A DNA stretch of 64,000 nucleotides from Candidatus Muiribacterium halophilum (GTDB lineage: Bacteria > Muiribacteriota > Muiribacteriia > Muiribacteriales > Muiribacteriaceae). The notes under the pieces were generated by a model. The model was not told the origin of the DNA, did no database searches, and saw nothing but the letters and a program-made list of their open reading frames with translations. The stretch is from positions 84,603-148,602 of the forward strand of contig JALOAD010000001.1 in the NCBI GenBank assembly GCA_023228995.1, in the 5' to 3' direction. Positions within the stretch are counted from its first letter, which is position 1. Each line of letters opens with the position of its first letter. This document shows, piece by piece, positions 1 through 64,000 of the stretch. A program made the translations under genes and the position numbers.

Positions 1-256
1 AGTGAGGTCTTTCCTTATAAGAAGGAAGATCGCCGAAATCACAAGCATTTTGAGCACAAAAAGTATTGAATTTTGTAACATGAGCATTAGTAGTATTAGA
101 GTCTTTTAATCTGTCTCTTAATCTAAGAAGTAATTTCCATCTTTTACCATCTTTCAAAAATTCTTCTGGATTTAAAAGCAAATCATCCACCATACCCTTA
201 AAGTTTTTGTTAGCCTCGATAAGACTATCAAATGTAACTTCTTCAACATTCATCAT
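1..256 (-). CDS. Hypothetical protein, N-terminal part (gene runs off the window start). It starts MMNVEEVTFDSLIEANKNF; a GGAGGGG SD lies upstream at about 262-268.
   Basis: Manual minus-strand translation of 1-256 gives an open frame from ATG at 256 with a strong RBS. No recognisable domain. Confidence 0.4.
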   Translation of the reverse strand, partial: MMNVEEVTFDSLIEANKNFKGMVDDLLLNPEEFLKDGKRWKLLLRLRDRLKDSNTTNAHVTKFNTFCAQNACDFGDLPSYKERPH

Positions 257-331
257 TTGGATTCCCCTCCAGAGTTTTTATCCATGGAGTTAATTATAAC
301 CTATGCTTATTATTTAATCAATACTTTTTTT

Positions 332-2254
332 TTATGACAATTTAATTCCACTATCCATATCTTTATCAAGCGTAATAAGACTTAGTTTATTCTTTTTTTT
401 ACAAGCTAGAAGCATACCTTCAGATAAAATCCCTCTTAATTTTGCAGGTTTAAGATTATAAATCATTATAACTTTTTTACCCTTAAGCTCTTCAGGGTTA
501 TAATAATCAGCAATTCCAGCAACAACTTGCCTGTTATATTCACCTACTTTAAGTTTTACAACAAGAAGTCTATCAGCATCTTTATGTTTTTGCGCACTTA
601 AAATTTCAGCAACTCTAAGATCAAGTTTTTCCCAATCAGCAAATTCAATCAAAGAAATACCTTCTTCTTTTTTACCTTCTTGTTTTTTATTATCTTCTGC
701 ATCAACTTCTATTTCAATTCTCGGGAAAAGCGGTTCTCCAACTTTTATTTGTGAAATTTCAGGAAATAATCCCCATTTTGATAAATTATTTAATAATAAT
801 TCCTCTTTTTTAAATTCAATACCAATTTCATCAAAAATCTTTTCAACAGTTTGAGGTATTATAGGAAACAGAAGAACAGAAGCTATTCTAAAGGATTCTA
901 AAATATTATACATAATAACAGACACAGTTTGTTTATCACCTTGTTTAAAACAGTTCCAAGGAGCACTATGATCAATATATTTATTAGCATCTTTGATAAT
1001 ATTCATAGCTTTTTCAATAGCTTGAGGAATATCAAATTCATCCATTAATTTTGTATAATCTGCAACATTTGAAAGTACATTATTTTTGTAATTACAAGTA
1101 TCAGCTATATTTTTATCACAATTACTAATATCAAGATTATTATCAAGATATTTTTTAACCATATTTTTAGTTCTATGTAAAAGATTACCAAGATCATTTG
1201 CAAGATCTGAATTAAATCTTTTAATAAATAAATCCCATGTAAAATCACCATCTCTAATCATACCAACTTCAGACATTGCATAATATCTCAAAGGATCTGG
1301 ACCATATTTTTTAATAATATCAAGCGGATTAATAACATTACCTAAGGATTTAGACATTTTTTCACCTTTAGTATAAATAAATCCATGAGATAAAATTCTA
1401 TAAGGAATTTCAATATCTGCCGCCATAAGCAATGCAGGCCAAATAATACAATGAAGTCTAGTAATATCTTTACCAATAACATGATGAACATTAGGCCAAT
1501 ATTTTTTGAATTTTTCATCATCAGGATAACCAATTACAGAAATATAATTAATAAGAGCATCAAACCAAACCCAAACAATATGTTCTTCATCTATAGGAAG
1601 TTTAATACCCCATTGAGAATTAGCTCTTGAAACAGAAACATCCTCAAGTCCACCTTCAATAATATTTATAATTTCATTTCTCCTTGATTCAGGAGTAAAT
1701 CTTTCAGGCTGAGTTTTATAAATTTCAAGCAATTTATCCTGGAATTTAGATAAAGCAAAAAAGTAATTTTCTTCAATTCTTTTTTCAGGTTCAGTATTAT
1801 GATTTGGACATTTACCATCTACAAGATCTTTTTCTTTTATATAAGTTTCACAACCAATGCAATAAAAACCTTCATATTTCGCTTTATATATAAAACCATT
1901 ATCATAAACTTTTTTAAATATTTCTCTTACAACTTTTTTATGTCTTTCATCAGTAGTTCTAATAAAATCATTGTAAGATATATTTAATTCTTTCCATGCT
2001 TGTTTAAAAATATCTGAATTAATATCACATAACTCTTTAGGAGTTTTTCCTTGTTCAAAAGCTAATTTTTCAATTTTAGCAGCATGTTCATCAGTTCCAA
2101 CTGTAAAATAAACATCATAACCTTTCATTCTCATATATCTAGCCATTACATCAGTACCAATTTTTTCAAGTGCATGACCAAGATGAGGTTTTCCATTAGC
2201 ATAATCAATAGCATCAGTTATATAAAATATTTTATTTTCCATAATTGCCTCCAT
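332..2254 (-). CDS. metG: Methionyl-tRNA synthetase with C-terminal EMAP/tRNA-binding domain
   Basis: 640 aa. Class I aaRS HIGH-like motif (GKPHLGHALE) and KMSKS (GEKMSKSLGN). The C-terminal tRNA-binding OB domain (DLRVAEILSAQKHKDADRLLVVKL...) is typical of MetG. Confidence 0.95.
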   Translation of the reverse strand: MEAIMENKIFYITDAIDYANGKPHLGHALEKIGTDVMARYMRMKGYDVYFTVGTDEHAAKIEKLAFEQGKTPKELCDINSDIFKQAWKELNISYNDFIRTTDERHKKVVREIFKKVYDNGFIYKAKYEGFYCIGCETYIKEKDLVDGKCPNHNTEPEKRIEENYFFALSKFQDKLLEIYKTQPERFTPESRRNEIINIIEGGLEDVSVSRANSQWGIKLPIDEEHIVWVWFDALINYISVIGYPDDEKFKKYWPNVHHVIGKDITRLHCIIWPALLMAADIEIPYRILSHGFIYTKGEKMSKSLGNVINPLDIIKKYGPDPLRYYAMSEVGMIRDGDFTWDLFIKRFNSDLANDLGNLLHRTKNMVKKYLDNNLDISNCDKNIADTCNYKNNVLSNVADYTKLMDEFDIPQAIEKAMNIIKDANKYIDHSAPWNCFKQGDKQTVSVIMYNILESFRIASVLLFPIIPQTVEKIFDEIGIEFKKEELLLNNLSKWGLFPEISQIKVGEPLFPRIEIEVDAEDNKKQEGKKEEGISLIEFADWEKLDLRVAEILSAQKHKDADRLLVVKLKVGEYNRQVVAGIADYYNPEELKGKKVIMIYNLKPAKLRGILSEGMLLACKKKNKLSLITLDKDMDSGIKLS

Positions 2255-2297
2255 TTTTTAAAAATATATCAAAAATACATTAATTTCTCAATAAAAA

Positions 2298-2376
2298 AAT
2301 CGTATAAGAACAGTATACGAATATGTGAAGCGTATGGGAGCAGTATAAAAGCAGTATAAGAACGGTATAAAAGCTA
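2298..2376. repeat. Degenerate 11-bp-period tandem repeat (CGTATAAGAAC AGTATACGAAT ATGTGAAGCGT ... AGTATAAGAAC GGTATAAAAGC)
   Basis: Read directly. Related units (GTATAAGA, ATGTGAAGCG and their complements) recur at 15921-15990, 28801-28870, 36585-36650 and 52651-52690. Confidence 0.7.
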
Positions 2377-2446
2377 TTGAAAAACAAAAAATAAAAGAGC
2401 TCATTAAACGAGCCCTTTTATATTAATAAATTCTTTTATTATTTTA

Positions 2447-5400
2447 TTAATTATTAAAATTTGGTTTGTATAAAGGTTCCCATTTAGTTGCATTTAAATC
2501 AAAATCATTTGAGTAAACATTTTCATTAAGTTGCCAACCTGATAAATTTTGATTAAATGCTATAGATTCACAAAACATAAAACTCATATCTGTAACATTT
2601 GAAGTCTTCCAATTTGATATATTTTGATTAAATGTTGTAGCATAAGAAAACATTCCATACATGTTTGTAACTTTTAAAGTATCCCAATTACCTATATCCT
2701 GATTAAATGCACTAGCATAAGAAAACATTAGCTTCATATCTGTAACATTTGAAGTATCCCAACTACTTATATCCTGATTAAATGCTGTTGCATTAAAAAA
2801 CATTCCATACATATTTGTAACTTTTGAAGTATCCCAATTACTTATATCCTGATTAAACACGCTAGCATAATCAAACATATAATACATATTACATTTTTCA
2901 CCAAAACCTTTATCCCACTTTAAAGAAACTCCACCATTATTAAATACACTTGCATTAGAAAACATAGAATTCATATTTATAACATTTGAAGTATCCCAAC
3001 TTCCTATATCCTGATTAAATGCTTTAGCATAACTAAACATACTAGTCATATCACAATTTTCACCAAAACCTTTATTCCAATTTAAAGAAACTCCATCATT
3101 ATTAAATACACTTGATTTATAAAACATTTTTTCAAAATTTTTAACTTTTGAAGTATCCCAACTTCCTATATCCTGATTAAATGCTATAGATTCACAAAAC
3201 ATAAAACTCATATCTGTAACATTTGAAGTATCCCAACTTCCTATATTCTGATTAAATGATCCTGTACTTTGAAACATTCGACTCATATTTATAACATTAG
3301 AAGTATCCCAATTACTTATATCCTGATTAAATACTGTAGCATAATAGAACATAAGACTCATATCTGTAACATTTGAAGTATTCCATACTGATAAATCCTG
3401 ATTAAATGCTTTAGCATGACCAAACATACCAGTCATATCACAATTTTCACCAAAACCTTTATTCCAATTTAAAGAAACTCCATCATTATTAAATACACTT
3501 GATTTATAAAACATTTTTTCAAAATTTTTAACTTTTGAAGTATCCCAACTTCCTATATCCTGATTAAATGCTATAGATTCACAAAACATAAAACTCATAT
3601 TTATAACATTAGAAGTATCCCAACTACTTATATCCTGATTAAATTTTTCAGCACAATAAAACATATAAGATAAATTCTCAACTGTTTTAGGAATGCTATT
3701 TGGTAATTTTTTAAAAAATATATAACTATCATCATTAAATGAACTCAAACAACCTTCAAGAGAATTTAAACCAATATCTCCAAATGAAATTATTTCAACA
3801 AGATAATTATGCCAAGGTGCATTTCCTGTTAGAGATTTTAATTCATCAGAAGTAAAGCCTAAATGATCAGCTTTGCCATATATTTTTACAGTATACTCAT
3901 TTATTGAAGTATAATTATGAGATGGTTGATCTATCTTTATATTCTCAATTTCACTACCATCACCCCAATCTATAAATACATTTAAATTACCTTTAAGAGG
4001 AATTACTAAAGCATCATTTGAATTTACTTTAAATTTTATTTCAAGAAGTTTTCCCCATTGAGCATATAATATTGTATCTTGAGTTATATTAAAAATAGTC
4101 CCTGGTAAATAAAATATTCCATTTCCATCACTTGATGTATTCCAAGCAAAAAATTCGTAATCTGTTTTTGTTAAATCTCCTTTCCCTGCTACTGAAACTT
4201 CTGGATTATAATCAGCGGAATTTACTAATGGTATTGTTCCACCTGTATTATCATTTCCATTATAAGTTAAATTATATTGTTTTATTTCAAAATCCGCTGT
4301 TATAATCACTTCTTTTGTTGGCATTGTGTAATTATAAGGATTTGAAGTTGATATAACTTTTTCACCAACTTTCCATTCTTTGAATTTATAATTTGTATTT
4401 GCTTCTGCTTTTATTTCTACTATCTGACCTTGAGAATAAAGTCCATTATTTGTTAATATTTTTCCATTATCGCCTGAATTAAAGGTTATTAAATATGTTT
4501 TATCCGATATAACAGTATTTTCAGTTATATTGTTAAAATATGTTGTTAATTCGGTCTTATCTGAAGAATTTAAAGTAGAAGTTACCTTTGTTATAATTGC
4601 ATTTTTATCTTTAATATCTACAAAATTATCAGTAATATAACATGCAATTCCAAGTTTTAATATTTTCTTAGTATTTTCAGTTTTGTTAATATTATCTATT
4701 GATGTATTAAGAGCATCTATTGTATTTCCAGTAATATTCTCAATATTTGTATTATTTACTGATACAACCGAACTTAATAAATTAATAATATCAAATTTAG
4801 GTTCATCAGTTGGAATTAACTCTTGAAGTTTTTCAAATTTTTCAACACTTAATAATGATTTAACATTATTTGCAAGAGGTTTTAAGATTTTTGTTATATT
4901 TGCAGTATTAATATCATCTTTATTTATTGCAGATTTTTCAAGCAATTCAATTAATCCATTAACTGCTATAGCTGATTGTAACCTTTTAATATGTTCAATA
5001 TTTAATTTTTCATTATCTTCAGGAAGAAATACCATTGGATTTGATAATATATCAGAAGAAGTAATTTTTATTTCAGCAGAAAAATCAAAAGCTTCATTCA
5101 GGATTATTGCAACTTCTTCTTTTGATAAATTATATTTAGAAACAAGAGTTGTTAATGGCGATAATACCACTCTTCCACTTATATCATTTTGTTCTGCAAT
5201 ACATTCAAGCAAAGGACCTGAATAATTTATACCATTATGTTTACCCTTAAATTCAGCATGCATTTTTATTTTTTGACCAATAATAATTTCGGTTGAAAAG
5301 TTAAATTCACCCTTATCATCAGAAATATCAGATATTATTTCATTAGTATCAATTATTCCATTATTATTAGAATCTATAAAAAACTTTGCACCAATAATAT

Positions 5401-5536
5401 ATGGATCAACCGCAACACCTGTTTTTGATAAAACCTTAGAATTATTAGTAACTCCACCACTACTTCCACCACATCCAATTAAAACCACAATTAACAATAA
5501 AGAAAATAATAATATTAGTTTGTTTTTATACAACAT
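2447..5536 (-). CDS. Large surface lipoprotein (lipobox LIGCGGSSGG). The N-terminal half has Listeria-Bacteroides-type repeat domains; the C-terminal half has more than 15 DUF285-type repeats (FNQDIxxWDTSNVTxMxxMF).
   Basis: Signal peptide + Cys lipobox. Reiterated ~26-aa FNQDI(S/G)xWDTSxVxxMxxMF units match the DUF285 (Mycoplasma/Listeria lipoprotein) repeat signature. YNLTYNGNDNTGG...FFAWNT and ITFNSGDNG...FKEWKVG segments resemble the Flg_new/InlB B-repeat. Confidence 0.8.
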   Translation of the reverse strand: MLYKNKLILLFSLLLIVVLIGCGGSSGGVTNNSKVLSKTGVAVDPYIIGAKFFIDSNNNGIIDTNEIISDISDDKGEFNFSTEIIIGQKIKMHAEFKGKHNGINYSGPLLECIAEQNDISGRVVLSPLTTLVSKYNLSKEEVAIILNEAFDFSAEIKITSSDILSNPMVFLPEDNEKLNIEHIKRLQSAIAVNGLIELLEKSAINKDDINTANITKILKPLANNVKSLLSVEKFEKLQELIPTDEPKFDIINLLSSVVSVNNTNIENITGNTIDALNTSIDNINKTENTKKILKLGIACYITDNFVDIKDKNAIITKVTSTLNSSDKTELTTYFNNITENTVISDKTYLITFNSGDNGKILTNNGLYSQGQIVEIKAEANTNYKFKEWKVGEKVISTSNPYNYTMPTKEVIITADFEIKQYNLTYNGNDNTGGTIPLVNSADYNPEVSVAGKGDLTKTDYEFFAWNTSSDGNGIFYLPGTIFNITQDTILYAQWGKLLEIKFKVNSNDALVIPLKGNLNVFIDWGDGSEIENIKIDQPSHNYTSINEYTVKIYGKADHLGFTSDELKSLTGNAPWHNYLVEIISFGDIGLNSLEGCLSSFNDDSYIFFKKLPNSIPKTVENLSYMFYCAEKFNQDISSWDTSNVINMSFMFCESIAFNQDIGSWDTSKVKNFEKMFYKSSVFNNDGVSLNWNKGFGENCDMTGMFGHAKAFNQDLSVWNTSNVTDMSLMFYYATVFNQDISNWDTSNVINMSRMFQSTGSFNQNIGSWDTSNVTDMSFMFCESIAFNQDIGSWDTSKVKNFEKMFYKSSVFNNDGVSLNWNKGFGENCDMTSMFSYAKAFNQDIGSWDTSNVINMNSMFSNASVFNNGGVSLKWDKGFGEKCNMYYMFDYASVFNQDISNWDTSKVTNMYGMFFNATAFNQDISSWDTSNVTDMKLMFSYASAFNQDIGNWDTLKVTNMYGMFSYATTFNQNISNWKTSNVTDMSFMFCESIAFNQNLSGWQLNENVYSNDFDLNATKWEPLYKPNFNN

Positions 5537-5709
5537 AATAACCTTACAAGTTAGATTTTAGTCATAGTAACACAATTTAATGATATAAACCAATAATAAC
5601 CCTCTTCAGGGTAGACCTGACCCCAATTTTTTTTAAAGTTAGATATTCCAAACAAATTAACTAGCTCTTATAACCCTATTATACATTTTTTTGTATTAAC
5701 AAATACTTT

Positions 5710-7068
5710 ATGTTATTATTTGCTATATATAATAATAGCAAACGAGGAAATCTGATGGAACAAGCTTTCTGGGTAATACTAACTTTATCCTCTGTAATAT
5801 CAATTCTAATATGTATTATATTTATATATTTTTACAATAAATTCAAGAAAACTTTCTTCTTAGAACTTGCTTTAGCATCATTTTTGTATGCTATACATAT
5901 ACCGGTAATAAATTTAATAACATCAATGACAAAACAAAGTTTAATAGGAATATTATCAGATAAAATCCTATTAATTTCAGCTTCTTATCTCTTCGTACAC
6001 GCAATATCAAAATTAACTGAAATAAAATTTTACAAAATAATACATTCTATATTCATTTTTGTTTTTTTCCTTGTTATAACACTTGAAATTTATTGCAATG
6101 AAATTTTCATTAAAGGTTCAGCTGGATTAATAATTTTTGCAACAGCATTTATTTATTGCGGAATACTTTTTTTTAGGAATAAAACTTTTATACGACATAA
6201 TCGAATTATACTCGGAAGTCTTTTTGTTATATGGGGATTAATACCATTTTTATATATACCTTATTATCTTAATGATAAACTTCCATTAATTCCTGTAATG
6301 CTTATTTTTACTGTTAAATTATTAATAAATTTTTTTATAATAATATTATTTTTTGAAGAAAGTAGAAAAGAAGTACTTATTAAAAATTTTGAAATTACAT
6401 CTTTGGAAAATACTAAAAAACAAATTCTATCAACAATAACACATGATATAAAATCTCCTCTTACATCATTAAGCGGTTATTGTGAACTTATAGTATCTGA
6501 AAAACTTGGAACTCTTACAAAAGAACAAAAAGAAAAAATATTAATAATGAAAAAAAATATCGATAAAATCAATTCAATTACTGATAGAATATCTTTTTAC
6601 TCAAAACTCACACGTTTTGAAAAAATCAATCAAGTTGAAAAAATATCAATAAAAAAACTTCTTTTTGATATTTCTGTTTATATTAGAAAAATAAACCCAG
6701 GAATATCAATCAATTTTGAATTTCCTGAAGATGAACTTATAATTCAAGTTGATTTCACCAAATTATCTGAACTTTTTTATATTTTAACCGATATAATGAC
6801 TAATTTTGAAAATAATCCATCAATTAATATATTATTTATAAGTTATCAAGATAAAGACAAAAACTATATTTTTGAAAATAAATTTTATTACAAAGAAAAA
6901 ATACAAAAAAATGAAATACTAAACATAACAGATGAGCAAAAGACATTTGGTGCTAATTTAATAAACAAAATATTTACTGATATTAATGCAAATATGAATT
7001 TAGATATAAAAGAAAATGAAAATTGTCTTATTATAAAAATAAAATTATTAGGATTTCCCCTTGATTGA
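5710..7068 (+). CDS. Polytopic membrane sensor histidine-kinase-like protein with a degenerate ATP-binding domain
   Basis: About 6-7 N-terminal hydrophobic helices, then a HisKA-like H-box (ILSTITHDIKSPLTSLSGYCELI). The C-terminal region has an N-box-like LTDIMTNFENN but lacks clear G1/G2 (DxGxG/GxGxG) motifs. Confidence 0.55.
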   Translation: MLLFAIYNNSKRGNLMEQAFWVILTLSSVISILICIIFIYFYNKFKKTFFLELALASFLYAIHIPVINLITSMTKQSLIGILSDKILLISASYLFVHAISKLTEIKFYKIIHSIFIFVFFLVITLEIYCNEIFIKGSAGLIIFATAFIYCGILFFRNKTFIRHNRIILGSLFVIWGLIPFLYIPYYLNDKLPLIPVMLIFTVKLLINFFIIILFFEESRKEVLIKNFEITSLENTKKQILSTITHDIKSPLTSLSGYCELIVSEKLGTLTKEQKEKILIMKKNIDKINSITDRISFYSKLTRFEKINQVEKISIKKLLFDISVYIRKINPGISINFEFPEDELIIQVDFTKLSELFYILTDIMTNFENNPSINILFISYQDKDKNYIFENKFYYKEKIQKNEILNITDEQKTFGANLINKIFTDINANMNLDIKENENCLIIKIKLLGFPLD

Positions 7069-8025
7069 ATCGATTATCGAATAATATTCATCATATTCAT
7101 CAACCCATATAACTTTTACACCAAGCTCGTTCAAAACACTTTCCTTAAGATAGTCATTAAGATATAAAAGACTTTTAATATCTTGATTATGAATATTTTT
7201 ATCATAAGAATGTTTTTGAACAGTATAATTAACAACACCTTGAAAATTAAGCTGAACAATTTCAAGAATTCTTCTTAAATTAGCATCATTAAAAGAAGTT
7301 CCAACAAAAAAAGAACCTGAATCCTTAAAACTAGTAAGCTGAACAATATTAGACCACGAAAACATTTCGGAAGAAGATTGTCTATTATAATCATCATCTG
7401 AAAAAACAATATTCATATTATCAAAATCTTTAATATGCTGAGGAAGATAACCATGAACATGATAAATTGGAAGAGAACTCTCTAAAAATTCAACATTACT
7501 ATCAAAAATACTCTTATGTTCAACATTATATTTATTAAGTTTTCTTTCAAGAAGATCATCAAAATTATAAGATATAACAGATTTTATATAATTAAACCTT
7601 GTAGGAACACAAAGCCGACCAATAGAACTAATAAGAGGGTTTTTCATAAAAACTTCTTTTGAATACAAAGCTCTTTCAATAGCTTCAAAAAAAGCTTCTG
7701 GACTACCAAATCCACTTTTTATATATCTAGCCTGTAAAATAAGCTCATCAGTTTTAAGTTTAAGGCTTTCCCAATCAGGCAAATCCATAACAACTTTATT
7801 AAGCACAAGGTCATTATAAAGAGCTTTAACAAGATCAGGCCACAAAGGAAGACCCGCAGCTTTTGAAACACCAGAACCCAGAACTAAAGTAAGTCTATTT
7901 GAATTATAAATTTTACGAATATCATAAATAAACTTATCTCGGTTTTTGTCCCAAGTTGTAAAACACTCTGTTAAGTCAAATGCACTAATTTTATTCATTC
8001 TATTATTATACCATTTATCAAGCAT
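7048..8025 (-). CDS. Stand-alone SIR2-like domain protein (SIR2_2 / defence-type sirtuin-like, predicted NAD+-consuming effector)
   Basis: 325 aa. Rossmann motif LVLGSGVSKAAGLPLWPDL (GxGxS..GlPxW), SYNFDDLLE (the TTNYDxLLE motif of SIR2_2) and YHVHGYL (HG motif). Same motif set as ThsA/DSR-type SIR2 domains. Last gene of the 12272->7048 operon. Confidence 0.7.
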   Translation of the reverse strand: MLDKWYNNRMNKISAFDLTECFTTWDKNRDKFIYDIRKIYNSNRLTLVLGSGVSKAAGLPLWPDLVKALYNDLVLNKVVMDLPDWESLKLKTDELILQARYIKSGFGSPEAFFEAIERALYSKEVFMKNPLISSIGRLCVPTRFNYIKSVISYNFDDLLERKLNKYNVEHKSIFDSNVEFLESSLPIYHVHGYLPQHIKDFDNMNIVFSDDDYNRQSSSEMFSWSNIVQLTSFKDSGSFFVGTSFNDANLRRILEIVQLNFQGVVNYTVQKHSYDKNIHNQDIKSLLYLNDYLKESVLNELGVKVIWVDEYDEYYSIIDSIKGKS

Positions 8026-8116
8026 AAAAACAATAGAATCCCGTGAATTGAGGTCAAACCCGCAGAGGCTGTTGATTTATTCAGAATCATGCAGGGATGA
8101 CAAAAATAAAGATAGT

Positions 8117-8524
8117 TTAAAGATTTAACTCAATATTATTCAATCCGTTTTCATAAAATTCATCCATATATTTTTTAAATATATTTTTGAATTCATCTAC
8201 CTGATCAGAATTCATCTTGTCTGAAAAATAAAGATTGTGTTTGTTTATTATATCTCTTTCAGATAATCTTCGTCCAAGTTGTTCCCAAAATATATTATCA
8301 ACAAACTTTTCTTTGAAATCTTTTATTTCCAATAGTGTATTGAGTTCATCTTGTCTTGATCTAAAGCCTTTTTCTTCAAGAGCTTTAATTACTTTTAATT
8401 CCAGTTCTTTTAAATTATCATCTTTCTCAAACACTGTAAGACATGGCTCATTAAATTTTTCATTACCAAGATGTATTAATTTTAAAAGTAGTTTATATTC
8501 TTTTTCTGACAAGTTTAGTGCCAT
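8117..8524 (-). CDS. Small predicted all-helical hypothetical protein (135 aa)
   Basis: Open frame overlapping the upstream gene by 32 nt (translational coupling). Lys/Glu-rich helical composition, no recognised motif. Confidence 0.5.
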   Translation of the reverse strand: MALNLSEKEYKLLLKLIHLGNEKFNEPCLTVFEKDDNLKELELKVIKALEEKGFRSRQDELNTLLEIKDFKEKFVDNIFWEQLGRRLSERDIINKHNLYFSDKMNSDQVDEFKNIFKKYMDEFYENGLNNIELNL

Positions 8525-8873
8525 GTTTTATCTTCCTCTCTTTTCTTGCAAAAAATACATCACCCGGAACCCAACCTCTTTCTCCAATAGCATTTTTACA
8601 ATAATACCACGAAGATGATTTTTCAAGAATTGCTAATTTTTCTCCAGTTTTAATATCAAGTTCTCCTGAATAATAATCTTTTTTTATTTTAACATGAAAA
8701 TCTTCGCCAAATTCAATATAATCAATAGGTACCCATGCTCTTTTACCGTTTTCTTTAACACACCATCTAAATCCTGGCCAAGGAGATTTCTTTTTTGTAT
8801 ATATACAAATCTCATCTTGCTCGTAAAAAATATTTTCATCTGTTGACTTTCTATAGTCTTTTAATGCTATCAT
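8493..8873 (-). CDS. Small cytoplasmic protein with two tandem SH3-like domains (126 aa)
   Basis: Two consecutive segments fit the SH3 pattern (ALxDY...E.xF..GD.I.....WW....GxxGxVPxxYV): ALKDYRKSTDENIFYEQDEICIY...WPGFRWCVKENGKRAWVPIDYIE and KIKKDYYSGELDIKTGEKLAILEKSSSWYYCKNAIGERGWVPGDVF. It starts 4 nt after the STAND gene stop. Confidence 0.55.
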   Translation of the reverse strand: MIALKDYRKSTDENIFYEQDEICIYTKKKSPWPGFRWCVKENGKRAWVPIDYIEFGEDFHVKIKKDYYSGELDIKTGEKLAILEKSSSWYYCKNAIGERGWVPGDVFFARKERKIKHGTKLVRKRI

Positions 8874-8877
8874 TCTT

Positions 8878-11439
8878 CTACTCCATTATAATACAATAAT
8901 CATTTTTTAATTCAAACATATATGTTTTAGTCTTTCTGGAATTTACAAGTGTATCCATAAATATCTTCCTAAGACTGTGTACACTTACTCTTAGAAGATT
9001 CAAGTCTGACAAATCTTCAAGTTTTCTTCCCCATACTTTTTCATAAATTTCATCTGAATTTAATTCTTTTCCTATATTAACACAAAAAAGTTTTAAAAGT
9101 TTTAATAATATGGTCTTTTTAAAAATATCATGTTTTTTTCCAAATACTAAAATTTCTTGATTAATAAAATCAATATAAATGTTATATTTCTCTTTTTTAC
9201 TGCTATATTCTTTCATTTCATAATATTCAATTTTTCTTTTAACACCGTTTACATTAATTTCAAAAAAACTACCACTTTGGTTTTTTTCAACAATAAATCT
9301 CAATCTATTTATTTCTCTAACTATAATAACAGAATTATAAAATGATAATCCTTGAATTATATTATTAATATCCTTGTTTTCTATCATATTTACTATTGAT
9401 TCAGCAAATACTTTCATATATTCCCAATCAGAAATATTTAAACTTTCTATTTCATTTTTTAAATTAATTTTATCTTTATCAATAATATATTTTAACACGA
9501 TATAATCTAAAAAAAACAAGTTATAAAATATGTAATAATTATTTTCTTTAAAAAATTTTAAGCTTTGCTCTATTTTAATATAAGCTTTGTAATAATCGTT
9601 TTTTAAAATATATATATGACCTAGTAATGCACTGTAAAAACCGTTTGTATTTTCCAATTCAAGAAATTTATCACCTGTTATTCCAAAAATTGATTTTTTT
9701 TCAAAAATTTTAATATATAAAATAACATATACAATTCTCTTATTAATAGTCTTTGCTTTATCATAATCTGCATAATATAAAAATTGTCTATAATACTCAT
9801 AAGCTTTCATTTTTGATCTTTTTGATAATTCAACAAGCGATAAATTAAAATATATATCTGATAATTTTTGTTTGTCATAATATGGATATTTTTCAATTAT
9901 ATCATTTAATACAAAATGACATTTATCATGTTCCATGAGATATAAATAACATTCACCCATTAATGCTTTTAAATTAATAAGTAATTTAAGCGAAACATTT
10001 TCACTTGATTTATCAATAAAATCTTTAAGATTTATTATACAGCTTTGAAGTAAACATAATTCTCTTTCTTTAAAAATTGTAATATATTGTATAATTATTT
10101 TTTCAGGTTTCGTTAAATTATCTGTTTTTAATTGTTCTTTAAATGAATTATTCAAATAAAAGGAATTTACTTTCAATAATAAATCTCTTTTTTTAGAATC
10201 ACATAATCTTTCTACATTTTCAATAAAAATATTTTTCTTTTCTTTTGTTAAAGCTTGTATCCACATATTATAATAATAAATTTCATCGTTAAATTCGCAA
10301 AGATATTCAATGTTTTCTTCAAGAAAAATATTCAAGTCAATATTATTTACAAAATCTATTGGAAAATTTTCAAAAGCATTTTTTATATATAAACAACATT
10401 TAAAATAATCTTCCGATGATTTAGAAAAAGTTATATATTCAAAAAAATTATCGACTGAAAATATATATTTTTCTTCGTAAAATTCAAGTATTTTTTTAGA
10501 TGTTTTTGTTATAATTTTTTTATCTGAATTATTAAGAATTGATATTTTCATCATATCTGAACATTTAATATTATTATCAATATCTTGTTCAATTACAAAA
10601 TGATTTTTTAAAAAATTTATATCATCTTCTTTAATATTAAAAAAATCAATAAAGTTTTTTTTATTTACTGCTATATTAAAAAAAGATAATAAAAACGTTA
10701 TTTCCTTCCTTTTTTGTGTAAGACCTTCATAATCAAGATAATTAATTTCTTTATTTATTGCATTAAGAAATGCATTTCCTTCAAATATATCATTTATTGA
10801 AAAATCATAACTTGTAAAAAGTGATATAAAAACTTTAATATATAAAGGAATTCCACCTGTTTTTTTATAAATTTTATTAAGCCAAAAAGAAGATATTTTT
10901 TTGTTATTTTGTCCTATAGAAATTTTTTCAACAAGTTTTACAAACTCAATATAATCAAGTTTTTTAACATTATAATGATAAATATCACTTTTTACACTTA
11001 AAGGAATTTCGATAAATTGTGAAGATAAAACAATAAGTTTTGAATTGTAAAAAATATCAAAAGCTTCTCTTATAAACTCTGAATGATCAATAAGACAAAA
11101 ATTGAAATTATCAAGTAAAATATAATTATTGTTTTTTTCTAAATATTCCAGAAATTCTCGAATATTGGCATTTTGATTGATTTTTAAATTATATTTAGTA
11201 TTTAGTAAATTGATTAATTCTTTAAAATCCATATTTCTTGTTACTTTAGCATATAATATTTTATTGTTTTTTCTATCAATATTAATATTTTCTAGAGCTT
11301 TTATAATAAAAGAAGTTTTACCAACTCCACGCATTCCATATATAAAAAAAATTGAAAAATCGTTGAATTTGTTTTTTAATCTTTCAATTTCATCTTTTCT
11401 ACCAGTAAAATTAACTAATTTTGAAAATTCTCTTTTCAT
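8878..11439 (-). CDS. STAND-type P-loop NTPase (AAA_16-like, helical/TPR-like middle) with a C-terminal OmpR/PhoB-type winged-helix DNA-binding domain
   Basis: 853 aa. FTGRKDEIERL + Walker A GMRGVGKTSF + Walker B-like YILLDNFNF in the first 120 aa. A long helical repeat region follows. The C-terminus (DIFKKTILLKLLKLF..GKELNSDEIYEKVWG....LLRVSVHSLRKIF) aligns with the Trans_reg_C motif (EF.LL.LL....G.V.sRe.L...VWG.......rtVdVHIrRLRKKL). Confidence 0.75.
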   Translation of the reverse strand: MKREFSKLVNFTGRKDEIERLKNKFNDFSIFFIYGMRGVGKTSFIIKALENINIDRKNNKILYAKVTRNMDFKELINLLNTKYNLKINQNANIREFLEYLEKNNNYILLDNFNFCLIDHSEFIREAFDIFYNSKLIVLSSQFIEIPLSVKSDIYHYNVKKLDYIEFVKLVEKISIGQNNKKISSFWLNKIYKKTGGIPLYIKVFISLFTSYDFSINDIFEGNAFLNAINKEINYLDYEGLTQKRKEITFLLSFFNIAVNKKNFIDFFNIKEDDINFLKNHFVIEQDIDNNIKCSDMMKISILNNSDKKIITKTSKKILEFYEEKYIFSVDNFFEYITFSKSSEDYFKCCLYIKNAFENFPIDFVNNIDLNIFLEENIEYLCEFNDEIYYYNMWIQALTKEKKNIFIENVERLCDSKKRDLLLKVNSFYLNNSFKEQLKTDNLTKPEKIIIQYITIFKERELCLLQSCIINLKDFIDKSSENVSLKLLINLKALMGECYLYLMEHDKCHFVLNDIIEKYPYYDKQKLSDIYFNLSLVELSKRSKMKAYEYYRQFLYYADYDKAKTINKRIVYVILYIKIFEKKSIFGITGDKFLELENTNGFYSALLGHIYILKNDYYKAYIKIEQSLKFFKENNYYIFYNLFFLDYIVLKYIIDKDKINLKNEIESLNISDWEYMKVFAESIVNMIENKDINNIIQGLSFYNSVIIVREINRLRFIVEKNQSGSFFEINVNGVKRKIEYYEMKEYSSKKEKYNIYIDFINQEILVFGKKHDIFKKTILLKLLKLFCVNIGKELNSDEIYEKVWGRKLEDLSDLNLLRVSVHSLRKIFMDTLVNSRKTKTYMFELKNDYCIIME

Positions 11440-12227
11440 TTTTTTTCCTTAAAACATTGTGATAAGATTTTAAATGCTTTACTTGGACAAGCAATAATAT
11501 CTTTTTTAAGCGGTTTTCCATTTAAAATATCATAATCAAAAAATAAATCTTCTCCATCTATATATTTCACACAAAGACCTGAAGCATAACAAATACTAAC
11601 AGCGCCTAAAATATCCCATATTTTAACTTTACCACAATGAGCAGCAAGTACACTTGATTTTGCAGCAAAAACAAGATGAAGAGCAGTCGAACCAAAAGAT
11701 CTTAATTTACCTGGAAATTTTATTGAAATATTTCTCATACTTTTGGAATCAATACATATAGAATCTGTTTTACAAAGATCTTCACGGTTAAAGACACAGG
11801 AATTAATTTCAGAATAATTAAGAAATGCACCAAAATCAGGTCCACCATAATAAAGTTCATCAAATATTGGAGAATATATAAGTCCAAAATAAGGTTTTTT
11901 ATCTTTCAGAAGTCCAATACTTATGCACCAGCCAGGAAGTTTCATTGCATAAGAATGAGTGCCATCGATTGGATCGACAGCCCATATAAATTCAGATTCT
12001 AAATTCAAATTATTATTATTACCTTCTTCACCTATAACAATTCCTTCAAATTCCTCTTCTAATTTACTTTTTATAAATATTTCAATTTCCTTATCAGCAA
12101 TTGTTACATGAGAACCATCTGGTTTTAAATCGTATCCAGTAAATGGATTTTTATAATATCTTAAAGCAATTTCACCTGCTTGTTTTATTATTTCTACAGT
12201 TTTTGTAATTAATTTTTCATTTTCCAT
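11436..12227 (-). CDS. Inositol-monophosphatase (FIG/IMPase) family phosphatase (SuhB/CysQ-like)
   Basis: Motifs IGEEG, WAVDPIDGTHSY (WxxDPxDGT) and KIWDILGAVSI (WDxxA). The ORF track begins at a TTG at 12272, but that TTGACT looks like a -35 box. The ATG at 12227 (MENEKL) has a GAGGA SD. Stop overlaps the STAND start (ATGA). Confidence 0.8.
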   Translation of the reverse strand: MENEKLITKTVEIIKQAGEIALRYYKNPFTGYDLKPDGSHVTIADKEIEIFIKSKLEEEFEGIVIGEEGNNNNLNLESEFIWAVDPIDGTHSYAMKLPGWCISIGLLKDKKPYFGLIYSPIFDELYYGGPDFGAFLNYSEINSCVFNREDLCKTDSICIDSKSMRNISIKFPGKLRSFGSTALHLVFAAKSSVLAAHCGKVKIWDILGAVSICYASGLCVKYIDGEDLFFDYDILNGKPLKKDIIACPSKAFKILSQCFKEKK

Positions 12228-12239
12228 AATATCCTCAAG

Positions 12240-12278
12240 ATAAATACTACAATTCCAATAGTATAAAGTCAAAAAAAA
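12240..12278 (-). promoter_or_regulatory. Putative sigma70-type promoter of the IMPase-STAND-SH3-SIR2 operon (TTGACT-17bp-TAGTAT, then GAGGA SD)
   Basis: Minus-strand read: tttttttttGACTttatactattggaattgTAGTATttatcttGAGGAtattATG. It sits immediately after the subtilase terminator. Confidence 0.35.
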
Positions 12279-12302
12279 AGTGCAGATTTCTCTGCACTTT
12301 TT
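12271..12302. terminator. Bidirectional rho-independent terminator (A-run, AGTGCAGA-tttc-TCTGCACT, T-run)
   Basis: Perfect 8-bp stem flanked by A9 and T5. On the minus strand it ends the subtilase gene. Confidence 0.65.
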
Positions 12303-12333
12303 GGAATTTTTAACTAGCTATACAATTTTGAAG

Positions 12334-13746
12334 TTAAAAAGCAAATTCAATTGCAAGTCTTTTTTCAAAATCAGTCATTGGAGCTCTTAAATGTAATGAT
12401 CTTGTGATGTTATCAGCAATTTCATCCATTGAAGCAGAAATTGCATCATTGATATTAGCAAGTGATTTTGAATATCTTGCTGCCTGAACTGCTCTGTTTA
12501 TATTTATTACTCCGCCTGAAATAACTTTATCTGAAAGCCAGTCTTTTTTGTCAACTGTTTTCATTATTATATCTTTAACTTCAACAGCTGTGAGTTCAGG
12601 GTTTTCATTAAGCATAAGTGTAGCAACTCTCGCAGCATAAGGAGCAGCCTGAGAAGTACCAGACATATAACCCATTTTACCATTAGGATAAGTTGATAAT
12701 ATATTAACACCAGGAACAGCTACATCAACTTTATTTATAGCAAAACATGAAAAAACAGCAAGGTTTTTATCATTATCAGTTGCTGCAACAACAAGTTTAT
12801 TGTCAATTTTTACATCATTTGGAGATGATACAATGTTTTCGAGATTTTCAGAAGAATTCCCAGCTGCTATTACAATTAAAGCATTAGGAACTTTTGAGAA
12901 AAGCTCTTTATCTTTTGGAAGTAGAGCAAGTTCAACAAAAAGATTGACCATTTCTTGAACATCTTCTTCAGTAGGATTTGCAAAACCCCATTGTTCAACC
13001 ATAGTTTGTTTAAAAGAAGCCATAAGCTGTTGGTTTTCAGTACCAAATGAACAGTTAATAACTCTAGGTGCTAATTCTCCAACATAATCTCTTTCTTTTG
13101 CAACACCTTGAGCCTGCTGCATACCCATATAAGCAAAATAATTTTTAATTTCTTCCATTGTAGGAGCTTTTTCTTCTCCACTTCTTGTAGTAAGAGATGC
13201 TCTTAAACCTCTTGCAGCATCTTCAATAAGCTGAGCTACTGGTGGTTCTCCAACTGGAATATGAGAAATTGCTTTCATATTAATTACATCGTTATTTCTA
13301 GCGATAATACCGCCAACATGTGAACCATGAGCCCATCCACCTGTAAAATTAACCCATGCATTGAATTCTTTATTTTGATAATTAGTTAAAAGAAAATTGA
13401 ATTCATCCGCACTTAAAGAATCTTTACCGTAAACTGTGAGTTTACCAATAAGTTCCATAAATCTAAGAACATCATCATATCTTGGTGGCTGATATTCTGA
13501 ATGAACAAGAGTTCCAGTGTTTTCTACAAAATTCCAACCATAAATATCATCAATATAACCGTTACCATCTTCATCTACACCTTCAATTCCATTAAATTCA
13601 GCTAAATTAATATCAGCAACAGGTCCAAGTTTTTCATGATTAAAATCAGTACCTGAATCCATTACTAATACTGGAATTTTTGAGTCAGCAAATGAATTTA
13701 AACTAAGAATTGCTACCATAGTTATTGCTATCATGCTTTTTTTCAT
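12334..13746 (-). CDS. Secreted subtilisin-like serine protease (peptidase S8)
   Basis: Signal peptide. Catalytic triad contexts VLVMDSGTD (Asp), GGWAHGSHVGGIIA (His), GTSQAAPYAARVATLM (Ser). Confidence 0.8.
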   Translation of the reverse strand: MKKSMIAITMVAILSLNSFADSKIPVLVMDSGTDFNHEKLGPVADINLAEFNGIEGVDEDGNGYIDDIYGWNFVENTGTLVHSEYQPPRYDDVLRFMELIGKLTVYGKDSLSADEFNFLLTNYQNKEFNAWVNFTGGWAHGSHVGGIIARNNDVINMKAISHIPVGEPPVAQLIEDAARGLRASLTTRSGEEKAPTMEEIKNYFAYMGMQQAQGVAKERDYVGELAPRVINCSFGTENQQLMASFKQTMVEQWGFANPTEEDVQEMVNLFVELALLPKDKELFSKVPNALIVIAAGNSSENLENIVSSPNDVKIDNKLVVAATDNDKNLAVFSCFAINKVDVAVPGVNILSTYPNGKMGYMSGTSQAAPYAARVATLMLNENPELTAVEVKDIIMKTVDKKDWLSDKVISGGVININRAVQAARYSKSLANINDAISASMDEIADNITRSLHLRAPMTDFEKRLAIEFAF

Positions 13747-13819
13747 ACTTTATTCCTCCATACAAAAATACTTACCATTATTATAATCGAATACAACAAA
13801 TATATCTACAACTTTTTTT

Positions 13820-15061
13820 TTAAGACTCTTGAATTGGAAGTTCTATTCTAAAACCAGCTCCACTTCCCTGTTTTGAATAAACGAAAAAATTACCATTGTG
13901 ATTTTCTGTAATAACAAAATAGCTTATTGCAAGACCTAATCCAGTACCTTTTCCAACATCTTTTGTAGTAAAAAAAGGCTCAAATATTCTTCTTTTTACC
14001 TCATCTTTAATATAAGGTCCATTATTCCATATATCAATTGTCAAATAAACTTCATCAGAAAATACATCAATCCTAATTTCAGGATTCAAAACTTCCGCAT
14101 AAAACAACTCATGAGCGGCATTTTTTAATATATTAACAATTACCTGTTCAATTTCAATTTTATTACATAAAATATCTTTAATATCACTATGTATATTTTT
14201 TCTAATTTTAACCTTTTTAAAATCATATTTATTTTCAGAATTATATTCATTATTTAAAAGATTTAAACAATCATCAAAAATCCCAGAAATATTGCATAAC
14301 ATTTTGCTTTTAGAACTTTTTCTTGAAAAAGAAAGCATATTTGAAATAATATTAGTTGCTTTTAAACTAGATTTTTTAATATCATTTATAAATTTAATTA
14401 CAGTTCTATTTTCAAGATATTGATCAATTTTTTTTATATCTACACCTATTTCTTCAGCAAATTTAATATTTTTAGGATTATTTTTATCAATTCTTCTTGT
14501 AATATTTTGAACAGCTTGATTTATACCAGATAATGGATTATTAATCTCGTGAGCCATACCAGCTGCAAGACTTCCAATACTAATCATTTTTTCATTTTGT
14601 AAAAGAATTTCTTGAAATTTCACCGAATTTGTAACATCATCAATTCTAATAACAGCACCAGCTCTATAATCAAAACTAATTGGAAATACAGTAATATCAA
14701 TATAAGTGTTTGTTGATTTAATAAAAATTTTAGATAATGTTTCAGTAATTCCGCCTAATAAAGTTCTTTTTACAATTTCAAATGAACCTGGAATATCTTC
14801 AAGAATAGTTTCTATTTTTTGTCCAACTAATTTTTCTTCAGGTAAATCAAAAAAATCTATTGCTCCAAGATTAACTTTTTCAATTGTAAAATCATCTTTT
14901 ACACTTATTATAACCGATGGCATAAAGTTAAATATGCTGTAAAAATATTTTGTAGTATCATCAAGAGCTTTAGTTCTTTTAATAACTTCTCTTCTTAATT
15001 TTTTATTAATATAATAAAAAAAGGTAAATATCATAATACTAATTCCAATAAGCATAACCAT
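13820..15061 (-). CDS. Sensor histidine kinase, PAS + HisKA + HATPase_c portion (C-terminal part of a frameshifted binding-domain/kinase fusion)
   Basis: H-box MAHEINNPLSGINQAVQNI. ATPase G-boxes DIWNNGPYI and GKGTGLGLAISY. N-terminal TM helix. Confidence 0.85.
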   Translation of the reverse strand: MVMLIGISIMIFTFFYYINKKLRREVIKRTKALDDTTKYFYSIFNFMPSVIISVKDDFTIEKVNLGAIDFFDLPEEKLVGQKIETILEDIPGSFEIVKRTLLGGITETLSKIFIKSTNTYIDITVFPISFDYRAGAVIRIDDVTNSVKFQEILLQNEKMISIGSLAAGMAHEINNPLSGINQAVQNITRRIDKNNPKNIKFAEEIGVDIKKIDQYLENRTVIKFINDIKKSSLKATNIISNMLSFSRKSSKSKMLCNISGIFDDCLNLLNNEYNSENKYDFKKVKIRKNIHSDIKDILCNKIEIEQVIVNILKNAAHELFYAEVLNPEIRIDVFSDEVYLTIDIWNNGPYIKDEVKRRIFEPFFTTKDVGKGTGLGLAISYFVITENHNGNFFVYSKQGSGAGFRIELPIQES

Positions 15062-15279
15062 AGAAATTGCAAAAATTCTTGAAAATCTATCTGCGTTATT
15101 TAAAAGATTATAATTAATCCATTTTCTGTATATTTCAAGTTTTTTTTCATAATCAATTTCATTTAAAGCTTTATTAAAAATATCTCTTAAAATAACATTA
15201 TCTTTTGAAAATCCAAATGTATTTTTAATTCTAAAATTAATTTCTCCTGAAATATATAAATTAGTAAAATTCTCTTTTT

Positions 15280-15885
15280 CTAAAAAAAAGAAATTGGAGC
15301 AATATTATCAATAAAATAATCAACAATACCCAAAGAAACCATCTTTAATCCAGTAGATATATCATGAACAAGATTAAAATTTAATTCTGGATATTTATCG
15401 CTAAGATAATCATAACTTGAATAACCTTTAACCAAAGCTATTGTTTTATTTGCAAGCATTTCTTCGCTTATAGCAGTTTTTATTCTGTTTCTTGAAACAA
15501 TAACAGCTGGAAAATCAAGATAAAAATCAGAAAAAATATATTTTTGAAGCTTTATATTTGTTATTGCAACACTAGTCATTAAATGTGATTTTTTTTCATC
15601 AATTTTTGATAAATAATCTCTATCATAATAAATATTAAATTTAATATTTAATAATTTAGAAATCTCAATTAAATAATCAGAAGAAATACCTTGATATATT
15701 CCATTATTATCAAAAAATTCAATTGGACTATAAGAACCGTCTGTATATATTGTGAGAATTGGATTTTCTTTTAAATATTGAATTTCTTCATTTGTTAAAT
15801 TAATTCCAAAAGTATTATATGAAAAAAATATCAATAAAAATATAAATTTGAAAACAAAAGATTTACAACAAAAAGTATTTTTCAT
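15280..15885 (-). CDS. Periplasmic solute-binding domain (SBP_bac_3-like), N-terminal part of the same sensor kinase, truncated by a frameshift
   Basis: Signal peptide + LTIYTDGSYSPIEFFDNNGIYQGISSDYLIEISKLLN (family-3 SBP fold). The frame continuing after the T8 run at 15282-15289 reads ...DIFNKALNEIDYEKKLEIYRKW... straight into the kinase start MVMLIGIS. Confidence 0.7.
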   Translation of the reverse strand: MKNTFCCKSFVFKFIFLLIFFSYNTFGINLTNEEIQYLKENPILTIYTDGSYSPIEFFDNNGIYQGISSDYLIEISKLLNIKFNIYYDRDYLSKIDEKKSHLMTSVAITNIKLQKYIFSDFYLDFPAVIVSRNRIKTAISEEMLANKTIALVKGYSSYDYLSDKYPELNFNLVHDISTGLKMVSLGIVDYFIDNIAPISFF

Positions 15886-16054
15886 AAATAGGATAATATC
15901 ATATTATTAGTAAAAAGCATAGTAAAAACAACAATTAAGTAGTATGTAAAGCGTATAAGAACAGTATGCGAGTATATGGTGCGTATAAGAGCGTGAAATA
16001 GTGAAGTGGTGAGATAGGAAAATCTTTAAATCCATTTCACTATTTCTCTATCTT

Positions 16055-19045
16055 TTAATAACTAACTCTTACAACAGTAAATTCTCCAACTCCACCTTCA
16101 TAATTCTCAGTTACAAATATTATTTTGCGATTAACTTCATCTCTTATAGTATTTGTTACAGAATCAGCCGAATTAGGATCTAAAGATTTGGAAAATTCAG
16201 TGCCGAGCTTTATTATAGGAAATCCAGCTTGATCTGGAATTAAAAACACATAGTTTTTTCCATCTGCTTGCATAATAGAATACATCTGATTATCAGTAAG
16301 ACTTGTAATATCATTTATTATATTATTTTCTAAATCAAGTAAATTAACAGAATCGCCATAATTTTCTTCGAATATTAAAAATCCATTATTGTTTTCATCT
16401 TCAAAATATTTAAGCTGATTAAACTGATTACATGTAAGATTGTTAAAACTATTTTCAATAACTTTTGAAGGTGTTTGCCATACACCATTATCAAGCTCAG
16501 AAAACCATATATGATCAAGTTCATTCTGATCTCTTGCAGAAAAATATATTTTTTCAACATTAGATAAATTTTTATAATAAAATGCAAAACCCGATTCTCT
16601 AATATCTATATCAGAAAGATTCTCAGTCGGAGTTGAATATACTTCCACTGTATCACTAAATGAATTTCCATCAAATGTATTATATATAAGCGAGTGTTTA
16701 TTACTATCCCATTCTGCTTTTACAAAAATTTGATGAAAAACACCATCTTTATAAATAGCACTTGGCACTGGAGAATAAGTATAATTAAAATCAGTATAAT
16801 TTGTAAAATTATTACTATTATAATTAAAGAATACAGTTCTATAACCCAAAGAAGGATTCGTTCCATTAGGAGATTCAAATACTAAGTAAGCTCCCAAAGA
16901 ATTATAGAAAATATCATGAAAGCAATTAATATCTTCACCAGGAGAAACTGTATAAATAATCTCAGTACCATCTGCCAAACAAGCTACAATGTCACATGAA
17001 CTATTCATATAAAATATTATAACATCTCCCGAATTATCAAGAGCAATTTTTATTTGTGAAGAAACATCAGCCAAAGTTATTTCTTCAAAAGTAATATTAT
17101 TTATATTTATTGAATAAGATTCACTAATATCATTTTCAAATCTATTATAAGCTTTAAATGAAAGATCGCATGAATAATCAAACTCTAATGGATAAACATT
17201 TCTTGTATCATAAAAATATGAATAATGACCTGGTTTAAGATTAATTAATCCTTCAGTTAACGGTGCATATTGTGCAGGTTCATAAACGCTTATATCAACT
17301 GAAACTGTATCATATAAAACATCAAAGCTAAATTGTATAATCCTAGAATCATTTAATTGAGTAAAATTCGCTATTTGTGAAGTTCTATTATCTATGCTGA
17401 AAGTTTGAGATTCAACAAATGCTAAAGGGTTTTCAGAAGGTGTAATTTTTATTTTAATTTCAGATATAGTTTCTGCTACTTCATTAAAACTTTCCCACAT
17501 TACTGTATATGTTCCAGGAGAAAGATTTGTAATATTATCAGAAGAATTCAAAGTTATAGCCTGATATTCTTGATTATTAATTTTAGCTTCTAATAAAACT
17601 GAAGTTCTTTTATATAAAACAGTAAAAGCTATAGGAATATCAAATCTATTATGATTAACATTTAATTGCGTTATAATCGGAATTATTTCTCCACCAGTGT
17701 TTACAACTACTCCAGTCAAATTTTCAAGTATTGTATAATCTGTAATATTAGGATTATTTTGAAGATCAATCCTTTTTAAATTAGGCATATCAAGCAACAC
17801 AGATAAATCTGATATATTAGTATTTGATAAAGATAAATTTTCAAGATTTGAAAGTCCTGCTAGAGATGTTATATCTGATATTCCATTTCCAGATAGATTT
17901 AGCGAATTTATAGTTGAAAGATTTGCTAAAGATGTTATATCAGATATTTTATTTCCAGACAAATTTAAAGCTTTAACTGATGTTAAAGCTGAAAGTGCTG
18001 AAATATCTGAAATATCATTATTTGAAAGATCAATGTTTTCAAGATTTTTACAAAATTCAAGCCCATTAAGACTTATTAAAGAAGTTTGGTTAGCTTTATT
18101 TGGTGCTGTTTTGGATGGACCAGGTAATGGTCCAGTTCCAGAATATGCTAGTGATATAAACTCAGCATGTGAAAGAAGTTCATCTGTAAGATAATCTTCA
18201 GATAGTACAGAAACTCCGTTAATTGTATTTAAAGTTTCTATAACTTTATTTCGTAAATTAGGATCTGTAAAATAATAAGTTTTTGTGTTGATTTCACTTA
18301 ATAAAACCCTATCATTTGTATCATTTTGATAAACATCGATTTTATAATCTTTGCCATTATCAAGATCAGTTAATACATAAATAATATTTTCAATAGTTCC
18401 GGAATAAGTAAAATTATAAGTATCAAACAAAATATTATTAACTTCAATATCATAATTGGTTGAAAATGAAGGTGATTGCCATGCAATACCAATACTATTT
18501 GAACTTTTTTCAAAAACTTCAGGAGTTTTATTTAAAGGAATTTCAATTTCCCATGAATTATATGAAATACTAACATAAGTAGTGTTATTATCGATTATTT
18601 TTATTTGTTCATTATAGTAAAATGGTATTGCATCATTTGAATTAATTGGTATAAAAAAGAAAAAATAATCTCCAGCAGCTATTTCCCCAATATTAACTCC
18701 ATTCTCATGTGGACTACCCGGTTTTACATCATATGTTTTAAAAAAAACATCATCTCTTTTACTTAAAATATCTGCAATTATAAGATTACTATGTTCTGAA
18801 GTAACTAAATCACTTACTGCATTATATACACCTAATGGAGCAAGAATAACTTCTATAGTATTAATTCCAAGATGTCTTGGTGGAGCTTTACGGTTTGTAC
18901 TATTTACAGGCCATTCAACATTAACATTAAGAGAATTTCCTGTGAATTTAGGACTTATATCAACACTGCGATTGCTACCGCATCCAGCAATAAAAAGCAT
19001 AAAAACAACCAAAATGCTTAAAGAAAAAATATATTTTTTACACAT
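16055..19045 (-). CDS. Large surface lipoprotein with leucine-rich repeats (internalin-like) and Ig/FN3-like domains
   Basis: Lipobox FIAGCGS. 22-aa LRR units (LSNNDISDISALSALTSVKALNLSGNKISDITSLANLSTINSLNLSGNGISDITSLAGLSNLENLSLSNTNISDLS). Confidence 0.8.
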   Translation of the reverse strand: MCKKYIFSLSILVVFMLFIAGCGSNRSVDISPKFTGNSLNVNVEWPVNSTNRKAPPRHLGINTIEVILAPLGVYNAVSDLVTSEHSNLIIADILSKRDDVFFKTYDVKPGSPHENGVNIGEIAAGDYFFFFIPINSNDAIPFYYNEQIKIIDNNTTYVSISYNSWEIEIPLNKTPEVFEKSSNSIGIAWQSPSFSTNYDIEVNNILFDTYNFTYSGTIENIIYVLTDLDNGKDYKIDVYQNDTNDRVLLSEINTKTYYFTDPNLRNKVIETLNTINGVSVLSEDYLTDELLSHAEFISLAYSGTGPLPGPSKTAPNKANQTSLISLNGLEFCKNLENIDLSNNDISDISALSALTSVKALNLSGNKISDITSLANLSTINSLNLSGNGISDITSLAGLSNLENLSLSNTNISDLSVLLDMPNLKRIDLQNNPNITDYTILENLTGVVVNTGGEIIPIITQLNVNHNRFDIPIAFTVLYKRTSVLLEAKINNQEYQAITLNSSDNITNLSPGTYTVMWESFNEVAETISEIKIKITPSENPLAFVESQTFSIDNRTSQIANFTQLNDSRIIQFSFDVLYDTVSVDISVYEPAQYAPLTEGLINLKPGHYSYFYDTRNVYPLEFDYSCDLSFKAYNRFENDISESYSININNITFEEITLADVSSQIKIALDNSGDVIIFYMNSSCDIVACLADGTEIIYTVSPGEDINCFHDIFYNSLGAYLVFESPNGTNPSLGYRTVFFNYNSNNFTNYTDFNYTYSPVPSAIYKDGVFHQIFVKAEWDSNKHSLIYNTFDGNSFSDTVEVYSTPTENLSDIDIRESGFAFYYKNLSNVEKIYFSARDQNELDHIWFSELDNGVWQTPSKVIENSFNNLTCNQFNQLKYFEDENNNGFLIFEENYGDSVNLLDLENNIINDITSLTDNQMYSIMQADGKNYVFLIPDQAGFPIIKLGTEFSKSLDPNSADSVTNTIRDEVNRKIIFVTENYEGGVGEFTVVRVSY

Positions 19046-19120
19046 AATTATACTCCATTAATTATCAATTATTTAATCTAATATATTTATAACATAAAAA
19101 TGAATAAAAATAAAGAAAAT

Positions 19121-19232
19121 TTAAGGGTTTAAGGGTTGAGGGTTGAGGGTTATGGGTTAAAAACCCGAATCCCTGTTTTTCCTCAGTTTTTACCAGGTTT
19201 TTCCCCGGTATCTCCCCGGTATCTCCCCGACG
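19121..19232. repeat. G-tract telomere-like heptamer repeats (GGTTTAAGGGTTGAGGGTTGAGGGTTATGGGTT), then a C-tract repeat (CCCCGGTATCT x2 + CCCC)
   Basis: Read directly. Five G3 tracts on the plus strand and three C4 tracts 60 bp downstream, in the promoter region of the LRR lipoprotein gene. Confidence 0.6.
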
Positions 19233-19241
19233 CTTTAAAAT

Positions 19242-20663
19242 CTATTTATAAAACAACAAACCTATTCCAGCTTTTGCTTTTCTTTTAAATTCACCAAAAC
19301 TTCTAACAGATAAAACTCTTTTAAGCAAATAAAACGGTCTAAAATAAAAAGATTTATAAGCTTTTTTTACAAGACTATGAAGTTTTTCTTCTGAAATAAT
19401 CTCATTCCAATGAGGAGGAATAAAATCTTTATTAGGATTTTGGGCAAATTCTTTCCAAATATCTTTTTTAAAAACATTATTTTTTAAACCTAAAAAATAT
19501 AACTCGGTTGCAGGAAACGGACTTGTAATAGTAACATGTACATAGTCAGGATTTAATTTTTTCATAAATTTAATTGTTTTTTCAACATCTTCAACAGTTT
19601 CTTCAGGAGAACCAATCATAAAATACGCTAAAGTCTGAATTTTAGCTTTTTTAGTTTCTTTAAAAACTTTTAAAGCTTGTTCTAAAGTTATACCTTTTCT
19701 CAAAACTTTAAGAATTTTTTCACTTCCAGACTCAACTCCATAATGAATTCTCTCACAACCAGCTTTTTTCATAAGACAAAGAAGCTCATAATCTACAGTA
19801 TTAACTCTGGCTCTTACATCCCAACCGATTTTTTTATGTAAGTTTTTTTTTATAAGAATTTCACAAATTTCAACAACTCTTTCTCTTATAATCGTAAAAG
19901 TATCATCATATATTAGAAATTCATTAATACCCATTTCATAACATTTTTCAATTTCATCAACAACATTTTTTGCAGTTCTTGCTCTAAATTTATCTCCTAA
20001 ATGAGGTCTATCACAAAAAAGACATTTATATGGACAACCTCTGCTTGTAAACATTGTTGTAACAGGAGTTCTTTTGGCAATTACTGAATTATATTTTTTA
20101 AAAAAAGTTAATTCTCTTGCAGGAAATTGAACTGTATCAAGATTTTCAATTAATGGTGGTGGCGGATTTTTGTGAATATTTCCGTCTTTTTTGACAAAAC
20201 AAGCACCAGGTACTTTTTTAAGTAATTCTTCATTATTTATATTTTTAAAAAAATCAGGAGCTGTAAAATCAGCTTCTCCAATAAGAACTGCATCTACCCA
20301 AGACAATCTTGCTGTTTCTTCTGGATAAATATAAATATGAGGTCCACCTAATATAATTTTAATATTTGGATTTATGCTTTTGCATAATTGAGCTGTTTTT
20401 TTAACATCAAATATACAAAATGTCATAAGTGTCATTCCTACAACATCAGGTTTGATAGTTTCAATTCGTTTTTTTAATTGTTTATAATTTAATTCTTCAA
20501 CTTGACAATCTAAAACTTGTACATCCATACCTGCATTTTTTAAAGAACTAGCAATATATAAAAGTCCTAATGGAGGATTATAACCTCGTGATTCTTCAAG
20601 AATTTCAGGATTATTAGCAATTAGAGTATTTCTATCAGGTTGATTTATAAGAAGAATTCTCAT
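19242..20663 (-). CDS. B12-binding-domain radical SAM protein
   Basis: N-terminal cobalamin-binding-like domain. CxxxCxxC radical SAM motif (TSRGCPYKCLFCD). Confidence 0.85.
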   Translation of the reverse strand: MRILLINQPDRNTLIANNPEILEESRGYNPPLGLLYIASSLKNAGMDVQVLDCQVEELNYKQLKKRIETIKPDVVGMTLMTFCIFDVKKTAQLCKSINPNIKIILGGPHIYIYPEETARLSWVDAVLIGEADFTAPDFFKNINNEELLKKVPGACFVKKDGNIHKNPPPPLIENLDTVQFPARELTFFKKYNSVIAKRTPVTTMFTSRGCPYKCLFCDRPHLGDKFRARTAKNVVDEIEKCYEMGINEFLIYDDTFTIIRERVVEICEILIKKNLHKKIGWDVRARVNTVDYELLCLMKKAGCERIHYGVESGSEKILKVLRKGITLEQALKVFKETKKAKIQTLAYFMIGSPEETVEDVEKTIKFMKKLNPDYVHVTITSPFPATELYFLGLKNNVFKKDIWKEFAQNPNKDFIPPHWNEIISEEKLHSLVKKAYKSFYFRPFYLLKRVLSVRSFGEFKRKAKAGIGLLFYK

Positions 20664-21575
20664 TTATTTACCTCTTTTGACAATAAGTTCTGCAAGAAGT
20701 CCCATACAAAAAGTCTGTACAGAAGTTAAAATTGTTATAAGAACTGTCATATCCAACACTTTATCCATATAAAAAAATGAATATAAAAAAACTGCTATTC
20801 CAGCAAGAAATATCATTAAAGATAAAGGAAGAAAAAATCTTAATGGTGAAAAATAAAAAACTGTTTTCCAAACTAAAATAAAAAAATTAATTGTATCCCT
20901 TATAGGTCTAATTTTAGAATTTCCTTCTCTGATTTTATAATCTATTTCTCTATAATCTATAAAAAATTTTTCTGAAAAAGTCACTAATGTTGTTGTTGAA
21001 GTAAATGAAAAACCATCTGGAATTATCTTTAAATTTCTCAATGCTATATCTTTTTTAAATATTCTAAATCCTGAATTAAGATCTGGAATACTAAAACCTG
21101 ATATATAACTTGCAAATAATCTCAAAACAGCTTTTGCAGGTCTTCTTATTAATGGAATATGAGAACGTTTCCTTGCGCCTACAAGCATATCAAGAGAATT
21201 TTTTGTGTAAATCTCATAAAATTCAGCCATTCTTTCATTTGGATATGTTCCATCTGCATCTGTTATAAATATATTTTGACTAAGACTTTCTTTTATACCT
21301 CTTTTTAATGAATATCCATAACCTGAATTTACTCTATTTCTTAATACTTTTACATCTTTGAAATTTTCTCTGATTATTTCAGAAGAACCATCATTGCTTC
21401 CATCATCAATTGCGATTATTTCATAACTAATTTCTTTATTTAAAAATGATTTTTTAATTTCATTTATTGTTGATACAATTGATTCTTTTTCATTATATAC
21501 AGGTATTAATATAGTTAAGTTCATAATGTAGTGATTATACACTAATACCATGGATTTTTCAAAATCATACCACAT
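20664..21575 (-). CDS. Family 2 glycosyltransferase (polyprenol-phosphate sugar transferase-like) with C-terminal TM helices
   Basis: LTILIPVYNE...IAIDDGSNDGS...ITDADG motifs of GT2 (DPM1-like). Confidence 0.85.
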   Translation of the reverse strand: MWYDFEKSMVLVYNHYIMNLTILIPVYNEKESIVSTINEIKKSFLNKEISYEIIAIDDGSNDGSSEIIRENFKDVKVLRNRVNSGYGYSLKRGIKESLSQNIFITDADGTYPNERMAEFYEIYTKNSLDMLVGARKRSHIPLIRRPAKAVLRLFASYISGFSIPDLNSGFRIFKKDIALRNLKIIPDGFSFTSTTTLVTFSEKFFIDYREIDYKIREGNSKIRPIRDTINFFILVWKTVFYFSPLRFFLPLSLMIFLAGIAVFLYSFFYMDKVLDMTVLITILTSVQTFCMGLLAELIVKRGK

Positions 21576-21694
21576 AACCTCAGCAAAACCTCATGTATAT
21601 TAAGTTTCAATTCATAAAACTTTAAATTATTCAATACAGTTAACGATAAAGTCGATAATGTTAGTGAAACAATTTCTATCCTGATGAGGTTTTT

Positions 21695-21991
21695 ATGTGC
21701 GAAGATGATATTTATATTCAGTTTAAGAAAAATTTTAATGAAAAGATAAAACTAATTGAAAATATTCTTAATAAACAAGAAATTGACATTTCTGAATCTG
21801 ATATTATCACTCTAGAACAAATGTTTCATTCTTTAAAAGGAAATTTGGTATCTTTACATTTTGAAAAATCATTTGTGAATGATTCAGGTGCCAAAATTCA
21901 TAATTTACTTTCAAAGAGTAAAACTTGTAACAAATCTTTAATAAAAGAATATTTCAACGAACTTAAAGTCAGGGCGGAAAGCGAACTTTAA
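21695..21991 (+). CDS. Small Hpt-like (histidine phosphotransfer) domain protein, tentative
   Basis: FHSLKGNLVSLHF resembles the Hpt consensus HxLKGxxxxxG. 98 aa, helical. Confidence 0.35.
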   Translation: MCEDDIYIQFKKNFNEKIKLIENILNKQEIDISESDIITLEQMFHSLKGNLVSLHFEKSFVNDSGAKIHNLLSKSKTCNKSLIKEYFNELKVRAESEL

Positions 21992-22009
21992 TTAAAGGGA
22001 GGAATTCAG

Positions 22010-22516
22010 ATGTATATTACCGGCGATAAAGTACTTCATCCGCTACATGGTGCAGGTATAATTGAAGGCATCGAAGCTAAAAAAGTTCTTGTTAAAACCA
22101 TGAAGTTTTATATTTTCAATCCAGCAGATATTTCTGTTGAAAAAATTTATATTCCTGTAAATAATGCAGACAACATTGGAATTAGATATCTTGTTGAAGA
22201 TAAAATGCTTAAACTTGTTGAGGATTATTTGAAAGATCCTTATGATCTAATTATTGATGAACCTTGGAAATCACAGTTTAAAAAACAAGAAACATTAGTA
22301 AATTCAGGAAATATCATGGAAGTTGCTAAAGCTTTTAAATTTTTATTTTATAAAAGTCTAAAGAAAAAATTAGGTGAAATGGATAAATGGCTTTTTAGAA
22401 AAGCTAGAGATATTATATCATCTGAAATGCATCTTGTAAGAAATATCACAATCGAAAAATGCAGTGAATTTATTATAGAAATAGTAAATTCTTCTGTTAT
22501 AGACGAAGTTGCATAA
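22010..22516 (+). CDS. CarD/CdnL-family RNA-polymerase-binding transcription factor
   Basis: N-terminal Tudor-like GDKVLHPLHGAGIIEGIE motif typical of the CarD_CdnL_TRCF domain. ~165 aa. SD GGGAGGA upstream. Confidence 0.75.
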   Translation: MYITGDKVLHPLHGAGIIEGIEAKKVLVKTMKFYIFNPADISVEKIYIPVNNADNIGIRYLVEDKMLKLVEDYLKDPYDLIIDEPWKSQFKKQETLVNSGNIMEVAKAFKFLFYKSLKKKLGEMDKWLFRKARDIISSEMHLVRNITIEKCSEFIIEIVNSSVIDEVA

Positions 22517-22539
22517 AATTTAATATAAACATATATATA

Positions 22540-22572
22540 AAAAAAAAGCCACCGAAACGGTGGCTTTTTTGC
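22540..22572. terminator. Bidirectional rho-independent terminator (A9-GCCACCG-aaa-CGGTGGC-T6)
   Basis: Perfect 7-bp GC-rich stem flanked by A and T runs between convergent genes. Confidence 0.85.
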
Positions 22573-22596
22573 TTTCTTGTTATATAAGTAATTAAC

Positions 22597-24066
22597 TTAT
22601 TTTACTATAAAACTTAATACTCCAGCTTGTGGAGCTTTGTCTGGAAGTGTTTCATACATTCCATTGATGTTTTCTGCTTCAATGAAATAATAAACTTCAG
22701 TTCCATTACTCTGAGCAGGAATTGCAGCTATAAATTTACCATCAATTTCAACAGCTTCAGTTTTAGCAAATGGACCTTCTGAATCATTTGAATAATAAAC
22801 ACTTACATTGTCTTTATCAAGTTCTTTTGTTGAAAAAACTTCAAATTCAATGTAAATCTCTTCTCCACTTCTTGCATCAACAATTTCATTAGCTCTGATT
22901 TCAAGAGGGTCTTTCATAACCATTTTAGTAATACAATGAATTGCTCCATTAGCCTGAATTACATCTTTTGCCATAAATCCTCTAACATCATATCCAGGAA
23001 GAGCTTTTCTGTATATATCAAGAGCTACTTTATCAAGATCAAAACCATAAATAGGAACAAGCACTTTATTATTACAAATAAGTGAATTTGTATAAGAATA
23101 TGAAGTTCCGTTATATCTTGGCATAGGCATTCTTATAACTTTGAATTTTTCACCTTTACCATTGGTTTCATTAGCCATTTTTTCAGCATTTCTATTTAAA
23201 ATATAATAATTATCTTCAGCACCATCTGAAGGTTTTGCGTATTCACCAATTATTATTGTTTTATCATCAAGCAATTTTGAGAACATATCAACATGTCCAG
23301 TACCATCTCTTTTCATTTGCTCAAGTATAATAGTTTTTTTGACATTAAAAAGTTGTTTCATGTATTTTTCAAGCTGTGGAACTGAAAGTTCAGGCATTCC
23401 ACCCTGACTTGGATCAAAAACAACATCTGTCATTATTGCAACATTATGTCCATCAAGCTGAAAATTTCCACCAGGCATAATAAGATCAGTAACATTGTTT
23501 TTAACATTCAATATTGAAGCTATTTTTTCAGGAAATCTATCATCTAATGGTCTAGGTCTGTTATATTTAAAATCAATAACTTCTCTATCTCCATCTTCAG
23601 TATATATCCACCAAGGACCGTAATCTCTCATCCATACTGAGTTTAAACCATACTCTAATATAACAACATTTGTCATATTAACACCAGCATTTCTAAGTTC
23701 AGTTTTTACTGATTCAGCAGATGCTCCACCATACCATGAAGACCCACCACTAGCTACAACCCATGCAATTTCATCTTCAGCAACAAATTTAATCAATTGT
23801 TTTATAAGTGAAGTGTATGACATATAAGAAAAACATACGCCATCTGAAGGTTCAAATTCTGCTGGTCCATAAAAATTCCCTTGAGGAAGTCTTAATCCAG
23901 CTCTAGTTAAAGGTTCTAGTTTACTTTCTCGATACTCTTGATAATGGTTTGTAATAAAATCTTTTTCCGCTTCAGTCATTGATTTTGGAAGAGGTTTAAC
24001 CTGTCCAAAAGCAGCAGAAGCTGAAAAAACCATTGCCAAAGCTAATAGCAAGGTTCTTTTTTTCAT
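22597..24066 (-). CDS. Secreted agmatine-deiminase / Porphyromonas-type peptidylarginine deiminase family protein with extra C-terminal beta domain
   Basis: Signal peptide. Guanidino-modifying fold with the catalytic-Cys context NGAIHCITKMV near the core C-terminus. About 90 extra C-terminal residues. Confidence 0.65.
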   Translation of the reverse strand: MKKRTLLLALAMVFSASAAFGQVKPLPKSMTEAEKDFITNHYQEYRESKLEPLTRAGLRLPQGNFYGPAEFEPSDGVCFSYMSYTSLIKQLIKFVAEDEIAWVVASGGSSWYGGASAESVKTELRNAGVNMTNVVILEYGLNSVWMRDYGPWWIYTEDGDREVIDFKYNRPRPLDDRFPEKIASILNVKNNVTDLIMPGGNFQLDGHNVAIMTDVVFDPSQGGMPELSVPQLEKYMKQLFNVKKTIILEQMKRDGTGHVDMFSKLLDDKTIIIGEYAKPSDGAEDNYYILNRNAEKMANETNGKGEKFKVIRMPMPRYNGTSYSYTNSLICNNKVLVPIYGFDLDKVALDIYRKALPGYDVRGFMAKDVIQANGAIHCITKMVMKDPLEIRANEIVDARSGEEIYIEFEVFSTKELDKDNVSVYYSNDSEGPFAKTEAVEIDGKFIAAIPAQSNGTEVYYFIEAENINGMYETLPDKAPQAGVLSFIVK

Positions 24067-24172
24067 ACTACCCCCTGAATAATAAAATTCTTGATTTAAT
24101 TATAAAAGATAAAAAAACTATAAGCAAGTGATTTTTTTTTAAAAATTTTTTTAGTTTTTTTGAAAAGTTTTT

Positions 24173-24571
24173 TTATCTATATAAATTCAAATATACATAA
24201 ATACAAGCTGTATGAACAACTTTCACATTGTTTTTTTCAAATATATTGAGTAATTCATCGCTTATTGCACCTGGCTGAAGCCAAACAAATTTAATATTTT
24301 TTTTTATTATATCTTCCGCAATTTTAATACCAATTTCCGGATTAACTACAAAAACAGCTCCATCAATGTTACTTTCAATATCTAAAACTGAATTATATAC
24401 TTTATTACCCTCAATTTCTTTTAAGGATTTATGCACAGGAACAACTTCATAACCTTTTTCAGATAATTTTTTGAAAATTTTATAACCCCATTTATCAGGT
24501 TTAGATGAAGCTCCAATTACAGCAATTTTTTTTAGTTCAACAAAACTTTCAATTATTTCAGATTGATTCAT
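24173..24571 (-). CDS. CoA-binding domain protein (YccU-like)
   Basis: KIAVIGASSKPDKWGYKIF Rossmann-like CoA_binding_2 signature. 132 aa. Confidence 0.75.
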   Translation of the reverse strand: MNQSEIIESFVELKKIAVIGASSKPDKWGYKIFKKLSEKGYEVVPVHKSLKEIEGNKVYNSVLDIESNIDGAVFVVNPEIGIKIAEDIIKKNIKFVWLQPGAISDELLNIFEKNNVKVVHTACIYVYLNLYR

Positions 24572-24604
24572 AAAAACACCTCCATAGAAAATTATAAAAC
24601 TGTT

Positions 24605-25495
24605 TTATTGTGATATTAGTCTTAAAACAGCTTTTTCTTTCATTTTAGCTTCAACCATAATATCGCAACAAATATTTACTGGAATATTATTAATTATATC
24701 AGTAAATTCATTAAAATCATAATCTTCAATATAATCAGTATGAGAACAACCTTTCACACCTTTTTTAGACGAAATATGAAAAATAGGAATATCACCTTTC
24801 CACGAATTAACAACTTTTTTTATATTATCAATAATATTTAAACGCCAATTATCTTTAAAATCAGCATTACATTTATGATGCAGAATATCAAAAACAACCG
24901 GAATATCTAATTTTTGAGAAATTTCAAGAACATCAACAATATTATAACTTTTATCATCATTTTCAATAATAAGTTTTTTTTGAGCCCTTTCAGATAATCT
25001 ATAAAAATTCTTACAAAATCTTTCAATTGCTGAAATTTTATCTCCGTATACTCCGCCAATATGAATAACTATTTTACCTTTATCAGGATATAAAAAATCA
25101 AGAAAATCAGAATGAAATTCAATTTCTTTCAAAGCATTAAAGACAACATTATCATTAAGAGAATTCAAAACAGTATATTGACCAGGATGCATAGAAAATC
25201 TCATATCAGAAACTTGAGCAAGTTTTCTTAAAGATTTTATCTTATCACCAAAATCAGCTTTCCAGTCAAAGTTAAAATCTCTATGAGAAGCAAGAGGAAT
25301 AATCTCAGAACCAATTCTAAAAAAGTTAATTTTATTCGCTTGATTCCATAAAATAATATCTTTCAAAGAATCAAGATTATAATTAACAATGTCAAAATAT
25401 TTATCATAATTAAGATTTTTTAACCTTAAAGTCTTGTTTGTAGTTCTACCAAGTCCTGTATTAATACAAGCATAACCTAAATATCTAATTTTCAT
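24605..25495 (-). CDS. uvsE: UV DNA damage endonuclease (UvsE/UVDE family)
   Basis: N-terminal KIRYLGYACIN and overall TIM-barrel UVDE-like conservation (~296 aa). Confidence 0.65.
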   Translation of the reverse strand: MKIRYLGYACINTGLGRTTNKTLRLKNLNYDKYFDIVNYNLDSLKDIILWNQANKINFFRIGSEIIPLASHRDFNFDWKADFGDKIKSLRKLAQVSDMRFSMHPGQYTVLNSLNDNVVFNALKEIEFHSDFLDFLYPDKGKIVIHIGGVYGDKISAIERFCKNFYRLSERAQKKLIIENDDKSYNIVDVLEISQKLDIPVVFDILHHKCNADFKDNWRLNIIDNIKKVVNSWKGDIPIFHISSKKGVKGCSHTDYIEDYDFNEFTDIINNIPVNICCDIMVEAKMKEKAVLRLISQ

Positions 25496-25787
25496 TTGTT
25501 AACCTCTTGGGGTCGGTCCACTATTTGTTTACAACCAAAATAATTATAAGTATATATAAATTTGCAATTTTGACTTTTTTTAGTAAAAAAACATGTTTAT
25601 AACGATTTAACCAAACAAAAATTTATAAGAATTAAAAAAAATTAATAATAATTTTTAATAAATTTTTGATTTTTGCAATTATTAAATAGTATATAACAAT
25701 TTTTATCTTAAAATTTCTTAATCCCTTGCAAAATCTATAAAAAACAATATTTTTTTATATTTTGTCAAGAATTAAGGTCCGACACCA

Positions 25788-27152
25788 TCACTTTACAAAA
25801 TTTCCTATTTTTTTAATTATTTTGTCATTATCTACTACTATTTCACCTGATATAAAAACTCTTTTGATTTTTCCTTTGAATTTTCTTCCTTCAAATGGTG
25901 TGTATTTGCCTATACTTTCAAATAATTGTCCTTCTACTGTAAAGTTTTCGTCTGGATTAAATAAAATAAAATCTGCATCTGCTCCTGGATTTATATTTCC
26001 TTTTGCTGGATAAAGTCCGAAAAATTTTGCAGCATTTTGTGAACTTATTTCTATTAATCTTTTTAATGATAATTTCCCTGATATATATCCTTCTGATAAA
26101 ATATATGCAAATACTATTTCAACTCCTGGTATTCCAGCATAGTCTTTCCATATATCTCCTGTGTTTTTTTCTGTTTTTACATTACAAGGAGCATGATCTG
26201 TTGTTATAAACGATATATTACCTTTTTTTAAATAATTCCATAATGCTTCGGAATCTTCTTGATTTTTAACAACAGGTGCTGTTTTTAATATTCCTCCAAA
26301 AGTATTTAAATCATTTTCATTAAATTCAAGATAATGTGGGCAAGTTTCACATGTAATAAAAGTTCCTTTTTTTTGCCATTCATTTACAAGCTCTACTCCT
26401 TCTGCTGAACTTATATGTACAATATGTATTTTCGCACCTGTGAGTTTTGCCATATATGCTACATTATTTATTGCTAATAATTCGACTTCTACTGGTCTGG
26501 AATCTGCATAATCTAAAGGTGATTTTTTGCCTGAATTTTTAATTTTTGTTGTAAGTGTATTTACAATTGAAGGATCTTCTGCATGAATCATTATTGGTAT
26601 ATCATTTAAAACCGCAGCTTTCATTGTTTCAAAAATCTGAAAATTATCTAGTGCTTTGAATGTTTCCATTCCTGAAACAGTATATATTTTTAATGCTGTT
26701 ACTCCAAGTGTTTTTAATTGTTTTACTCTGCTATAAACATCAAAATAATTATCTTCAAATAAATTTCCTGATATTCCTCCGTGAAGTGCAAAATTACACC
26801 ATGCATTATCTTTTATTATATTTAATTTATTATTAAATCCTTTTTCATCAACTACTGGCGGAAGTGATGTGCATGGCATATCAATAATTGTTGTTACGCC
26901 ACCTTTAACTGCTCCTTTTGTACCTTTTTCAAAAGTCTCATGATTTTCAAATCCAGGAGTATTAAAATGAACATGGGAATCAATTCCACCTGGCAACATA
27001 TATTCGCCATTTCCTTCAATGATTTCAACATTTTCAAGCAATATATCATCTTTATATATAAAAGTTCTTATTTTTTGGTCAAAAAGTACATTTCCTTTTT
27101 CAAATCTATCATTTACTGGGTAATAAACATTTTTTAACAATTTTTTCTTCAT
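25788..27152 (-). CDS. Cyclic amidohydrolase (dihydroorotase/allantoinase/dihydropyrimidinase family)
   Basis: Metal-binding GGIDSHVHF motif near the N-terminus. Amidohydrolase length/pattern. Confidence 0.75.
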   Translation of the reverse strand: MKKKLLKNVYYPVNDRFEKGNVLFDQKIRTFIYKDDILLENVEIIEGNGEYMLPGGIDSHVHFNTPGFENHETFEKGTKGAVKGGVTTIIDMPCTSLPPVVDEKGFNNKLNIIKDNAWCNFALHGGISGNLFEDNYFDVYSRVKQLKTLGVTALKIYTVSGMETFKALDNFQIFETMKAAVLNDIPIMIHAEDPSIVNTLTTKIKNSGKKSPLDYADSRPVEVELLAINNVAYMAKLTGAKIHIVHISSAEGVELVNEWQKKGTFITCETCPHYLEFNENDLNTFGGILKTAPVVKNQEDSEALWNYLKKGNISFITTDHAPCNVKTEKNTGDIWKDYAGIPGVEIVFAYILSEGYISGKLSLKRLIEISSQNAAKFFGLYPAKGNINPGADADFILFNPDENFTVEGQLFESIGKYTPFEGRKFKGKIKRVFISGEIVVDNDKIIKKIGNFVK

Positions 27153-27167
27153 ATTTTACCTCTTTAT

Positions 27168-28538
27168 TTAGTTTGAATTCTCATCAAGTCGTCTTGCAGC
27201 AAGAATTCCTGTTGCTGCAGCACTTACTATGTTTCCAGCTACTCCAGCTCCGTCACCTGCTATAAAAAGTCCAGCTATATCTGTTTTTAGACAATCATTA
27301 TGTATTTCTGTAGAAAAAAACTTTATTTCAGGAGCATATAAAAGAGTGGACGGAGATGCTATTCCATGAATTACTTTATCTAATTTTTCAAGCCCTTCTA
27401 TGAGATTAACTACAATTCTTTGAGGTAAAGCCATTCCAATATCACCTGGAATTACATCTTTAAAAGTTGGAATAATATGACTATTATTAATTCTCTGCCA
27501 TGTACTTCTTCTGCCTTTTTTTAAATCTATAAATCTCTGAACAATTGGTTTTCCGCCACCAACCATTGTTGCTAATTGTCCTATTGATTTACCATAGGCA
27601 AAAGTATCGTTTACTGGTTCAGTCAAAGTAACTTTGCTTAAAAATGCAAAATTTGTATTATTCGATTTTTTATTTTTTTCAGCATGACCATTTACACAAA
27701 CAAAATCTTGATAATTTTCTTTTGCAACAAAACCACCTTTATTGGTGCAAAAAGTTCTAAGCTGATCATCATAAGTATCACCATAAATAAAAAATGTAGG
27801 ATCATAAACAACATCGGTTATATCATCCATTATTTGATTAGGAACTTCAACTCTTACACCAATTTCAACTGGTTGATAATCTACTTTTAATCCTAATCTA
27901 ATACATTCTTTATAAAACCATTTAGCACCAACTCTTCCAGGTGCTGCAATAATATTTTCGCAAAATATCTCTTCTTTTGAAGTAGTTACACTTTTTACTT
28001 TTCCGTTTTCAGTATTTATATTATGAACTTTTTCAGATAATCTAAATTCAACACCATTTTTTTTCAAATAATCCATCATATTTGTCATATAAGTTGGAAG
28101 CATATCAGAACCAAGATGTTTTTGTTTTATAAGCATAAGGTCAAAACCATTTTTTAAAGCAGATTGCCTGATTTTACGAGCTTTTTCCATATCTGTTGGA
28201 AAAACTTTGCCATCCATTCCAAATTTAGTAAATATTTTTTCAGAATCTTCTATAAGTAAAGATGCTTGATCATAGGAAAGGTATTTTGTAAGGTCAGTTT
28301 TGCCTAAAGTTGGTATAAAATTAAGTTTTCCATCAGAAAACAATCCAGCTCCACCAACACCAGACATAATATTACATGGATTACAATTAATGCAATCCTT
28401 ATCATACTTAACAGGACAATTTCTTTTTGCTGGAGATTTTCCTTCATCTATAATAATTACTTTTCGTCCAATAAGAGTAAAAGCTGCAAAAAGTCCAGCT
28501 GGTCCAGCTCCGATTATAACAATATCTGCTTTTTTCAT
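27168..28538 (-). CDS. FAD-dependent oxidoreductase (NAD(FAD)-utilising dehydrogenase family)
   Basis: N-terminal ADIVIIGAGPAGLFAA dinucleotide-binding motif. Second GDGAGVAGNI motif near the C-terminus. Confidence 0.7.
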   Translation of the reverse strand: MKKADIVIIGAGPAGLFAAFTLIGRKVIIIDEGKSPAKRNCPVKYDKDCINCNPCNIMSGVGGAGLFSDGKLNFIPTLGKTDLTKYLSYDQASLLIEDSEKIFTKFGMDGKVFPTDMEKARKIRQSALKNGFDLMLIKQKHLGSDMLPTYMTNMMDYLKKNGVEFRLSEKVHNINTENGKVKSVTTSKEEIFCENIIAAPGRVGAKWFYKECIRLGLKVDYQPVEIGVRVEVPNQIMDDITDVVYDPTFFIYGDTYDDQLRTFCTNKGGFVAKENYQDFVCVNGHAEKNKKSNNTNFAFLSKVTLTEPVNDTFAYGKSIGQLATMVGGGKPIVQRFIDLKKGRRSTWQRINNSHIIPTFKDVIPGDIGMALPQRIVVNLIEGLEKLDKVIHGIASPSTLLYAPEIKFFSTEIHNDCLKTDIAGLFIAGDGAGVAGNIVSAAATGILAARRLDENSN

Positions 28539-28725
28539 TATTTTCCGCCTTAAATATTTTGTTTTTTAAAAGATTTTTAATAAAATTACTAAAATATAAT
28601 AACCAGATAATTGTTTTTTTTCAACACAACTGATTTATAGATAACAGGGTTTTATATATCTCCTATAAAGCTTTATTACAAATCCCAGCCCAGAACTTAA
28701 TCGGAATGAAAAACCTTAAATCTGC

Positions 28726-28773
28726 GAAATAGCCAAATAGCGAGATTGCGAAGTAGATTTAAAGCTTTTTAAT
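28726..28773. repeat. Conserved intergenic element, family B copy 1 (AAATCTGCGAAATAGCCAAATAGCGAGATTGCGAAGTAGATTTAAAGC)
   Basis: Shares AAATCTGCGAA(A)TAGC and GAGATTGCGAARTAGATTTAAA with 52752-52821. Both lie ~180-190 bp upstream of a minus-strand start and next to short tandem repeats. Confidence 0.75.
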
Positions 28774-28877
28774 TCTTTTATAATTTAACATTCCAAATTA
28801 AACATTGCTTTTGTACTGCTTCTATACGCTTCACATACCGCTTCTATACGCTCTTATACTCTTCTTATACTTCTTCT

Positions 28878-30359
28878 CTAATAATCAAAATCAAAATCTT
28901 TTATTGGTATATATTCTTCATAAGATTGATAAACTCCAGCTTTAATAAAATTATCAACCCACCAAAAAATATCATACTTTTTTATTGAATTTCTCATTTT
29001 TTTCATTTTTTTTCTTTTTATTTTATAATCCATTTTGTAAGCTTCATAAATTGTATCTGCTGTTTTTTCAACATCAAAAGGATTAACTAACAAACATTCT
29101 TTACCTAGTTGAGCAGAAGCACCAGCAAATTCAGATAAAATAACAATACCTGTTTCTTCAATATTAGCTGCACAAAATTCTTTTACAACTAGATTCATTC
29201 CATCTTTTAATGGTGTAACCAGAGCTATTTCTGAAGTTCTATAATAAGCTAGCAATTCTTCTCTTTTTAATGAACGAAATATATAATATATTGGAACCCA
29301 TCCTAATTCTGTAAATCTACCGTTTATTTCTCCAACCATTCTCTCGATATTATCTTTAAGTTCTTTATATTTTGGTATATAAACTCTTGATGGAACTAAA
29401 ATCTGTACTAATGAGACTTTTTTTTGCATATCAGGATATTTTTCTAGTGCTCTTGCAAATGCTTTAAGCTTAAATGGTATTCCTTTTGTATAATCAAGCC
29501 TATCTATTCCTAATATTAGTTTTCTATTTGGTAAATTTTCATGCAAAAACCACGCTCTTTCTGCAACATTTGCACTATCTGCTCCATCTTTAAAAGCTTC
29601 ATAATCTATACTTATTGGAAAAGAACCAACCAGAACATCTCTGCTTTGACTTTTAATAAATACAAGATTTTCTCTTCCTCTTGCCTGTACTTTGTTTCTT
29701 AGAATTCTTCTAACACATTGTAGAAAATTTCTTTTATCTCTTGGAGTCTGAAATCCTATAAGATCATATTCTAAAAGGCTTTCAAGTATTTTTTTTCGCC
29801 AAGGTAATTTACTAAATATATCTAATGATGGAAATGGTATATGTAGAAAAAATCCAATTCTATTATTATAACCTTTTTGTCTTAATTCACTTGCTACATT
29901 AAGTAAATGATAGTCATGAACCCATATAAAATCATCTTTTATTATTTTTGACATTATTTTATTTGAAATTTTTTTATTTACGCTTAAATAAGTTTCCCAA
30001 TATTTATCTTTAAAATTACATAGTGATATTAAATCATGAAAAAGTGGCCATATTATCTCATTTGAAAAACCTTCATAGTAATTATCTCTTTCTTTTTTTG
30101 TTAAAATAATCGGTTCAAGTTCATAACCACTATCTTTAACACCTTTTGAAATAAGTTCTCCAAGGTTCTGCTCTGTTATGCCATCTTCTTCAATTATTCC
30201 AGGCCACCCTATCCAAACACCGCCTCGATTTTTTAAAACTGGTGCCATTGCAGTAACAAGTCCGCCTTTACCAGCAGAAATAGAAAAACTACCATCTTTT
30301 TTTTTGTCTATTACAACTGGCAATCGATTGGATACAATAATCAATCTTCCTTCAGACAT
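28878..30359 (-). CDS. otsA: Alpha,alpha-trehalose-phosphate synthase (GT20)
   Basis: RLIIVSNRLPV start, WVHDYHL, GT20 conservation over 493 aa. Confidence 0.9.
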   Translation of the reverse strand: MSEGRLIIVSNRLPVVIDKKKDGSFSISAGKGGLVTAMAPVLKNRGGVWIGWPGIIEEDGITEQNLGELISKGVKDSGYELEPIILTKKERDNYYEGFSNEIIWPLFHDLISLCNFKDKYWETYLSVNKKISNKIMSKIIKDDFIWVHDYHLLNVASELRQKGYNNRIGFFLHIPFPSLDIFSKLPWRKKILESLLEYDLIGFQTPRDKRNFLQCVRRILRNKVQARGRENLVFIKSQSRDVLVGSFPISIDYEAFKDGADSANVAERAWFLHENLPNRKLILGIDRLDYTKGIPFKLKAFARALEKYPDMQKKVSLVQILVPSRVYIPKYKELKDNIERMVGEINGRFTELGWVPIYYIFRSLKREELLAYYRTSEIALVTPLKDGMNLVVKEFCAANIEETGIVILSEFAGASAQLGKECLLVNPFDVEKTADTIYEAYKMDYKIKRKKMKKMRNSIKKYDIFWWVDNFIKAGVYQSYEEYIPIKDFDFDY

Positions 30360-31153
30360 TTTTCCTCCAAAAACTCATTTTTTAAAACTCTGTAAAATTC
30401 CTGATGAGAATTTATCCATATATCCGCATAAGTATTTCTGAAAGTATCTTTTATCAAAAAACTAATTCCTGAACCTTTCACTTCTAAAAAAGCATCTTCA
30501 TCAGTTATATCATCTCCAAAATACACTGGAAAACAATTTTTATTTTCTTTAATTATCTGTGAAACTGCATAACCTTTATTAAAAGATGGAATAATAAATT
30601 CATATCCACCATCAAATTCAAGAATTTTGATATTATTGAATTTATTTAATATCTGTTTTTTTAATCTTTCAATATTTTCTCTGATATTTTGTGGAATTTC
30701 TCTATAATGCAAAGCTATTGAACTAACCTTTTTTTCAGTATGTTCAACGATTTTATCAAGTTCAAGATAATCCCAGATTTTTTGTAATAAAACTTTATTT
30801 TGAGGATTAAGATTTAAATAATCACCATTAGATTTAAGAACTTCATTACCATGACTTCCCCATATACATGGAGGAAAATCAAGACAATACAAAAGTTTTT
30901 TTAGTGAATCAACTGTCCTGCCTGTAATAAAATATATTTTGTATTTTTTAGCAAGTTTATTTATTAAATCAGCAAATCCTTCATACATAAAAGCTTTTTC
31001 TCTATCTTTTACAAACGGAGCAAGCGTACCATCATAATCAAATAAAAGTATTTTATCTTTATTAATTAAAACCTTTTGATAATCTTTATAATCAAAAATG
31101 TCTTTATTCAAAAATTCCATAATCCCAGTTTTATCCTTGTTTTTACTAATCAT
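30341..31153 (-). CDS. otsB: Trehalose-6-phosphate phosphatase (HAD-IIB)
   Basis: HAD motif I LLFDYDGTL. Overlaps otsA start. Confidence 0.8.
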   Translation of the reverse strand: MISKNKDKTGIMEFLNKDIFDYKDYQKVLINKDKILLFDYDGTLAPFVKDREKAFMYEGFADLINKLAKKYKIYFITGRTVDSLKKLLYCLDFPPCIWGSHGNEVLKSNGDYLNLNPQNKVLLQKIWDYLELDKIVEHTEKKVSSIALHYREIPQNIRENIERLKKQILNKFNNIKILEFDGGYEFIIPSFNKGYAVSQIIKENKNCFPVYFGDDITDEDAFLEVKGSGISFLIKDTFRNTYADIWINSHQEFYRVLKNEFLEEKCLKED

Positions 31154-31266
31154 TAATTAGATGCAAATCATCGCTAATTAGCAATTTATTGCGTTAATTG
31201 CTTTCAATCTTCAACTCTTTAACCCATTAACCCTTTAACCATCTCACTATCTCACTATCTCACTTT

Positions 31267-32535
31267 TCACAACTCTATTCTATCTTTATCTTGATAATGA
31301 ATTGCAGCAAGCATTAAAGTAAGATATTCTCTCAAATGTCTTGTTATAAGAAAGTTTTCTCTTACAAATTCTTTTGCATTTTTGCCAATTTCAAGCATTC
31401 TTTTTTTATGATTAAAAAGATATCTAATTCTCAAAGCAGCACCTTCAGGTGTATTTACAAGATATCCAGTATGATGATTAATAACTTGAAGTCTTATTCC
31501 ACCAGTATCACCACCAATCATTGGTTTTCCTTTCCACATTCCCTCGGTTACCGTTAACCCAAAACCTTCTTTAACTGATTTTTGCAAAATTATATCTGAA
31601 CCTCTCTGAATTGCATTTATAGTTCTATGAGCATCTGCCGGAAGAAGAAGTATTTTAATGTCAGAATCTCCATAAGCAGCTTCTCTAACTTCGTTTAGTA
31701 CAGCTTCACCTTCAGGATCATCTGTTGCACCACCACCTGCAAGGACAAGTTGAAGGTCAGGAGTAAATTTTTTGACAATTTTATAAGCTTTAATAACTCC
31801 AATAGGATCTTTGAATCTATCAAATCTTGAAATCTGCGACATAATAGGTCTTGAAAGATCAATTCCATAACTAATACAAGTTTGCTTTACTTCTTTAATG
31901 TCAAGATCAATGTTTTTTTCACTTAAAGGATCTATACTTGGAAGTATAAGATATTGAGTGTGTGGCAATTTTTGAGCATAATCAGCTAAAGAAAAAACAC
32001 TAGCATCATAATCTGCTACTTTATTTTTGATATAATTCCATAAAGGTCTATATGGTTTACTAACATCAATATGGCATCTCCAAATCCATTTTCCTTTTCT
32101 TTCTGGAATATATTTCAAAAGCATAGCTGGTTGCGGATCATGAATAAAAACAACATCAGCATCTTTGAGACTATTTCTTAATTTATCAGCGTTTTCCTCA
32201 TTTGTTTTTTCATAAATATCAAGAAGCTTTTTATTCATACTAACAACATTTCCTTGTAATCCATTATGAAAATTTTTAGTACAATTATAAAATTCTTGTT
32301 CTCCTGTAACAACTTCCCATTTTGTATTAATACCTAATTCTTCTTTTAAAGGTATAAGTTTATGCAGAATTTCAGCAACACCTCCGCCAACTTTTGTAGA
32401 ATTAACATGAACTACATTTATACCTTTTAATGGAGCAGCAAGCTGATAAAGAGAATCTATAATAGGATTTCCAACTATATCTCTATAAAGATCAAGTTTA
32501 TTCATTAATTTTACCTCCTTTAAAAAAATCATCAA
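31267..32535 (-). CDS. GT4-family glycosyltransferase, TreT (trehalose glycosyltransferring synthase)-like
   Basis: N-terminal GT4_4-like region (VVHVNSTKVGGGVAEIL) and C-terminal GT1 region with the EGFGLTVTEGMWKGKP (E-x7-E) motif. Lies in the trehalose cluster. Confidence 0.55.
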   Translation of the reverse strand: MMIFLKEVKLMNKLDLYRDIVGNPIIDSLYQLAAPLKGINVVHVNSTKVGGGVAEILHKLIPLKEELGINTKWEVVTGEQEFYNCTKNFHNGLQGNVVSMNKKLLDIYEKTNEENADKLRNSLKDADVVFIHDPQPAMLLKYIPERKGKWIWRCHIDVSKPYRPLWNYIKNKVADYDASVFSLADYAQKLPHTQYLILPSIDPLSEKNIDLDIKEVKQTCISYGIDLSRPIMSQISRFDRFKDPIGVIKAYKIVKKFTPDLQLVLAGGGATDDPEGEAVLNEVREAAYGDSDIKILLLPADAHRTINAIQRGSDIILQKSVKEGFGLTVTEGMWKGKPMIGGDTGGIRLQVINHHTGYLVNTPEGAALRIRYLFNHKKRMLEIGKNAKEFVRENFLITRHLREYLTLMLAAIHYQDKDRIEL

Positions 32536-33172
32536 ATATATTGACTAATTGTTCTTTAAGTGTGTTTAATGATACAAAATAAGGATCAAGAGATGATATT
32601 TTATCGCATATTGGATTATATTTTCCATCAAGCCCCATAAGCCATTGTCTAAAATCATCAACATTATCTTTAGTTCTTCTTCTTGCATCAATAAAATGAT
32701 AAAATATAGAGCTTGTTGACATTTCTTTGATTACTTCAGAAAACTTTGAAGGATCTTTTAATGCAATATTCGTATCAAAAACAACAATATGAGATTTTTT
32801 AAAATGAAATTTATTTTGCGGTCTAACAAAATTAATCCATTCATCCTCATCTAATCTCTCTTGAATAGTATCAACTAATTCATTTCTTAATTCATCAAGT
32901 AAACCAAAATCTGTAGGATCAACAACAGATAATCTTTCTGCAAGTATTGAATCATGCAGAGAACTTTTTACCCATAAAGCAAATTCGTTATTATATTCAC
33001 TATCCATAAATCTTGGTTTTAACAACATACCCCAAAAATGATAATAAATACTACCTTGATCAATATTTTGAATAATATCTTTTAACTCTCTTAGGTTATG
33101 AGCTTTTTTCCCTGTAGCAATAGCAACAAGAGCACAATCTTTGACATTGAATGCTGGGGTTTCTTTAATCAT
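32498..33172 (-). CDS. Hypothetical protein (224 aa), first gene of the trehalose cluster
   Basis: Open frame overlapping the GT4 start. No recognised motif. Confidence 0.4.
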   Translation of the reverse strand: MIKETPAFNVKDCALVAIATGKKAHNLRELKDIIQNIDQGSIYYHFWGMLLKPRFMDSEYNNEFALWVKSSLHDSILAERLSVVDPTDFGLLDELRNELVDTIQERLDEDEWINFVRPQNKFHFKKSHIVVFDTNIALKDPSKFSEVIKEMSTSSIFYHFIDARRRTKDNVDDFRQWLMGLDGKYNPICDKISSLDPYFVSLNTLKEQLVNIFDDFFKGGKINE

Positions 33173-33334
33173 TTACAATATCCTCCCCTTTTTTAATATA
33201 AAAAACCTAATAAATCACAGGTTTTTTATAAATTATAACACAAAAAAGTATATTTAACAAAAACTATCAGCTAGTTCCAACCATTTTATTAATTATAATA
33301 TTCCTTATGGTTTATTTGAGGTTTATTATTTTTA

Positions 33335-34654
33335 TTGAATATGCCAAAGTTCAACAAAAACTTATGTTTTACCGATTTAAGGCTAATGCGAAATTTTTTT
33401 ATAATATTTTTTATTTTTATACTTTTGTTTTTATCATTATTTAATACTGTTAAATACCATGTTATTAAATTTAATGATTTCTCAAAAGCTAGACAAGATT
33501 ATCTTGAAGCTGCTTTTTATATTGAATATTATGGGAATTTTTTAAAAACTGGAAATCAATCCGATAAGTTTTTAAATATAATAAAGTATTTTGGAGAAAA
33601 AAAAGATATAGATAGATTAAAAAATTTAGTTAAATCAAAAAATATTTCTCATAAAACAAGATCACTTATATTTATTGAAATGTTCAGATACTATAGAAAT
33701 GTTAATTTTCCCCATCTTGGTGAACCATATCTTGAAAAAGCTCTTGAAAATATACAAAATTCAGGTGATATAAAGGAAAAACTTGAAATATTCACATTAG
33801 CTGTACAAGATTATAAAAATATTTTCAAACAGCAGCAAAGTGAAATTAATGAAGAAAAAGTTATTGAACTGTTAAATAAATACTCGTATTTTGATTATTC
33901 TGATAATCCTGATGTTTTTTTTAAAGCTTGTTTTGCAGTTAAAGAAAATAATTTTGATAAAATTCAATCAATAAAAGATATTGAAAAATATTTCATAGAA
34001 AGTAATTTAATAGAAAATAACTTTCTGAAACTTTCAGATTTTTATTTTTATTATTCAAAATATATACCAGATAAAATCACAAAATCACAAAAGAATAAAA
34101 TCAAAAATTTATTAAAAACTCTAATTTCAAAAAAATCTTTAACACCTGAAGAAATATTCGTGATGACAAATCTATTATACGCAAATATGAAAATAGAAAA
34201 TAATCTTGATACTTTCAATTATTTAAAAAAATATTTTGAAAACAATTACTTTGACGAAAGAATTATTGATGTTTTCAAATTATGTGTAGAACAAGAACAG
34301 GAAAAATGTACTAAATATATATATGACAACTTAACTTTAAAATATGAAGTTTCACAGTATTATTTATCATCAATAATGGGTAATAAATTAATTGAAACAA
34401 ATAAACATATTAAAGCAGTAAAGGAAATATACAGAACATATCAGGATTTTAAAGATTCTGAGGAGAAAAACCCTGAATATATAATGTTTCTTGCTAAAAT
34501 CGGAGAAATCGACAAAGCAATAGAATGTTCACAATTTTATCATGACAGCATGACCTTAGCAGAGATCGGGAATCAAATGATAAAATACAAAAAAAGAGCT
34601 ACACCAAATTCAAATAAAATTCTAAGAGAAATTCTTCAAAAGTATGATAAATAA
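33335..34654 (+). CDS. Membrane-anchored helical-repeat (TPR-like) hypothetical protein
   Basis: N-terminal TM helix, long helical Lys/Glu/Tyr-rich body. Confidence 0.5.
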   Translation: MNMPKFNKNLCFTDLRLMRNFFIIFFIFILLFLSLFNTVKYHVIKFNDFSKARQDYLEAAFYIEYYGNFLKTGNQSDKFLNIIKYFGEKKDIDRLKNLVKSKNISHKTRSLIFIEMFRYYRNVNFPHLGEPYLEKALENIQNSGDIKEKLEIFTLAVQDYKNIFKQQQSEINEEKVIELLNKYSYFDYSDNPDVFFKACFAVKENNFDKIQSIKDIEKYFIESNLIENNFLKLSDFYFYYSKYIPDKITKSQKNKIKNLLKTLISKKSLTPEEIFVMTNLLYANMKIENNLDTFNYLKKYFENNYFDERIIDVFKLCVEQEQEKCTKYIYDNLTLKYEVSQYYLSSIMGNKLIETNKHIKAVKEIYRTYQDFKDSEEKNPEYIMFLAKIGEIDKAIECSQFYHDSMTLAEIGNQMIKYKKRATPNSNKILREILQKYDK

Positions 34655-34682
34655 TTGAGTCTTCTGATTAAATAAACAAAAA

Positions 34683-35609
34683 TCATTCTTCATCTTCTTT
34701 AAGCTGTCTAAAACCTCTACCCATAACACTAAATGCTTCTGTTACAACAACAAATGCCATTGGATCAAACATATTAATAATACCTTTAAGTTCAAATATT
34801 TGTCTTTTTCCAATAACAATCATAAGCATTTTTTTATCATTTTCAGAATACATGCCTTTTACTTCAAGCTGAGTAACTCCTCTTTGAAGTTTACCCATAA
34901 CAGTTTCACCAATTATTTGATATTGATCTGAAATAACATAAACAACTCTTGAATAATTAAGTCCACTCTGAACCATATCAACAATTTTTGAATTAAAAAA
35001 TATTGTAATTATACCATAAAGTGAAAATTCAAAATTTCCTAAAAACACTCCTGCCGAAATAGCAATAGCTGGATCAATAACAGAAAGAACACGCCCAATT
35101 GAAATTTTAAGATATTTTGAAAGAACCTGAGCAAGTATATCAGTCCCGCCTGTACTTCCACCAACTTTTATTACAACTCCCATTCCAAGACCTGTAAGAA
35201 CACCTCCAAAAAGACATGCAAGCATTCTATCTTCAGTAACATGAAATAAATGATTATATTTTAGCATAATTTCTATAACAACAGGTTGAAGTAAAACAAC
35301 ATATAAAGTTTTAATAGAAGATGATGAACCAAGAACTTTATATTGTATAATCATCAAAATTGCATTAATCACAATAAGAGTAACTGAAACAGGTATTCCT
35401 AAGGTATAAAATAAAATAGTACAAACACCTGTCAAACCTCCTCCAACAATCTTATTTGGAAGAAGAAAATAAACATATCCGACAAGATAAATAATAAATC
35501 CAAAATTTAATAAAATAAAATCAAAAAGAGTTTGATACAATGGCTTTTTATATGTATGCATGCTATCTCCATAATGCTTTAACAACATTCTGCAATAACA
35601 CTCAACCAT
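34683..35609 (-). CDS. YitT-family membrane protein (DUF161 + DUF2179)
   Basis: Multi-TM N-terminal part with GGLTGV motif and a C-terminal soluble DUF2179-like domain. Confidence 0.7.
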   Translation of the reverse strand: MVECYCRMLLKHYGDSMHTYKKPLYQTLFDFILLNFGFIIYLVGYVYFLLPNKIVGGGLTGVCTILFYTLGIPVSVTLIVINAILMIIQYKVLGSSSSIKTLYVVLLQPVVIEIMLKYNHLFHVTEDRMLACLFGGVLTGLGMGVVIKVGGSTGGTDILAQVLSKYLKISIGRVLSVIDPAIAISAGVFLGNFEFSLYGIITIFFNSKIVDMVQSGLNYSRVVYVISDQYQIIGETVMGKLQRGVTQLEVKGMYSENDKKMLMIVIGKRQIFELKGIINMFDPMAFVVVTEAFSVMGRGFRQLKEDEE

Positions 35610-35731
35610 TTTTTTATGTAAAAAGCAAGCAAATTAATAATATTTTCAAATATTGTTCTATGTACCAAAAAAAATATATTAATTAACAGAAAATTTTAGA
35701 AGTTTTTATCCCTATATCCCCTTCACTTTTT

Positions 35732-36562
35732 TTAAAACTTTGTAAAAAAGTTTTTAGATATTGTAATGAGAATTTTATAAAAAAGATAAAACACAATAAA
35801 TGGAATAACAAATATATCAAGAAAAAATACAATTGAAAATGTAAGTATTGAATCTAATATTTCAAGACCTTTATTAGCCATATTATTTAATTTTAATGTT
35901 ATTTTTTCAATTAAATCAAGCGAAACGCTTTCTTCTTTAAGATTTTTTACATCAAGACTATTAACTTCATCTGAAAAATCACCAATATTTTTTTCATAAT
36001 TTTGTGCGTATTTAGTAGTTATTAGAGATGAAAATTTCCCTGATATATAGACTGTTGTAGGAAATACAATGTAAAACATAGTTATAACAAGAAAAATAAA
36101 TAAAGATATTTTTTTTACTTTTTCAAATTTATACTTTTTAATATCAAAAAACTGTATTATTACACAAAACATAACAATTCCAAATAACAAACTATTCCAA
36201 TCCCCAGAAATACTTCTTAAAATTATCATGCTTTTTATAACAATCATGCTAAAAAAAGAAATTTTCCAACCATAATCAACAACATCAAGCACACTTTGAA
36301 CAATATCACCAATCTCAATTTGACTACCCATTGAGCCTTTTAAAATAAAATTTACACCACCTTCCATAGTAATTGAACTGCCTTCAATAATGCTCAAAGT
36401 AGTCTTTATACCGGTTAATAATGTAAATGTAGTTATACTTCTTTTCATCAAAGTATCAAGATAATTACCAGAACCATTCATAACAAAAGGAACAAAACAA
36501 TGCTGAATTATAAACATTATTATCAAAGCTGGAATAATCTTTTTTAAAATCTCATGCTTCAT
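35732..36562 (-). CDS. Polytopic membrane hypothetical protein
   Basis: Six or more hydrophobic helices, no motif. Confidence 0.5.
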   Translation of the reverse strand: MKHEILKKIIPALIIMFIIQHCFVPFVMNGSGNYLDTLMKRSITTFTLLTGIKTTLSIIEGSSITMEGGVNFILKGSMGSQIEIGDIVQSVLDVVDYGWKISFFSMIVIKSMIILRSISGDWNSLLFGIVMFCVIIQFFDIKKYKFEKVKKISLFIFLVITMFYIVFPTTVYISGKFSSLITTKYAQNYEKNIGDFSDEVNSLDVKNLKEESVSLDLIEKITLKLNNMANKGLEILDSILTFSIVFFLDIFVIPFIVFYLFYKILITISKNFFTKF

Positions 36563-36664
36563 AAAACCCTCTTTATGTGTTTTAAAGTTTCTATACCGAT
36601 TTTATACGTTTTTATACGCTTCACATAATGCTTCTTAAATTATTATAACATAAATTGTTTTACT

Positions 36665-39600
36665 TCAAAACAATTGTTGATTTTCTAATTTTTCTGTTCT
36701 AAATATTGATTTTTCAAGATTTTCATCCAAAGATATATTTTCAGAGTTTTTTATTTGTCTATCAATTTTCAAATATTCATCTTTTTCAAAAGTGCTTTTT
36801 TTAATTTTAAGCATATAAATTAGATTAAAACAGTTAAATATTGAATTTTGTTTAAGATCAGATAAACATATAAGCTGAGTATTAAATTTTTTGGCAATTT
36901 CAAATAAAGGAATAAGAAGATGTTGACTTGATATTGGACCGAATGGATTGTCCATTATAAGTATTCTTGAATCTTTTCCTGCTAAATTCTCAGAATTATT
37001 TATCATAGTATTATTTCTTATATATGCCATTAAAGCTGATATAACTGCAAAAAATACTACAAATTTTTCACCACCAGAATTTTCACTTATTGCACTTTCC
37101 CATTTTTTCCAACGATTATTTGCTGTATTAAGATCAATTTTATAAACACTTACTGGAATTGAATTTCTTCCTGAATACTGATTTATCAATTCTCTTGTAG
37201 ACATTAATCTAAAAATACTTTTATTTATTTTTTCGTTTTCATAATTTTGTCTTTTTTCTTCTCTAATATTTTGTATACAAGAATCAATATATTTTTCTAT
37301 TCTTTTTTTAGCATTTTCTTCATTATCAATATCTGTGTTTATCTTTATCATCTGAATTGGTCTGATTTTTTCTGATAATTTCACAGAAGATGATAATGCT
37401 ATTTTACCAAGTTCTTCAAATACTCTTTGAGCATGCACAAAACATTGAAATACAACATCATTTCTATTTTTTTCAACATTTTCAAGTCTTATTCTATTTA
37501 TTTCTATTAATTCACTTATTTTTATTATATAATCTTTTAATCTTTCAAAAAGATAATAATATTCATTGTATTTTTTATTTTTCCTTTCAATCATACTATC
37601 AATTGAAGTAAAAAGATTATCTATATTTTGATTTTTATGTTTAAATTCAGATCTTAATAATGAATAATTACCAATAAGCTGTTTTTCTTCATTATCCATT
37701 TGTTCTTTAAACAATTTATAATTACTTTCAAGATTTTTATAAATTATTTCAATGTTATCTTTTATATCAAATTCAATTATAGAGCTTGAAGGTAAATTTA
37801 AAATATCAATTCTTTGTTTAATTTTTTTAAATTCAGCAATTTCTTTTCTTAACTTTTTTTCAAGTAATATGTAATCTTTGCGATTTGAATTAATTGTATT
37901 TTTTCTTGCAATAAAATCTTGTTTGATATTTTCTCTTGGACAAGCTTTATCATAATCTAATCTTTCAATTTCCTTAAAAGCTTGTTCTTTCCCTCTATTT
38001 TCAGAACTTATATCTTTATCAACTATATTATAATCAGATATAATAGAATTTAGTTTATTATTTTGTAAATAGATATCAATTTCTGTTTTTTCTTCAATTT
38101 CTATGTTATATTCAATGTTATTCACTTCTTCTTCGTTAAATTTAAATCTTGAAAGTTCTTTTGTAAATTCTGATATTTCATTAATTGATTTTTCTTTTAA
38201 GATTATTAATGCTGAAAAATCTTTTGAATATTCTTTTTTCAAATTCTCATATATACTTAAAAGTTCTTCAATATTTTCTTTGAGTATTTCAGATTTTTCT
38301 TGAGCATTTGAGAATTTTAATTTATATTTTTCACATTCTGTTAATTTATTTTTTATAATTTCAATATTTTTATTTAATCCTGAAATTTCATTATTTATTT
38401 TTATAATTTCATTTTCATTTAATAAAATATCTTTATTGAGTTTTTCTATTGTTTTTTGAAGATTTTTTCTTTTTTCTAATATTCTGACATATTCTGAATC
38501 TTTCACTATAAATTCATTGAAATCATGTAATTTGACATTTAATAAATTGAGTTTATTTTGTTTTTCATTTAATTTATTTATATTATTCCTGATATTTATT
38601 TCTGCATTTTTATTTTCATTATTTAAAATTTCAATTTTTTTTTCTATTTCATTAGTTTTTTGTAATAAATCTCTTTCATTTTTTTCAGCTTGATATAAAA
38701 AATCCTCTTTATAATCAAATTCTTGAAGAATTCTAAAATCATTTGATGCAATATTATAAGAATTAGCAATATCCTTATATATATTTTCAAGAGATTTTTT
38801 TTCATTTTCTTTTTCATTAAGAAATTTTTCAGTTTTATCAATTTCAAATATTCGTTTTTCAACATTAACAATAAAATTCAAATCTTCATTGATTTTAATA
38901 AATACATTATTGTTTTCAAAATCAACATTTGTATTTTCATAAAAAAATAAAGGAATTGAACTTTTAATAAATTTATCTTTAAATACATCTTTAACTTTAT
39001 TAATTTGATCTTTTTTTAATATAATTGAATAAGCAAGAAGAGGATTTTTTTCAAGTAAAGAATTTCTATTATCTTTTTTTTGATTTTTAATAAAATTCTC
39101 ACCAGTTTCAAATTCAATATTATTATTAATCAAAATATCAATTATATTTTGATCTATATGAAGAGAATTTTGTTTAATTCCTTTAATAATATTTTCAATT
39201 AATTTTATATCAGAAGAAAGTTCTTTTTTTCTATTATCATAATCAATAAGAATATTTTTAAATTCAAATTCAATATGTTTTTTATCAAAAATTCTTTGTT
39301 TTTTTAATTCATATTTTTTTAATATTTCATAAGATTTATCTCTTTTATCTGTGAATAATGCAATTTCATCTATTTTTTTTTGATAAAGTAAAATATTATC
39401 TCTAACTTTATTAGAAAAGTCTTTGATTAAATCAGAATTATTTTGCAATTTATTTTCTAATTTTAAATTTTGCTCATTTATTTGTAAAATCTCATTATTA
39501 TGATTTGCAATTTTATTTTCAATTTCACTTATAAATAAATTAAACTCATCTATATCAATCTGCCCAAGAATATTTCTTAATATTTTAACATTATTATTTT

Positions 39601-41074
39601 TTTCAAAATCCAATTGATATTTTTCAAATATAATAGCTTTTTCATTTACAGAACCAAGACTAATATTAGAAGAATTAATTGTTTTTTTAAATTCTTTTTG
39701 TTTAATTAAAATTTCTTCAAGATTTTGCTTTGAAATTTGTTTATTATTTTCAATATTTTTATATTGATTTTGTAAATTTACAATTCTTTCATCAAACTTT
39801 ATTTTTAGAGAATATTCAATATGAGATAATCTTTCTTGTATATTGGAATTTTTTTCAAGACTTAAAATTTTTTCATTATAACCTTTTAAATCATTTTCAC
39901 AATTGATTTTTTTATCATAAATCTTTTTAAATCGAAGTTTTTCAAGAAATATATTAAGTTTTTTTATATTATCTTTTAAAATATTAATCTTTTCTAATAA
40001 TGTGATTTTTCTTTTTTCCAAAATTTCAAGCTTATCAACAGAATTATAATAATCAAGACTTCTTTCTTCATAATCAATATTTTTAAGAGAATATTCAGCT
40101 TGAATTAAAAATTTAGAAATATCATTTTCCTCTTTTTCAAGTTGTTCTATTTTATCACTTAAAATATTTTCAATATATTTAATTTTCTTTTCAGTATTTT
40201 CTTTATTTTCAATAATTGCAGTAAAAATCTCAATATCTTTTGAAAAATCCTCAAGTTTTTCTGAAAAATTCTGCAAAAGCTCTTTTTCAATAAGAAATTC
40301 CTCATTTCTAATTATTTCATCAACAAGATTAGACATCATTTGTCCAAGATGCCCAGCTTGATTTTTATCTTTATAGAAAACCTTTAATATTGTTTTATTT
40401 AAAAACCATTCATTAATCAATTGATCTGAATTTTTACATTTTTGAAAAATCTCATCAAGACCACCTTCACTATCATTTATACCAATGATTATATTTTTCC
40501 ATTCATCCTGAGAAATTCCATATTCAGATAAATGCTCTCTATATTCTTCCATATTTTCCTGAGAAAATATCCTAAAATCCATTGAAGATTTTTTAGCTCT
40601 TTCATCAGCAAATTCTCTAGCTTTTTTATAATTCATAACATTAATAACATTTCCTTTCCTAGCAGAAAAACCAATATTACTAATATCATAAGAATTTGAC
40701 TGTGAATATTTTGATGTAAACATAAAAAATCTAAGCCTTGAGTTTTTTTCTCCATCCATTCCATGAAACTCATGATTTTCACAAACAATACCTGTTAAAA
40801 GATAATCAGAAGAATAATCAAGTTTCCATTCTATCATTATAAAACAAGGTAATTTAGAAGTTTTAAAAAAATCAGCAAATTTTCTACCTTGAATCTTTGC
40901 CCCAGGTACAATTGGTTGAAGCATAACTTGAACAAGAACACTCTTTCCTCCACCATTTGCAAGACTTAAAAGAGCATTTTCACCTTTATAAAAATCAAAC
41001 ATTTCATCAGTAATATGTCTTGTAAAATTATTATATGAAAAATTAAGAACTCTTATTCGATTGATTTTAGGCAT
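36665..41074 (-). CDS. jetC: Wadjet JetC / MksB-like SMC-family ABC ATPase (1469 aa)
   Basis: N-terminal Walker A LANGGGKSVLVQV. Very long coiled-coil middle. C-terminal signature NSGGEKF and Walker B ILIMDNPFG. Last gene of the jetDABC operon. Confidence 0.75.
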   Translation of the reverse strand: MPKINRIRVLNFSYNNFTRHITDEMFDFYKGENALLSLANGGGKSVLVQVMLQPIVPGAKIQGRKFADFFKTSKLPCFIMIEWKLDYSSDYLLTGIVCENHEFHGMDGEKNSRLRFFMFTSKYSQSNSYDISNIGFSARKGNVINVMNYKKAREFADERAKKSSMDFRIFSQENMEEYREHLSEYGISQDEWKNIIIGINDSEGGLDEIFQKCKNSDQLINEWFLNKTILKVFYKDKNQAGHLGQMMSNLVDEIIRNEEFLIEKELLQNFSEKLEDFSKDIEIFTAIIENKENTEKKIKYIENILSDKIEQLEKEENDISKFLIQAEYSLKNIDYEERSLDYYNSVDKLEILEKRKITLLEKINILKDNIKKLNIFLEKLRFKKIYDKKINCENDLKGYNEKILSLEKNSNIQERLSHIEYSLKIKFDERIVNLQNQYKNIENNKQISKQNLEEILIKQKEFKKTINSSNISLGSVNEKAIIFEKYQLDFEKNNNVKILRNILGQIDIDEFNLFISEIENKIANHNNEILQINEQNLKLENKLQNNSDLIKDFSNKVRDNILLYQKKIDEIALFTDKRDKSYEILKKYELKKQRIFDKKHIEFEFKNILIDYDNRKKELSSDIKLIENIIKGIKQNSLHIDQNIIDILINNNIEFETGENFIKNQKKDNRNSLLEKNPLLAYSIILKKDQINKVKDVFKDKFIKSSIPLFFYENTNVDFENNNVFIKINEDLNFIVNVEKRIFEIDKTEKFLNEKENEKKSLENIYKDIANSYNIASNDFRILQEFDYKEDFLYQAEKNERDLLQKTNEIEKKIEILNNENKNAEINIRNNINKLNEKQNKLNLLNVKLHDFNEFIVKDSEYVRILEKRKNLQKTIEKLNKDILLNENEIIKINNEISGLNKNIEIIKNKLTECEKYKLKFSNAQEKSEILKENIEELLSIYENLKKEYSKDFSALIILKEKSINEISEFTKELSRFKFNEEEVNNIEYNIEIEEKTEIDIYLQNNKLNSIISDYNIVDKDISSENRGKEQAFKEIERLDYDKACPRENIKQDFIARKNTINSNRKDYILLEKKLRKEIAEFKKIKQRIDILNLPSSSIIEFDIKDNIEIIYKNLESNYKLFKEQMDNEEKQLIGNYSLLRSEFKHKNQNIDNLFTSIDSMIERKNKKYNEYYYLFERLKDYIIKISELIEINRIRLENVEKNRNDVVFQCFVHAQRVFEELGKIALSSSVKLSEKIRPIQMIKINTDIDNEENAKKRIEKYIDSCIQNIREEKRQNYENEKINKSIFRLMSTRELINQYSGRNSIPVSVYKIDLNTANNRWKKWESAISENSGGEKFVVFFAVISALMAYIRNNTMINNSENLAGKDSRILIMDNPFGPISSQHLLIPLFEIAKKFNTQLICLSDLKQNSIFNCFNLIYMLKIKKSTFEKDEYLKIDRQIKNSENISLDENLEKSIFRTEKLENQQLF

Positions 41075-41766
41075 TATATTGCATCCTCAAATATTTCTCT
41101 AATATCTTTAACTCTATCCTGATCAAGATAATAATTTATCATTATATCATCAAGCTTAGATGTAGATCTAATTTCTCTATTATCATCAAGTATAATAATA
41201 AGATCTTCTTTTTGCATAAATCTTGCAGCTTTAATAACAGTATAAGTTTTAGTTTTTCTTGAATTTTCATCATATCCTTGTTTTGAATCCCATTCTTGAG
41301 CTATTTTTATAAAATTAATACTATATTTTTCTTCCATTTTTTCATAATCTTCCGAATTTGAAAGAATACGAATAAATCTTTCATCAAGTTTTTCAACAAT
41401 TTCATGAATTCTAATAAAATCTCTTTGTTTTGGATTACGATTTTTACCACCATAAAAAATATGAAGAATAAACATAGATATATACGAATTAAGAAATACA
41501 TCAACAAGTCTTGCATCACTTCCTAACCATTCTCTCATATTTTTAGAAGTCCATCCCAAAAGATCATTTGAAGAATTCGGGATAATATAAGCTATATGAG
41601 AAAGTTCAACAATATCAAATTCAAAAACTTCTTCAAAATCATATAGAATAGTTCTAATATCAGGATTTTTAAATTCAATAAATAATTCAAGATCATTATC
41701 CTTAGATAATTCACCTTTTTTTAGAAGTATTCTAAATATATTAAGAGCTGTTTTTAATTCACTCAT
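41074..41766 (-). CDS. jetB: Wadjet JetB / MksE-like (DUF4194-type) subunit
   Basis: 230-aa acidic helical protein between the kleisin-like and SMC-like genes. 1-nt and 4-nt start/stop overlaps. Confidence 0.55.
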   Translation of the reverse strand: MSELKTALNIFRILLKKGELSKDNDLELFIEFKNPDIRTILYDFEEVFEFDIVELSHIAYIIPNSSNDLLGWTSKNMREWLGSDARLVDVFLNSYISMFILHIFYGGKNRNPKQRDFIRIHEIVEKLDERFIRILSNSEDYEKMEEKYSINFIKIAQEWDSKQGYDENSRKTKTYTVIKAARFMQKEDLIIILDDNREIRSTSKLDDIMINYYLDQDRVKDIREIFEDAI

Positions 41767-43376
41767 ATTTGAACCTCAATAAGAAAATCAGACAATATTA
41801 TTTTTTTATTAATATTTAAATTATTTTCAGATATTGTATATTCACATTCAAAATTCACATTGTCATCCTTTGATATTTTAATACTAATAACATTATAAAT
41901 ATCAGGATTTTCATCCTCAATAGCATATAAACAAACATTAGCATCAAACTCGCCAGATATATCAGCAATAATATTTTCTCTTTCTTTCTTCCAAGCTATA
42001 ATATCAAGCAATCCAATATCATAAAGCTTTAACATTGTTCTAAATATTCTTTCTTCACTTGTAAAAACATCAATATTTTCATATTTTTCATTAAGAAAAC
42101 TAAAAAAATCAGAAAATCTAAATTTATTAAACTCTTTTCCATAAATCATAATATTTTTCACAATATCAATATAAGCATTTGTTCTTTCTTTTTCAAGAAA
42201 AATAATACTTTCATCATTTTCAGTTAAATTTTCCACAATATCAGAAAAATTAGCAAATTCTTTTTCCCTAAGCTTGTATTGTCTTTCATATAATTTAATT
42301 AAATTAAGTATATTTTTAATATCTGGTTTAAAAATTGGATTAAAAAGTTTCCATAAACAACAATATTTATCCTCAGATAATTTTTCCATAACACAAAGAA
42401 TTTCATCTTCAATATCAAATCTTCTATTAATTGTTTTTGAAAAAGAATCTCCAATTGTGTCAATATATATTTTAGATAAATTATGCCTATTTATAATCAA
42501 TTCTCTCTGTTCAGAAACAGTTCTATCAATGTTTTTTAGAATTTCAGCAATATCATTTTTAGCTTTTCTAATTTCCACATTATCACTATCAGAATTTTCA
42601 TCTTTAAACAAATTAAATTCAGATAATTTCACAGTTTTATGAATATCATCCATAACTTTATACTCATCTTCAAGAAGAGCATAAGTACCCTTGATAATAA
42701 TTTCATACTCAGCAACATCAACTGAATAAATATTTTCACGAAGTTTTTCAAGAAATCTTAAAATCTCTGATTTTTTTTGCCTAACCATTTGAACAAGACT
42801 TCTGCTTTGCAATACAGCTTTTTTGTAATTTTTACGCTTAATAAGTTCTTTAAGTTTTAATTCTTCAATAGTAAAACTAATTTCATCATCAACTTCCTTT
42901 GTCCTAAAAAGAAAATCATAACCTTGATCAGTAAGTCTATAAATAACTTTATAACTTTTTTCAGTATAAATAACTTTATCATCAATAAGTTTAACCCTAT
43001 ATTTAATTTTTCCAGCAGAATAATCCATAATATCAAAAAATCTTGGTTTACCACCATTTTGAAGAATATCCTTAACAAGATATTCAGCCAAAATTAAATT
43101 ATCAATATCAATTTCACCATAAAAAGGAAGAATTAAACCAAGAAAATCCGCAATATTATTAATACTACATTCATTATCTTCTGAAAGAGTTTTTTCCATT
43201 ATAAAAACAAGAAGAGAAAAAAGAATATTTTCCAAATCACCTGAATTAAAACGATTTTCAATATCCATTTTACGCTCTCTGCGATTAACAATAGAATCAA
43301 CAGCCCCAGAAACCTGCATTCTTTTATAAAAACCCTCAAGATATTCAGGATATTTAGCAATCACAATTTTCTCCAA
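41763..43376 (-). CDS. jetA: Wadjet JetA / MksF-like kleisin-type subunit (DUF3375-type)
   Basis: 537 aa. Position and size fit jetA. Helical with winged-helix-like segments. Confidence 0.55.
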   Translation of the reverse strand: MEKIVIAKYPEYLEGFYKRMQVSGAVDSIVNRRERKMDIENRFNSGDLENILFSLLVFIMEKTLSEDNECSINNIADFLGLILPFYGEIDIDNLILAEYLVKDILQNGGKPRFFDIMDYSAGKIKYRVKLIDDKVIYTEKSYKVIYRLTDQGYDFLFRTKEVDDEISFTIEELKLKELIKRKNYKKAVLQSRSLVQMVRQKKSEILRFLEKLRENIYSVDVAEYEIIIKGTYALLEDEYKVMDDIHKTVKLSEFNLFKDENSDSDNVEIRKAKNDIAEILKNIDRTVSEQRELIINRHNLSKIYIDTIGDSFSKTINRRFDIEDEILCVMEKLSEDKYCCLWKLFNPIFKPDIKNILNLIKLYERQYKLREKEFANFSDIVENLTENDESIIFLEKERTNAYIDIVKNIMIYGKEFNKFRFSDFFSFLNEKYENIDVFTSEERIFRTMLKLYDIGLLDIIAWKKERENIIADISGEFDANVCLYAIEDENPDIYNVISIKISKDDNVNFECEYTISENNLNINKKIILSDFLIEVQI

Positions 43377-44418
43377 GAAATTTCATAAAAACCTCATAAT
43401 TAACAATTTCTTGCGGAATATACAACTTAGAATTAAGAATAAATTTAATATTATTTTGAATTTCAAAGTTAAAATAATCTAAAAAAACATCAATATCAAT
43501 ATTTTTCTTCCTTAAAGAAAAACATTTAGGCAAATTAATATTATAAGATAATTTTATCATTAATTCGTATAATCGCATAAACGGATATACCAAACATTCA
43601 GAATTATTACTCAAAATCCTCATAAAAATATCAACACCCTCAAAATCCAAATCACCAAAATATAAAAAATCAACTTTATCAGCAATATTATTTTCTAAAA
43701 TATACAATCTATAATAATCAAGAGCATTTTTTCTTGTAATTTTATTACCCTCACCGTAAATCAAAACATCAATATAAAGACCAAAAATCAAATTCTCACC
43801 TTTATTTTGAATAGCTTTTTTCAAAGAAAACCAAGTATCTTTATTTTCAATAACAAGAATTTTCATATCTTTATTTTTCCCACAAACATATTCAAAAAAC
43901 GGTTCATAAGTATCAAAAAAATTAAGAAAATTCAATTCAAGCTTATTAAATTTAAAAACCTGTTCTAAAAGAGATAAATTTTTTTCAATAAATTTTTCAT
44001 AAAGAAATATTTCAAAAGATCTTTCATTTCTTGAAATCTTCAATTTAGGAATACAATTATTTTGCCATAAATAATCAGAAATAGGTTCTAAAACACATTT
44101 ATGAATATTATATTTTTGAGGATATTTAAGATATTTTTCAATACAAAAAACAGGATTCAACCTTCTAATTTCTTCAAAAACAACATTATTATAAGGTTTA
44201 TCAGCAACAATTCTATATCTATTAAATAAAGGAAATTTAATATTACCATCAGTATTAGAAGCTTTTATCCTACAAATAATATTTTCATTTTCAAGAATTG
44301 AAATTTTTTGAAAAAGTTCACAATTCTGTTTTTCGTCAATAATAACAGCAATTTCTTTAAGAGTAATTGTCTTTTTTTTATATTTTTGTAATTTTTTCCT
44401 AATCAAATTTATATTCAA
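43354..44418 (-). CDS. jetD: Wadjet JetD / MksG-like nuclease subunit (C-terminal Toprim, DUF2220-type)
   Basis: Toprim acidic motifs ILVIENKDTW (Glu) and LYFGDLDFEGVDIF (DxD) about 54 aa apart in the C-terminal half. First gene of the operon, as in mksGFEB. Confidence 0.65.
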   Translation of the reverse strand: MNINLIRKKLQKYKKKTITLKEIAVIIDEKQNCELFQKISILENENIICRIKASNTDGNIKFPLFNRYRIVADKPYNNVVFEEIRRLNPVFCIEKYLKYPQKYNIHKCVLEPISDYLWQNNCIPKLKISRNERSFEIFLYEKFIEKNLSLLEQVFKFNKLELNFLNFFDTYEPFFEYVCGKNKDMKILVIENKDTWFSLKKAIQNKGENLIFGLYIDVLIYGEGNKITRKNALDYYRLYILENNIADKVDFLYFGDLDFEGVDIFMRILSNNSECLVYPFMRLYELMIKLSYNINLPKCFSLRKKNIDIDVFLDYFNFEIQNNIKFILNSKLYIPQEIVNYEVFMKFLGENCDC

Positions 44419-44450
44419 AACAAAAACCCCTAAATTTAATTTCCCCGATT

Positions 44451-45302
44451 TTATACCGATTTTAAAGCTATTTCCCTAAATCCTTCTCCTACCATTTTTT
44501 GTCTATATTCTCTAGTTGACCTAATATCACTAATTGGTTTTGATTCTTCACTCACCATATTTGCAACTTTTTCAATAAGTTCAGGAGAAAGTTTCTGACC
44601 TTTTAACATTTGTTCAGCTTTTTCACATCTCAAAGCCCTTACTGCAACTGCTCCAATAGCTATTTTTGCTTTTTTAATTGTAATTTCATCATTTTCATAT
44701 TCAAATACTACTGCTGTTGAACATTTCTGAATTGAAACTTCAGGTCTTTGAGCAAATTTTCTATAAGCTTGATAATTTTTTGAATTAATTATAGGAATTT
44801 CAAGTTTTTCAATTATTTCACCAGTTTCTAAAGCAGTTTGACAAACTCCTTTTGGAAAATCTTTTAATTCAATTATTTTTCTGTTATTTTCTGAAACTAT
44901 ATGGATTTTTGCATCAAGTGCCATTAAAATCGGCATTGAATCAGAAACAGGAGAACAATTCGCTAAATTTCCACCCAAAGTTGCTTGATTTCTAATCTGT
45001 AATGAACCAATTAATTCAATTGCTTGAATTAATCCAGGAAAGTTTTCTTTTACAATAGTATTTTTGATTATATCTGTAAGTTTTTCAGCAGCTCCGATAA
45101 ATATACTATTATCTTTTTTTTCAATTCCTTTAAGTTCTAGCATATCTCCAATATACAAAAGTCCAGAAGTTCGTAAATATCCTTCTTTTACTTTTATCAT
45201 AACATCAGTTCCACCAGCAAATGGAAGATAATTTTTTTTCATATAATTAAAAACATCGGTATAACCTTCAGCTTTATAAAATTCAAATTCTTTTTCTATC
45301 AT
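44451..45302 (-). CDS. Molybdo-hydroxylase FAD-binding subunit (XdhB/CoxM family)
   Basis: FAD_binding_5 motif LPFAGGTDVMIKVKEG. CO-dehydrogenase-flavoprotein C-terminal domain. Confidence 0.8.
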   Translation of the reverse strand: MIEKEFEFYKAEGYTDVFNYMKKNYLPFAGGTDVMIKVKEGYLRTSGLLYIGDMLELKGIEKKDNSIFIGAAEKLTDIIKNTIVKENFPGLIQAIELIGSLQIRNQATLGGNLANCSPVSDSMPILMALDAKIHIVSENNRKIIELKDFPKGVCQTALETGEIIEKLEIPIINSKNYQAYRKFAQRPEVSIQKCSTAVVFEYENDEITIKKAKIAIGAVAVRALRCEKAEQMLKGQKLSPELIEKVANMVSEESKPISDIRSTREYRQKMVGEGFREIALKSV

Positions 45303-45314
45303 AATTCACTCCCT

Positions 45315-46085
45315 TTAATCTTTCATAGGACAAACTGATTTGCCTGTATTTTTTACTGCAATAATTTCAGCAAGTATTGAAATAGCTATTTCAAAAGGTG
45401 AATCTCCGCCTAATTTAACTCCAATTGGTGTAAAAATAGTATTGATAAAATTCTGACTTACACCATGTTCTAAAAGATCTGATTTTAATTTTGCAACTTT
45501 ACTTTTAGAACCAATACAACCAACATAGGAAGTTTTTTTACCTTTTGAAACATACAATAAAGCTTGCATATCAAAAGCATGACCATGTGTTAAAACAACA
45601 ACATAATCTCCTTCTTCAATACAATTTTCAAGTCCAATAAAATCTTCAAGATATTCAACTTTATATTCATTACTTAAACTCTCAACTCTATCTTTTCTAT
45701 TATCAAAAGCTATAATATCAAAATCCCTTGTTTCATTTACTATTCTTAAGAGTTCTTTACCGATATGTCCTGCTCCTGCAATAACAATTCTTGATTTTCT
45801 TTTAATAACTTCAATATACACAGATGTTTTTCCTCCACAAGTCATATTAACATCAGAAAGTGTGAACTCTTCAAATGAAGTAATATTCTTTTTGATATTT
45901 TCAACAGCTTTTTTAATAATAAGTTTTTCAAGATTTCCTCCACCTACAGTTCCTTCAATAGAACTATCTGGAAAAACTATCATTCTAAACCCTGATTTAC
46001 CCGGAGATGAACCATCAATACTTACAATTGTACATATTGCAAATTCTATATTCTGTCTTACAAGTTCTGCTATTTTATTAAACAT
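45315..46085 (-). CDS. XdhC/CoxI-family molybdenum cofactor insertion accessory protein
   Basis: XdhC_CoxI N-domain + Rossmann-like C-domain (IVIAGAGHIGKEL). Confidence 0.75.
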   Translation of the reverse strand: MFNKIAELVRQNIEFAICTIVSIDGSSPGKSGFRMIVFPDSSIEGTVGGGNLEKLIIKKAVENIKKNITSFEEFTLSDVNMTCGGKTSVYIEVIKRKSRIVIAGAGHIGKELLRIVNETRDFDIIAFDNRKDRVESLSNEYKVEYLEDFIGLENCIEEGDYVVVLTHGHAFDMQALLYVSKGKKTSYVGCIGSKSKVAKLKSDLLEHGVSQNFINTIFTPIGVKLGGDSPFEIAISILAEIIAVKNTGKSVCPMKD

Positions 46086-46180
46086 TATTTACCTCAACTT
46101 TAATACAATTAGTACATTAGATGAAATTAACGACTACTAAAGTAGTCTAATTAACGCAACTTCGTTATAATATAACTTCG

Positions 46181-46223
46181 TTGCTAATTAGGTGCAAAGC
46201 ACCGCTAATGCTCTTTCTTGCTT
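46181..46223. repeat. Conserved 43-bp intergenic element, copy 1 (TTGCTAATTAGGTGCAAAGCACCGCTAATGCTCTTTCTTGCTT), containing the hairpin GGTGC-aaa-GCACC
   Basis: 42/43 identical to 58387-58429. Lies inside the xdh operon between the FeS-subunit and xdhC genes. Confidence 0.8.
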
Positions 46224-46277
46224 CTTTAATTTTTCATTATTAATTTTTAATTATTCATTATCAGACTTTAGTCTGAT

Positions 46278-46739
46278 CTATTTCCTTGTTTTTAATGCTT
46301 CATCTATTCCATTAACTATATATTCATAACCAGTACATCTGCAAAGATTTCCAGAAATAGCTCTTTTAATTTCATCTCTTGAAAAATCTCTATCCTGAAT
46401 AAAAAGTGCATAAGCTGACATAACCATACCTGGTGTGCAAAATCCACATTGAACAGCTCCTGCTTCGACAAGTTTTTGTTGAATAATATGAAGTTGTCCG
46501 TTTTTGGAAATTCCTTCAATTGTTAAAACTTCTTTACCATGAACAACTGGAGCTAAAACAGTGCATGAAGTAACAGCTTTATTATCCATTACAACAGTAC
46601 AAGCTCCACATTCTCCTTTATCACAGCCTTTTTTTGTACCTGTAAGTCCAAAAATATCTCTAATCATTCTTAATAGTGAAAAATGTTCAGGAACATCACA
46701 TTTCACCTTTTCATTATTTAATGTAAATTCAACAATCAT
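46278..46739 (-). CDS. Molybdo-hydroxylase [2Fe-2S]-binding small subunit
   Basis: Plant-type ferredoxin motif CDKGECGACTV and second cluster motif CGFCTPGM...CRCTGY. Confidence 0.9.
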   Translation of the reverse strand: MIVEFTLNNEKVKCDVPEHFSLLRMIRDIFGLTGTKKGCDKGECGACTVVMDNKAVTSCTVLAPVVHGKEVLTIEGISKNGQLHIIQQKLVEAGAVQCGFCTPGMVMSAYALFIQDRDFSRDEIKRAISGNLCRCTGYEYIVNGIDEALKTRK

Positions 46740-49000
46740 TCTTTCCCCCTGATACTTTCCAAAACTCTTTCTGGAATTGCTGGAATATTTTTAATTCTAC
46801 CACCACATGCATTATAAATTGAATTTGTTAATGCTGGAGCCATTCCCATCAGAGGTTGCTCAGCAAAACCTTTAGCACCATAAGGTCCTTTAGGATATTT
46901 TTCTTCAACAATAATAGGATTCCATTCAGGATAATCACAAGCTGTTGGTATTGTATAAGTAGAAAAATTATTTGTTAAAAATTTACCTTGACTTGAAACT
47001 TGCATATTTTCCATAAGACCATAACCTAAACCCTGTAAAGAACCGCCCATTATCTGACCTTTAACTTCTCTTGGATTAACAGCTTTTCCAACATCATGAG
47101 CACAAGTTGCTTTTATTATTTTCACCTCACCAGTCCTTGTATTAACTTCTGTTTCAACAACATTTGCCCCCCAAGCATAAGTATAATAAGCATCACCTTG
47201 ACCATGTTCATCAAAACTACATTCTGGTGGAATATGTAGAGCTGCTGCATGTAATGTAAGTTTTTTATCAGTTGCCCATTTAATAACATCAAAATAGCTT
47301 TCTTCATGATTTCCAAATAACACTTTCCCGTCTTTATAATGTATATCTTCAAATTTTTCATTAAATTTTTCTTCAAGAAATTTATGAATTCTCTTTTTGA
47401 TTTTATTAAGAGCTTTTAAAATTCCCCAACCAGCAGTTATTGTACCTCTGGAAGCAACTGTAGGACCTGAATCAAGAACTCTTGAAGTATCAACCTGTGA
47501 AACAACAATATTATCTTCCAAAATACCAAGAAATTCAGCAGCCATTTGTGCAGCCACAGTTCTCATTCCCTGACCCATATCAACTACACCAACAGAAACA
47601 GTAACAGAACCATCTCCATCAATCTTTGCAGTTCCAGCAGCTCTTGACATGTGTTTACCAGCATCACCAAGACCAACTCCATAATAAACAGCTGAAACTC
47701 CAATACCTTTTTTAATATTATCTGAAACATTATTATATTCTTTAAATTCTTTGATTTTATTATAATAATCAGATTCATCAATACATTTATCAAAAGCTTC
47801 CAAAAGCCCAACAGAATCTTCTAAAACTTGATTAGTACAAGTTCTATCCCCAAGCTTCAAAAGGTTTTTTTGACGAATATCAGCCGGATCCATATTAAGT
47901 TTTTCAGCCATTTGATCAATTATAGATTCCATAGCAAAAATAGTTTGAGGAGATCCAAAACCTCTATAAGCACCATTAGGAGCAGTGTTTGTAGCAACAG
48001 CTTCACCTATAACATCAACGTTTTCAATATTATATGGACCTGAAAGATGAATTGTACCACGATAAAGTACAGCAGGAGTAAGAGTTGCAAATGCTCCAGC
48101 ATTTTCAAGATAATAACCTTTTACTGCAACAAATTTACCAGTTTTATCAGCCCATAAAGTAATATCTGTTCTAGCTGGATGTCTTTTTGACATTGTTTGC
48201 ATATCTTCTTCTCTATTATAAATAATCTTAACAGGTTGTCTTAAATGATAAGCACAAATTGCAGCCTGAGAACAAACTATATTTGGAACATCTTCCTTAC
48301 CACCAAAAGCTCCACCAGTCATCTGTTGAATAACCCTGACTCTTGATTTTTTCATATTAAGAACTTCAGTAACAGCCTGCTGAACATAAAACGGAGCCTG
48401 CATAGAACCACGAATTGTAAGAGTATTGTCTTCCCAATAAACCACAGCTCCCTGAGGTTCAATATAAGCATGTTCTTGATGTTGAGTATAATATGAATCA
48501 CTAATACTAATAAGATCACTATCGTTAATAATATCCATATTTCCATGATCAATATGATATTTACAAAAAATATTATCATCACCATAAAGTTTTATAGAAT
48601 TATTTTTAGATTTTTCAAAATCAAGAAGAGGTTCAAGTTCTTCAATTTCCAGTTTAATTTTTTTAATAGCTTCTTTACAAGCTTCTTCACTATTTGCAGC
48701 AATAACCGCAATTGGTTGACCCGGATATTTAACAAAATCTGAAGCTAAAAATATTTGATCATCATAAATAACATGAATTATATTTTTTCCAGGAACATCC
48801 TTATAAGTAAAAATTCCTTTAACACCAGGTACTTTTTTAGCAAGTTCAAGGTCTAGATTTTTTATTTTACCATAAGCCACAGGAGATCTAAACACTTTAG
48901 CATAAAGCATATTAGACATTTTAATATCTTCAACATAAAGAGTTTTTCCAGTAACCTTTTCCACAGAATCAAGTCTGATAATTGATTTTCCAACTCCCAT
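46736..49000 (-). CDS. Molybdopterin-binding large subunit of a xanthine-dehydrogenase-family hydroxylase
   Basis: 754 aa. Ald_Xan_dh_C/C2 conservation (GGAFGGKE, AHDVGKAVNP). Confidence 0.9.
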   Translation of the reverse strand: MGVGKSIIRLDSVEKVTGKTLYVEDIKMSNMLYAKVFRSPVAYGKIKNLDLELAKKVPGVKGIFTYKDVPGKNIIHVIYDDQIFLASDFVKYPGQPIAVIAANSEEACKEAIKKIKLEIEELEPLLDFEKSKNNSIKLYGDDNIFCKYHIDHGNMDIINDSDLISISDSYYTQHQEHAYIEPQGAVVYWEDNTLTIRGSMQAPFYVQQAVTEVLNMKKSRVRVIQQMTGGAFGGKEDVPNIVCSQAAICAYHLRQPVKIIYNREEDMQTMSKRHPARTDITLWADKTGKFVAVKGYYLENAGAFATLTPAVLYRGTIHLSGPYNIENVDVIGEAVATNTAPNGAYRGFGSPQTIFAMESIIDQMAEKLNMDPADIRQKNLLKLGDRTCTNQVLEDSVGLLEAFDKCIDESDYYNKIKEFKEYNNVSDNIKKGIGVSAVYYGVGLGDAGKHMSRAAGTAKIDGDGSVTVSVGVVDMGQGMRTVAAQMAAEFLGILEDNIVVSQVDTSRVLDSGPTVASRGTITAGWGILKALNKIKKRIHKFLEEKFNEKFEDIHYKDGKVLFGNHEESYFDVIKWATDKKLTLHAAALHIPPECSFDEHGQGDAYYTYAWGANVVETEVNTRTGEVKIIKATCAHDVGKAVNPREVKGQIMGGSLQGLGYGLMENMQVSSQGKFLTNNFSTYTIPTACDYPEWNPIIVEEKYPKGPYGAKGFAEQPLMGMAPALTNSIYNACGGRIKNIPAIPERVLESIRGKE

Positions 49001-49061
49001 ACAATACCCCTTTTTCTGTTTTTTTAAATTATATCACAAAAAACTACTTTAAATAAAAAAA

Positions 49062-49490
49062 TTGTTTTTTGTAAAGCTCTGGGGTCGGTCCACTTTAGGT
49101 TTTCAACTGAAATATTTATAAGTATAATTTATGATTTTTAATTTTAACGATTATAAGGTTTATTTATCCATAAAAAAAACAAATTTTATAAAATTTTATT
49201 AACAATATAGACATTATTTATTTAGTAAATTAAATTAAATTTATTGTATTTTATAAAATCCTGAAATCATAATATTTTGTTTTCTATCAATCCTTTCAGA
49301 ATTAAAAATGTTGATAATTCTTGAAAATTAAATTTAAAAAACATCATTTTATAAAAAATTTATTTTTTCATTTTAAATTCTAAGTTGCAATTCAATTTCA
49401 AATTGAAATTTGACCATTATAATCAGCAATTTTAATTCTCGCAGTGAAATTTGTAAACATTTCAAGCACCGACCCCAAGCTTTACAAAAT
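49062..49490. repeat. 24-bp inverted-repeat pair (TTTTGTAAAGCTCTGGGGTCGGTCC at 49062-49086; GCACCGACCCCAAGCTTTACAAAA at 49467-49490) bracketing a 380-bp AT-rich segment
   Basis: The arms are 24/25 identical as reverse complements. A third arm-like copy (CTTGGGGTCGGTCCACTATTTGTTTACAACC) is at 25497-25530. Confidence 0.75.
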
Positions 49491-49504
49491 TTATATTATA
49501 GAAA

Positions 49505-50587
49505 TTGAAAATTTATGCCGATTTTGTCTTTATGAGAAAAAATATTTTTTTATTTTTTATTATTTTAATTCTTTTATCAAAAATTTTTGCACAAAGTGCA
49601 AAAGATCCTGTAAAGGAAACTTTTAGTTATTTTGATAAATTTGGTCTTATTCAGACTACTTCTCAACTTTATAATTCGCAATTAAATATTTCTTCTCTTG
49701 AAAAAGCTGAAATTATTATTGAAATTTGTGAAAGGCTTTTTTCAAAAGAAAAAAAAGTTCCATTAAATATGAATGTTTTACAAAATCTTAAAACTTCAAT
49801 TGAAAATTATTCTACTGAAATATTACTTACTGGAAGATTAGACCCAGATGAAGCTCTTAGAAAAATCAGACAATTTATGCTTGATAAAAGAGATATGCAA
49901 TTTGGATATCAACCTTCTCTTGAAAAAGGTATTTATGCAAAAGAATTTTTAAAAAAAGTTCAAGTATCGCAAGAAAGCAGTGATATTGATGGTAATTTTA
50001 TTGCTGTTGACCGTGAAAATATTATAAAAAGTGGTAAGATTAAAATTAAAAATATTATTGGTTTTGATTTAAATAAAAAAAGTTATTTTTCTTTAAGAGG
50101 TGGTTTTTTTGAACCAGATTCTTCTCTGCCATACATTAAATCAGATTACATTTATGGTATTAATCTAGGTTTTCATAGAACTTCAAGAATGTCATTTGAT
50201 ATAAGCTCAACTTCTTATGAAATTAACGATTCTGGTAATTTCTTTGGAAATATCAACGATAAATACAGTTTAAAAATAAATCCTATATCTTTTAGTGTTA
50301 GATATTTTTTATTTAAACTTCATAAAATTCTTCCTTATGGGGGATACGGAATATCAAAGGTTAGATTAAAACATAAACTAAACAGCATTGTAAATGAAAA
50401 AACATTTTATACTCCGCATATTCTTTATGGTGCTGAATATTTTGAAAAAGATAGATTTTCAATTTTTTCTGAGCTAAATTATTATCTTTCAAAAACTGAA
50501 AGTCTTAATATTAATGGAAAACGATATAATTTTGATATTGATAAGTTTACAATTCATTTTGGTATTAAATTTTATTTTAATGGATAA
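49505..50587 (+). CDS. Outer-membrane beta-barrel protein with N-terminal soluble domain (start possibly at 49532, MRKNIF...)
   Basis: Signal peptide (FIILILLSKIFAQS). C-terminal amphipathic beta-strand region ending in ...FTIHFGIKFYF (terminal aromatic), typical of OMP barrels. Confidence 0.5.
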   Translation: MKIYADFVFMRKNIFLFFIILILLSKIFAQSAKDPVKETFSYFDKFGLIQTTSQLYNSQLNISSLEKAEIIIEICERLFSKEKKVPLNMNVLQNLKTSIENYSTEILLTGRLDPDEALRKIRQFMLDKRDMQFGYQPSLEKGIYAKEFLKKVQVSQESSDIDGNFIAVDRENIIKSGKIKIKNIIGFDLNKKSYFSLRGGFFEPDSSLPYIKSDYIYGINLGFHRTSRMSFDISSTSYEINDSGNFFGNINDKYSLKINPISFSVRYFLFKLHKILPYGGYGISKVRLKHKLNSIVNEKTFYTPHILYGAEYFEKDRFSIFSELNYYLSKTESLNINGKRYNFDIDKFTIHFGIKFYFNG

Positions 50588-50591
50588 AAAA

Positions 50592-51131
50592 ATGAGAGTT
50601 TTTGCTGCTTTTGATATATCAAATGAATTCAAAATCAAGTTATATAATTCTATAGAAGATTTAACTTTAAAATATTCTGATATTAATTGGGTTAAACCTG
50701 AGAATTTTCATATTACACTGAAATTTTACGAAAATATTGGTGATATTCAAAAAGTTAAAGATGAAATAATTGATTTTTCTAATAATATTACAAAAATACC
50801 TGTTAAATTCAGAAAATTTTCTTTTTTTTCACATAAAGTATTTTATGCTCAGCTTAAATTTACTCCTTTTAAAATTGTAAAAACTATAAAAAATCAATTA
50901 AATACCAATTTTACTCCTCATATAACTCTTGCAAGAAATAAATTTGGAATAGAAATTAAAGAAAATATTGTTGAATCAATGCAGAATATTGATTTTAATC
51001 ATTCAGAAATTTTAGATAATATAACAATATACGAAAGTATTTTAAAAAAGACAGGTTCAGAGTATAGAATAATTGAAAAAATTTATTTAAAAAACTCTTC
51101 GCAAAAATCCTGCACATTTTGCTCAAGATAA
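50592..51131 (+). CDS. thpR: RNA 2',3'-cyclic phosphodiesterase (LigT/ThpR, 2H phosphoesterase)
   Basis: Two H-x-T-x motifs: NFHITLKFY and TPHITLARN. The ATG at 50592 follows the upstream stop. Confidence 0.85.
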   Translation: MRVFAAFDISNEFKIKLYNSIEDLTLKYSDINWVKPENFHITLKFYENIGDIQKVKDEIIDFSNNITKIPVKFRKFSFFSHKVFYAQLKFTPFKIVKTIKNQLNTNFTPHITLARNKFGIEIKENIVESMQNIDFNHSEILDNITIYESILKKTGSEYRIIEKIYLKNSSQKSCTFCSR

Positions 51132-52573
51132 GAGCATAATGCTATATAACAAGGACAATCTTCATAAAGACGAAATTCATACGGTGAATCAAGACCAATT
51201 ACAATAGTGTTTTCATTAGCTCTCGTAACAGCAATACCTAGGTTTTCCCTACCTTCATCATAATGAGCATTTATACTATACAAAATTACAGCTTCATATT
51301 GAGTTGCTTTTTCTTTTATTATTTCAATCTCATTATTATCAGGGCTTAATGAATATTCTATAAGTTCAGATTTTCTTTTAAAATATTTAACACTTCTATG
51401 AAAATAATTTACTCCTTCTTCACCATAAATTGCCTTATAATCTGGTGCTATAACAAGAATATCTTTTACATCTTTTATTTTATGAACAAAATCTTTGCCT
51501 TTAAAATATTTTATACATTCTTTCATTATAGATTGAACTATTTCTCTATTTTGTTTTTTTATATTATAAAGAGTTTTTTTGTTTGCACTTATATTTTCTG
51601 ACAAAGTATTAAAAGAATCTAGTTTTTGTAATGATTTTTCTTTTATATTACCTTTTTTTATTTCCATATAAAGACCATTATAAGCTTCAATATTTTCTCT
51701 AAGTCCACCAGGCATTATAATTAGATTACATCCTGCTTTATAAGCATTAATAACACTATGAGAAGGTTTTATACCTGAAAATTCTTTCCTATATAAAGAT
51801 GATGACATTACAATACCTTTGTATTCAAGTGTATTTCTTAAAAGGTCTATTATTTCTTCTGAAAAACATGCTGGTTCTTTAACTGTTTTTGATTCTTTAA
51901 AATAATAAACATCAGAAACTTCAATTACTGGAATATTTTCTTGAAAAGCTTTTTTAAAAGAAAGAATTTCATCTTCAAACATACTTTCAAATCCTCTATG
52001 AACTGTGTTAAATTGTATATTTGAAAATTCTTCTAATGAACCAATTCCTGGAAAATTCATGCCACAAAGTATTACACCTGTATCTTTAAATGCTTTAATG
52101 AAATTTGCAATATATTCAGAGTTTTCTCCGATTGTATCATTAAAAGATGATGTTCCAACAAACATATTATGATTATTCATATTAATATTTAAAAAATCTG
52201 AAATCACCATGTTAATTCCAAGGGATTTTAATTCTTCAGCCATTATTTTTGCTATTTTATAAGCATTTTGAGGATTTTCTGATAATCCTACGGTCATATT
52301 TGAAGGTATATGAGTTATATTTTTATTAACAGGCATTTGAGTTCCACCACCTGCATGAATTGCAAATATATAATCATTATCTGGATATTTTTTATTAATT
52401 TTTGAAATTGCATTTTTTATATCTGCTGGATTGTTTAAGTTGAGAGTTGATAATAGAAAAAAACAAGCTCTATATTTTTCAATATACATCTGAATTTCAA
52501 GCTCAATATCTCCAGATGAATCTCCCATTAAAGGATACATAAGTATTTGTGATAACTTGTTTTTAACTTCCAT
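51083..52573 (-). CDS. Glycoside hydrolase family 3 protein (NagZ-like beta-N-acetylhexosaminidase) with C-terminal extension
   Basis: GH3 N-domain pattern (YPLMGDSSGDIELE...FAIHAGGGT...LKSLGINMVISDFLNI). Confidence 0.7.
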   Translation of the reverse strand: MEVKNKLSQILMYPLMGDSSGDIELEIQMYIEKYRACFFLLSTLNLNNPADIKNAISKINKKYPDNDYIFAIHAGGGTQMPVNKNITHIPSNMTVGLSENPQNAYKIAKIMAEELKSLGINMVISDFLNINMNNHNMFVGTSSFNDTIGENSEYIANFIKAFKDTGVILCGMNFPGIGSLEEFSNIQFNTVHRGFESMFEDEILSFKKAFQENIPVIEVSDVYYFKESKTVKEPACFSEEIIDLLRNTLEYKGIVMSSSLYRKEFSGIKPSHSVINAYKAGCNLIIMPGGLRENIEAYNGLYMEIKKGNIKEKSLQKLDSFNTLSENISANKKTLYNIKKQNREIVQSIMKECIKYFKGKDFVHKIKDVKDILVIAPDYKAIYGEEGVNYFHRSVKYFKRKSELIEYSLSPDNNEIEIIKEKATQYEAVILYSINAHYDEGRENLGIAVTRANENTIVIGLDSPYEFRLYEDCPCYIALCSYLEQNVQDFCEEFFK

Positions 52574-52660
52574 TTATTGTTTAAACCTCTAATTAAAAAT
52601 GTAGTTGTACAGAAAATATCTATTAACGACTGCAAAAACATTATAAATAATACTTAGTAT

Positions 52661-52691
<31 letters not shown>

Positions 52692-52751
52692 CAGTATGAT
52701 TAAGTTAAAACAAAATCAAATCCTGGCTCAAAATCATACCGGGATGACACT

Positions 52752-52821
52752 AAAATCTGCGAATAGCAAATTAAAATGTTCAGTGAACATTTTTGTGTGA
52801 GATTGCGAAATAGATTTAAAA
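52752..52821. repeat. Conserved intergenic element, family B copy 2, with a 27-bp insertion carrying the palindrome ATGTTCA-g-TGAACAT
   Basis: Read directly and compared with 28726-28773. Confidence 0.75.
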
Positions 52822-52837
52822 TTTTTCCTACTTCGCC

Positions 52838-53232
52838 ATTTCACTCTTTCACTCTTTCACTCTTTCACCATTTCGCCATTTCACTCTTTCACTCTTTCAC
52901 TCTTTCACTCTTTCACCATTTCGCCATTTCACTCTTTCACCATTTCACTCTTTCACCATTTCACTCTTTCACCATTTCACTCTTTCACCATTTCACTCTT
53001 TCACTCTTTCACCATTTCACTCTTTCACCATTTCACTCTTTCACCATTTCGCCATTTCACTCTTTCACCATTTCACTCTTTCACCATTTCGCCATTTCAC
53101 TCTTTCACCATTTCACTCTTTCACCATTTCGCCATTTCACTCTTTCATCATTTCACTCTTTCACCATTTCACTCTTTCACCATTTCACTCTTTCACCATT
53201 TCACTCTTTCACCATTTCACTCTTTCACCCAT
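52838..53232. repeat. About 50 tandem copies of a degenerate octamer (TCACTCTT / TCACCATT / TCGCCATT)
   Basis: Read directly. Units of 8 bp with three variants. No stop codons in any frame, which explains the artefactual 160-aa ORF 52776-53258. Confidence 0.9.
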
Positions 53233-53254
53233 GCTCTTTAGCTTCTATACTTTA

Positions 53255-54352
53255 TTAATACAACAAAAGTTTTTCTCTTTTTCCTGTATATTCATCAAGT
53301 GTTTTCATTGCTTTATAATAAACTTCAGATAGCGGAATATATCTTTCAAGAGATTTCCTTATTCTATCATCTGAAAACAACTCATCAATAACATAATTAT
53401 CTCTATTGTTCATTACAAACTCAAATTCACCAAATGTATTATAACATATTTCTATAATATTCAAAAATAATTCAATAGAATTTAATAATTCCTTGTTAAT
53501 AACTTTAAATTGAATTCCTTTGCATAATTTATTTGAATAAACTCCATTTTCTGGTATAAATTCACATGTTTCCATTTCAAAACCTTCCATTCCAAGATAA
53601 ATTATCTGATCAAATACATTATCTGAATCAATCCATGGTGCTCCAAAAACTGAATAACTTTTTTCAGTTCCAATACCAATTGAAAGATTTGTACCTTCAA
53701 GAAGATGAAATCCTGGATAAAGAAAAAACGCATTATAATCCTTAATATCAGGAAATTGAAATTCAAATACTGGTTTTATATCATCTAAAAATTTTTCTCT
53801 ATTATAACCTTCCATTTTTATAACATTAATTTTTGCTTCTCTAAAAAGTTCTTCTTGTAAAAAAAGCCCTATTTCTCCAATTGTAAGACCATGTCTCAAA
53901 GGTATATTAATTCTTGAATATTGACCTATTATACCGTCAAATATATTACCATTTATAGGATTTGGTCTGTCGAGAATATAAAGTTGAATATCTTTTCCAT
54001 TTATAAATTCAATTATTTCATAAAGTGCTTTTATTACATCAGTATTTTTTACTCCATAATTTTGTATATCAAAAAGAATAACTTTGACTTTAAGTAATTT
54101 TTTGTATGTTTCTTCAGAAAAAGCTGGAAGAATCGGGATTTTATTATATTCAGTTAAATTTTCATCTTTATTAATAAAAAAACCAAATGATGGTTCAATA
54201 ATGTATTTTAAATTGTAATTAGGATTAAAAAAATTATCAATAACTCTCTCACCATTGCAATCATACATGTTATAAGAGGTAAATATTGCAAGCGGTATAT
54301 CTTTTATAAAATGCGATTTTTTTAATAGTAAAACATCAATTCCATTTAACAT
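53255..54352 (-). CDS. DUF1343 family protein (NamZ/YbbC-like exo-beta-N-acetylmuramidase)
   Basis: N-terminal LNGIDVLL and LDRPNPINGN motifs characteristic of DUF1343. Adjacent to the GH3 gene, as in nagZ-ybbC clusters. Confidence 0.7.
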   Translation of the reverse strand: MLNGIDVLLLKKSHFIKDIPLAIFTSYNMYDCNGERVIDNFFNPNYNLKYIIEPSFGFFINKDENLTEYNKIPILPAFSEETYKKLLKVKVILFDIQNYGVKNTDVIKALYEIIEFINGKDIQLYILDRPNPINGNIFDGIIGQYSRINIPLRHGLTIGEIGLFLQEELFREAKINVIKMEGYNREKFLDDIKPVFEFQFPDIKDYNAFFLYPGFHLLEGTNLSIGIGTEKSYSVFGAPWIDSDNVFDQIIYLGMEGFEMETCEFIPENGVYSNKLCKGIQFKVINKELLNSIELFLNIIEICYNTFGEFEFVMNNRDNYVIDELFSDDRIRKSLERYIPLSEVYYKAMKTLDEYTGKREKLLLY

Positions 54353-54416
54353 AATACTTTATCCTCTATTACTATTGAAAACTCAATTATATACTTAAAA
54401 AGTAATAATATTTAAA

Positions 54417-55436
54417 TTACAATAAAAAATCAACATAATCAACTGTTTTAACACTATATTTTAATGTTGATATGTTATTTATGATTTTTTTGCCATTAAT
54501 AATATTAATAGAATTACTGCTTATTAGAATAATATTTTCATTAATTTTCCCAAAAAAAACTTTTTCTCCGAGATTAAATGAATCTATAACAATTTCTTCT
54601 TTATTTAAATTTTCAATTATTACAAGTATATTTTTATCTTTTTCAATATTATATCTAACTTCATACTTATAGCTTTTATCTATATATGTGTTAACTATTT
54701 TATATCCAGATTTTTTTTCTTCTGGAAAATATTCCCTACTTCCGGTCTGAATTCGTTCAATCTTATCATTTATTACTTTGTTTAAACTATAAAAAGAACC
54801 TCTTTTATTGCTTTCTTGAGATGTAAAATTCCAAATATTGTTTTCAATAAATTGAGTATTAAGATGACCATTTACAAGATTCACCTTTATATCTTCTATA
54901 AGTTTTAAATTATTTAAATCATTAATTGAAATTTTAAATATATGATATGGAAACATAATATTATCTAATAAATAAAGAATATTATGTTTAATCATAATAT
55001 CATGAGCATTTTTTTTAATAGGTAATTTAAGAACATTTATATTATTTAATTTATCATCAAGAACAAAAACACTGTTTTCTGTACATAAAATTATATTATC
55101 TTTATAAATATCACAATCAAATATAATATCGTTAAATTTTTTTGAAATTCCATTGAACTCAAGGTGTTTTTGTTTAACAATTAGAAATGAATCTTTTAAA
55201 AAAAGTACTTTTTTAACAGTATTATCATTAAAAAATCCAAATCCACTTGTATTTTCTTCAGTTTTATGATCTTTAATAAGTATTTGCTTTGATTCTATAA
55301 TATCAATATTGTTAAATTTAAGCACAACAAAAGAATATTTATTTCCAATTAATATATTTTGATTATAAATATCTTTTCCCGATAAACAATATACTATGGC
55401 TATAAAAACAATAAGCAAAAAAAAGATTTTTTTCAT
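54417..55436 (-). CDS. Secreted hypothetical protein
   Basis: Signal peptide, Asn/Lys-rich, no motif. Confidence 0.45.
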   Translation of the reverse strand: MKKIFFLLIVFIAIVYCLSGKDIYNQNILIGNKYSFVVLKFNNIDIIESKQILIKDHKTEENTSGFGFFNDNTVKKVLFLKDSFLIVKQKHLEFNGISKKFNDIIFDCDIYKDNIILCTENSVFVLDDKLNNINVLKLPIKKNAHDIMIKHNILYLLDNIMFPYHIFKISINDLNNLKLIEDIKVNLVNGHLNTQFIENNIWNFTSQESNKRGSFYSLNKVINDKIERIQTGSREYFPEEKKSGYKIVNTYIDKSYKYEVRYNIEKDKNILVIIENLNKEEIVIDSFNLGEKVFFGKINENIILISSNSINIINGKKIINNISTLKYSVKTVDYVDFLL

Positions 55437-55643
55437 TTCAACATTGTATCATTATATAAGGTTTTTTTTTGAACCTGTTACCAGATATAAATAATTAATA
55501 CAAAAAACTAGTAATAGAACAGATTTTTCATATTTATAAAAAATATCAATTAAAATAGTAAATTTTCTAATCAACCCTTCAAAACCTGCCGATAATTCAA
55601 TTGTATAAAAGTTAATTAAGCGCGAATATACAGGAGGAGAGTT

Positions 55644-57113
55644 ATGAACAGAAAAAAAGTTCTGAAAAAACTGGTTTTATTGACTGCGATGCTATTTGTA
55701 ACATTTCTACTCGCAGGATGTGGATCAGCTGGGGTATCTTCAGGTTCTATCAAAGTACAAGTTGTAGAAATGGTAGATTTATCTGAAAGTATTATTACAA
55801 ACGCAATTGTTGGAGTAGAATCTGATTCTACTGGTTCTGGACCTGCTTTGCACAGGCAAGTTGTAAAAGCTAATGGTTCAGGTAATACATTTATTTTTGA
55901 AGATCTTCCACCATCTGTAACTTATCAGGTTTATGTGGAAGCTTCAGGTTATGTAAATGATGAACAAATTTCTCAAGGTAAGGCAACTGGTGGAGCACCT
56001 ATGAGAGCTACAGAAATTGCAGACCGAGCATATAAGACAGTAAAAGTTGAAGATGGTCAGGATTATTTTGTTAAAATTTATATGAAAAAAAATCCAACCC
56101 CTTCTACAGGAAGCATCGAAGGTATTGTTCGTGGTGTTGATCCAAACAATGTCGCAAACAGTGTTATATTAGCAAATTCGACAGTTGTTGTTAGAAACAG
56201 CGATGATTCTATGGCTTTTTCAGCAAAAACTGATCAGACTGGATTTTATATAATTTCTAATATACCAATTGATGCTCAAGGTTATAAATTACAATGTTAT
56301 GCTGCAAATGATCAGGGACCGACTCAGATTTATAGACCTCTTGAATCAACTGGTGGCGGAGAAAACGAAACTGGTAACGGTTCTAATTCAGAAATATTCC
56401 TTGTTCCTGGAGATGTTGTAAGAAAAGATATATTTCTTCAAAAATCAGTTATCGAAGCAACACCTGAAACAGGTGGTATAATTACAGCTGTTGTACAATC
56501 AAACAATGGACTTGCAATAGATTTTAATACAACTCCAATGTTTGCAACCTTATATAGAGATGGAAGTGCATATCATACTAAAAGAGTTGGAGATGGTGGG
56601 CTTATAGAATTCTCTGACCTTCCTATAACTGAAGGTGGAATTAATTACAATAAACTTGAAGTTCATTCATCATTTATTGAAAATAGTCCAGTTATCTTTG
56701 CAGGTTTTAATGCAACTTTAACAAAAAACAGTAAATCTTTTGCAGCTCCTGCTCCAGCAGAAGTTATATTAAGAACTGGTAATTGTAATGTAACAATAAG
56801 TGGAACATTCGCCGGTACTAATCTTTCTGGTGCACAGGTACAGACAAGAGTTACTGCTGAAGGTTCTCCTTCAACTGCATTAGTAACTTTAACAAGCACA
56901 AGTGCTGGAAGCAATTCTGCATCTGGAAATGGTAGTCTTACAAGTATACCAATCGGTAAGAGAAAAGTTAGTGCTGTTGCAACAGTTACTAATAATGGTG
57001 TTGGTGGAACAACTGCTCTTTCTGTTACAATGGCTAACAATGAACAGGAAGTAATTATAATATCAGGAACCGATGCATCAGCTGCATTTAGTTTCCAAGC
57101 AACAAAACAATAA
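55644..57113 (+). CDS. Lipoprotein with carboxypeptidase-regulatory-like/Cna-B-like beta-sandwich domains
   Basis: Lipobox LLAGCGS. GSIEGIVRGVD...TDQTGFYIISNIPIDAQGYKL matches the CarbopepD_reg-like pattern. AGGAGG SD. Confidence 0.6.
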   Translation: MNRKKVLKKLVLLTAMLFVTFLLAGCGSAGVSSGSIKVQVVEMVDLSESIITNAIVGVESDSTGSGPALHRQVVKANGSGNTFIFEDLPPSVTYQVYVEASGYVNDEQISQGKATGGAPMRATEIADRAYKTVKVEDGQDYFVKIYMKKNPTPSTGSIEGIVRGVDPNNVANSVILANSTVVVRNSDDSMAFSAKTDQTGFYIISNIPIDAQGYKLQCYAANDQGPTQIYRPLESTGGGENETGNGSNSEIFLVPGDVVRKDIFLQKSVIEATPETGGIITAVVQSNNGLAIDFNTTPMFATLYRDGSAYHTKRVGDGGLIEFSDLPITEGGINYNKLEVHSSFIENSPVIFAGFNATLTKNSKSFAAPAPAEVILRTGNCNVTISGTFAGTNLSGAQVQTRVTAEGSPSTALVTLTSTSAGSNSASGNGSLTSIPIGKRKVSAVATVTNNGVGGTTALSVTMANNEQEVIIISGTDASAAFSFQATKQ

Positions 57114-57178
57114 ATAGTGTATAATTATATAAGGGTGTTTTTAAGTTACTCTTATTTATAAAGAAAAGCGAGGTGTAA

Positions 57179-58306
57179 ATGATGAAAAAGCTTGGTGCAA
57201 TATTCGGCCTTTTAGCTCTATGTGTCTTTTCCTTCGCAAGTGACGGTGGGGCCGGTCAGGCAGGTGCATATCTCAAAATGGGTGTTGGTGCCCGTGCACT
57301 CGGCATGGGTGGAGCTTTTGTAGCTGTCTCGGATGATGCAACCGCATCATACTGGAATCCAGCCGGACTTGCAAAATTAAAAAAAGACCAAGCAAGTTTT
57401 ATGCATGCAAAACTAAAACTTGATAGAAATTTCGATTTTATAAACTATGTAAAAAAACAGGGTGAAAACCAAGCAATTGCGTTTTCTGTAATTCGCTTTG
57501 GTGTTGATAACATACCTGAAACCAGAATATGGAGATTTGATTCAAGTGGGAATTTAAAATCTAATCTTACTTTTGGTAATCCATATTATTATATCGATAC
57601 AGCAACTGGAGATGCAAGAGCTATACCTGTAACTACTACAGGTGCTAATAGTGAAGCAACTCCACCTACAGTTAATCCTACTTATGATAATACTTGGACT
57701 AAAGAGCAGGTAGAAGGTGTTCAAGCTGGTGGAGATTCAAGCAGTGCATTACAAACAGATATTGTAGGACCTGAACCGGTTAAAATATTTTCTAATTTTG
57801 ATGATAATGAAGATACTATGTTTGTGTCATGGTCAAAAGGTTTTGATAATTTATATTTAGGTGCAAACTTTAAATATATGACTCAGAGTCTTTTTGGATA
57901 TGATGCTGATTCTTTTGGTATGGATATTGGATTATTATATGATTATACATCAAAATTAACATTTGGTCTTTCAATAAGGGATCTTTTTGGTGAAATGAAA
58001 TGGGATACTCCATCTAAAACAGCAGATAAGATTCCAGTAACAACTCAACTTGGTATTGCTTACAGACCTATGTCAACATGGTTAATCGCGCTTGATTATA
58101 ACAAGGTTGAAAATATGAGCTCTGAGTTCTATTTTGGTGCTGAAAAAGCAATCAACGATATACTAAGTGTAAGAATAGGTTCAAATGACAGTGATTTTTC
58201 TGCTGGACTTTCATTCTATAATGAAGAATGGGTTTTTGAATATGCCTATGCTGAACAAGAATTAGGTAATATTCACAGATTCTCGACAACAAGAAGCTTT
58301 AAGTAA
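57179..58306 (+). CDS. Outer-membrane beta-barrel protein, FadL/OmpP1-like N-terminal motif
   Basis: Signal peptide then GVGARALGMGGAFVAVSDDATASYWNPAGLA, matching the conserved N-terminal FadL/TodX-type motif. C-terminal ...FSTTRSFK. Confidence 0.5.
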   Translation: MMKKLGAIFGLLALCVFSFASDGGAGQAGAYLKMGVGARALGMGGAFVAVSDDATASYWNPAGLAKLKKDQASFMHAKLKLDRNFDFINYVKKQGENQAIAFSVIRFGVDNIPETRIWRFDSSGNLKSNLTFGNPYYYIDTATGDARAIPVTTTGANSEATPPTVNPTYDNTWTKEQVEGVQAGGDSSSALQTDIVGPEPVKIFSNFDDNEDTMFVSWSKGFDNLYLGANFKYMTQSLFGYDADSFGMDIGLLYDYTSKLTFGLSIRDLFGEMKWDTPSKTADKIPVTTQLGIAYRPMSTWLIALDYNKVENMSSEFYFGAEKAINDILSVRIGSNDSDFSAGLSFYNEEWVFEYAYAEQELGNIHRFSTTRSFK

Positions 58307-58334
58307 AACTCTACTCCTTTTTTAAATAAAAAAA

Positions 58335-58357
58335 AGCCTGGGAAACTAGGCTTTTTT
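58335..58357 (+). terminator. Rho-independent terminator (AGCCTGG-gaaa-CTAGGCT + T6)
   Basis: 7-bp stem (one G-U) followed by TTTTTT, 30 nt after the stop at 58306. Confidence 0.7.
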
Positions 58358-58386
58358 ACTTTATATGATTATTATATTGTTTTTCT

Positions 58387-58429
58387 CACTAGATTTGCTA
58401 GCAAATTGCTAATTAGGTGCAAAGCACCG
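58387..58429. repeat. Conserved 43-bp intergenic element, copy 2, preceded by the perfect palindrome TTTGCTAGCAAA
   Basis: Read directly and compared with 46181-46223. Confidence 0.8.
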
Positions 58430-58554
58430 CTAATGTTCTTTCTTGCTTTTCTAATTGTCTATTTATAGACATTAATGCTCCTTCGCTATTTCACTAGTTC
58501 TTAAATTGCTTTTATAATTCTTAATTTTTAATTATTAATTGTTATTTGTTTATA

Positions 58555-59133
58555 TTAATACTTCTGCAATAGCATTTCATCAGGATTAACTGGTCCTGAT
58601 GTCATAATATGAGATATAAGCACATCTGTATCTTCGCCATTAATAAGAAATTTAACTGATTTTACCGCATCAATCTGACAAACTGTATTTGCAATACCAT
58701 AAATAAACAATAATTCAGGTAATATTCCACCTTGGAAATTTGACCTAACTTCTCTTGATAAATCAATATAAAGAACATTTTCAGATAAAAAATAATTTCT
58801 CAAAGTAACTTTTTCAGGAATAACATTAAAAAGATCGGAGTTTTCAGGACCTTTGAAATATTCATCAAGTACAATTCCAGAAAGAACAAGTGGATTATGG
58901 GACAATCTTATCTTTCTATCTTCTCTAATTAATTTATTACCATCTGTATAATAAAAAGACATATTAAGAATTTCAAAATTCTGTTCATTAATTTCTTTTT
59001 GCTCAAATTTATCAGGCATTTCAGAAGAATAATCCTCAATTTCATAATAAAAAATAAAATATGAACTTACACATAAAATTGCAAGCCAAAATATTTTAAA
59101 AACTAATTTTATAAATCCAAAACTATCTTTCAT
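58555..59133 (-). CDS. GerMN-domain protein (membrane-anchored)
   Basis: N-terminal TM helix. Body fits the GerMN domain pattern (...LVLSGIVLDEYFKGPENSD...VLYIDLSREV). Confidence 0.5.
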   Translation of the reverse strand: MKDSFGFIKLVFKIFWLAILCVSSYFIFYYEIEDYSSEMPDKFEQKEINEQNFEILNMSFYYTDGNKLIREDRKIRLSHNPLVLSGIVLDEYFKGPENSDLFNVIPEKVTLRNYFLSENVLYIDLSREVRSNFQGGILPELLFIYGIANTVCQIDAVKSVKFLINGEDTDVLISHIMTSGPVNPDEMLLQKY

Positions 59134-60755
59134 TGATTATCTCCAGATTTAAAAAATATTTCAATAGATGAAACTATGTTTTCTGCTATTTTCTGCTGAA
59201 CAATACTATCTTTTAAAAATTCAGCACTTTCTCTATTTGTCAAAGACTCAACTTCAAATACAATACCAGGACAATTAATTTCAGAAAGAACTCTAATTTC
59301 AGCAGGAAATGTACCTTTTTCAGTCCAATGCATATTATCACTAATAATTCTTGATAAAATCCTCGCAAATTTTCTTGAAGATTCAACTATTGACATTTGT
59401 CTTAATTCCATAAGAACACGCTGAGTATTATCTTCATTGTTAAGTTTTTCATTAATCAGTTTTTTTTCATTTTCATATTTAGAATTAGCATAATAATATA
59501 TATAAAAACCTCTTGAATTAACTTGAGAAGATGCTCCAGCATGAATTGATATAAATAATTCAGCTTTATTACCATTTGCTGTATAAATTCTATCTTCTGA
59601 TGAAACATTTGAATTACCAGTTCTTGTAATAAAAGGTCTTGCGAGTTTTCCTTTTAATATATCATAAATTTTTCTTGAAATTTCAAGAGTTATGTCTTTT
59701 TCATATATACCATATCTAGTAATACCATAATCGTTTCCACCATGACCAGGATCAATTACTATAACATGATCTTCAAGATAATTTTCATTTGTATCAAATG
59801 CCAAAGTGTTTTGATCAAGCAAAGTATCCTCAACTTTTTCAAGCAAACTTTCGTCAACAAAAATTTCATCCGAACTATATAATTGATTTTCAAATGTATC
59901 AATATCAAGTTCAAAAATTTCAGGTTCATAAACACTTTCTTTTAAATTAGAATCATTAGTTTTAATTTTTATTTCTGTTGTTATTTTTGTTAAATTGATA
60001 TTTTTTTCAATTTCAGAATCAACTCTGTTTTCAGGTAAAACTTCATTTTTATCCAATCCTGTAACTACTTTAATAAGCAATCCTGTAGGTTGCATAGAAG
60101 GTCCGGTTTGTATATCGTATTCTTCGTTAAATTCAATTCTTAAAACAGTAATATTGTTTTCAGTCATTATAATATTTGAAATAATAAAATCAGAAAAAGG
60201 AATATCTTCTGTCATAACATTTGTTTGGGTTTCAGGAAAAGTAATATTTAATATATTTCTATTTTTACTAATCATATATTCATTTTTTGAGTAAGTTTTA
60301 TCACCTACAACAAATATATTTAATTCTTCACCAGTTTCTCTAATAATAATATTAGAAATTTTGGCAAGTTTATCAAACTCTTCAGGTTTCCAAGTAATCT
60401 CAAAGCCAAAATACTTTTGAAAAAACTTAACATCAAAATAAACTTTCCTATTAATTAATCTTGGAGCAATTTCCAATTCTTTATAATTGCTATTTATAAG
60501 AAGTTCTTTTTGATCTACAACAGTACTCATCATATTATTATTGTAATTTATAGCAATTATTCCTGTATCTGGAAAATATCCAAATTTTATATCAAATTTT
60601 CTGCAAACATCTTCAAGTGGAAGATATACAATATCGTTTTCAATCTGTCCTTGAATTTTTTCAGAATTAATATTAACCTGAATACTATTATAAGCATATA
60701 AATTACAAAATAAAAACAAAATAAATATTAATAATAAGCTTTTTTTCTTTGCCAT
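59130..60755 (-). CDS. N-acetylmuramoyl-L-alanine amidase (Amidase_3, AmiC-like) with N-terminal AMIN-like region
   Basis: HVIVIDPGHGGNDYG zinc-binding start of Amidase_3. ELFISIHAGAS second motif. Confidence 0.8.
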   Translation of the reverse strand: MAKKKSLLLIFILFLFCNLYAYNSIQVNINSEKIQGQIENDIVYLPLEDVCRKFDIKFGYFPDTGIIAINYNNNMMSTVVDQKELLINSNYKELEIAPRLINRKVYFDVKFFQKYFGFEITWKPEEFDKLAKISNIIIRETGEELNIFVVGDKTYSKNEYMISKNRNILNITFPETQTNVMTEDIPFSDFIISNIIMTENNITVLRIEFNEEYDIQTGPSMQPTGLLIKVVTGLDKNEVLPENRVDSEIEKNINLTKITTEIKIKTNDSNLKESVYEPEIFELDIDTFENQLYSSDEIFVDESLLEKVEDTLLDQNTLAFDTNENYLEDHVIVIDPGHGGNDYGITRYGIYEKDITLEISRKIYDILKGKLARPFITRTGNSNVSSEDRIYTANGNKAELFISIHAGASSQVNSRGFYIYYYANSKYENEKKLINEKLNNEDNTQRVLMELRQMSIVESSRKFARILSRIISDNMHWTEKGTFPAEIRVLSEINCPGIVFEVESLTNRESAEFLKDSIVQQKIAENIVSSIEIFFKSGDNQ

Positions 60756-61183
60756 TCTCTATCAATATCCTTTTTTTTAATATCTTCTCTCTTGTCAAAA
60801 AGTTGTTTTCCTTTTGCAAGTCCGATCTCGACTTTTAACATACCATTTTTAAAATATATACTCAATGGAACAATTGTCAAACCTTTTTCCTGAACTTTTG
60901 CAAGTAATTTTCTCAATTCCTTTTTATGAAGAAGAAGTTTTCTATCTCTAACCGGATCATGAGTTGTAATACTTGCCATTTTATATTTTGCAATATGAAG
61001 ATTGACAATAAATGCTTCTCCTCTAATTAATTTAACAAAACTATCATTAAAATTAATACCATGATTTCTTGCAGATTTAATTTCAGTTCCAGTAAGAACA
61101 ATACCAGCCTCAAATCTTTCAAGTATTGAATATTCATGAAACGCTTTTCTATTTTTTAATAATTCACTAGTTTTTTTACTCAT
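60728..61183 (-). CDS. smpB: SsrA-binding protein
   Basis: 151 aa. KAFHEYSILERFEAGIVLTGTEIKS and C-terminal basic tail. Characteristic SmpB. Confidence 0.9.
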   Translation of the reverse strand: MSKKTSELLKNRKAFHEYSILERFEAGIVLTGTEIKSARNHGINFNDSFVKLIRGEAFIVNLHIAKYKMASITTHDPVRDRKLLLHKKELRKLLAKVQEKGLTIVPLSIYFKNGMLKVEIGLAKGKQLFDKREDIKKKDIDREWQRKKAYY

Positions 61184-62250
61184 AGACCTTTTACATAATC
61201 TCCAATTCTTATTTTATTATCATTTTCTATAGTAATCTGACCATAAGTCAGTTTTTCATCAACTTTAGTAATAAGTATTTCTCCAACTACAATTTCATCA
61301 GTCCAACCAAGCAGTTCTCCACTTTCAAGATCTTTAACTTCTGAACCACCTCTATATAAAGTAAGATGAGACCTAAATTCCATACCTTTTTTTAAACCAT
61401 CTCTAAAACCTGAGTTTATAATTACTTCTTTACCATTTCTTTTTATAATTACAAACAATGATTTAGTTTTAATAAATTTTGATATTTCAACAATCATATC
61501 TCTTAAATATGGTCTATACTCAGCAAAATCCTCACTTCCTTTTTTAAGAATTCTGACAGCTTCTTCATATTCACCAGCATCAGAAAGAAGTTTTGCAATC
61601 ATTTTATATCTTTTCATATCAGGTTTGATTTTTAAACCTTTTTTTATTTCTATAGCTGCAAGTGCAGGAAAACCTCTATCCATATAAACATCGCTTAATC
61701 TATAATAATATTCAGAAATATTAGGATTTTTTTCAATAGCATATTTAAGAGAATTTTCAGCTTCAAAAAAATTCCCATCCTCAATATAAATCAACGCTTG
61801 ATTACATAATAACTCAGCTTCCTGTTCAGATGATATTACATCTTTTATTTTTGATCCTAAATCTGGATTTTCTTCTAACTCTTTAAGATTTTTTTCATTT
61901 TGTAAAATATCATTTCTAACAATAACAGCTCTTTCAAAATAAAACATAGCTTTTTCAAAATCATTATTTTCGCGATATATTTTACCAAGAAAATAATATG
62001 CTTCAATAAATCTAGGATCAATATCAATAATATTTTTCAAAGAAATTTCAGCTAGTCCTATTTTACCATTTTTATAATAATCTTCAGCTTGTTTGTATAA
62101 TTCATGAATATCAGTTTCAATATTAACCGATGTAACTATTTCACCTATATCACAAAAAACAGATAATTGTATAAAAAATATATATAAAAGTGAAATAATA
62201 AAAAACTTTTTCATAATATATATATAAACAGATTTATTTTTTAGAGTCAA
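61180..62250 (-). CDS. TPR-repeat protein (membrane-anchored/secreted)
   Basis: N-terminal hydrophobic segment. Several 34-aa TPR-like units (AEISLKNIIDIDPRFIEAYYFLGKIY...). Confidence 0.6.
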   Translation of the reverse strand: MTLKNKSVYIYIMKKFFIISLLYIFFIQLSVFCDIGEIVTSVNIETDIHELYKQAEDYYKNGKIGLAEISLKNIIDIDPRFIEAYYFLGKIYRENNDFEKAMFYFERAVIVRNDILQNEKNLKELEENPDLGSKIKDVISSEQEAELLCNQALIYIEDGNFFEAENSLKYAIEKNPNISEYYYRLSDVYMDRGFPALAAIEIKKGLKIKPDMKRYKMIAKLLSDAGEYEEAVRILKKGSEDFAEYRPYLRDMIVEISKFIKTKSLFVIIKRNGKEVIINSGFRDGLKKGMEFRSHLTLYRGGSEVKDLESGELLGWTDEIVVGEILITKVDEKLTYGQITIENDNKIRIGDYVKGL

Positions 62251-62309
62251 TTGACAAAGTGTAGTTTTTACATTATCATATTCTAATATAATATTTCTCT
62301 GGAGGATTT

Positions 62310-63713
62310 ATGAAAAAATTTGATCTTATTGTTATTGGATTAGGACCTGCTGGTATGGCAGTATCTATAATGGCTTCTGAAATGGGTCTTAAAGTCGCTG
62401 GAATTGAAAAACATAAGATCGGCGGTGAATGCATGAATGTTGGTTGTATTCCAAGCAAAGCTATATTAAGAGAAGCATTAAATTATTATCATTCTATTAA
62501 TTTTCTAAATATTGAAAATCCAACTTATACAAAACAACATCTTTTTGAAAATATAAATAAAAGTCTTGAATATATTAATGACAAAAAAACAATTGGTATG
62601 TTTTCAAAAGTAAAACTTTATCTAGGAAATGACGCAAAATTTATTAATAAAAAAACTGTTAAAGTTGGTGAAGAAACAATAACTGCTCCTAAAATATTTA
62701 TATGTACCGGTACAAAACCTTTCATACCTCCAATTCCAGGAATTGATTCAGTTGATTATTTAACAAATGAAACAATATTTTCTCTTGATAAACTTCCAAA
62801 ATCAATGATTATAATAGGTGGTGGAGCAATAGGTTCAGAAATGGCCCAAGCTTTTTCAAGATTAGGTACAAAAATAAGTATAGTTCACATGGATCCTAAT
62901 CTTATGTATGGACCAAATAAACATAGTAAATTTATTATGGAAGACATTCTTTTAAAAGAAGGTATTGATATATTTAATTCAAGAAAAATATTATCAATAG
63001 AAAAATCTAATAATAATATAATTCTAAAAACAGATAAAAATGAAAGTATTATTGGCGAAAAACTTCTTGTTGCAGCAGGAAGAACTAGAGATTTTACATC
63101 TATGGAACTTGAAAAAGCAAATATAAAATATGACAGAAACGGTATAAAAGTTAATAATTATCTTCAAACAAATATAAAACATATATATGCAGCAGGTGAT
63201 GTAAATGGACATTTTCTTTTATCTCATGCAGCAATGCATCAAGGAATGATTTCACTTATAAATAGTATGCTTCCATGGGTTTTTAAAATGAATTTCAAAA
63301 AATTCATCGTACCATGGACTGTTTTCACCGATCCACAGATTTCTTATGCTGGAATGAGCGAGTATGAGCTTAAAGAAAAAAATATTTATTATGAAACTTA
63401 TATAAGTAAATATCAAGATTATGGTGCAGCAATCGCAGAAAACATTGCTGTTGGTCATGTTAAAATATTATGTTCAAAATGGGGCAAAATATATGGAGCT
63501 GAAATTGCTGGCGAAGGTAGCGGAGAAATGATAAATGAAATTGCACTTGCTATACAAAATAATTTAAAAATGCATAATATAATGTTTTTACAACATTCTT
63601 TCCCAACAATGGGTTTTTTAATAAAAAGAGTTGCAGAAAGCTGGATGATGAAGAGAATGGAAAGTAAATTTTTAAAAAAATCAGCTAAATTTTTCTTTAA
63701 AATTTTTAAATAA
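62310..63713 (+). CDS. Pyridine nucleotide-disulfide oxidoreductase, dihydrolipoyl dehydrogenase/mercuric-reductase-like
   Basis: FAD motif DLIVIGLGPAG. Redox-active disulfide GGECMNVGCIPSK. NAD motif IIGGGAIGSEMAQ. GGAGGA SD. Confidence 0.8.
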   Translation: MKKFDLIVIGLGPAGMAVSIMASEMGLKVAGIEKHKIGGECMNVGCIPSKAILREALNYYHSINFLNIENPTYTKQHLFENINKSLEYINDKKTIGMFSKVKLYLGNDAKFINKKTVKVGEETITAPKIFICTGTKPFIPPIPGIDSVDYLTNETIFSLDKLPKSMIIIGGGAIGSEMAQAFSRLGTKISIVHMDPNLMYGPNKHSKFIMEDILLKEGIDIFNSRKILSIEKSNNNIILKTDKNESIIGEKLLVAAGRTRDFTSMELEKANIKYDRNGIKVNNYLQTNIKHIYAAGDVNGHFLLSHAAMHQGMISLINSMLPWVFKMNFKKFIVPWTVFTDPQISYAGMSEYELKEKNIYYETYISKYQDYGAAIAENIAVGHVKILCSKWGKIYGAEIAGEGSGEMINEIALAIQNNLKMHNIMFLQHSFPTMGFLIKRVAESWMMKRMESKFLKKSAKFFFKIFK

Positions 63714-63870
63714 AAAGGTCGGTGGTATTTTTAAACAATAATTTTTTTGAATAATCTTACCGATTAATATAATATATACTTGAAGCTTAGAAATTATAAT
63801 TATTTTTTAAGCTTCAACCTTACCAATAAGATGAGTTTAATACTCAATAAGCGTATAATCTGGAGGGAAG

Positions 63871-64000
63871 ATGAAAAAAACAGTTATTATTCTATTAGTG
63901 TTTCTAATGACAAATCTATGTTTTGCAGGTGAAAAACCATGTATTATTGATTTTTTCAACAATGTACAAGAATATCTTAATTACATGGCTACATTAAAAA
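63871..64000 (+). CDS. Secreted hypothetical protein, N-terminal part (runs off the window end)
   Basis: MKKTVIILLVFLMTNLCFAG signal peptide. GGAGGG SD upstream. Confidence 0.4.
   Translation, partial: MKKTVIILLVFLMTNLCFAGEKPCIIDFFNNVQEYLNYMATLK

Follow-up and report, generated by a model that had tools for sequence, protein, structure and literature searches.

Five minus-strand genes of a Candidatus Muiribacterium halophilum-like MAG, encoding an IMPase-family phosphatase, a STAND NTPase with a winged helix-turn-helix (wHTH) domain, a tandem-SH3 protein, a small helical protein and a SIR2 protein, raise the question of whether they form a new defence operon or a composite of unrelated parts. 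An earlier note on the 64-kb stretch of DNA analysed here (the window) had read them as a single operon, perhaps a split Avs-like defence system, with a regulatory circuit as the fallback. The five genes do not look like a conserved new anti-phage operon. We favour, with moderate confidence, the reading that the locus is a two-layer mosaic in which a regulator cassette has been added next to an NADase-type SIR2 gene that is transcribed on its own. All five are real genes, their coordinates and domain calls being borne out by ORF calling and Pfam (Table 1), and ORF coordinates agree with the junctions first described: an ATGA overlap between the IMPase stop and the STAND start (11436-11439), a 4-nt gap between the STAND and SH3 genes (8874-8877), and a 32-nt overlap between the SH3 and helical genes (8493-8524) that is kept in the related lineage L011.

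Table 1. Features of the locus, in window coordinates.
Feature	Position	Strand	Length	Remarks
Bare SIR2_2 domain protein	7048..7998	-	316 aa from ATG 7998	ORF 7048-8025, 325 aa from ATG 8025
Helical-SIR2 spacer	7999..8116	-		hairpin, TTGACC/TATTGT, extended -10; no Shine-Dalgarno
Orphan all-helical protein	8117..8524	-	135 aa	start overlaps SH3 gene by 32 nt
Small cytoplasmic protein, two canonical SH3 domains	8493..8873	-	126 aa	Pfam SH3_2 + SH3_1
STAND NTPase	8878..11439	-	853 aa	NB-ARC + helical/TPR-like body + C-terminal OmpR/PhoB-type wHTH
IMPase-family phosphatase	11436..12227	-	263 aa	ORF 11436-12272; Pfam Inositol_P 1.6e-35
Promoter-like TTGACT-17-TAGTAT	12244..12272	-		in front of IMPase gene
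Intrinsic terminator hairpin	12275..12302	-		12 bp stem + T-run; ends upstream S8 peptidase gene

The promoter-like element that the note had placed behind a strong terminator was found, as was the terminator itself. Terminator-like sites numbered 3 where 0.6 were expected, and promoter-like matches are not enriched in the AT-rich DNA of the window (60 found, 48.8 expected). Comparison with L011 shows that both promoter hexamers, the hairpin stem, the GAGG and ATG 12227 of the IMPase gene are kept, with a diverged spacer and a different terminator loop. A TTG at 12272 was rejected as the IMPase start, since it lies inside the promoter. Downstream, the IMPase, STAND, SH3 and helical genes are tightly packed, each with a Shine-Dalgarno sequence (the SH3 gene has its own GGAG, the helical gene a GAGG upstream), but the gap of 91-118 nt ahead of the SIR2 gene, together with its missing Shine-Dalgarno, means that SIR2 need not be the last cistron. 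Translation of SIR2 probably begins at ATG 7998, the start used in L011 and in the NCBI protein P0001, 6 nt behind an extended -10 element (TGgTATAAT, 8013-8005); L011 keeps TGnTATAAT about as far from its start codon, in a spacer that is otherwise poorly conserved between the two. The spacer also holds a TTGACC/TATTGT site (8057-8030) and an imperfect, GC-richer hairpin (~8060-8100) absent from L011. The last 21 nt of the SIR2 gene are shared with a convergent histidine-kinase gene.

Four Muiribacteriota lineages were compared. The five-gene layout recurs only in L011, and all five genes are under purifying selection in that comparison. In M. halophilum BM706, which shares the HisK-MetRS-FliEFG neighbours of the window SIR2 gene, an IMPase gene leads directly into a SIR2 gene (61% identity), with no STAND, SH3 or helical gene; in lineage L010/L012 an MTase-SIR2 pair is convergent with an S8-IMPase pair, and the trio is again absent. 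Since two lineages keep SIR2 in the same neighbourhood but have no trio, the three middle genes constitute a lineage-specific indel. GC3 of the STAND gene (~0.10) is the same as that of host genes, so that it is not a recent transfer. Further afield, none of the other four families was found within 10 kb of 78 distant SIR2 loci. The note had named a lack of co-occurrence in other genomes as grounds for abandoning its proposal; the SIR2-SH3-helical-STAND cassette does not travel together outside the window lineage and L011, by synteny and homologue contexts, and on those grounds the proposal is largely undone.

The STAND protein carries Walker A (GMRGVGKTS) and Walker B (ILLDN) motifs and, at about residues 779-853, the wHTH. 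Its description as a STAND/AAA_16 NTPase with wHTH stands in that NB-ARC (31.3 bits, threshold 23.5) and nSTAND6 (31.9 bits, threshold 27.7) pass; AAA_16 (23.4 bits) and Trans_reg_C (23.9 against 26.2) fall below threshold, the latter being passed by relatives that align over the same C-terminus. Pfam calls no TPR in the window protein. When 1.84 billion representatives were searched exhaustively with HMMER, only the protein itself and two L011 fragments scored below 1e-30; some 50 distant relatives, ~890 aa long, matched at both ends. All nine full-length relatives scanned combine NB-ARC, TPR (TPR_MalT) and a C-terminal Trans_reg_C; among ten looked up, eight come from one Wallbacteria MAG, one from BM706 and one from the window's own sample. 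The window protein is only ~25% identical to its nearest paralogues. Walker A and the recognition-helix signature of the wHTH, VWGR...D..LRV.V..LRK, are conserved. These paralogues occur in sets beside metabolic operons, adjoining pst-phoU, GH57, GH114, CTP-transferase and beta-lactamase-fold genes, frequently in close packing with an enzyme gene; no SH3, helical, SIR2 or IMPase gene accompanies them at the five distinct loci read. The two coupled small genes of the window were seen with no paralogue. The STAND gene is also the fastest-evolving gene of the locus (residues 28-590 50% identical to L011, dN 0.40; wHTH 78-85%). Fast evolution of a sensor region is a habit of immune sensors, yet low constraint yields the same pattern.

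The family profile matches, among solved structures, PH0952 (9e-60), a TPR-sensor STAND protein of P. horikoshii, and AfsR (4.5e-25) most closely. Like PH0952, E. coli MalT, B. subtilis GutR and the AfsR/SARP-NB-ARC-TPR regulators of Streptomyces, all TPR-sensor STAND regulators, the window protein joins a STAND/NB-ARC NTPase and a TPR-type helical sensor to one DNA-binding HTH. Unlike AfsR, which has an OmpR-type domain with BTAD at its N-terminus, and MalT, which has a LuxR-type HTH at its C-terminus, the window protein has the order NTPase-TPR-wHTH, ending in the OmpR/PhoB-type domain. MalT, GutR and AfsR are recognised non-immune STAND transcription regulators (PMC12803255). Judged from its sequence, the window protein is a member of a small family that combines NB-ARC, TPR and a C-terminal OmpR-type wHTH; in architecture and contexts this family matches transcription factors of the MalT/AfsR type, which favours the regulatory circuit of the earlier note.

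The two small genes are less informative. SH3_2 and SH3_1 both exceed the Pfam gathering threshold, the best solved-structure matches being the SH3 domains of NCK1 and myosin-I, and dN/dS against L011 is 0.125; tandem-SH3 homologues in Listeria, Vibrio, Moritella and Haloferax lie in unrelated contexts, never alongside other components of the locus at the loci read. The helical protein was found only here and in L011 (84% identity, dN/dS 0.08). It has no Pfam match over the gathering cut-off (DNTTIP1_dimer reaches 17.5 bits against 26.1) and no match in PADLOC, PHROGs or PDB sequences, and its single-sequence AF2 model is unusable (pLDDT 43.6).

Under the mosaic reading, the first layer would be an ancestral Muiribacteriota neighbourhood of S8 peptidase, IMPase-family phosphatase, SIR2, histidine kinase, MetRS and fliE/F/G, whose SIR2 gene, vertically inherited and stand-alone, of the ThsA/KomC/DSR2 type, apparently has an extended -10 promoter of its own and may give a leaderless mRNA. 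The second layer would be the three-gene insert of the window lineage and L011, which presumably came under the IMPase promoter and into translational coupling with the IMPase gene. The STAND protein may then transduce a signal as a transcription factor of the MalT/AfsR/PH0952 kind: binding of a ligand or partner by the TPR-like sensor would release autoinhibition, allowing ADP/ATP exchange and NB-ARC oligomerisation, and the C-terminal OmpR-type winged helices would be placed on DNA, switching on one or more target promoters. Given their translational coupling, the SH3 and helical proteins most likely serve the STAND protein as modulators or ligand adaptors.

Should the regulated promoter be that of the adjacent SIR2 gene, the locus would be a gated NADase: the STAND-wHTH protein and its SH3 and helical partners would sense infection or stress and activate SIR2, NAD+ depletion would be under transcriptional control, and the five genes would work together as one module in defence or dormancy, with DNA binding as its output. 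The promoter-like element directly downstream of the trio, the DNA-binding type of the STAND output domain, a SIR2 protein without a sensor domain, an 11-nt inverted repeat that brackets the SIR2 -10 and start codon, and the retention of the trio beside SIR2 under purifying selection in two lineages all point this way. We nevertheless consider it unlikely. SIR2 persists without the trio in two lineages, so its expression cannot generally depend on the STAND regulator; no OmpR-type direct repeats were found in the two spacers searched, the spacer is poorly conserved in L011, and paralogues of the regulator adjoin metabolic genes.

The mosaic reading itself meets contrary observations. The trio sits exactly between IMPase and SIR2 and has been kept there across a dS of ~1; no DNA-binding site, regulon or ligand of the STAND protein was identified, nor any SIR2 regulator in genomes without the trio, though a bare NADase needs one; in its sensor region (dN/dS 0.36) the STAND gene evolves at ~4 times the rate of its neighbours; and the SIR2 clade is unmistakably of the defence-effector type, with the fold of ThsA, KomC and DSR2 and with some homologues fused to TIR.

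The SIR2 protein passes the SIR2_2 HMM (Pfam, 1e-12) and, as the note had claimed, has the three hallmarks GSGVSKAAGLPLW, SYNFDDLLE and HVHGY. Catalytic N154 and H191, equivalent to N112 and H152 of ThsA, are invariant in 40 homologues; dN/dS against L011 is 0.08. Profile, PADLOC and fold matches place it in the NADase class of ThsA, DSR2 and KomC, and it is a predicted NAD+ hydrolase, not a deacetylase. Type I Thoeris ThsA is the best match by profile (6LHX, 3.8e-16) and fold: the AF2 model (pLDDT 88.4) retrieves BcThsA (8BTO; Foldseek 1.8e-16, TM 0.69), KomC (8ZSF) and DSR2 first. Unlike ThsA, it stops where the SIR2 domain does and so lacks a SLOG/STALD domain; a Zn-Cys4 module and a sensor domain are likewise absent, and no ThsB/TIR gene was found in the window by PADLOC or, for other ORFs, among the matches listed. 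Set beside stand-alone or trans-acting SIR2 effectors (Kongming KomC, SIR2-HerA, the DSR2 SIR2 domain, FAM118B), it resembles KomC, and DSR2 too, as a bare SIR2 domain that spans about 260-320 aa and shares their fold (KomC 8ZSF, target-normalised TM 0.78), sequence similarity to KomC being confined to the N-terminal Rossmann motif. HerA, HAM1 (KomB-type) and deaminase domains are absent from all five proteins (Pfam, PADLOC), other window ORFs being checked among the top-25 family summaries.

In the split Avs- or NLR-like system once proposed, the STAND protein would sense a phage protein, oligomerise and activate SIR2 in trans by protein contact, with the SH3 and helical proteins as adaptors. 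A STAND NTPase, a helical sensor and the SIR2 effector type of Avs and SIR2-STAND fusions do meet at one locus, with a fast-evolving sensor region and tightly packed genes, and KomC (PDB 8ZSF/9V0G) is a precedent for a stand-alone SIR2 that requires a separately encoded activator. SIR2 is indeed a separate polypeptide, not an N-terminal fusion to STAND, and no named system has this composition: among the five proteins PADLOC matches SIR2 alone (ThsA1, 1e-14, profile positions 4-276 of 478, the SIR2 part only), and neither PADLOC nor PHROGs returns anything for the other four. Unlike Avs, the STAND protein has a DNA-binding C-terminus and regulator-like relatives outside defence contexts. Co-occurrence is absent outside one clade, the SH3 homologues are generic, the partners of the window SH3 protein lack a PxxP ligand apart from LPLWP in the NAD loop of SIR2, which is invariant, and translational coupling does not extend to SIR2. 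The 64-kb window places the locus outside any defence island: flanking genes are housekeeping or signalling, save a weak generic S8/subtilase match, and the sole defence system, Wadjet, lies ~24 kb off. Such a system is therefore improbable.

More doubtful still is a conserved IMPase-SIR2 unit, NAD(P)- or nucleotide-metabolising or Kongming-like (Kongming pairs a bare SIR2 with a homologue of a nucleotide enzyme) with the trio as an unrelated insertion: although the region is rearranged, all three Muiribacteriota lineages have an IMPase-family gene next to SIR2, and the window IMPase fits no housekeeping equivalog (every NCBIfam equivalog is far under cutoff, and the protein cannot be assigned to SuhB, CysQ or HisN), but inherited synteny alone can give adjacency, orientation varies (convergent in L012, with IMPase coupled to the S8 peptidase instead of SIR2), the IMPases are ~36% identical between lineages against 61% for SIR2 and 62% for MetRS, and an IMPase gene stands at 0 of 78 distant SIR2 loci. 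The IMPase metal and substrate motifs (GEEG, DPIDGT, WD..G) are intact, and the protein is 70% identical to its L011 copy, with a dN/dS of 0.21.

A listing of all six-frame ORFs for positions 5-15 kb of the window recovered the five minus-strand genes of the earlier note at the coordinates it had assigned to them, from which the ATGA overlap, the 4-nt gap and the 32-nt overlap that it reported follow directly. The terminator and TTGACT/TAGTAT promoter that it placed before the IMPase gene were likewise found by sequence scan. Promoter-like matches are not enriched in this 26% GC DNA (60 vs 48.8 expected); in the alignment with L011, a related, more divergent Muiribacteriota contig (ENA ERZ21862645 ctg21418l), the hairpin stem, both hexamers, GAGG and the ATG at 12227 are kept amid a diverging spacer and flanks, so that the terminator and promoter signals are probably real. 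The same conservation places the start of the IMPase gene probably at ATG 12227 (263 aa) and not at TTG 12272, as had been proposed.

Coordinates of the features discussed (window positions)
Feature	Position	Strand	Basis or remark
DUF285/BspA-type repeat protein	2447-5536	minus	1029 aa
SIR2	7048-8025	minus	six-frame ORF listing
11-nt inverted repeat	7997-8039		91% complementary
GC-richer segment	~8060-8100		~50 nt, helical-SIR2 spacer
Helical protein	8117-8524	minus	six-frame ORF listing
Tandem SH3	8493-8873	minus	six-frame ORF listing
STAND	8878-11439	minus	six-frame ORF listing
IMPase	11436-12272	minus	six-frame ORF listing; mechanical ORF from TTG
Promoter-like TTGACT-17-TAGTAT	12272-12244		sequence scan; before IMPase
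Terminator hairpin, 12 bp	12275-12302		sequence scan; upstream of IMPase
Type III Wadjet operon	36668-44418	minus	JetD, JetA, JetB, JetC in that order

The SIR2 reading frame of 325 aa exists, but translation probably begins further downstream, at ATG 7998, yielding 316 aa as in L011 and in P0001, an NCBI entry of identical sequence from a Candidatus Muirbacterium halophilum MAG. Because SIR2 has no Shine-Dalgarno sequence, which the other four genes possess, and because the sequence TGgTATAAT lies 6 nt upstream of this ATG and is conserved in L011 as TGaTATAAT, the gene would have its own promoter and possibly a leaderless mRNA. Read-through from upstream may also occur, since no canonical terminator was found in a scan of the spacer between the helical and SIR2 genes. 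Operator-like repeats, sought in both spacers, and a conserved start-codon hairpin gave only weak signals that are not conserved in L011, and Rfam returned no credible match for positions 6800-12600. The inverted repeat (ATTCTATTATT / AACAATAGAAT) has its arms on either side of the SIR2 -10 element and extends to the start codon. Its RNA form has a folding energy of -12.3 kcal/mol (z -2.6); the repeat is only weakly present in L011 and could be an operator or a hairpin occluding the start codon in read-through transcripts. The GC-richer segment of the same spacer contains an imperfect hairpin that has no Rfam match and is absent from L011, where the spacer measures just 41 nt.

The gene order of the locus recurs on exact-match contigs from several metagenomes, and on L011 all five genes likewise follow one another in this order, again flanked by the S8 peptidase and the histidine kinase. 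Amino acid identity between window and L011 is 70% for IMPase, 50-60% for STAND, 79% for SH3, about 85% for the helical protein and 85% for SIR2, with 89% for the S8 peptidase and 84% for MetRS. Nei-Gojobori dN/dS ratios for the same pair (dS ~1) are 0.08 for both SIR2 and the helical protein, 0.125 for SH3, 0.21 for IMPase, and 0.36 and 0.08 for residues 28-590 and the C-terminus of STAND, respectively, the references MetRS and S8 giving 0.09 and 0.08. With dN/dS in the range 0.08-0.36, all five genes are real and constrained. The NTPase/sensor part of STAND evolves ~4x faster than its neighbours, conservation being lowest at residues 321-480 and highest in the wHTH. On the long-read contig L011, frameshifts split the S8, STAND and histidine kinase genes; a STAND pseudogene is unlikely there, given that the two other genes are also split, and homopolymer assembly errors are the most likely cause.

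The genome of M. halophilum BM706 (GCA_002869225.1) has its SIR2 orthologue (61% identity; MetRS 62%) in the same histidine kinase, MetRS and FliE/F/G neighbourhood, where an IMPase-family gene immediately precedes it at a distance of 80 nt and no STAND, SH3 or helical gene separates the two. A third Muiribacteriota lineage (L010 and L012) shows translational coupling of its SIR2 orthologue (62%) to a SAM-methyltransferase; SIR2 is there convergent with an S8->IMPase pair, and the three genes are again absent from the locus. The STAND, SH3 and helical genes (hereafter the trio) are thus a lineage-specific indel, for which a single gain in the ancestor of window and L011 is the parsimonious reading, and SIR2, IMPase, S8 peptidase and histidine kinase form an older syntenic block. 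The upstream partner of SIR2 differs in every lineage; in L010 (137-1710) and L012 (2459-4032), SIR2 overlaps by 4 nt a 209-aa class I SAM-methyltransferase-like gene, and not an IMPase gene. A more distant comparison covered 78 SIR2 loci from GTDB species representatives, 10 kb each, and in none of them was an IMPase, STAND, SH3 or helical homologue present within 10 kb. The distant proteins are mostly 370-600 aa long, carry additional domains at the N-terminus, in some cases a TIR, and are encoded by isolated genes, while short homologues from other phyla have heterogeneous neighbours (Tc toxin, TPR, DUF4365) and no recurrent partner. Joint occurrence of the cassette, which the earlier note had asked about, is seen in window and L011 only, the cassette being absent from BM706, L012, the 78 SIR2 loci and the loci of STAND paralogues.

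The SIR2 protein matches SIR2_2 at 1e-12 (Pfam). Its AF2 model, built from an alignment of 40 sequences (mean pLDDT 88.4), retrieved BcThsA (8BTO, E 1.8e-16) as best Foldseek match in the PDB, followed by KomC (8ZSF) and DSR2, and its sequence profile retrieved ThsA 6LHX at 3.8e-16, followed by KomC, DSR2 and FAM118B. Residues N154 and H191 are invariant in the 40 homologues and align to ThsA TTN(112)YD and YKMH(152)G, as the probable equivalents of catalytic N112 and H152. Fold and profile matches and the conserved Asn/His pair argue for the NAD+-depleting class claimed for this protein. It contains only two cysteines (C21, C139) and so lacks the sirtuin Zn module; it appears to be a bare SIR2 of the NADase type, from which SLOG, TIR, HerA and any further sensor or partner domains are missing. 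Classical sirtuin deacylases (CobB/Sir2, PF02146) differ in their Zn-binding Cys4 and PF02146 match, both absent from the window protein, which matches SIR2_2 alone in Pfam. ThsA of type I Thoeris has the same putative catalytic Asn and His, but its C-terminal SLOG/STALD domain is missing here: Pfam STALD finds no match, the protein ends at the SIR2 domain, and the match to ThsA1 of PADLOC spans profile positions 4-276 of 478, covering the SIR2 part only. No ThsB/TIR gene is among the matches listed for the five proteins and the other 43 window ORFs. Kongming shares the stand-alone SIR2 and the predicted KomC-like fold, but the four neighbours have no HAM1 or deaminase domain (Pfam) as counterpart of KomA/KomB, and no match in PADLOC v2 (2023; may predate Kongming).

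SIR2 is encoded apart from STAND, as had been noted. Avs/NLR-like antiviral STAND proteins share with the window protein a STAND core with Walker A/B, but have a fused or consistently co-occurring effector, and SIR2 is here a separate gene. Pfam places NB-ARC (31.3 bits) and nSTAND6 (31.9 bits) above threshold, with Walker A GMRGVGKTS and Walker B ILLDN; the domains named earlier are borne out for SIR2_2, both SH3 domains, the STAND module and Inositol_P, and fall below threshold in this protein for AAA_16 and Trans_reg_C. The latter scores 23.9 bits (threshold 26.2), and over the same C-terminus 29-44 bits in seven of nine full-length relatives and 26.7 and 23.4 in the other two. All nine combine NB-ARC, TPR_12/TPR_MalT and Trans_reg_C, and the whole family keeps Walker A and an OmpR-type recognition-helix signature; the C-terminus is therefore a predicted DNA-binding HTH. 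No TPR is called by Pfam in the helical body of the window protein, whose probable TPR nature follows from the family alignment. At Walker B (residues 110-111), the window, L011 and several relatives, including the Muiribacteriota paralogues P0143 and P0154, read hhhhDN instead of the hhhhDD of most Wallbacteria paralogues, which may alter ATP hydrolysis. The gene has 19% GC; its GC3 (0.106) equals the host value and the low GC stems from amino-acid composition, so that the low GC was rejected as a sign of horizontal transfer.

HMMER, run exhaustively against 1.84 billion representative proteins, returned nothing below 1e-30 but STAND itself and the two L011 fragments. It also returned ~50 distant relatives (~25% identity, ~890 aa), whose matches lie both in the N-terminal NTPase and over the 110 residues of the C-terminus. 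Word-indexed searches gave itself and L011 only with the single protein, and mainly generic TPR proteins with the family alignment; for metagenome scans, the A6 alignment offered no conserved stretch, and the A8 subfamily gave four distant, uninformative STAND loci; and tblastn of STAND and one paralogue against plasmids gave no match. Eight of ten relatives looked up belong to one Candidatus Wallbacteria MAG and include two adjacent pairs; of the others, P0143 is from BM706, the genome without the trio at its SIR2 locus, and P0154 from the same sample as the window. The paralogues neighbour pst-phoU, GH114, GH57 with AP_endonuc_2, CTP_transf_3 with VWA, or a beta-lactamase-fold gene, the flanking gene often overlapping or tightly packed, and no SH3, helical, SIR2 or IMPase homologue lies near them. 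At least eight NB-ARC-TPR-C-terminal OmpR wHTH paralogues occur in the Wallbacteria MAG (GCA_028687545.1; L096, L098), among them a pair of neighbours arranged tail-to-tail and a copy that immediately follows pstSCAB-phoU. Wallbacteria and Muiribacteriota thus have in common an expanded family of regulators that is unstudied. Among solved structures, its profile matches the TPR-sensor STAND PH0952 (9e-60) and AfsR (4.5e-25). MalT, GutR and AfsR are textbook cases of non-immune STAND transcription regulators (PMC12803255). Regulators of the MalT/AfsR type unite, as STAND appears to, an NTPase and a TPR/SUPR sensor in one polypeptide with a DNA-binding HTH (Trans_reg_C in the relatives). Owing to the NTPase-TPR-HTH order, the paralogue expansion and the metabolic contexts, STAND fits a pathway-type transcription factor, and an Avs-like sensor is the poorer fit. 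Literature searches on nSTAND6 and on SIR2 with STAND NTPase, SH3 and anti-phage returned nothing, and one paper among those on STAND, SIR2 and effector-associated domains mentions neither SH3 nor wHTH; as far as we found, the family's domain order (C-terminal OmpR wHTH) and the SH3/helical companions are undescribed.

The SH3 protein contains two canonical, eukaryote-type SH3 domains (Pfam), both halves matching NCK1 and myosin I. By tblastn, replicons of Listeria, Vibrio, Moritella and Haloferax encode tandem-SH3 proteins of 113-124 aa, and the gene contexts there are unrelated; with homologues so widespread, this is a generic small-protein family that cannot be labelled a defence adaptor, the role previously suggested. 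These homologues (L105-L108) are isolated genes across Bacteria and Archaea, that of Vibrio lying within an array of small, mostly hypothetical genes beside a RelE/ParE-Phd toxin-antitoxin pair. In the partner proteins of SH3 no PxxP ligand motif was found except the invariant NAD-loop LPLWP of SIR2. The helical protein is an orphan, with one sub-threshold DNTTIP1_dimer match and none above the gathering cut-off in Pfam, no match in PADLOC, PHROGs or PDB, and none in a JGI metagenome scan or in plasmids (tblastn); its single-sequence AF2 model (pLDDT 43.6) is unusable for fold search. IMPase matches Inositol_P at 1.6e-35 (Pfam) and is assigned to no NCBIfam equivalog.

The findings give no support to a new, conserved defence operon, the trio being a lineage-specific indel with no co-inheritance beyond window and L011 among the loci compared. 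We lean instead towards a mosaic, in which an ancestral, independently expressed bare SIR2 stood beside IMPase, a STAND-wHTH regulator resembling MalT/AfsR would later have been inserted together with two small coupled partners, and the insert would now be co-transcribed with IMPase. PADLOC recognised SIR2 alone among the five proteins, through the partial ThsA1 match, and gave none for SH3, the helical protein, IMPase or STAND (0 matches, PADLOC v2). Nor does the locus lie among defence genes: the flanks (S8 peptidase, histidine kinases, MetRS, flagellar genes) are housekeeping or signalling genes, of which only S8 matches a defence model, and that weakly and to a generic subtilase family (3.2e-08).

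Three other explanations are kept because a sensor-less NADase must be controlled somehow, because the insert adjoins SIR2 exactly, and because the comparison covers four lineages only. A bolder reading, that STAND (with its predicted DNA-binding output), SH3 and the helical protein act as an infection or stress sensor gating the sensor-less ThsA-like SIR2, transcriptionally or by contact, we hold to be unlikely; if true, an ancestral bare SIR2 would have acquired a two-tier NLR-like defence architecture within a single lineage of Muiribacteriota. Control of the SIR2 promoter by the STAND regulator agrees with the predicted HTH, finds no conserved operator-like repeat in the spacers, and is slightly less probable again. 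The split Avs-like system activated by protein contact, as first proposed, has the generic distribution of SH3 to contend with and is distinctly improbable. That IMPase and SIR2 are the true conserved pair is the least probable of all.

Read in this way, the locus is mainly a caution: tight STAND-SIR2_2 packing can arise when a regulator cassette inserts next to an effector-type gene that was there before, and to count such packing as a new defence system requires that co-inheritance be demonstrated. Of smaller value are a regulator family of NB-ARC-TPR-C-terminal-OmpR-wHTH architecture, not characterised before and enlarged in Wallbacteria and Muiribacteriota, and a sensor-less ThsA-like SIR2 vertically inherited in a candidate phylum. 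Were the STAND trio to control the NADase, the known ways of activating SIR2 would be joined by one that is coupled to transcription or mediated by adaptors.

PHROGs gave no match for any of the five proteins, leaving a phage origin of the locus unsupported, and no integrase or transposase family is among the Pfam matches listed for the other window ORFs. The DUF285 protein (Pfam, 7.6e-131) is lipoprotein-like, with many FNQDIS.WDTSNV repeat units; it adjoins the histidine kinase overlapping the SIR2 3' end and is absent from the BM706 syntenic region. By PADLOC and Pfam, the other 43 window ORFs are those of a housekeeping chromosome (MetRS, trehalose synthase, xanthine dehydrogenase, SmpB and others), and the best 25 of their 27 PADLOC families comprise Wadjet, PDC-M51A and subtilase. 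The sole recognised defence system in the window, among the matches listed, is a complete type III Wadjet ~24 kb away (JetA3 4e-162, JetC3 4e-144, JetB3 1e-81, JetD3 3e-39). Its JetD (354 aa) starts at TTG 44418, its JetC has 1469 aa, and its region includes the lowest GC of the window (16-17% at 38-40 kb).

What the first reader, a model, noticed from the sequence alone, without database searches (positions are those of the whole stretch)
8493..8873. Small cytoplasmic tandem-SH3 protein embedded between the STAND and SIR2 genes
Both halves of the 126-aa protein fit the SH3 beta-barrel sequence pattern (ALxDY ... WW/WY ... G.RGWVP.DYI). Cytoplasmic tandem SH3-like adaptors are unusual in bacterial operons. 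Its translational coupling to the NTPase gene suggests a stoichiometric partner, for example an adaptor linking sensor and effector.
Basis: seen in the sequence. Interest (0 to 1): 0.5.

Follow-up and report, generated by a model that had tools for sequence, protein, structure and literature searches.

The report
Tandem-SH3 protein beside STAND and SIR2
The 126-residue gene is real and encodes two eukaryote-type SH3 domains; it belongs to a widespread, uncharacterised family of cytoplasmic bacterial proteins, and only in Muiribacterium is it wired into a STAND-ATPase operon next to a SIR2 gene, so a sensor-effector adaptor role is possible but unproven.

Summary

The real block is InoP-STAND-SH3-p135, followed after a 91-nt gap by SIR2.

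The tandem-SH3 unit is not rare. It defines a large bacterial family of about 115-125 aa, also found fused to GNAT, DinB, NUDIX and PIN domains. About 116 other members were checked, and none showed a SIR2 or STAND neighbour. A SIR2 orthologue (62% identical) occurs at the same chromosomal spot without STAND, SH3 or p135. The STAND protein has no N-terminal effector domain and ends in a probable OmpR-type DNA-binding domain, a MalT-like layout.

Best reading: the SH3 protein is a recruited peptide-binding accessory subunit of the STAND regulator, together with p135. A direct STAND-to-SIR2 bridging role is a minority possibility. Interest is moderate.

The parts
12275..12302 (-). Terminator-like hairpin ending the upstream S8-peptidase gene; marks the 5' boundary of the transcription unit
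   Evidence: 12-bp stem followed by a T-run
12244..12272 (-). Promoter-like site TTGACT-17-TAGTAT upstream of the inositol-monophosphatase-family gene
   Evidence: Consensus match only; not evidence of function.
11436..12227 (-). Inositol-monophosphatase-family gene (263 aa from the ATG with a GAGGA Shine-Dalgarno). Its stop overlaps the STAND start (ATGA). Probably housekeeping.
   Evidence: Pfam Inositol_P E 1.6e-35. Junction. Also present in L134 without the STAND block.
8878..11439 (-). STAND NTPase, 853 aa: an NB-ARC-type NTPase starting at about residue 10, a helical middle region, and a C-terminal OmpR/PhoB-type winged helix at about residues 755-830. No N-terminal effector or adaptor domain.
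   Evidence: Pfam NB-ARC 1.5e-7, nSTAND6 1.6e-7, Trans_reg_C 4.4e-5 (23.9 bits, below the 26.2 cut-off). NCBIfam RpaB 2e-4. Weak PDB hits to SaeR and CadC DNA-binding domains. Walker A GMRGVGKTS and a GLPL-like GGIPLY read from the sequence.
8709..8873 (-). SH3 domain 1 (residues 1-55) of the 126-aa protein. Ligand-face residues are Y7, F35 (Trp in most family members), P49 and Y52.
8556..8702 (-). SH3 domain 2 (residues 58-106). Ligand-face residues are Y67, W89 and P103. The canonical last Tyr is Val106.
8493..8555 (-). Basic disordered C-terminal tail (residues 107-126, pI 12) plus the stop codon. The last 32 nt overlap the start of the 135-aa gene.
   Evidence: pLDDT below 50 for residues 112-125. 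pI. Overlap.
8117..8524 (-). 135-aa acidic (pI 5.1), predicted all-helical ORFan ('p135'), with its own GAGAGGAAG Shine-Dalgarno inside the SH3 gene. Found only with the SH3 gene, in three lineages.
   Evidence: dN/dS 0.04-0.08. No Pfam, PADLOC, NCBIfam or PHROG match. Low-confidence AF2 model, pLDDT 47.
8026..8116 (-). 91-nt spacer before SIR2. It contains the promoter-like site TTGACC-16-TATTGT (8057-8030), which ends 4 nt before the SIR2 ATG. No Shine-Dalgarno is present.
   Evidence: No Rfam match and no significant fold.
7048..8025 (-). SIR2-family protein, 325 aa, SIR2 domain only. The GSGVS Rossmann motif, the YNFDD Asn motif and the YHVHG His motif are intact. Presumed NAD+-consuming effector.
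   Evidence: Pfam SIR2_2 1e-12. PADLOC ThsA-type 1.1e-14 and LmuA 4.5e-7. Motifs conserved as far as a Klebsiella plasmid homologue.

Best explanation
The gene encodes a cytoplasmic protein made of two closely packed classical (eukaryote-type) SH3 domains followed by a short basic disordered tail. It belongs to a large, taxonomically broad family of stand-alone tandem-SH3 proteins that has not been functionally characterised. Conserved ligand-face residues imply that family members bind a peptide or protein segment.

In the Muiribacterium lineage one copy was captured into a tightly coupled block, STAND-SH3-p135. There it most likely acts, together with the acidic helical p135, as an accessory subunit of the STAND ATPase made in fixed proportion. 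This would be a binding module that holds or modulates the STAND protein, or that presents a target to it.

The STAND protein has the MalT-like order: NTPase, helical sensor, C-terminal OmpR-type winged helix. Its output is therefore probably DNA binding. The neighbouring SIR2 gene has its own promoter-like site and is a plausible regulated target.

Shown: the fold, family membership, purifying selection, the conserved gene junctions, and the lack of SIR2/STAND linkage elsewhere in the family.

Inferred: peptide binding, physical association with STAND and p135, any transcriptional control of SIR2, and any role in phage defence.
For: Fold and family:
- 748 cluster representatives match at E<=1e-3. 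Most of the top 150 are 110-125-aa proteins aligned end to end in a single stretch.
- 88 of 88 sampled members hit SH3_2.
- Canonical ligand-face residues are conserved across the family: domain 1 Trp 71/88 and Pro 83/88; domain 2 Tyr 86/88, Trp 84/88 and Pro 86/88.
- Only 1 of 88 has a hydrophobic N-terminus, so the family is cytoplasmic.

Coupling to STAND and p135:
- 4-nt STAND/SH3 spacer with an internal Shine-Dalgarno, and a 32-nt SH3/p135 overlap. Both are conserved in L005 and L133.
- All genes are under purifying selection.
- p135 is found only in these loci.
- The basic SH3 tail (pI 12) and the acidic p135 (pI 5.1) are complementary in charge.

STAND architecture:
- The NTPase starts at about residue 10, leaving no room for an N-terminal effector or adaptor domain.
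- The C-terminal region gives wHTH hits.

SIR2 is separable:
- 91-nt spacer with a promoter-like site and no Shine-Dalgarno.
- L134 carries the SIR2 orthologue without the STAND-SH3-p135 block.
Against: - There is no direct evidence of any protein-protein contact. No multimer prediction could be run.
- The STAND protein has only five prolines and no PxxP motif. p135 has one proline. A canonical SH3 ligand is therefore not evident in the operon.
- The winged-helix assignment is below Pfam's gathering score (23.9 against 26.2 bits).
- Family members elsewhere sit in unrelated contexts, including integron-cassette-like arrays. That pattern fits an autonomous function needing no neighbour.
- Only three closely related lineages carry the arrangement, so conservation of gene order could partly reflect shared ancestry and not selection.
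- No STAND homologues outside this lineage could be examined.
Confidence: 0.5

Rival explanations
1. Bridging adaptor. After the STAND sensor oligomerises, the tandem-SH3 protein, alone or with p135, physically recruits or activates the separately encoded SIR2 NADase. The result would be a split, four-part equivalent of the single-chain SIR2-STAND (Avs5-type) defence proteins.
For: - The STAND protein has no effector domain, and SIR2 (325 aa) has no sensor or adaptor domain. If they act together, something must connect them.
- The nearest SIR2 relatives elsewhere carry an extra N-terminal domain of about 170 aa that this SIR2 lacks.
- The two small genes lie exactly between the STAND and SIR2 genes, and the order is conserved in L005.
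- SH3 domains are classic adaptor modules. The family profile's best PDB match is the p47phox tandem SH3.
Against: - SIR2 is set apart by 91 nt with its own promoter-like site.
- L134 keeps SIR2 at the same locus without STAND, SH3 or p135.
- None of about 116 other family contexts examined showed SIR2 or STAND, and none of 80 SIR2-relative loci has a tandem-SH3 gene.
- No proline-rich motif is present in SIR2 outside its Rossmann motif.
- The STAND C-terminal winged helix offers a different output.
- PADLOC recognises no system here beyond the SIR2 domain.
Confidence: 0.2
2. Hitch-hiker with an autonomous function. The tandem-SH3 protein does here what the family does everywhere, namely binds some common cellular peptide or ligand. 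It is merely co-transcribed with the STAND gene and has no functional tie to STAND or SIR2.
For: - Family members occur next to dnaB, priA, gcpE, transaldolase and hydrolase genes, and inside a 2-oxoacid dehydrogenase operon.
- They occur as arrays of 2-3 paralogues.
- They occur in cassette-like arrays on Vibrio and Moritella replicons.
- Fusion partners are unrelated enzymes: GNAT, DinB, NUDIX and PIN.
Against: - The gene is translationally coupled on both sides, and its 3' end is shared with an ORFan found nowhere else. This arrangement is kept in three lineages.
- The Muiribacterium proteins have lineage-specific features: a basic tail, Phe in place of the ligand-face Trp in domain 1, and no N-terminal leader.
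Confidence: 0.2
3. Restraining partner of the NADase. The tandem-SH3 protein binds and silences SIR2 until a trigger releases it, in the manner of an antitoxin. [quoted passage not shown]
For: - PMC11984713 predicts two SH3-like domains in Nip, an inhibitor of the NAD+-degrading SpbK defence system.
- An intact NADase-type SIR2 needs to be kept inactive.
- The SH3 gene is upstream of SIR2 in the same orientation.
Against: - L134 has the SIR2 orthologue without the SH3 gene.
- The roughly 500-aa SIR2 relatives have no SH3 neighbour.
- The SH3 gene is coupled to STAND and p135, not to SIR2.
- Nip's domains are only SH3-like and were not compared here.
Confidence: 0.07

Closest known systems
Classical eukaryotic SH3 domains (Nck1/2, Csk, Crk/CED-2, myosin-I) and the p47phox tandem SH3
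   Same: - Same fold at 1.1-1.3 A over about 51 residues.
- Matches to Pfam SH3_1 and SH3_2 are above threshold.
- The ligand-face Tyr, Trp and Pro residues are retained.
- There are two SH3 domains in tandem. The family profile's best PDB sequence match is p47phox (E 3e-12).
   Different: - Bacterial, and only 126 aa with no other domain.
- The linker between the domains is about 4 residues.
- The RT loop of domain 2 is 3 residues shorter than in Nck1.
- In the window protein, domain 1 has Phe in place of the ligand-face Trp and domain 2 lacks the final Tyr.
- No structural hit spans both domains.
- Peptide binding has not been tested.
Uncharacterised bacterial 'SH3 domain-containing protein' family of about 115-125 aa (no family-specific name found)
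   Same: - End-to-end alignment at 25-40% identity.
- Scores 121.9 bits against the family HMM.
- Same two-domain layout and the same conserved positions.
   Different: - The Muiribacterium proteins add a 20-residue basic tail and lack the short N-terminal leader.
- They are the only members seen next to STAND and SIR2.
- Other members are stand-alone in unrelated contexts, or fused to GNAT, DinB, NUDIX or PIN domains.
Avs5 / SIR2-STAND antiviral proteins (AVAST type 5)
   Same: A SIR2 NADase-type domain and a STAND NTPase are encoded at one locus.
   Different: - Here they are separate genes with two small genes between them.
- The STAND protein has a C-terminal winged helix and no N-terminal SIR2.
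- PADLOC models do not match the STAND protein.
- There is no evidence of a defence island.
MalT-type STAND transcription activators, which are regulated by small partner proteins (from my own knowledge of MalT, MalY, Aes and MalK)
   Same: - Same order of parts: N-terminal STAND NTPase, helical middle region, C-terminal DNA-binding domain.
- The co-encoded small proteins could be modulators.
   Different: - The DNA-binding domain is OmpR/PhoB-type and only a sub-threshold match, whereas MalT's is LuxR-type.
- The NTPase is NB-ARC/nSTAND6-like.
- No sequence relation to MalT was detected.
- Regulation by the small proteins is inference only.
Effector-associated-domain (EAD) and Death-like adaptor systems of bacterial STAND/NTPase conflict systems (PMC7159879, PMC8195603)
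   Same: Same concept: a separately encoded effector, which can be SIR2, is coupled to an NTPase through small adaptor modules.
   Different: - Those systems use the same adaptor domain on both partners. No domain is shared among STAND, SH3, p135 and SIR2.
- An SH3 adaptor linking a bacterial STAND NTPase to a separately encoded effector is not described in those papers.

Membership tests
Classical SH3 domain (Pfam SH3_1 / SH3_2, clan SH3) | Sequence match above the curated threshold | tested here: met
   SH3_2 scores 43.4 bits against 21.8 (two stretches). SH3_1 scores 37.8 against 22.9.
Classical SH3 domain (Pfam SH3_1 / SH3_2, clan SH3) | Five-stranded beta-barrel of about 55 residues with an RT loop, n-Src loop, distal hairpin and 3-10 helix | tested here: met
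Classical SH3 domain (Pfam SH3_1 / SH3_2, clan SH3) | Conserved ligand-face residues: the Tyr of ALYDY, the first Trp of WW, and the Pro and Tyr of the P-x-x-Y motif | tested here: inconclusive
   Domain 1 has Y7, F35 (Trp replaced by Phe), P49 and Y52. Domain 2 has Y67, W89, P103 and V106 (Tyr lost). Across the family Trp and Pro are kept in 71-86 of 88 members.
Classical SH3 domain (Pfam SH3_1 / SH3_2, clan SH3) | Binds proline-rich or related peptide motifs | not testable with these tools
   No PxxP motif in the STAND protein (5 prolines) or in p135 (1 proline). No binding assay or multimer model was available.
Bacterial stand-alone tandem-SH3 family (unnamed) | Single end-to-end alignment over both domains with the conserved W-x-W-C....G..GWVP blocks | tested here: met
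   Family HMM E 2.5e-37.
Bacterial stand-alone tandem-SH3 family (unnamed) | Cytoplasmic: no signal peptide or membrane anchor | tested here: met
   The N-terminus MIALKDYRKSTDEN is hydrophilic. Only 1 of 88 members has a hydrophobic N-terminal window.
Avs5 / SIR2-STAND (AVAST type 5) | SIR2 effector fused N-terminally to the STAND NTPase in one polypeptide | tested here: not met
   The genes are separate. The STAND NTPase starts at about residue 10. PADLOC gives no hit for the STAND protein.
Thoeris (ThsA plus ThsB) | ThsA consists of SIR2 plus a SLOG domain, with a TIR-domain ThsB encoded alongside | tested here: not met
   The SIR2 protein is 325 aa with only a SIR2_2 domain. The match to the ThsA model covers its SIR2 part. 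No TIR domain was found in the neighbouring proteins scanned.
EAD / Death-like adaptor-coupled NTPase conflict systems | The same adaptor domain is present on both the NTPase and the effector protein | tested here: not met
   All-against-all BLASTP of the operon proteins finds no shared segment (best E 0.08, 19 residues).
STAND transcription regulators of MalT-like layout | N-terminal STAND NTPase with Walker A and B motifs | tested here: met
   NB-ARC 1.5e-7 and nSTAND6 1.6e-7. GMRGVGKTS, ILLDN and GGIPLY read from the sequence.
STAND transcription regulators of MalT-like layout | C-terminal DNA-binding domain | tested here: inconclusive
   Trans_reg_C scores 23.9 bits, below the 26.2 cut-off. 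RpaB model 2e-4. PDB SaeR and CadC domains at E about 0.5. The pattern LL..L....G..ls.eel...vWG...LRk is visible in all three orthologues.
STAND transcription regulators of MalT-like layout | Activates transcription of target promoters | not testable with these tools
   Only a promoter-like site before SIR2 was found. No conserved repeat was found in the spacer.

The most novel reading that the evidence does not exclude
A split, NLR-like bacterial immune module. A STAND sensor would signal to a stand-alone SIR2 NADase through a eukaryote-type tandem-SH3 adaptor plus a helical partner. This would be the first SH3-mediated adaptor step in prokaryotic immunity. It would come from a large intracellular family of classical SH3 proteins, which would also challenge the view that bacterial classical SH3 domains are extracellular (PMC5906684).
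Probability: 0.12. Interest if true: 0.75.

Novelty: new variant of a known kind. Interest (0 to 1): 0.4.

Why it matters
First, if the SH3 protein really partners the STAND ATPase, it would be an example of a classical SH3 module used inside a bacterial signalling ATPase system. In that case the connection would be made by separate small subunits and not by fused domains.

Second, independently of this locus, the work exposes a large and apparently unstudied family of cytoplasmic tandem classical SH3 proteins across many bacterial phyla. Their closest structural and sequence matches are eukaryotic signalling SH3 domains, and their ligand-face residues are conserved. This bears on where intracellular SH3 signalling modules came from. 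It also gives a compact system in which to look for their ligand.

The practical value is limited for now. The STAND/SIR2 association is confined to one candidate-phylum genus, and no function has been shown.

Tried and rejected
- The search for related loci with family alignments A2 and A4 failed because no stretch was conserved enough. I replaced it with a degenerate DNA pattern scan.
- The search for related loci with the SIR2 protein alone on genome contigs found nothing.
- The AFDB Foldseek library was unavailable.
- The p135 structure prediction was unusable (pLDDT 47), so no fold search was run on it.
- I tested whether p135 is a split-off version of the N-terminal domain of the roughly 500-aa SIR2 relatives. 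hhalign found no similarity, so this was rejected.
- I looked for a shared adaptor domain among the operon proteins and found none.
- I looked for PxxP ligands in the STAND protein and p135 and found none. The only conserved motif loosely resembling PxxDY is YPY[YN]DK at STAND residues 518-523. It is not convincing.
- I looked for an RNA element or repeat in the p135-SIR2 spacer. There was no Rfam hit, the fold z-score was -1.2, and the GC-rich segment has no second copy.
- PADLOC, PHROGs and NCBIfam give nothing for SH3, p135 or STAND beyond generic domains.
- tblastn of the STAND protein against plasmids gave only P-loop-level hits to Nostoc NB-ARC proteins.
- The family is essentially absent from phage collections, so a phage-derived anti-defence origin was set aside.
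- The two frameshifts in the L005 STAND gene are probably assembly errors. Other genes on that long-read contig are also fragmented, and dN/dS of the C-terminal part is 0.09.
Full report
**Source and locus**

The protein is identical to an NCBI entry named 'SH3 domain-containing protein [Candidatus Muirbacterium halophilum]'. That organism belongs to the genus Muiribacterium in the candidate phylum Muiribacteriota. The window has 26% GC.

On the minus strand the local gene order is as follows:
- an S8 peptidase gene (12334-13746);
- a terminator-like hairpin (12302-12275);
- a promoter-like site (12272-12244);
- an inositol-monophosphatase-family gene (11436-12227), whose stop overlaps the next start (ATGA);
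- a STAND NTPase gene (8878-11439, 853 aa);
- a 4-nt spacer;
- the SH3 gene (8493-8873, 126 aa);
- a 135-aa gene (8117-8524), which overlaps the SH3 gene by 32 nt;
- a 91-nt spacer;
- a SIR2 gene (7048-8025, 325 aa);
- a convergent histidine-kinase gene (5710-7068, + strand).

**Check of the observation**

The ORF, its length and its strand are as stated.
- Pfam matches SH3_2 in two stretches (E 2.8e-11) and SH3_1 at residues 69-103 (E 1.5e-9). Both are above the gathering scores.
- phmmer against PDB sequences returns only eukaryotic SH3 domains. The best are Nck1/Nck2 for domain 2 and Acanthamoeba myosin-I for domain 1.
- An AlphaFold2 model built on a 120-sequence family alignment has mean pLDDT 87.6 and pTM 0.75. 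Residues 1-110 are confident. The strand pattern shows two five-stranded barrels, and residues 112-125 are disordered.
- The two halves share only weak local similarity with each other.

The STAND/SH3 junction reads ...ATA ATG GAG TAG AAGA ATG. It has a GGAG Shine-Dalgarno inside the STAND 3' end, which is consistent with translational coupling.

It has its own GAGAGGAAG Shine-Dalgarno inside the SH3 gene.

**Orthologues and selection**

Only two close relatives of the SH3 protein exist in the databases searched.
- P0002 (79% identical) lies on L005. That locus has the same order: S8, InoP, STAND, SH3, 136-aa gene, SIR2.
- A 125-aa protein (65% identical) lies on the 1-kb contig L133, flanked by a STAND C-terminus and a 136-aa gene.

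The 3-4-nt spacer after the STAND stop and the 32-nt SH3/p135 overlap are identical in layout in all three loci.

Pairwise dN/dS values:

| Gene | dN/dS |
|---|---|
| SH3 | 0.11-0.24 |
| p135 | 0.04-0.08 |
| SIR2 | 0.08 |
| STAND C-terminal part | 0.09 |
| InoP | 0.21 |

All five are therefore real genes under constraint. The two frameshifts in the L005 STAND gene are probably assembly errors, because other genes on that long-read contig are also fragmented.

**The tandem-SH3 unit is a widespread family**

An exhaustive HMMER search found 748 cluster representatives at E<=1e-3 and 86 at E<=1e-10. Most of the top 150 are 110-125-aa proteins that align with residues 3-105 in a single stretch at 25-40% identity.

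- An 88-member alignment shows nearly invariant W37, W47, P49, Y67, E71, L72, G77, W89, G100, W101 and P103.
- All 88 members hit SH3_2 and 87 hit SH3_1.
- The positions that form the peptide-binding face in canonical SH3 domains are strongly conserved. In domain 1, Trp is kept in 71/88 members and Pro in 83/88. In domain 2, Tyr is kept in 86/88, Trp in 84/88 and Pro in 86/88.
- Only one member has a hydrophobic N-terminus, so the family is cytoplasmic.
- The same unit is fused to GNAT acetyltransferases (5 of 10 sampled), DinB (2), NUDIX and PIN domains.
- Plasmid records annotate members only as 'SH3 domain-containing protein' or 'ligand-binding protein SH3'.
- A family profile's best PDB match is the tandem SH3 of p47phox (E 3e-12). 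No solved bacterial member appeared among the 60 best matches listed.

Literature searches found no description of this family. One comparative study describes bacterial classical SH3 domains as secreted (PMC5906684).

**Linkage test**

I tested this from both sides.

From the SH3 side:
- 108 of those loci contain an ORF matching the family HMM.
- No ORF in any of the 120 loci resembles the window's SIR2, STAND, p135 or InoP (phmmer E<=1e-3).
- Pfam on 45 close same-strand neighbours gave DnaB (4), alpha/beta hydrolases (3), GcpE (2), transaldolase (2), PriA (2), PolA, DNA-alkylation repair and others. Neither SIR2 nor a STAND family appeared among the 25 families listed out of 50.
- Eight annotated metagenome contexts likewise lack both. 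They include a copy inserted between the E1-beta and E2 genes of a 2-oxoacid dehydrogenase, and arrays of two or three paralogues.
- On a Vibrio replicon the gene sits in what looks like an integron cassette array.

From the SIR2 side:
- A profile-guided metagenome scan returned 80 loci. None has a tandem-SH3, STAND or p135 gene.
- Most of these relatives (29-38% identical) are proteins of about 480-510 aa with an extra N-terminal domain of about 170 aa. That domain is unrelated to p135.
- The closest relative, L134 (62% identical, 330 aa), lies beside the same S8 and InoP neighbours. It is paired with a SAM-methyltransferase-like gene and has no STAND, SH3 or p135.

The SIR2/STAND association is thus specific to one small lineage, and SIR2 is separable from the STAND-SH3-p135 block.

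**The neighbouring proteins**

The STAND protein:
- It matches NB-ARC and nSTAND6 at its N-terminus.
- It has a Walker A motif (GMRGVGKTS) and a GLPL-like motif (GGIPLY).
- The NTPase begins at about residue 10, so there is no N-terminal effector or adaptor domain.
- The C-terminal 100 residues or so match the OmpR/PhoB DNA-binding domain just below threshold. Trans_reg_C scores 23.9 bits against a cut-off of 26.2. The RpaB model gives 2e-4. The PDB hits are the SaeR and CadC DNA-binding domains.
- The order NTPase, helical region, C-terminal DNA-binding domain is that of MalT-type regulators (my own knowledge), not that of Avs sensors.
- Its GC content is 17-21%, against 26-34% in the flanking genes.

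The SIR2 protein:
- It has intact GSGVS, YNFDD and YHVHG motifs, conserved as far as a Klebsiella plasmid homologue.
- It matches PADLOC ThsA-type and LmuA models in the SIR2 part only.
- Its start codon has no Shine-Dalgarno. It is preceded by the promoter-like site TTGACC-16-TATTGT, which ends 4 nt upstream. L005 has a TATAAT 9 nt upstream of the start.

p135:
- It is acidic (pI 5.1) and predicted to be helical.
- It has no family match.

The surrounding genes are MetRS, a DUF285 surface protein, histidine kinases, an LRR protein and a radical-SAM enzyme. This is not a defence island.

**Interpretation**

What is shown:
- a genuine, constrained tandem classical SH3 protein;
- membership of a broad cytoplasmic family with a conserved ligand face;
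- a conserved, tightly coupled STAND-SH3-p135 block;
- a SIR2 gene that is adjacent but separable.

What is inferred: the SH3 protein binds a peptide segment and works as a fixed-ratio accessory subunit of the STAND ATPase together with p135. The STAND output may be transcriptional, possibly acting on SIR2.

I give this reading about 0.5. The rivals are:
- an autonomous function with mere co-transcription (about 0.2);

The main weaknesses are these:
- no contact evidence exists;
- no proline-rich ligand is present in the operon proteins;
- the winged-helix match is below threshold;
- the arrangement is known from only three related lineages.

**Novelty and score**

The SH3 fold and the SIR2 and STAND components are all known. 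The stand-alone tandem-SH3 family is annotated only generically and appears not to have been studied. Its insertion into a STAND operon next to SIR2 was not found in the literature searched, nor in PADLOC.

I rate this a new variant of a known kind with moderate interest (0.4). The ORF is well supported. The proposed mechanism is open, and the association is phylogenetically narrow.

Noticed in passing
window 8117-8524 (-): A 135-aa acidic, predicted all-helical ORFan overlaps the SH3 gene by 32 nt. It is strongly constrained (dN/dS 0.04-0.08) and found only in the three orthologous loci. It has no family or structural assignment.
   Followed up: partly
window 8878-11439 (-): The STAND protein has a MalT-like layout: an NB-ARC NTPase at the extreme N-terminus and a probable OmpR/PhoB-type winged helix at the C-terminus. 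This suggests an ATP-dependent transcription regulator and not an Avs-type sensor. The gene's GC content is 17-21% against 26-34% in the flanks.
   Followed up: partly
window 8026-8116 (-) and L005 6291-6331: The SIR2 gene lacks a Shine-Dalgarno and has a -10-like hexamer 4 nt (window) or 9 nt (L005) before the ATG. It may therefore be a separately regulated, possibly leaderless transcript. In the window, the spacer carries a unique GC-rich 36-nt segment (8036-8071) with no Rfam match and no significant fold.
   Followed up: partly
L134 2459-4792: A 62%-identical SIR2 orthologue sits beside the same S8-peptidase and inositol-phosphatase neighbours. It is convergent with the phosphatase gene and overlaps a 209-aa SAM-methyltransferase-like gene. 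There is no STAND, SH3 or p135. The spot looks like a variable locus.
   Followed up: partly
L135-L213 (metagenome SIR2 relatives); L012 (Klebsiella plasmid NZ_CP129856.1): The nearest SIR2 relatives outside Muiribacterium are proteins of about 480-510 aa with an N-terminal domain of about 170 aa. By eye that domain has a PD-(D/E)xK-like motif (D...IEIK). The Klebsiella copy lies among toxin-antitoxin, antirestriction, WYL and helicase genes.
   Followed up: no
L022, L026, L031, L089 (Acidimicrobiia/Actinomycetota); L056, L079 (Verrucomicrobia): In these lineages the tandem-SH3 gene overlaps the end of dnaB by 4 nt, or lies next to priA. Other members are next to polA and DNA-alkylation repair genes. 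This may hint at a replication or repair connection for part of the family.
   Followed up: no
L010 6001-6372: A tandem-SH3 gene is inserted between the E1-beta and E2 genes of a 2-oxoacid dehydrogenase operon. It starts 1 nt after the E1-beta gene ends and overlaps the E2 gene by 4 nt.
   Followed up: no
L009 5636-6354; L218/L219 5001-6129; L220 5001-5778: Arrays of two or three paralogous tandem-SH3 genes in a row, divergent from a class-I aminoacyl-tRNA synthetase gene.
   Followed up: no
L216 (Vibrio alginolyticus NZ_CP099958.1) and L217 (Moritella pMR24b): The tandem-SH3 gene occurs among short, evenly spaced single genes (toxin-antitoxin, nucleotidyltransferase, cytidine deaminase, GNAT). 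The layout resembles an integron cassette array and would imply an autonomous function.
   Followed up: no
proteins P0028, P0036, P0050, P0058, P0066, P0067, P0069, P0072, P0074: The tandem-SH3 unit is fused at either the N- or the C-terminus to GNAT acetyltransferase, DinB, NUDIX and PIN domains. It behaves as a mobile targeting or binding module for cytoplasmic enzymes.
   Followed up: partly
window 2447-5536 (-) and 16055-19045 (-): Two large repeat proteins flank the region. One is a 1029-aa DUF285 / Listeria-Bacteroides-repeat protein and the other is a 996-aa LRR protein.
   Followed up: no

Follow-up and report, generated by a model that had tools for sequence, protein, structure and literature searches.

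The well-studied regulators of the STAND (NLR-like) class form a small set of paradigms, namely MalT, AfsR and the SARPs, GutR, and PH0952. In MalT and AfsR, the NOD and TPR modules hold the DNA-binding effector in an inhibited state, and the binding of ATP, not its hydrolysis, activates transcription (PMC10936776). STAND effector domains have been found at either end of the protein (PMC6468293). MalT and the LAL proteins begin with a NOD (NBD-HD-WHD), continue with an arm and a TPR-like sensor, and end in a DNA-binding effector, a LuxR/GerE HTH. In the SARP-NOD-TPR proteins (AfsR, with EmbR and DnrI for the SARP part), an OmpR-type winged helix stands at the N-terminus, always followed by a BTAD, and is combined with an NB-ARC-type NOD and TPR. 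PH0952 of Pyrococcus horikoshii (6mfv), a predicted transcription factor of NOD-arm-TPR organization (PMC6468293), has an N-terminal ArsR-like winged helix. In the literature that we searched, only N-terminal SARP or C-terminal LuxR arrangements are described, and the order of a NOD followed by a C-terminal OmpR/PhoB domain is undescribed. Queries for nSTAND6, for NB-ARC with Trans_reg_C, and for a C-terminal OmpR domain in STAND proteins led to SARP/AfsR papers only.

The window analyzed here, a stretch of 64,000 nucleotides, contains a gene whose product combines these elements differently (Table 1). The ORF is intact, starts with ATG, and encodes a protein of the same length as, and 100% identical to, an NCBI entry from a metagenome-assembled genome (MAG), the "NB-ARC domain-containing protein" of Candidatus Muirbacterium halophilum. 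We interpret it as a STAND-class transcription factor with the domain order of MalT, in which an OmpR/PhoB winged helix replaces the LuxR-type HTH, and assign this reading a probability of about 0.6. The full-length AF2 model has a pLDDT of 80.2. An Rfam search of the entire window found no RNA families.

Table 1. Features of the STAND gene and its neighbours (positions in the window; residues of the STAND protein).
Feature	Position	Strand	Basis or remark
STAND NTPase gene, 853 aa, with helical arm/sensor and C-terminal OmpR/PhoB winged helix	8878..11439	-	ORF list, translation, Pfam, AF2
NOD module (NBD-HD-WHD), residues ~9-303	10531..11415	-	Pfam NB-ARC and nSTAND6, model pLDDT >90, Foldseek
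Walker A/P-loop GMRGVGKT, residues 35-42	11314..11337	-	G35, G38, G40, and K41 each conserved in at least 46 of 48 relatives
Walker B YILLDNF, residues 106-112	11104..11124	-	D110 retained, second acidic position is N111
Helical arm and degenerate TPR-like sensor, residues ~307-722	9274..10521	-	AF2 model all-helical
OmpR/PhoB-type winged-helix DNA-binding domain, residues ~751-853	8881..9189	-	Pfam Trans_reg_C, profile against PDB, AF2, Foldseek
Terminator of the preceding S8 peptidase gene	12302-12275	-	conserved in L001
Sigma-70-like promoter TTGACT-17-TAGTAT, 5' of the IMPase-like gene	12272-12244	-	consensus scan; conserved in L001
Inositol-monophosphatase-family (IMPase-like) gene, upstream, same transcription unit	11436..12227	-	Pfam Inositol_P, 1.6e-35
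Tandem-SH3 protein gene (SH3x2), 126 aa, downstream	8493..8873	-	Pfam SH3_2 and SH3_1 above cut-off
p135 gene, 135-aa protein of no recognised family, downstream	8117..8524	-	overlaps SH3x2 gene by 32 nt
SIR2_2-family gene, stand-alone SIR2 domain, 325 aa	7048..8025	-	Pfam SIR2_2, 1e-12

At the N-terminus, the Pfam profiles NB-ARC (31.3 bits, cut-off 23.5, residues 15-207) and nSTAND6 (31.9 bits, cut-off 27.7, residues 13-81) matched above their cut-offs. NB-ARC was also matched by 40 of the 48 full-length members of the family alignment, on which all Pfam and column counts given here are based. AAA_16, one of two profiles by which a sequence-only reading of this DNA had proposed to check the architecture, stayed at 23.4 bits under its cut-off of 32.6. 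The first 330 residues were modelled at pLDDT >90, and the nearest PDB fold of the full-length model according to Foldseek was 6mfv (2.7e-13), with Apaf-1, CED-4, MalT (8bob), the plant NLRs NRC4 and ZAR1, and Avs4 also near. As judged from profiles and model, the N-terminus is a STAND NTPase.

The helical region downstream of the NOD contains two stretches modelled with low confidence (residues 384-432 and 560-597), and Pfam did not detect any TPR in it. In the aligned region of the relatives, TPR_12 was matched in 44 of 48 proteins and TPR_MalT in 36. The order of Pfam matches in the family is NB-ARC/AAA_16, then TPR_12/TPR_MalT, then the DNA-binding domain.

For the C-terminus, the window protein alone gave a borderline match to Trans_reg_C, the second of the two profiles (23.9 bits, E=4.4e-5, residues 779-829, curated cut-off 26.2). 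Its NCBIfam matches were all sub-threshold, with RpaB (2e-4) again of OmpR type, and a PDB search with the single C-terminal sequence returned nothing significant (SaeR, E=0.53). The assignment to the OmpR/PhoB class was settled at the family level. Trans_reg_C was matched by 46 of the 48 full-length relatives at E<=0.01 (best 1.9e-12). Unlike the single sequence, a family profile of the C-terminal 132 residues was significant against the PDB: it matched 57 sequences at E<=0.01, all 57 of them OmpR/PhoB-family proteins and each via the DNA-binding domain, with SaeR (1.7e-10), PhoB (1.3e-7), and AfsR (1.6e-3) among them. Residues 722-853 were modelled at pLDDT 95.6, and the best 50 Foldseek neighbours of this model in the PDB were all OmpR/PhoB domains (TM up to 0.78, rmsd about 1.7-2.5 Å; RstA, TM 0.73 and 1.7 Å over 94 residues). 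By profile and predicted structure, the last ~100 residues of the protein are an OmpR/PhoB winged helix. The sequence-only proposal of an N-terminal STAND NTPase with a C-terminal winged helix of this type was thus borne out, including the structure that it predicted for the C-terminus.

The domain has the beta-sheet platform, the helices a1 to a3, and the wing of OmpR/PhoB regulators (PhoB, KdpE, RstA, SaeR, RpaA), as well as their VW(G) motif and the LRK in a3. The strings EKVWG (800-804) and LRVSVHSLRKIF (816-827), from which the winged helix had been recognised in the first place, are present in the protein, and W803 and R817 are near-invariant across the family alignment. The "RxVxVHI" register proposed along with them is a few residues off, as HMMER pairs VHSLRK of the window protein with the PhoB-type I-x-R-L-R-K. 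At position 822 in the recognition helix, the window protein has a serine where 40 of 48 family members have an arginine. In contrast to the OmpR/PhoB regulators, the winged helix has an extra, family-specific terminal strand ([FY]-C-[ILV]-I) with a near-invariant cysteine (C849, conserved in 42 of 48), and it is preceded by a beta-hairpin and a helix. A further difference is the lack of a receiver domain: Pfam found no Response_reg match in the window protein, whose N-terminus is instead a P-loop NTPase, and control would be exerted by this NTPase, not by phosphorylation.

The architecture had been described as the inverse of the SARP/AfsR topology. This is correct insofar as the winged helix lies at the opposite end, the extreme C-terminus, and insofar as a BTAD is lacking, but a MalT layout with an OmpR head is the better description. 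Neither BTAD nor a LuxR/GerE HTH was matched by Pfam in the window protein, and neither appears in the top 25 Pfam families of the 48 relatives by frequency. The likeness to MalT extends from the domain order to the near fold of 8bob and the frequent TPR_MalT matches, although the DNA-binding domains differ and there is no close sequence relationship. AfsR is assembled from the same three elements (OmpR-type winged helix, NB-ARC-type NOD, and TPR), and its OmpR-type domain was matched by both profile and fold. PH0952, the best structural neighbour, shares the STAND chassis with a TPR sensor, but carries its winged helix at the other end and of another type.

The family became apparent only in an exhaustive HMMER search. 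A word-indexed homolog search found the STAND protein itself and the ortholog at a syntenic locus (L001) only, whereas HMMER against 1.84 billion representatives gave 76 matches, about 45-50 of them proteins of 840-990 aa covering both ends of the query. A profile search of genome contigs with a 12-sequence alignment yielded 2 loci, and a metagenome scan with the family 3 weak loci that matched the NTPase part only. Altogether there are ~50 sequence clusters with the order of NOD, arm/TPR, and DNA-binding domain, mainly from Muiribacteriota and Wallbacteria. By these searches and the literature covered, the family is undescribed and limited to a few candidate phyla.

Transcription-factor families typically expand into many paralogs, and one Wallbacteria MAG (GCA_028687545.1) has at least 7 members of this family. 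A pstSCAB-phoU operon is flanked by a paralog on either side. Other members lie near SBP_bac_5 transporter genes, a histidine kinase with an OmpR-type response regulator, a PAS hybrid kinase, or AP_endonuc_2 and GH57 genes. Because relatives adjoin transporter, glycosidase, and two-component genes and are not found in defence islands, and because the protein is a switch-type ATPase ending in an OmpR/PhoB domain, the most likely role for it is that of a transcription factor that senses a signal.

A possible mechanism can be modelled on MalT, AfsR, and PH0952. In the resting state, the sensor and the arm would clamp the NBD. A ligand or partner protein bound at the helical-repeat region would release this autoinhibition, and the nucleotide-bound NOD would then oligomerize. 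The oligomer would gather several OmpR-type domains, which could then occupy repeated sites on DNA and bring in RNA polymerase. Such a sequence of events would resemble the logic of MalT, in which inducer and ATP binding lead to oligomerization and promoter binding (PMC10936776, PMC6468293). That the analysis turned up neither a DNA target nor a repeat operator or a regulon for the STAND protein counts against the transcription-factor model; inspection of the spacers upstream of the IMPase-like and SIR2 genes, in the window and in L001, did not reveal a conserved repeat operator.

By its sequence, the window protein is a divergent and atypical member of the family. The P-loop lysine, the first Walker B aspartate (D110, D in 44 of 48), and the GxP motif (G196-I-P198) are retained. 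The second acidic Walker B position is N111 (D in 31 of 48 members, N in 14), the sensor-1 position is S140 (R in 37 of 48), and the MHD-like position is S294 (H in 27 of 48), so that the protein does not have the full hydrolysis/switch set of Walker B DD/DE, sensor-1 Arg, and MHD-type His. In this it also departs from MalT and the LAL proteins. These losses bear on the activity of the window protein, not on its STAND homology. The protein probably retains nucleotide binding but hydrolyses poorly, in which case its switch may depend on partners. Together with S822, the departures could also mean that the switch is partly or wholly inactive, and they count against the transcription-factor model, as does the sensor region that has ceased to score as TPR.

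Taken further, the same features might indicate a decaying or non-switching relic, that is, a protein that binds DNA constitutively, a scaffold, or a gene on its way to becoming a pseudogene. The substitutions D111N, R140S, and H294S, the serine in the recognition helix, the lack of a TPR match, the GC content of 19.2%, and an L001 ortholog that reads in three frames would all fit. However, the window ORF is open throughout its 853 codons, the NBD and the winged helix are both confidently modelled (pLDDT >90), and an asparagine at the second Walker B position is not unusual in the family. The substitutions are common to the window and L001 orthologs, between which the C-terminal domain is 60% conserved. 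Both frameshifts in the L001 gene coincide with homopolymers of 9 nt, on a contig of long-read style, and are therefore probably sequencing errors, and we rejected a pseudogene as the default reading of that ortholog. Overall, we consider decay very unlikely.

The STAND gene is the second of five genes on one strand (IMPase-like, STAND, SH3x2, p135, SIR2) that overlap or nearly abut, an order conserved in L001. The stop codon of the IMPase-like gene overlaps the STAND start codon (ATGA), and the SH3x2 gene starts 4 nt past the STAND stop codon. SH3x2 consists of two canonical eukaryote-type SH3 domains (best PDB matches, the SH3 domains of NCK1/2 and p47phox), and a word-indexed search found a single further copy, in L001 (79% identity). 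For p135, which has an L001 ortholog of 85% identity, nothing scored above cut-off in Pfam/NCBIfam, PADLOC and PDB searches gave nothing, and the metagenome scan found no relatives. The SIR2 gene, for which NCBI places the start at the ATG at 7998, is preceded directly by a 91-nt spacer with a promoter-like site. PADLOC scored its product as ThsA-type SIR2 at 1.1e-14, covering only positions 4-276 of the 478 in the ThsA profile. Thoeris was not indicated: the protein lacks a SLOG domain, and there was no TIR protein among the four genes tested. Distant homologs of the SIR2 protein lie in defence islands next to Mrr-like and AAA_15 plus UvrD-helicase (Gabija-like) genes. An apparent operon shared with a SIR2-family gene that has such relatives is an observation that counts against the transcription-factor model.

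Comparison of loci separates the STAND gene from its SIR2 neighbour. In the sister genome (L007-L009), the SIR2 ortholog directly follows the IMPase-like gene, and STAND, SH3x2, and p135, all three present in the window and in L001, are absent. The chromosomal backbone (MetRS, GT2, radical SAM) is syntenic with this genome. The GC3 of the STAND gene (0.107) equals the host background, and its low overall GC content is driven by amino-acid composition; the gene is native, and a recent horizontal acquisition is unsupported. Between the window and L001, the STAND proteins are 50-60% identical, compared to 71-89% for five flanking genes, which makes the STAND gene the fastest-evolving of its block, a further point against the transcription-factor model. 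In the two spacers inspected, the only elements conserved between the loci are the promoter and the terminator 5' of the IMPase-like gene. The spacer upstream of the SIR2 gene is not conserved.

Autoregulation or local regulation by the STAND protein is possible, and a more pointed version would place a toxic effector under its local control. The protein would sense a stress or infection cue and switch on, or derepress, the SIR2 NADase or its own operon. Winged-helix regulators gate other defence operons, the tight one-strand gene order is conserved as a whole in L001, the spacer before the SIR2 gene could hold the target site, and both the ThsA-type score of the SIR2 protein and its Mrr-like and Gabija-like neighbourhoods elsewhere would suit a toxic effector. 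Against this, the SIR2 gene stands without STAND, SH3x2, and p135 in the sister genome and hence has no need of a STAND regulator, its upstream spacer differs between the window and L001, and no other family member had a SIR2 neighbour in the contexts examined. We regard this reading as unlikely.

The sequence-only reading had also suggested a sensor of invading DNA. In the corresponding scenario, the protein would act like the Avs proteins: on recognising a phage protein or invading DNA, it would activate SIR2 post-translationally, with SH3x2 and p135 as adaptors. The window protein shares its NOD fold with Avs4 and EfAvs5 (SIR2-STAND), its gene lies in one operon with a SIR2-family gene, and the encoding of adaptors and effectors in genes of their own is an established theme among NTPase conflict systems (PMC8195603). 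In more distant NTPase relatives of the window protein, the effector domain is TIR, Schlafen, or HD-CE (one relative, P0056, is BTAD-NB-ARC-TPR), and the fast evolution of the gene is compatible with a conflict role, as it is with relaxed constraint. Unlike Avs proteins, however, the window protein has no fused enzymatic effector, and its conserved output domain is a winged helix of the classical promoter-binding type. PADLOC matched neither STAND nor SH3x2 nor p135, phage collections held no relatives of the STAND protein, and in plasmid collections only two Nostoc NB-ARC proteins matched, over the P-loop region (residues 6-112). The locus is syntenic housekeeping backbone and not an island, the contexts of paralogs are metabolic or signalling, and the SIR2 linkage is not conserved. 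The PADLOC result and the SIR2 gene without a STAND gene, next to the IMPase-like gene of the sister genome, leave the invading-DNA proposal weak, and we consider an Avs-like role quite improbable.

The boldest idea treats STAND, SH3x2, and p135 as a sensing module inserted between the IMPase-family and SIR2 NADase genes. The OmpR-type domain of a hydrolysis-dead NLR-like protein would bind foreign or damaged DNA, or fire the SIR2 promoter, with the SH3 adaptor replacing the nucleotide switch, and the locus would be a new multi-gene NAD-depletion system for defence or stress. We regard this as a long shot. For the MalT-like transcription factor that we favour, SH3x2 and p135, both co-inherited with the STAND gene, are candidates for the partners on which its switch may depend.

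The family adds the combination of NOD, TPR, and a C-terminal OmpR/PhoB domain to the known ones, without founding a new category of system. It suggests that a STAND chassis can drive a DNA-binding head of OmpR type from either of its ends, and it may help, by comparison, to explain how the oligomerization of a NOD places OmpR-type domains on DNA. It is also of use for annotation, where members are currently named "NB-ARC domain-containing", "tetratricopeptide repeat protein", or "hypothetical protein". In Muiribacteriota and Wallbacteria, which have barely been studied, the family may carry a noticeable share of signal-responsive transcription, as exemplified by the paralogs that flank pst-phoU.

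The gene under study is intact, and its product is identical to an NCBI protein from a metagenome-assembled genome (MAG) labelled 'NB-ARC domain-containing protein'. When 1.84 billion representatives were scanned exhaustively with HMMER, 76 relatives emerged, about 45-50 of which are 840-990 aa long and align to both the N-terminal (~10-320) and the C-terminal (~740-852) parts of the query. The protein belongs to a family of about 50 clusters with a TPR sensor: among 48 aligned full-length members, Pfam TPR_12 was matched by 44, TPR_MalT by 36 and NB-ARC by 40.

Two Pfam models, NB-ARC (31.3 bits, residues 15-207, curated cut-off 23.5) and nSTAND6 (31.9 bits, curated cut-off 27.7), matched the N-terminal part of the protein above their thresholds. 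The sequence-only reading had suggested AAA_16 for this region, a model that scored 23.4 bits and thus fell below its cut-off of 32.6. In a full-length AlphaFold2 model built on the 48 relatives, pLDDT exceeded 90 for residues 1-330. The closest solved structure was P. horikoshii PH0952 (6mfv, 2.7e-13); Apaf-1, CED-4, MalT (8bob), plant resistosome NLRs, Avs4 and EfAvs5 were also near. With profile matches above threshold and STAND proteins as the nearest solved folds, the assignment of the NTPase to the STAND class is secure.

The same reading had placed an OmpR/PhoB-type winged helix at the C-terminus. In the single protein, Trans_reg_C matched residues 779-829 with E = 4.4e-5 and 23.9 bits, just below the cut-off of 26.2, and a PDB search with the single C-terminal sequence gave no significant match. 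This doubt is removed by four family-level lines, the first being the set of relatives that align to both ends of the query. Trans_reg_C was matched by 46 of the 48 relatives (best 1.9e-12). Searching the PDB with a profile that covers the final 132 residues retrieved 57 sequences, all of the OmpR/PhoB family and aligned via the DNA-binding domain, including SaeR (1.7e-10), PhoB (1.3e-7), AfsR (1.6e-3), RpaA, ToxR, ArlR and CadC. The model of residues 722-853 (pLDDT 95.6, pTM 0.88) has the OmpR topology of beta-platform, three helices and wing hairpin, and its best 50 Foldseek neighbours are OmpR/PhoB domains without exception (e.g., RstA, TM 0.73, rmsd 1.7 Å; PhoB-DNA, 1gxp). As had been proposed, the STAND NTPase is thus joined to an OmpR/PhoB winged helix at the C-terminus; only the register of the original motif comparison was slightly off, which is immaterial to the domain call. 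Family-specific additions are a beta-hairpin and helix before the domain, and one more strand at its end; this strand reads [FY]-C-[ILV]-I, and its cysteine, C849, is kept in 42 of the 48 sequences.

The domain order is an NBD-HD-WHD module (NOD, ~9-303), a helical arm and repeat region (~307-722) and the DNA-binding domain (~751-853). MalT and other LAL regulators share this order, but carry a LuxR HTH in place of the OmpR/PhoB domain. In SARP/AfsR proteins the order is reversed, with an N-terminal OmpR-type domain and BTAD ahead of NOD and TPR (PMC10936776). The claimed inversion relative to SARP/AfsR is therefore correct, and Pfam detected no BTAD, GerE or receiver domain in the protein; BTAD and GerE are also missing from the 25 Pfam families that are most frequent in the 48 relatives. 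STAND effectors occur at either end, and PH0952, the closest fold, has an ArsR-type wHTH at its N-terminus (PMC6468293), in contrast to the C-terminal OmpR-type domain described here. More distant relatives, sharing the NTPase only, carry N-terminal BTAD, MarR-type wHTH, TIR, Schlafen or HD-CE domains, indicating that the NB-ARC-TPR chassis is generic and that the terminal domain sets the output. Full-text literature searches for these domain combinations returned SARP/AfsR papers only, and a search for nSTAND6 returned nothing. The combination and order are undescribed in the papers searched, although the individual parts and the underlying logic are familiar. Automated annotation already recognises the domains: a 904-aa member is an "OmpR/PhoB-type domain-containing protein" in UniRef, and others carry the NCBI name "winged helix-turn-helix domain-containing protein".

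Features at the STAND locus and at related loci
Feature	Source	Position (strand)	Remarks
Terminator	window	12302-12275	ahead of inositol-monophosphatase-family (IMPase) gene; conserved in L001
Promoter-like TTGACT-17-TAGTAT	window	12272-12244	ahead of IMPase gene; conserved in L001
IMPase gene	window	11436-12227 (-)	first gene; stop overlaps STAND start (ATGA)
STAND gene	window	8878-11439 (-)	853 codons; ATG start
Tandem-SH3 gene	window	8493-8873 (-)	126 aa; begins 4 nt past STAND stop
p135 gene	window	8117-8524 (-)	135-aa orphan; overlaps tandem-SH3 gene by 32 nt
SIR2_2 gene	window	7048-8025 (-)	stand-alone; 91-nt spacer from p135
452-aa ORF	window	5710-7068 (+)	converges on SIR2 gene, overlapping its 3' end by 21 nt
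1029-aa lipoprotein	window	2447-5536 (-)	six DUF285 repeat stretches, Listeria-Bacteroides repeats
996-aa LRR protein	window	16055-19045 (-)
Lowest-GC part of window	window	38001-40000	16.7% GC; strong negative AT skew
Frameshifts in STAND ortholog	L001	3040-3060, 4740-4750	9-nt T or A homopolymers
IMPase-like gene and SIR2 ortholog	L007	9148-10942	80 nt apart
Two STAND-TPR-OmpR paralogs	L003 (Wallbacteria MAG GCA_028687545.1)	8001-10673, 16566-18673	flank complete pstS-pstC-pstA-pstB-pstB-phoU operon

The window is very AT-rich (26% GC), and GC of the STAND gene is 19.2%. Its third-position GC (0.107) equals that of neighbouring genes, so the extreme composition stems from amino-acid content rather than recent import.

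The whole block from the IMPase to the SIR2 gene is conserved in a related contig (L001). The STAND ortholog there is split over three frames by shifts in homopolymers, probably reflecting assembly or long-read indel errors; slippage-prone tracts are a conceivable alternative. That the STAND protein controls the SIR2 gene locally is a reading we consider unlikely. In a sister M. halophilum genome (L007-L009), a SIR2 ortholog (61% identical) follows an IMPase-like gene, and the STAND, tandem-SH3 and p135 genes are absent from a syntenic backbone (GT2, B12-radical SAM ... HisKA, MetRS). These three genes therefore behave like an indel within a conserved pair, and SIR2 is independent of the STAND protein, which weakens the notion of a STAND sensor with a SIR2 effector. 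The SIR2_2 protein resembles the SIR2 part of ThsA (PADLOC, 1.1e-14), and neither a SLOG domain nor a TIR partner was found for it. Its homologs at 30-36% identity are longer, and at least one adjoins Mrr-like and AAA_15-plus-UvrD-helicase (Gabija-like) genes. The IMPase-family phosphatase and the NAD-consuming SIR2, a conserved pair within a housekeeping backbone, might constitute a module related to NAD(P).

The tandem-SH3 protein is cytoplasmic, with two canonical eukaryote-type domains (Pfam SH3_1, SH3_2) and NCK1/2 and p47phox as best PDB matches; a word-indexed search of 5.8 billion proteins found only two copies, and neighbouring proteins contain no obvious PxxP ligand. For p135 there was no above-cut-off match in Pfam/NCBIfam, nothing in PADLOC or PDB and no relative in the metagenome scan, but, being 85% conserved in L001, it is likely to represent a genuine orphan gene. 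Multiple membrane segments are predicted in the 452-aa ORF, which also contains a HisKA domain; HATPase_c gave no match at E<=1, whereas the corresponding L007 gene has it. The gene table of the syntenic part of L007 lists no counterparts of the lipoprotein and LRR genes, suggesting variable surface-protein insertions in the backbone.

The window copy of the STAND protein retains Walker A and D110. It has N111 at the second Walker B position (D in 31 and N in 14 of 48 members), S140 at sensor-1 (R in 37), I197 in the GxP motif (H in 38), S294 at the MHD-like position (H in 27) and S822 in the recognition helix (R in 40). Pfam found no TPR in its repeat region, part of which is of low confidence in the AlphaFold2 model. 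Identity to L001 is 50-60% for the STAND protein and 71-89% for the five flanking genes compared. Such a protein could be a non-switching relic, which seems to us very unlikely. Activation of MalT and AfsR requires ATP binding, not hydrolysis (PMC10936776), from which we infer that the lost hydrolysis residues are compatible with a functional, differently reset switch.

Named family members come from Candidatus Wallbacteria and Muiribacteriota MAGs, one Cloacimonadota MAG and unclassified bacteria, with at least seven paralogs, two of them adjacent, in the Wallbacteria assembly GCA_028687545.1. Their contexts are ordinary and non-defence: oligopeptide-binding proteins (L002), a histidine kinase with an OmpR-type response regulator (L014), a PAS hybrid kinase (L012), AP_endonuc_2 and GH57 in another M. 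halophilum genome (L016), and FG-GAP and small proteins (L015, L017). SH3 or SIR2 neighbours are absent from the examined loci of other members. The phage collection contained no relatives, and the plasmid collection gave two matches only, both to NB-ARC proteins of Nostoc and confined to their P-loop region. An Avs-like defence sensor is therefore very unlikely, also in view of the SIR2 gene that occurs without a STAND gene in L007-L009. Expansion within a lineage, across diverse metabolic and signalling settings, fits the expectation for a family of transcription factors and not that for a defence gene.

The reading we favour (probability about 0.6) is a transcription factor that integrates signals in the manner of MalT, in which oligomerisation of the NOD would bring the OmpR-type domains onto repeated DNA sites. 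In most bacteria, the pst-phoU operon is controlled by the OmpR-family response regulator PhoB. The L003 locus, where two paralogs flank this operon, is a candidate case for deducing a regulon of the family.
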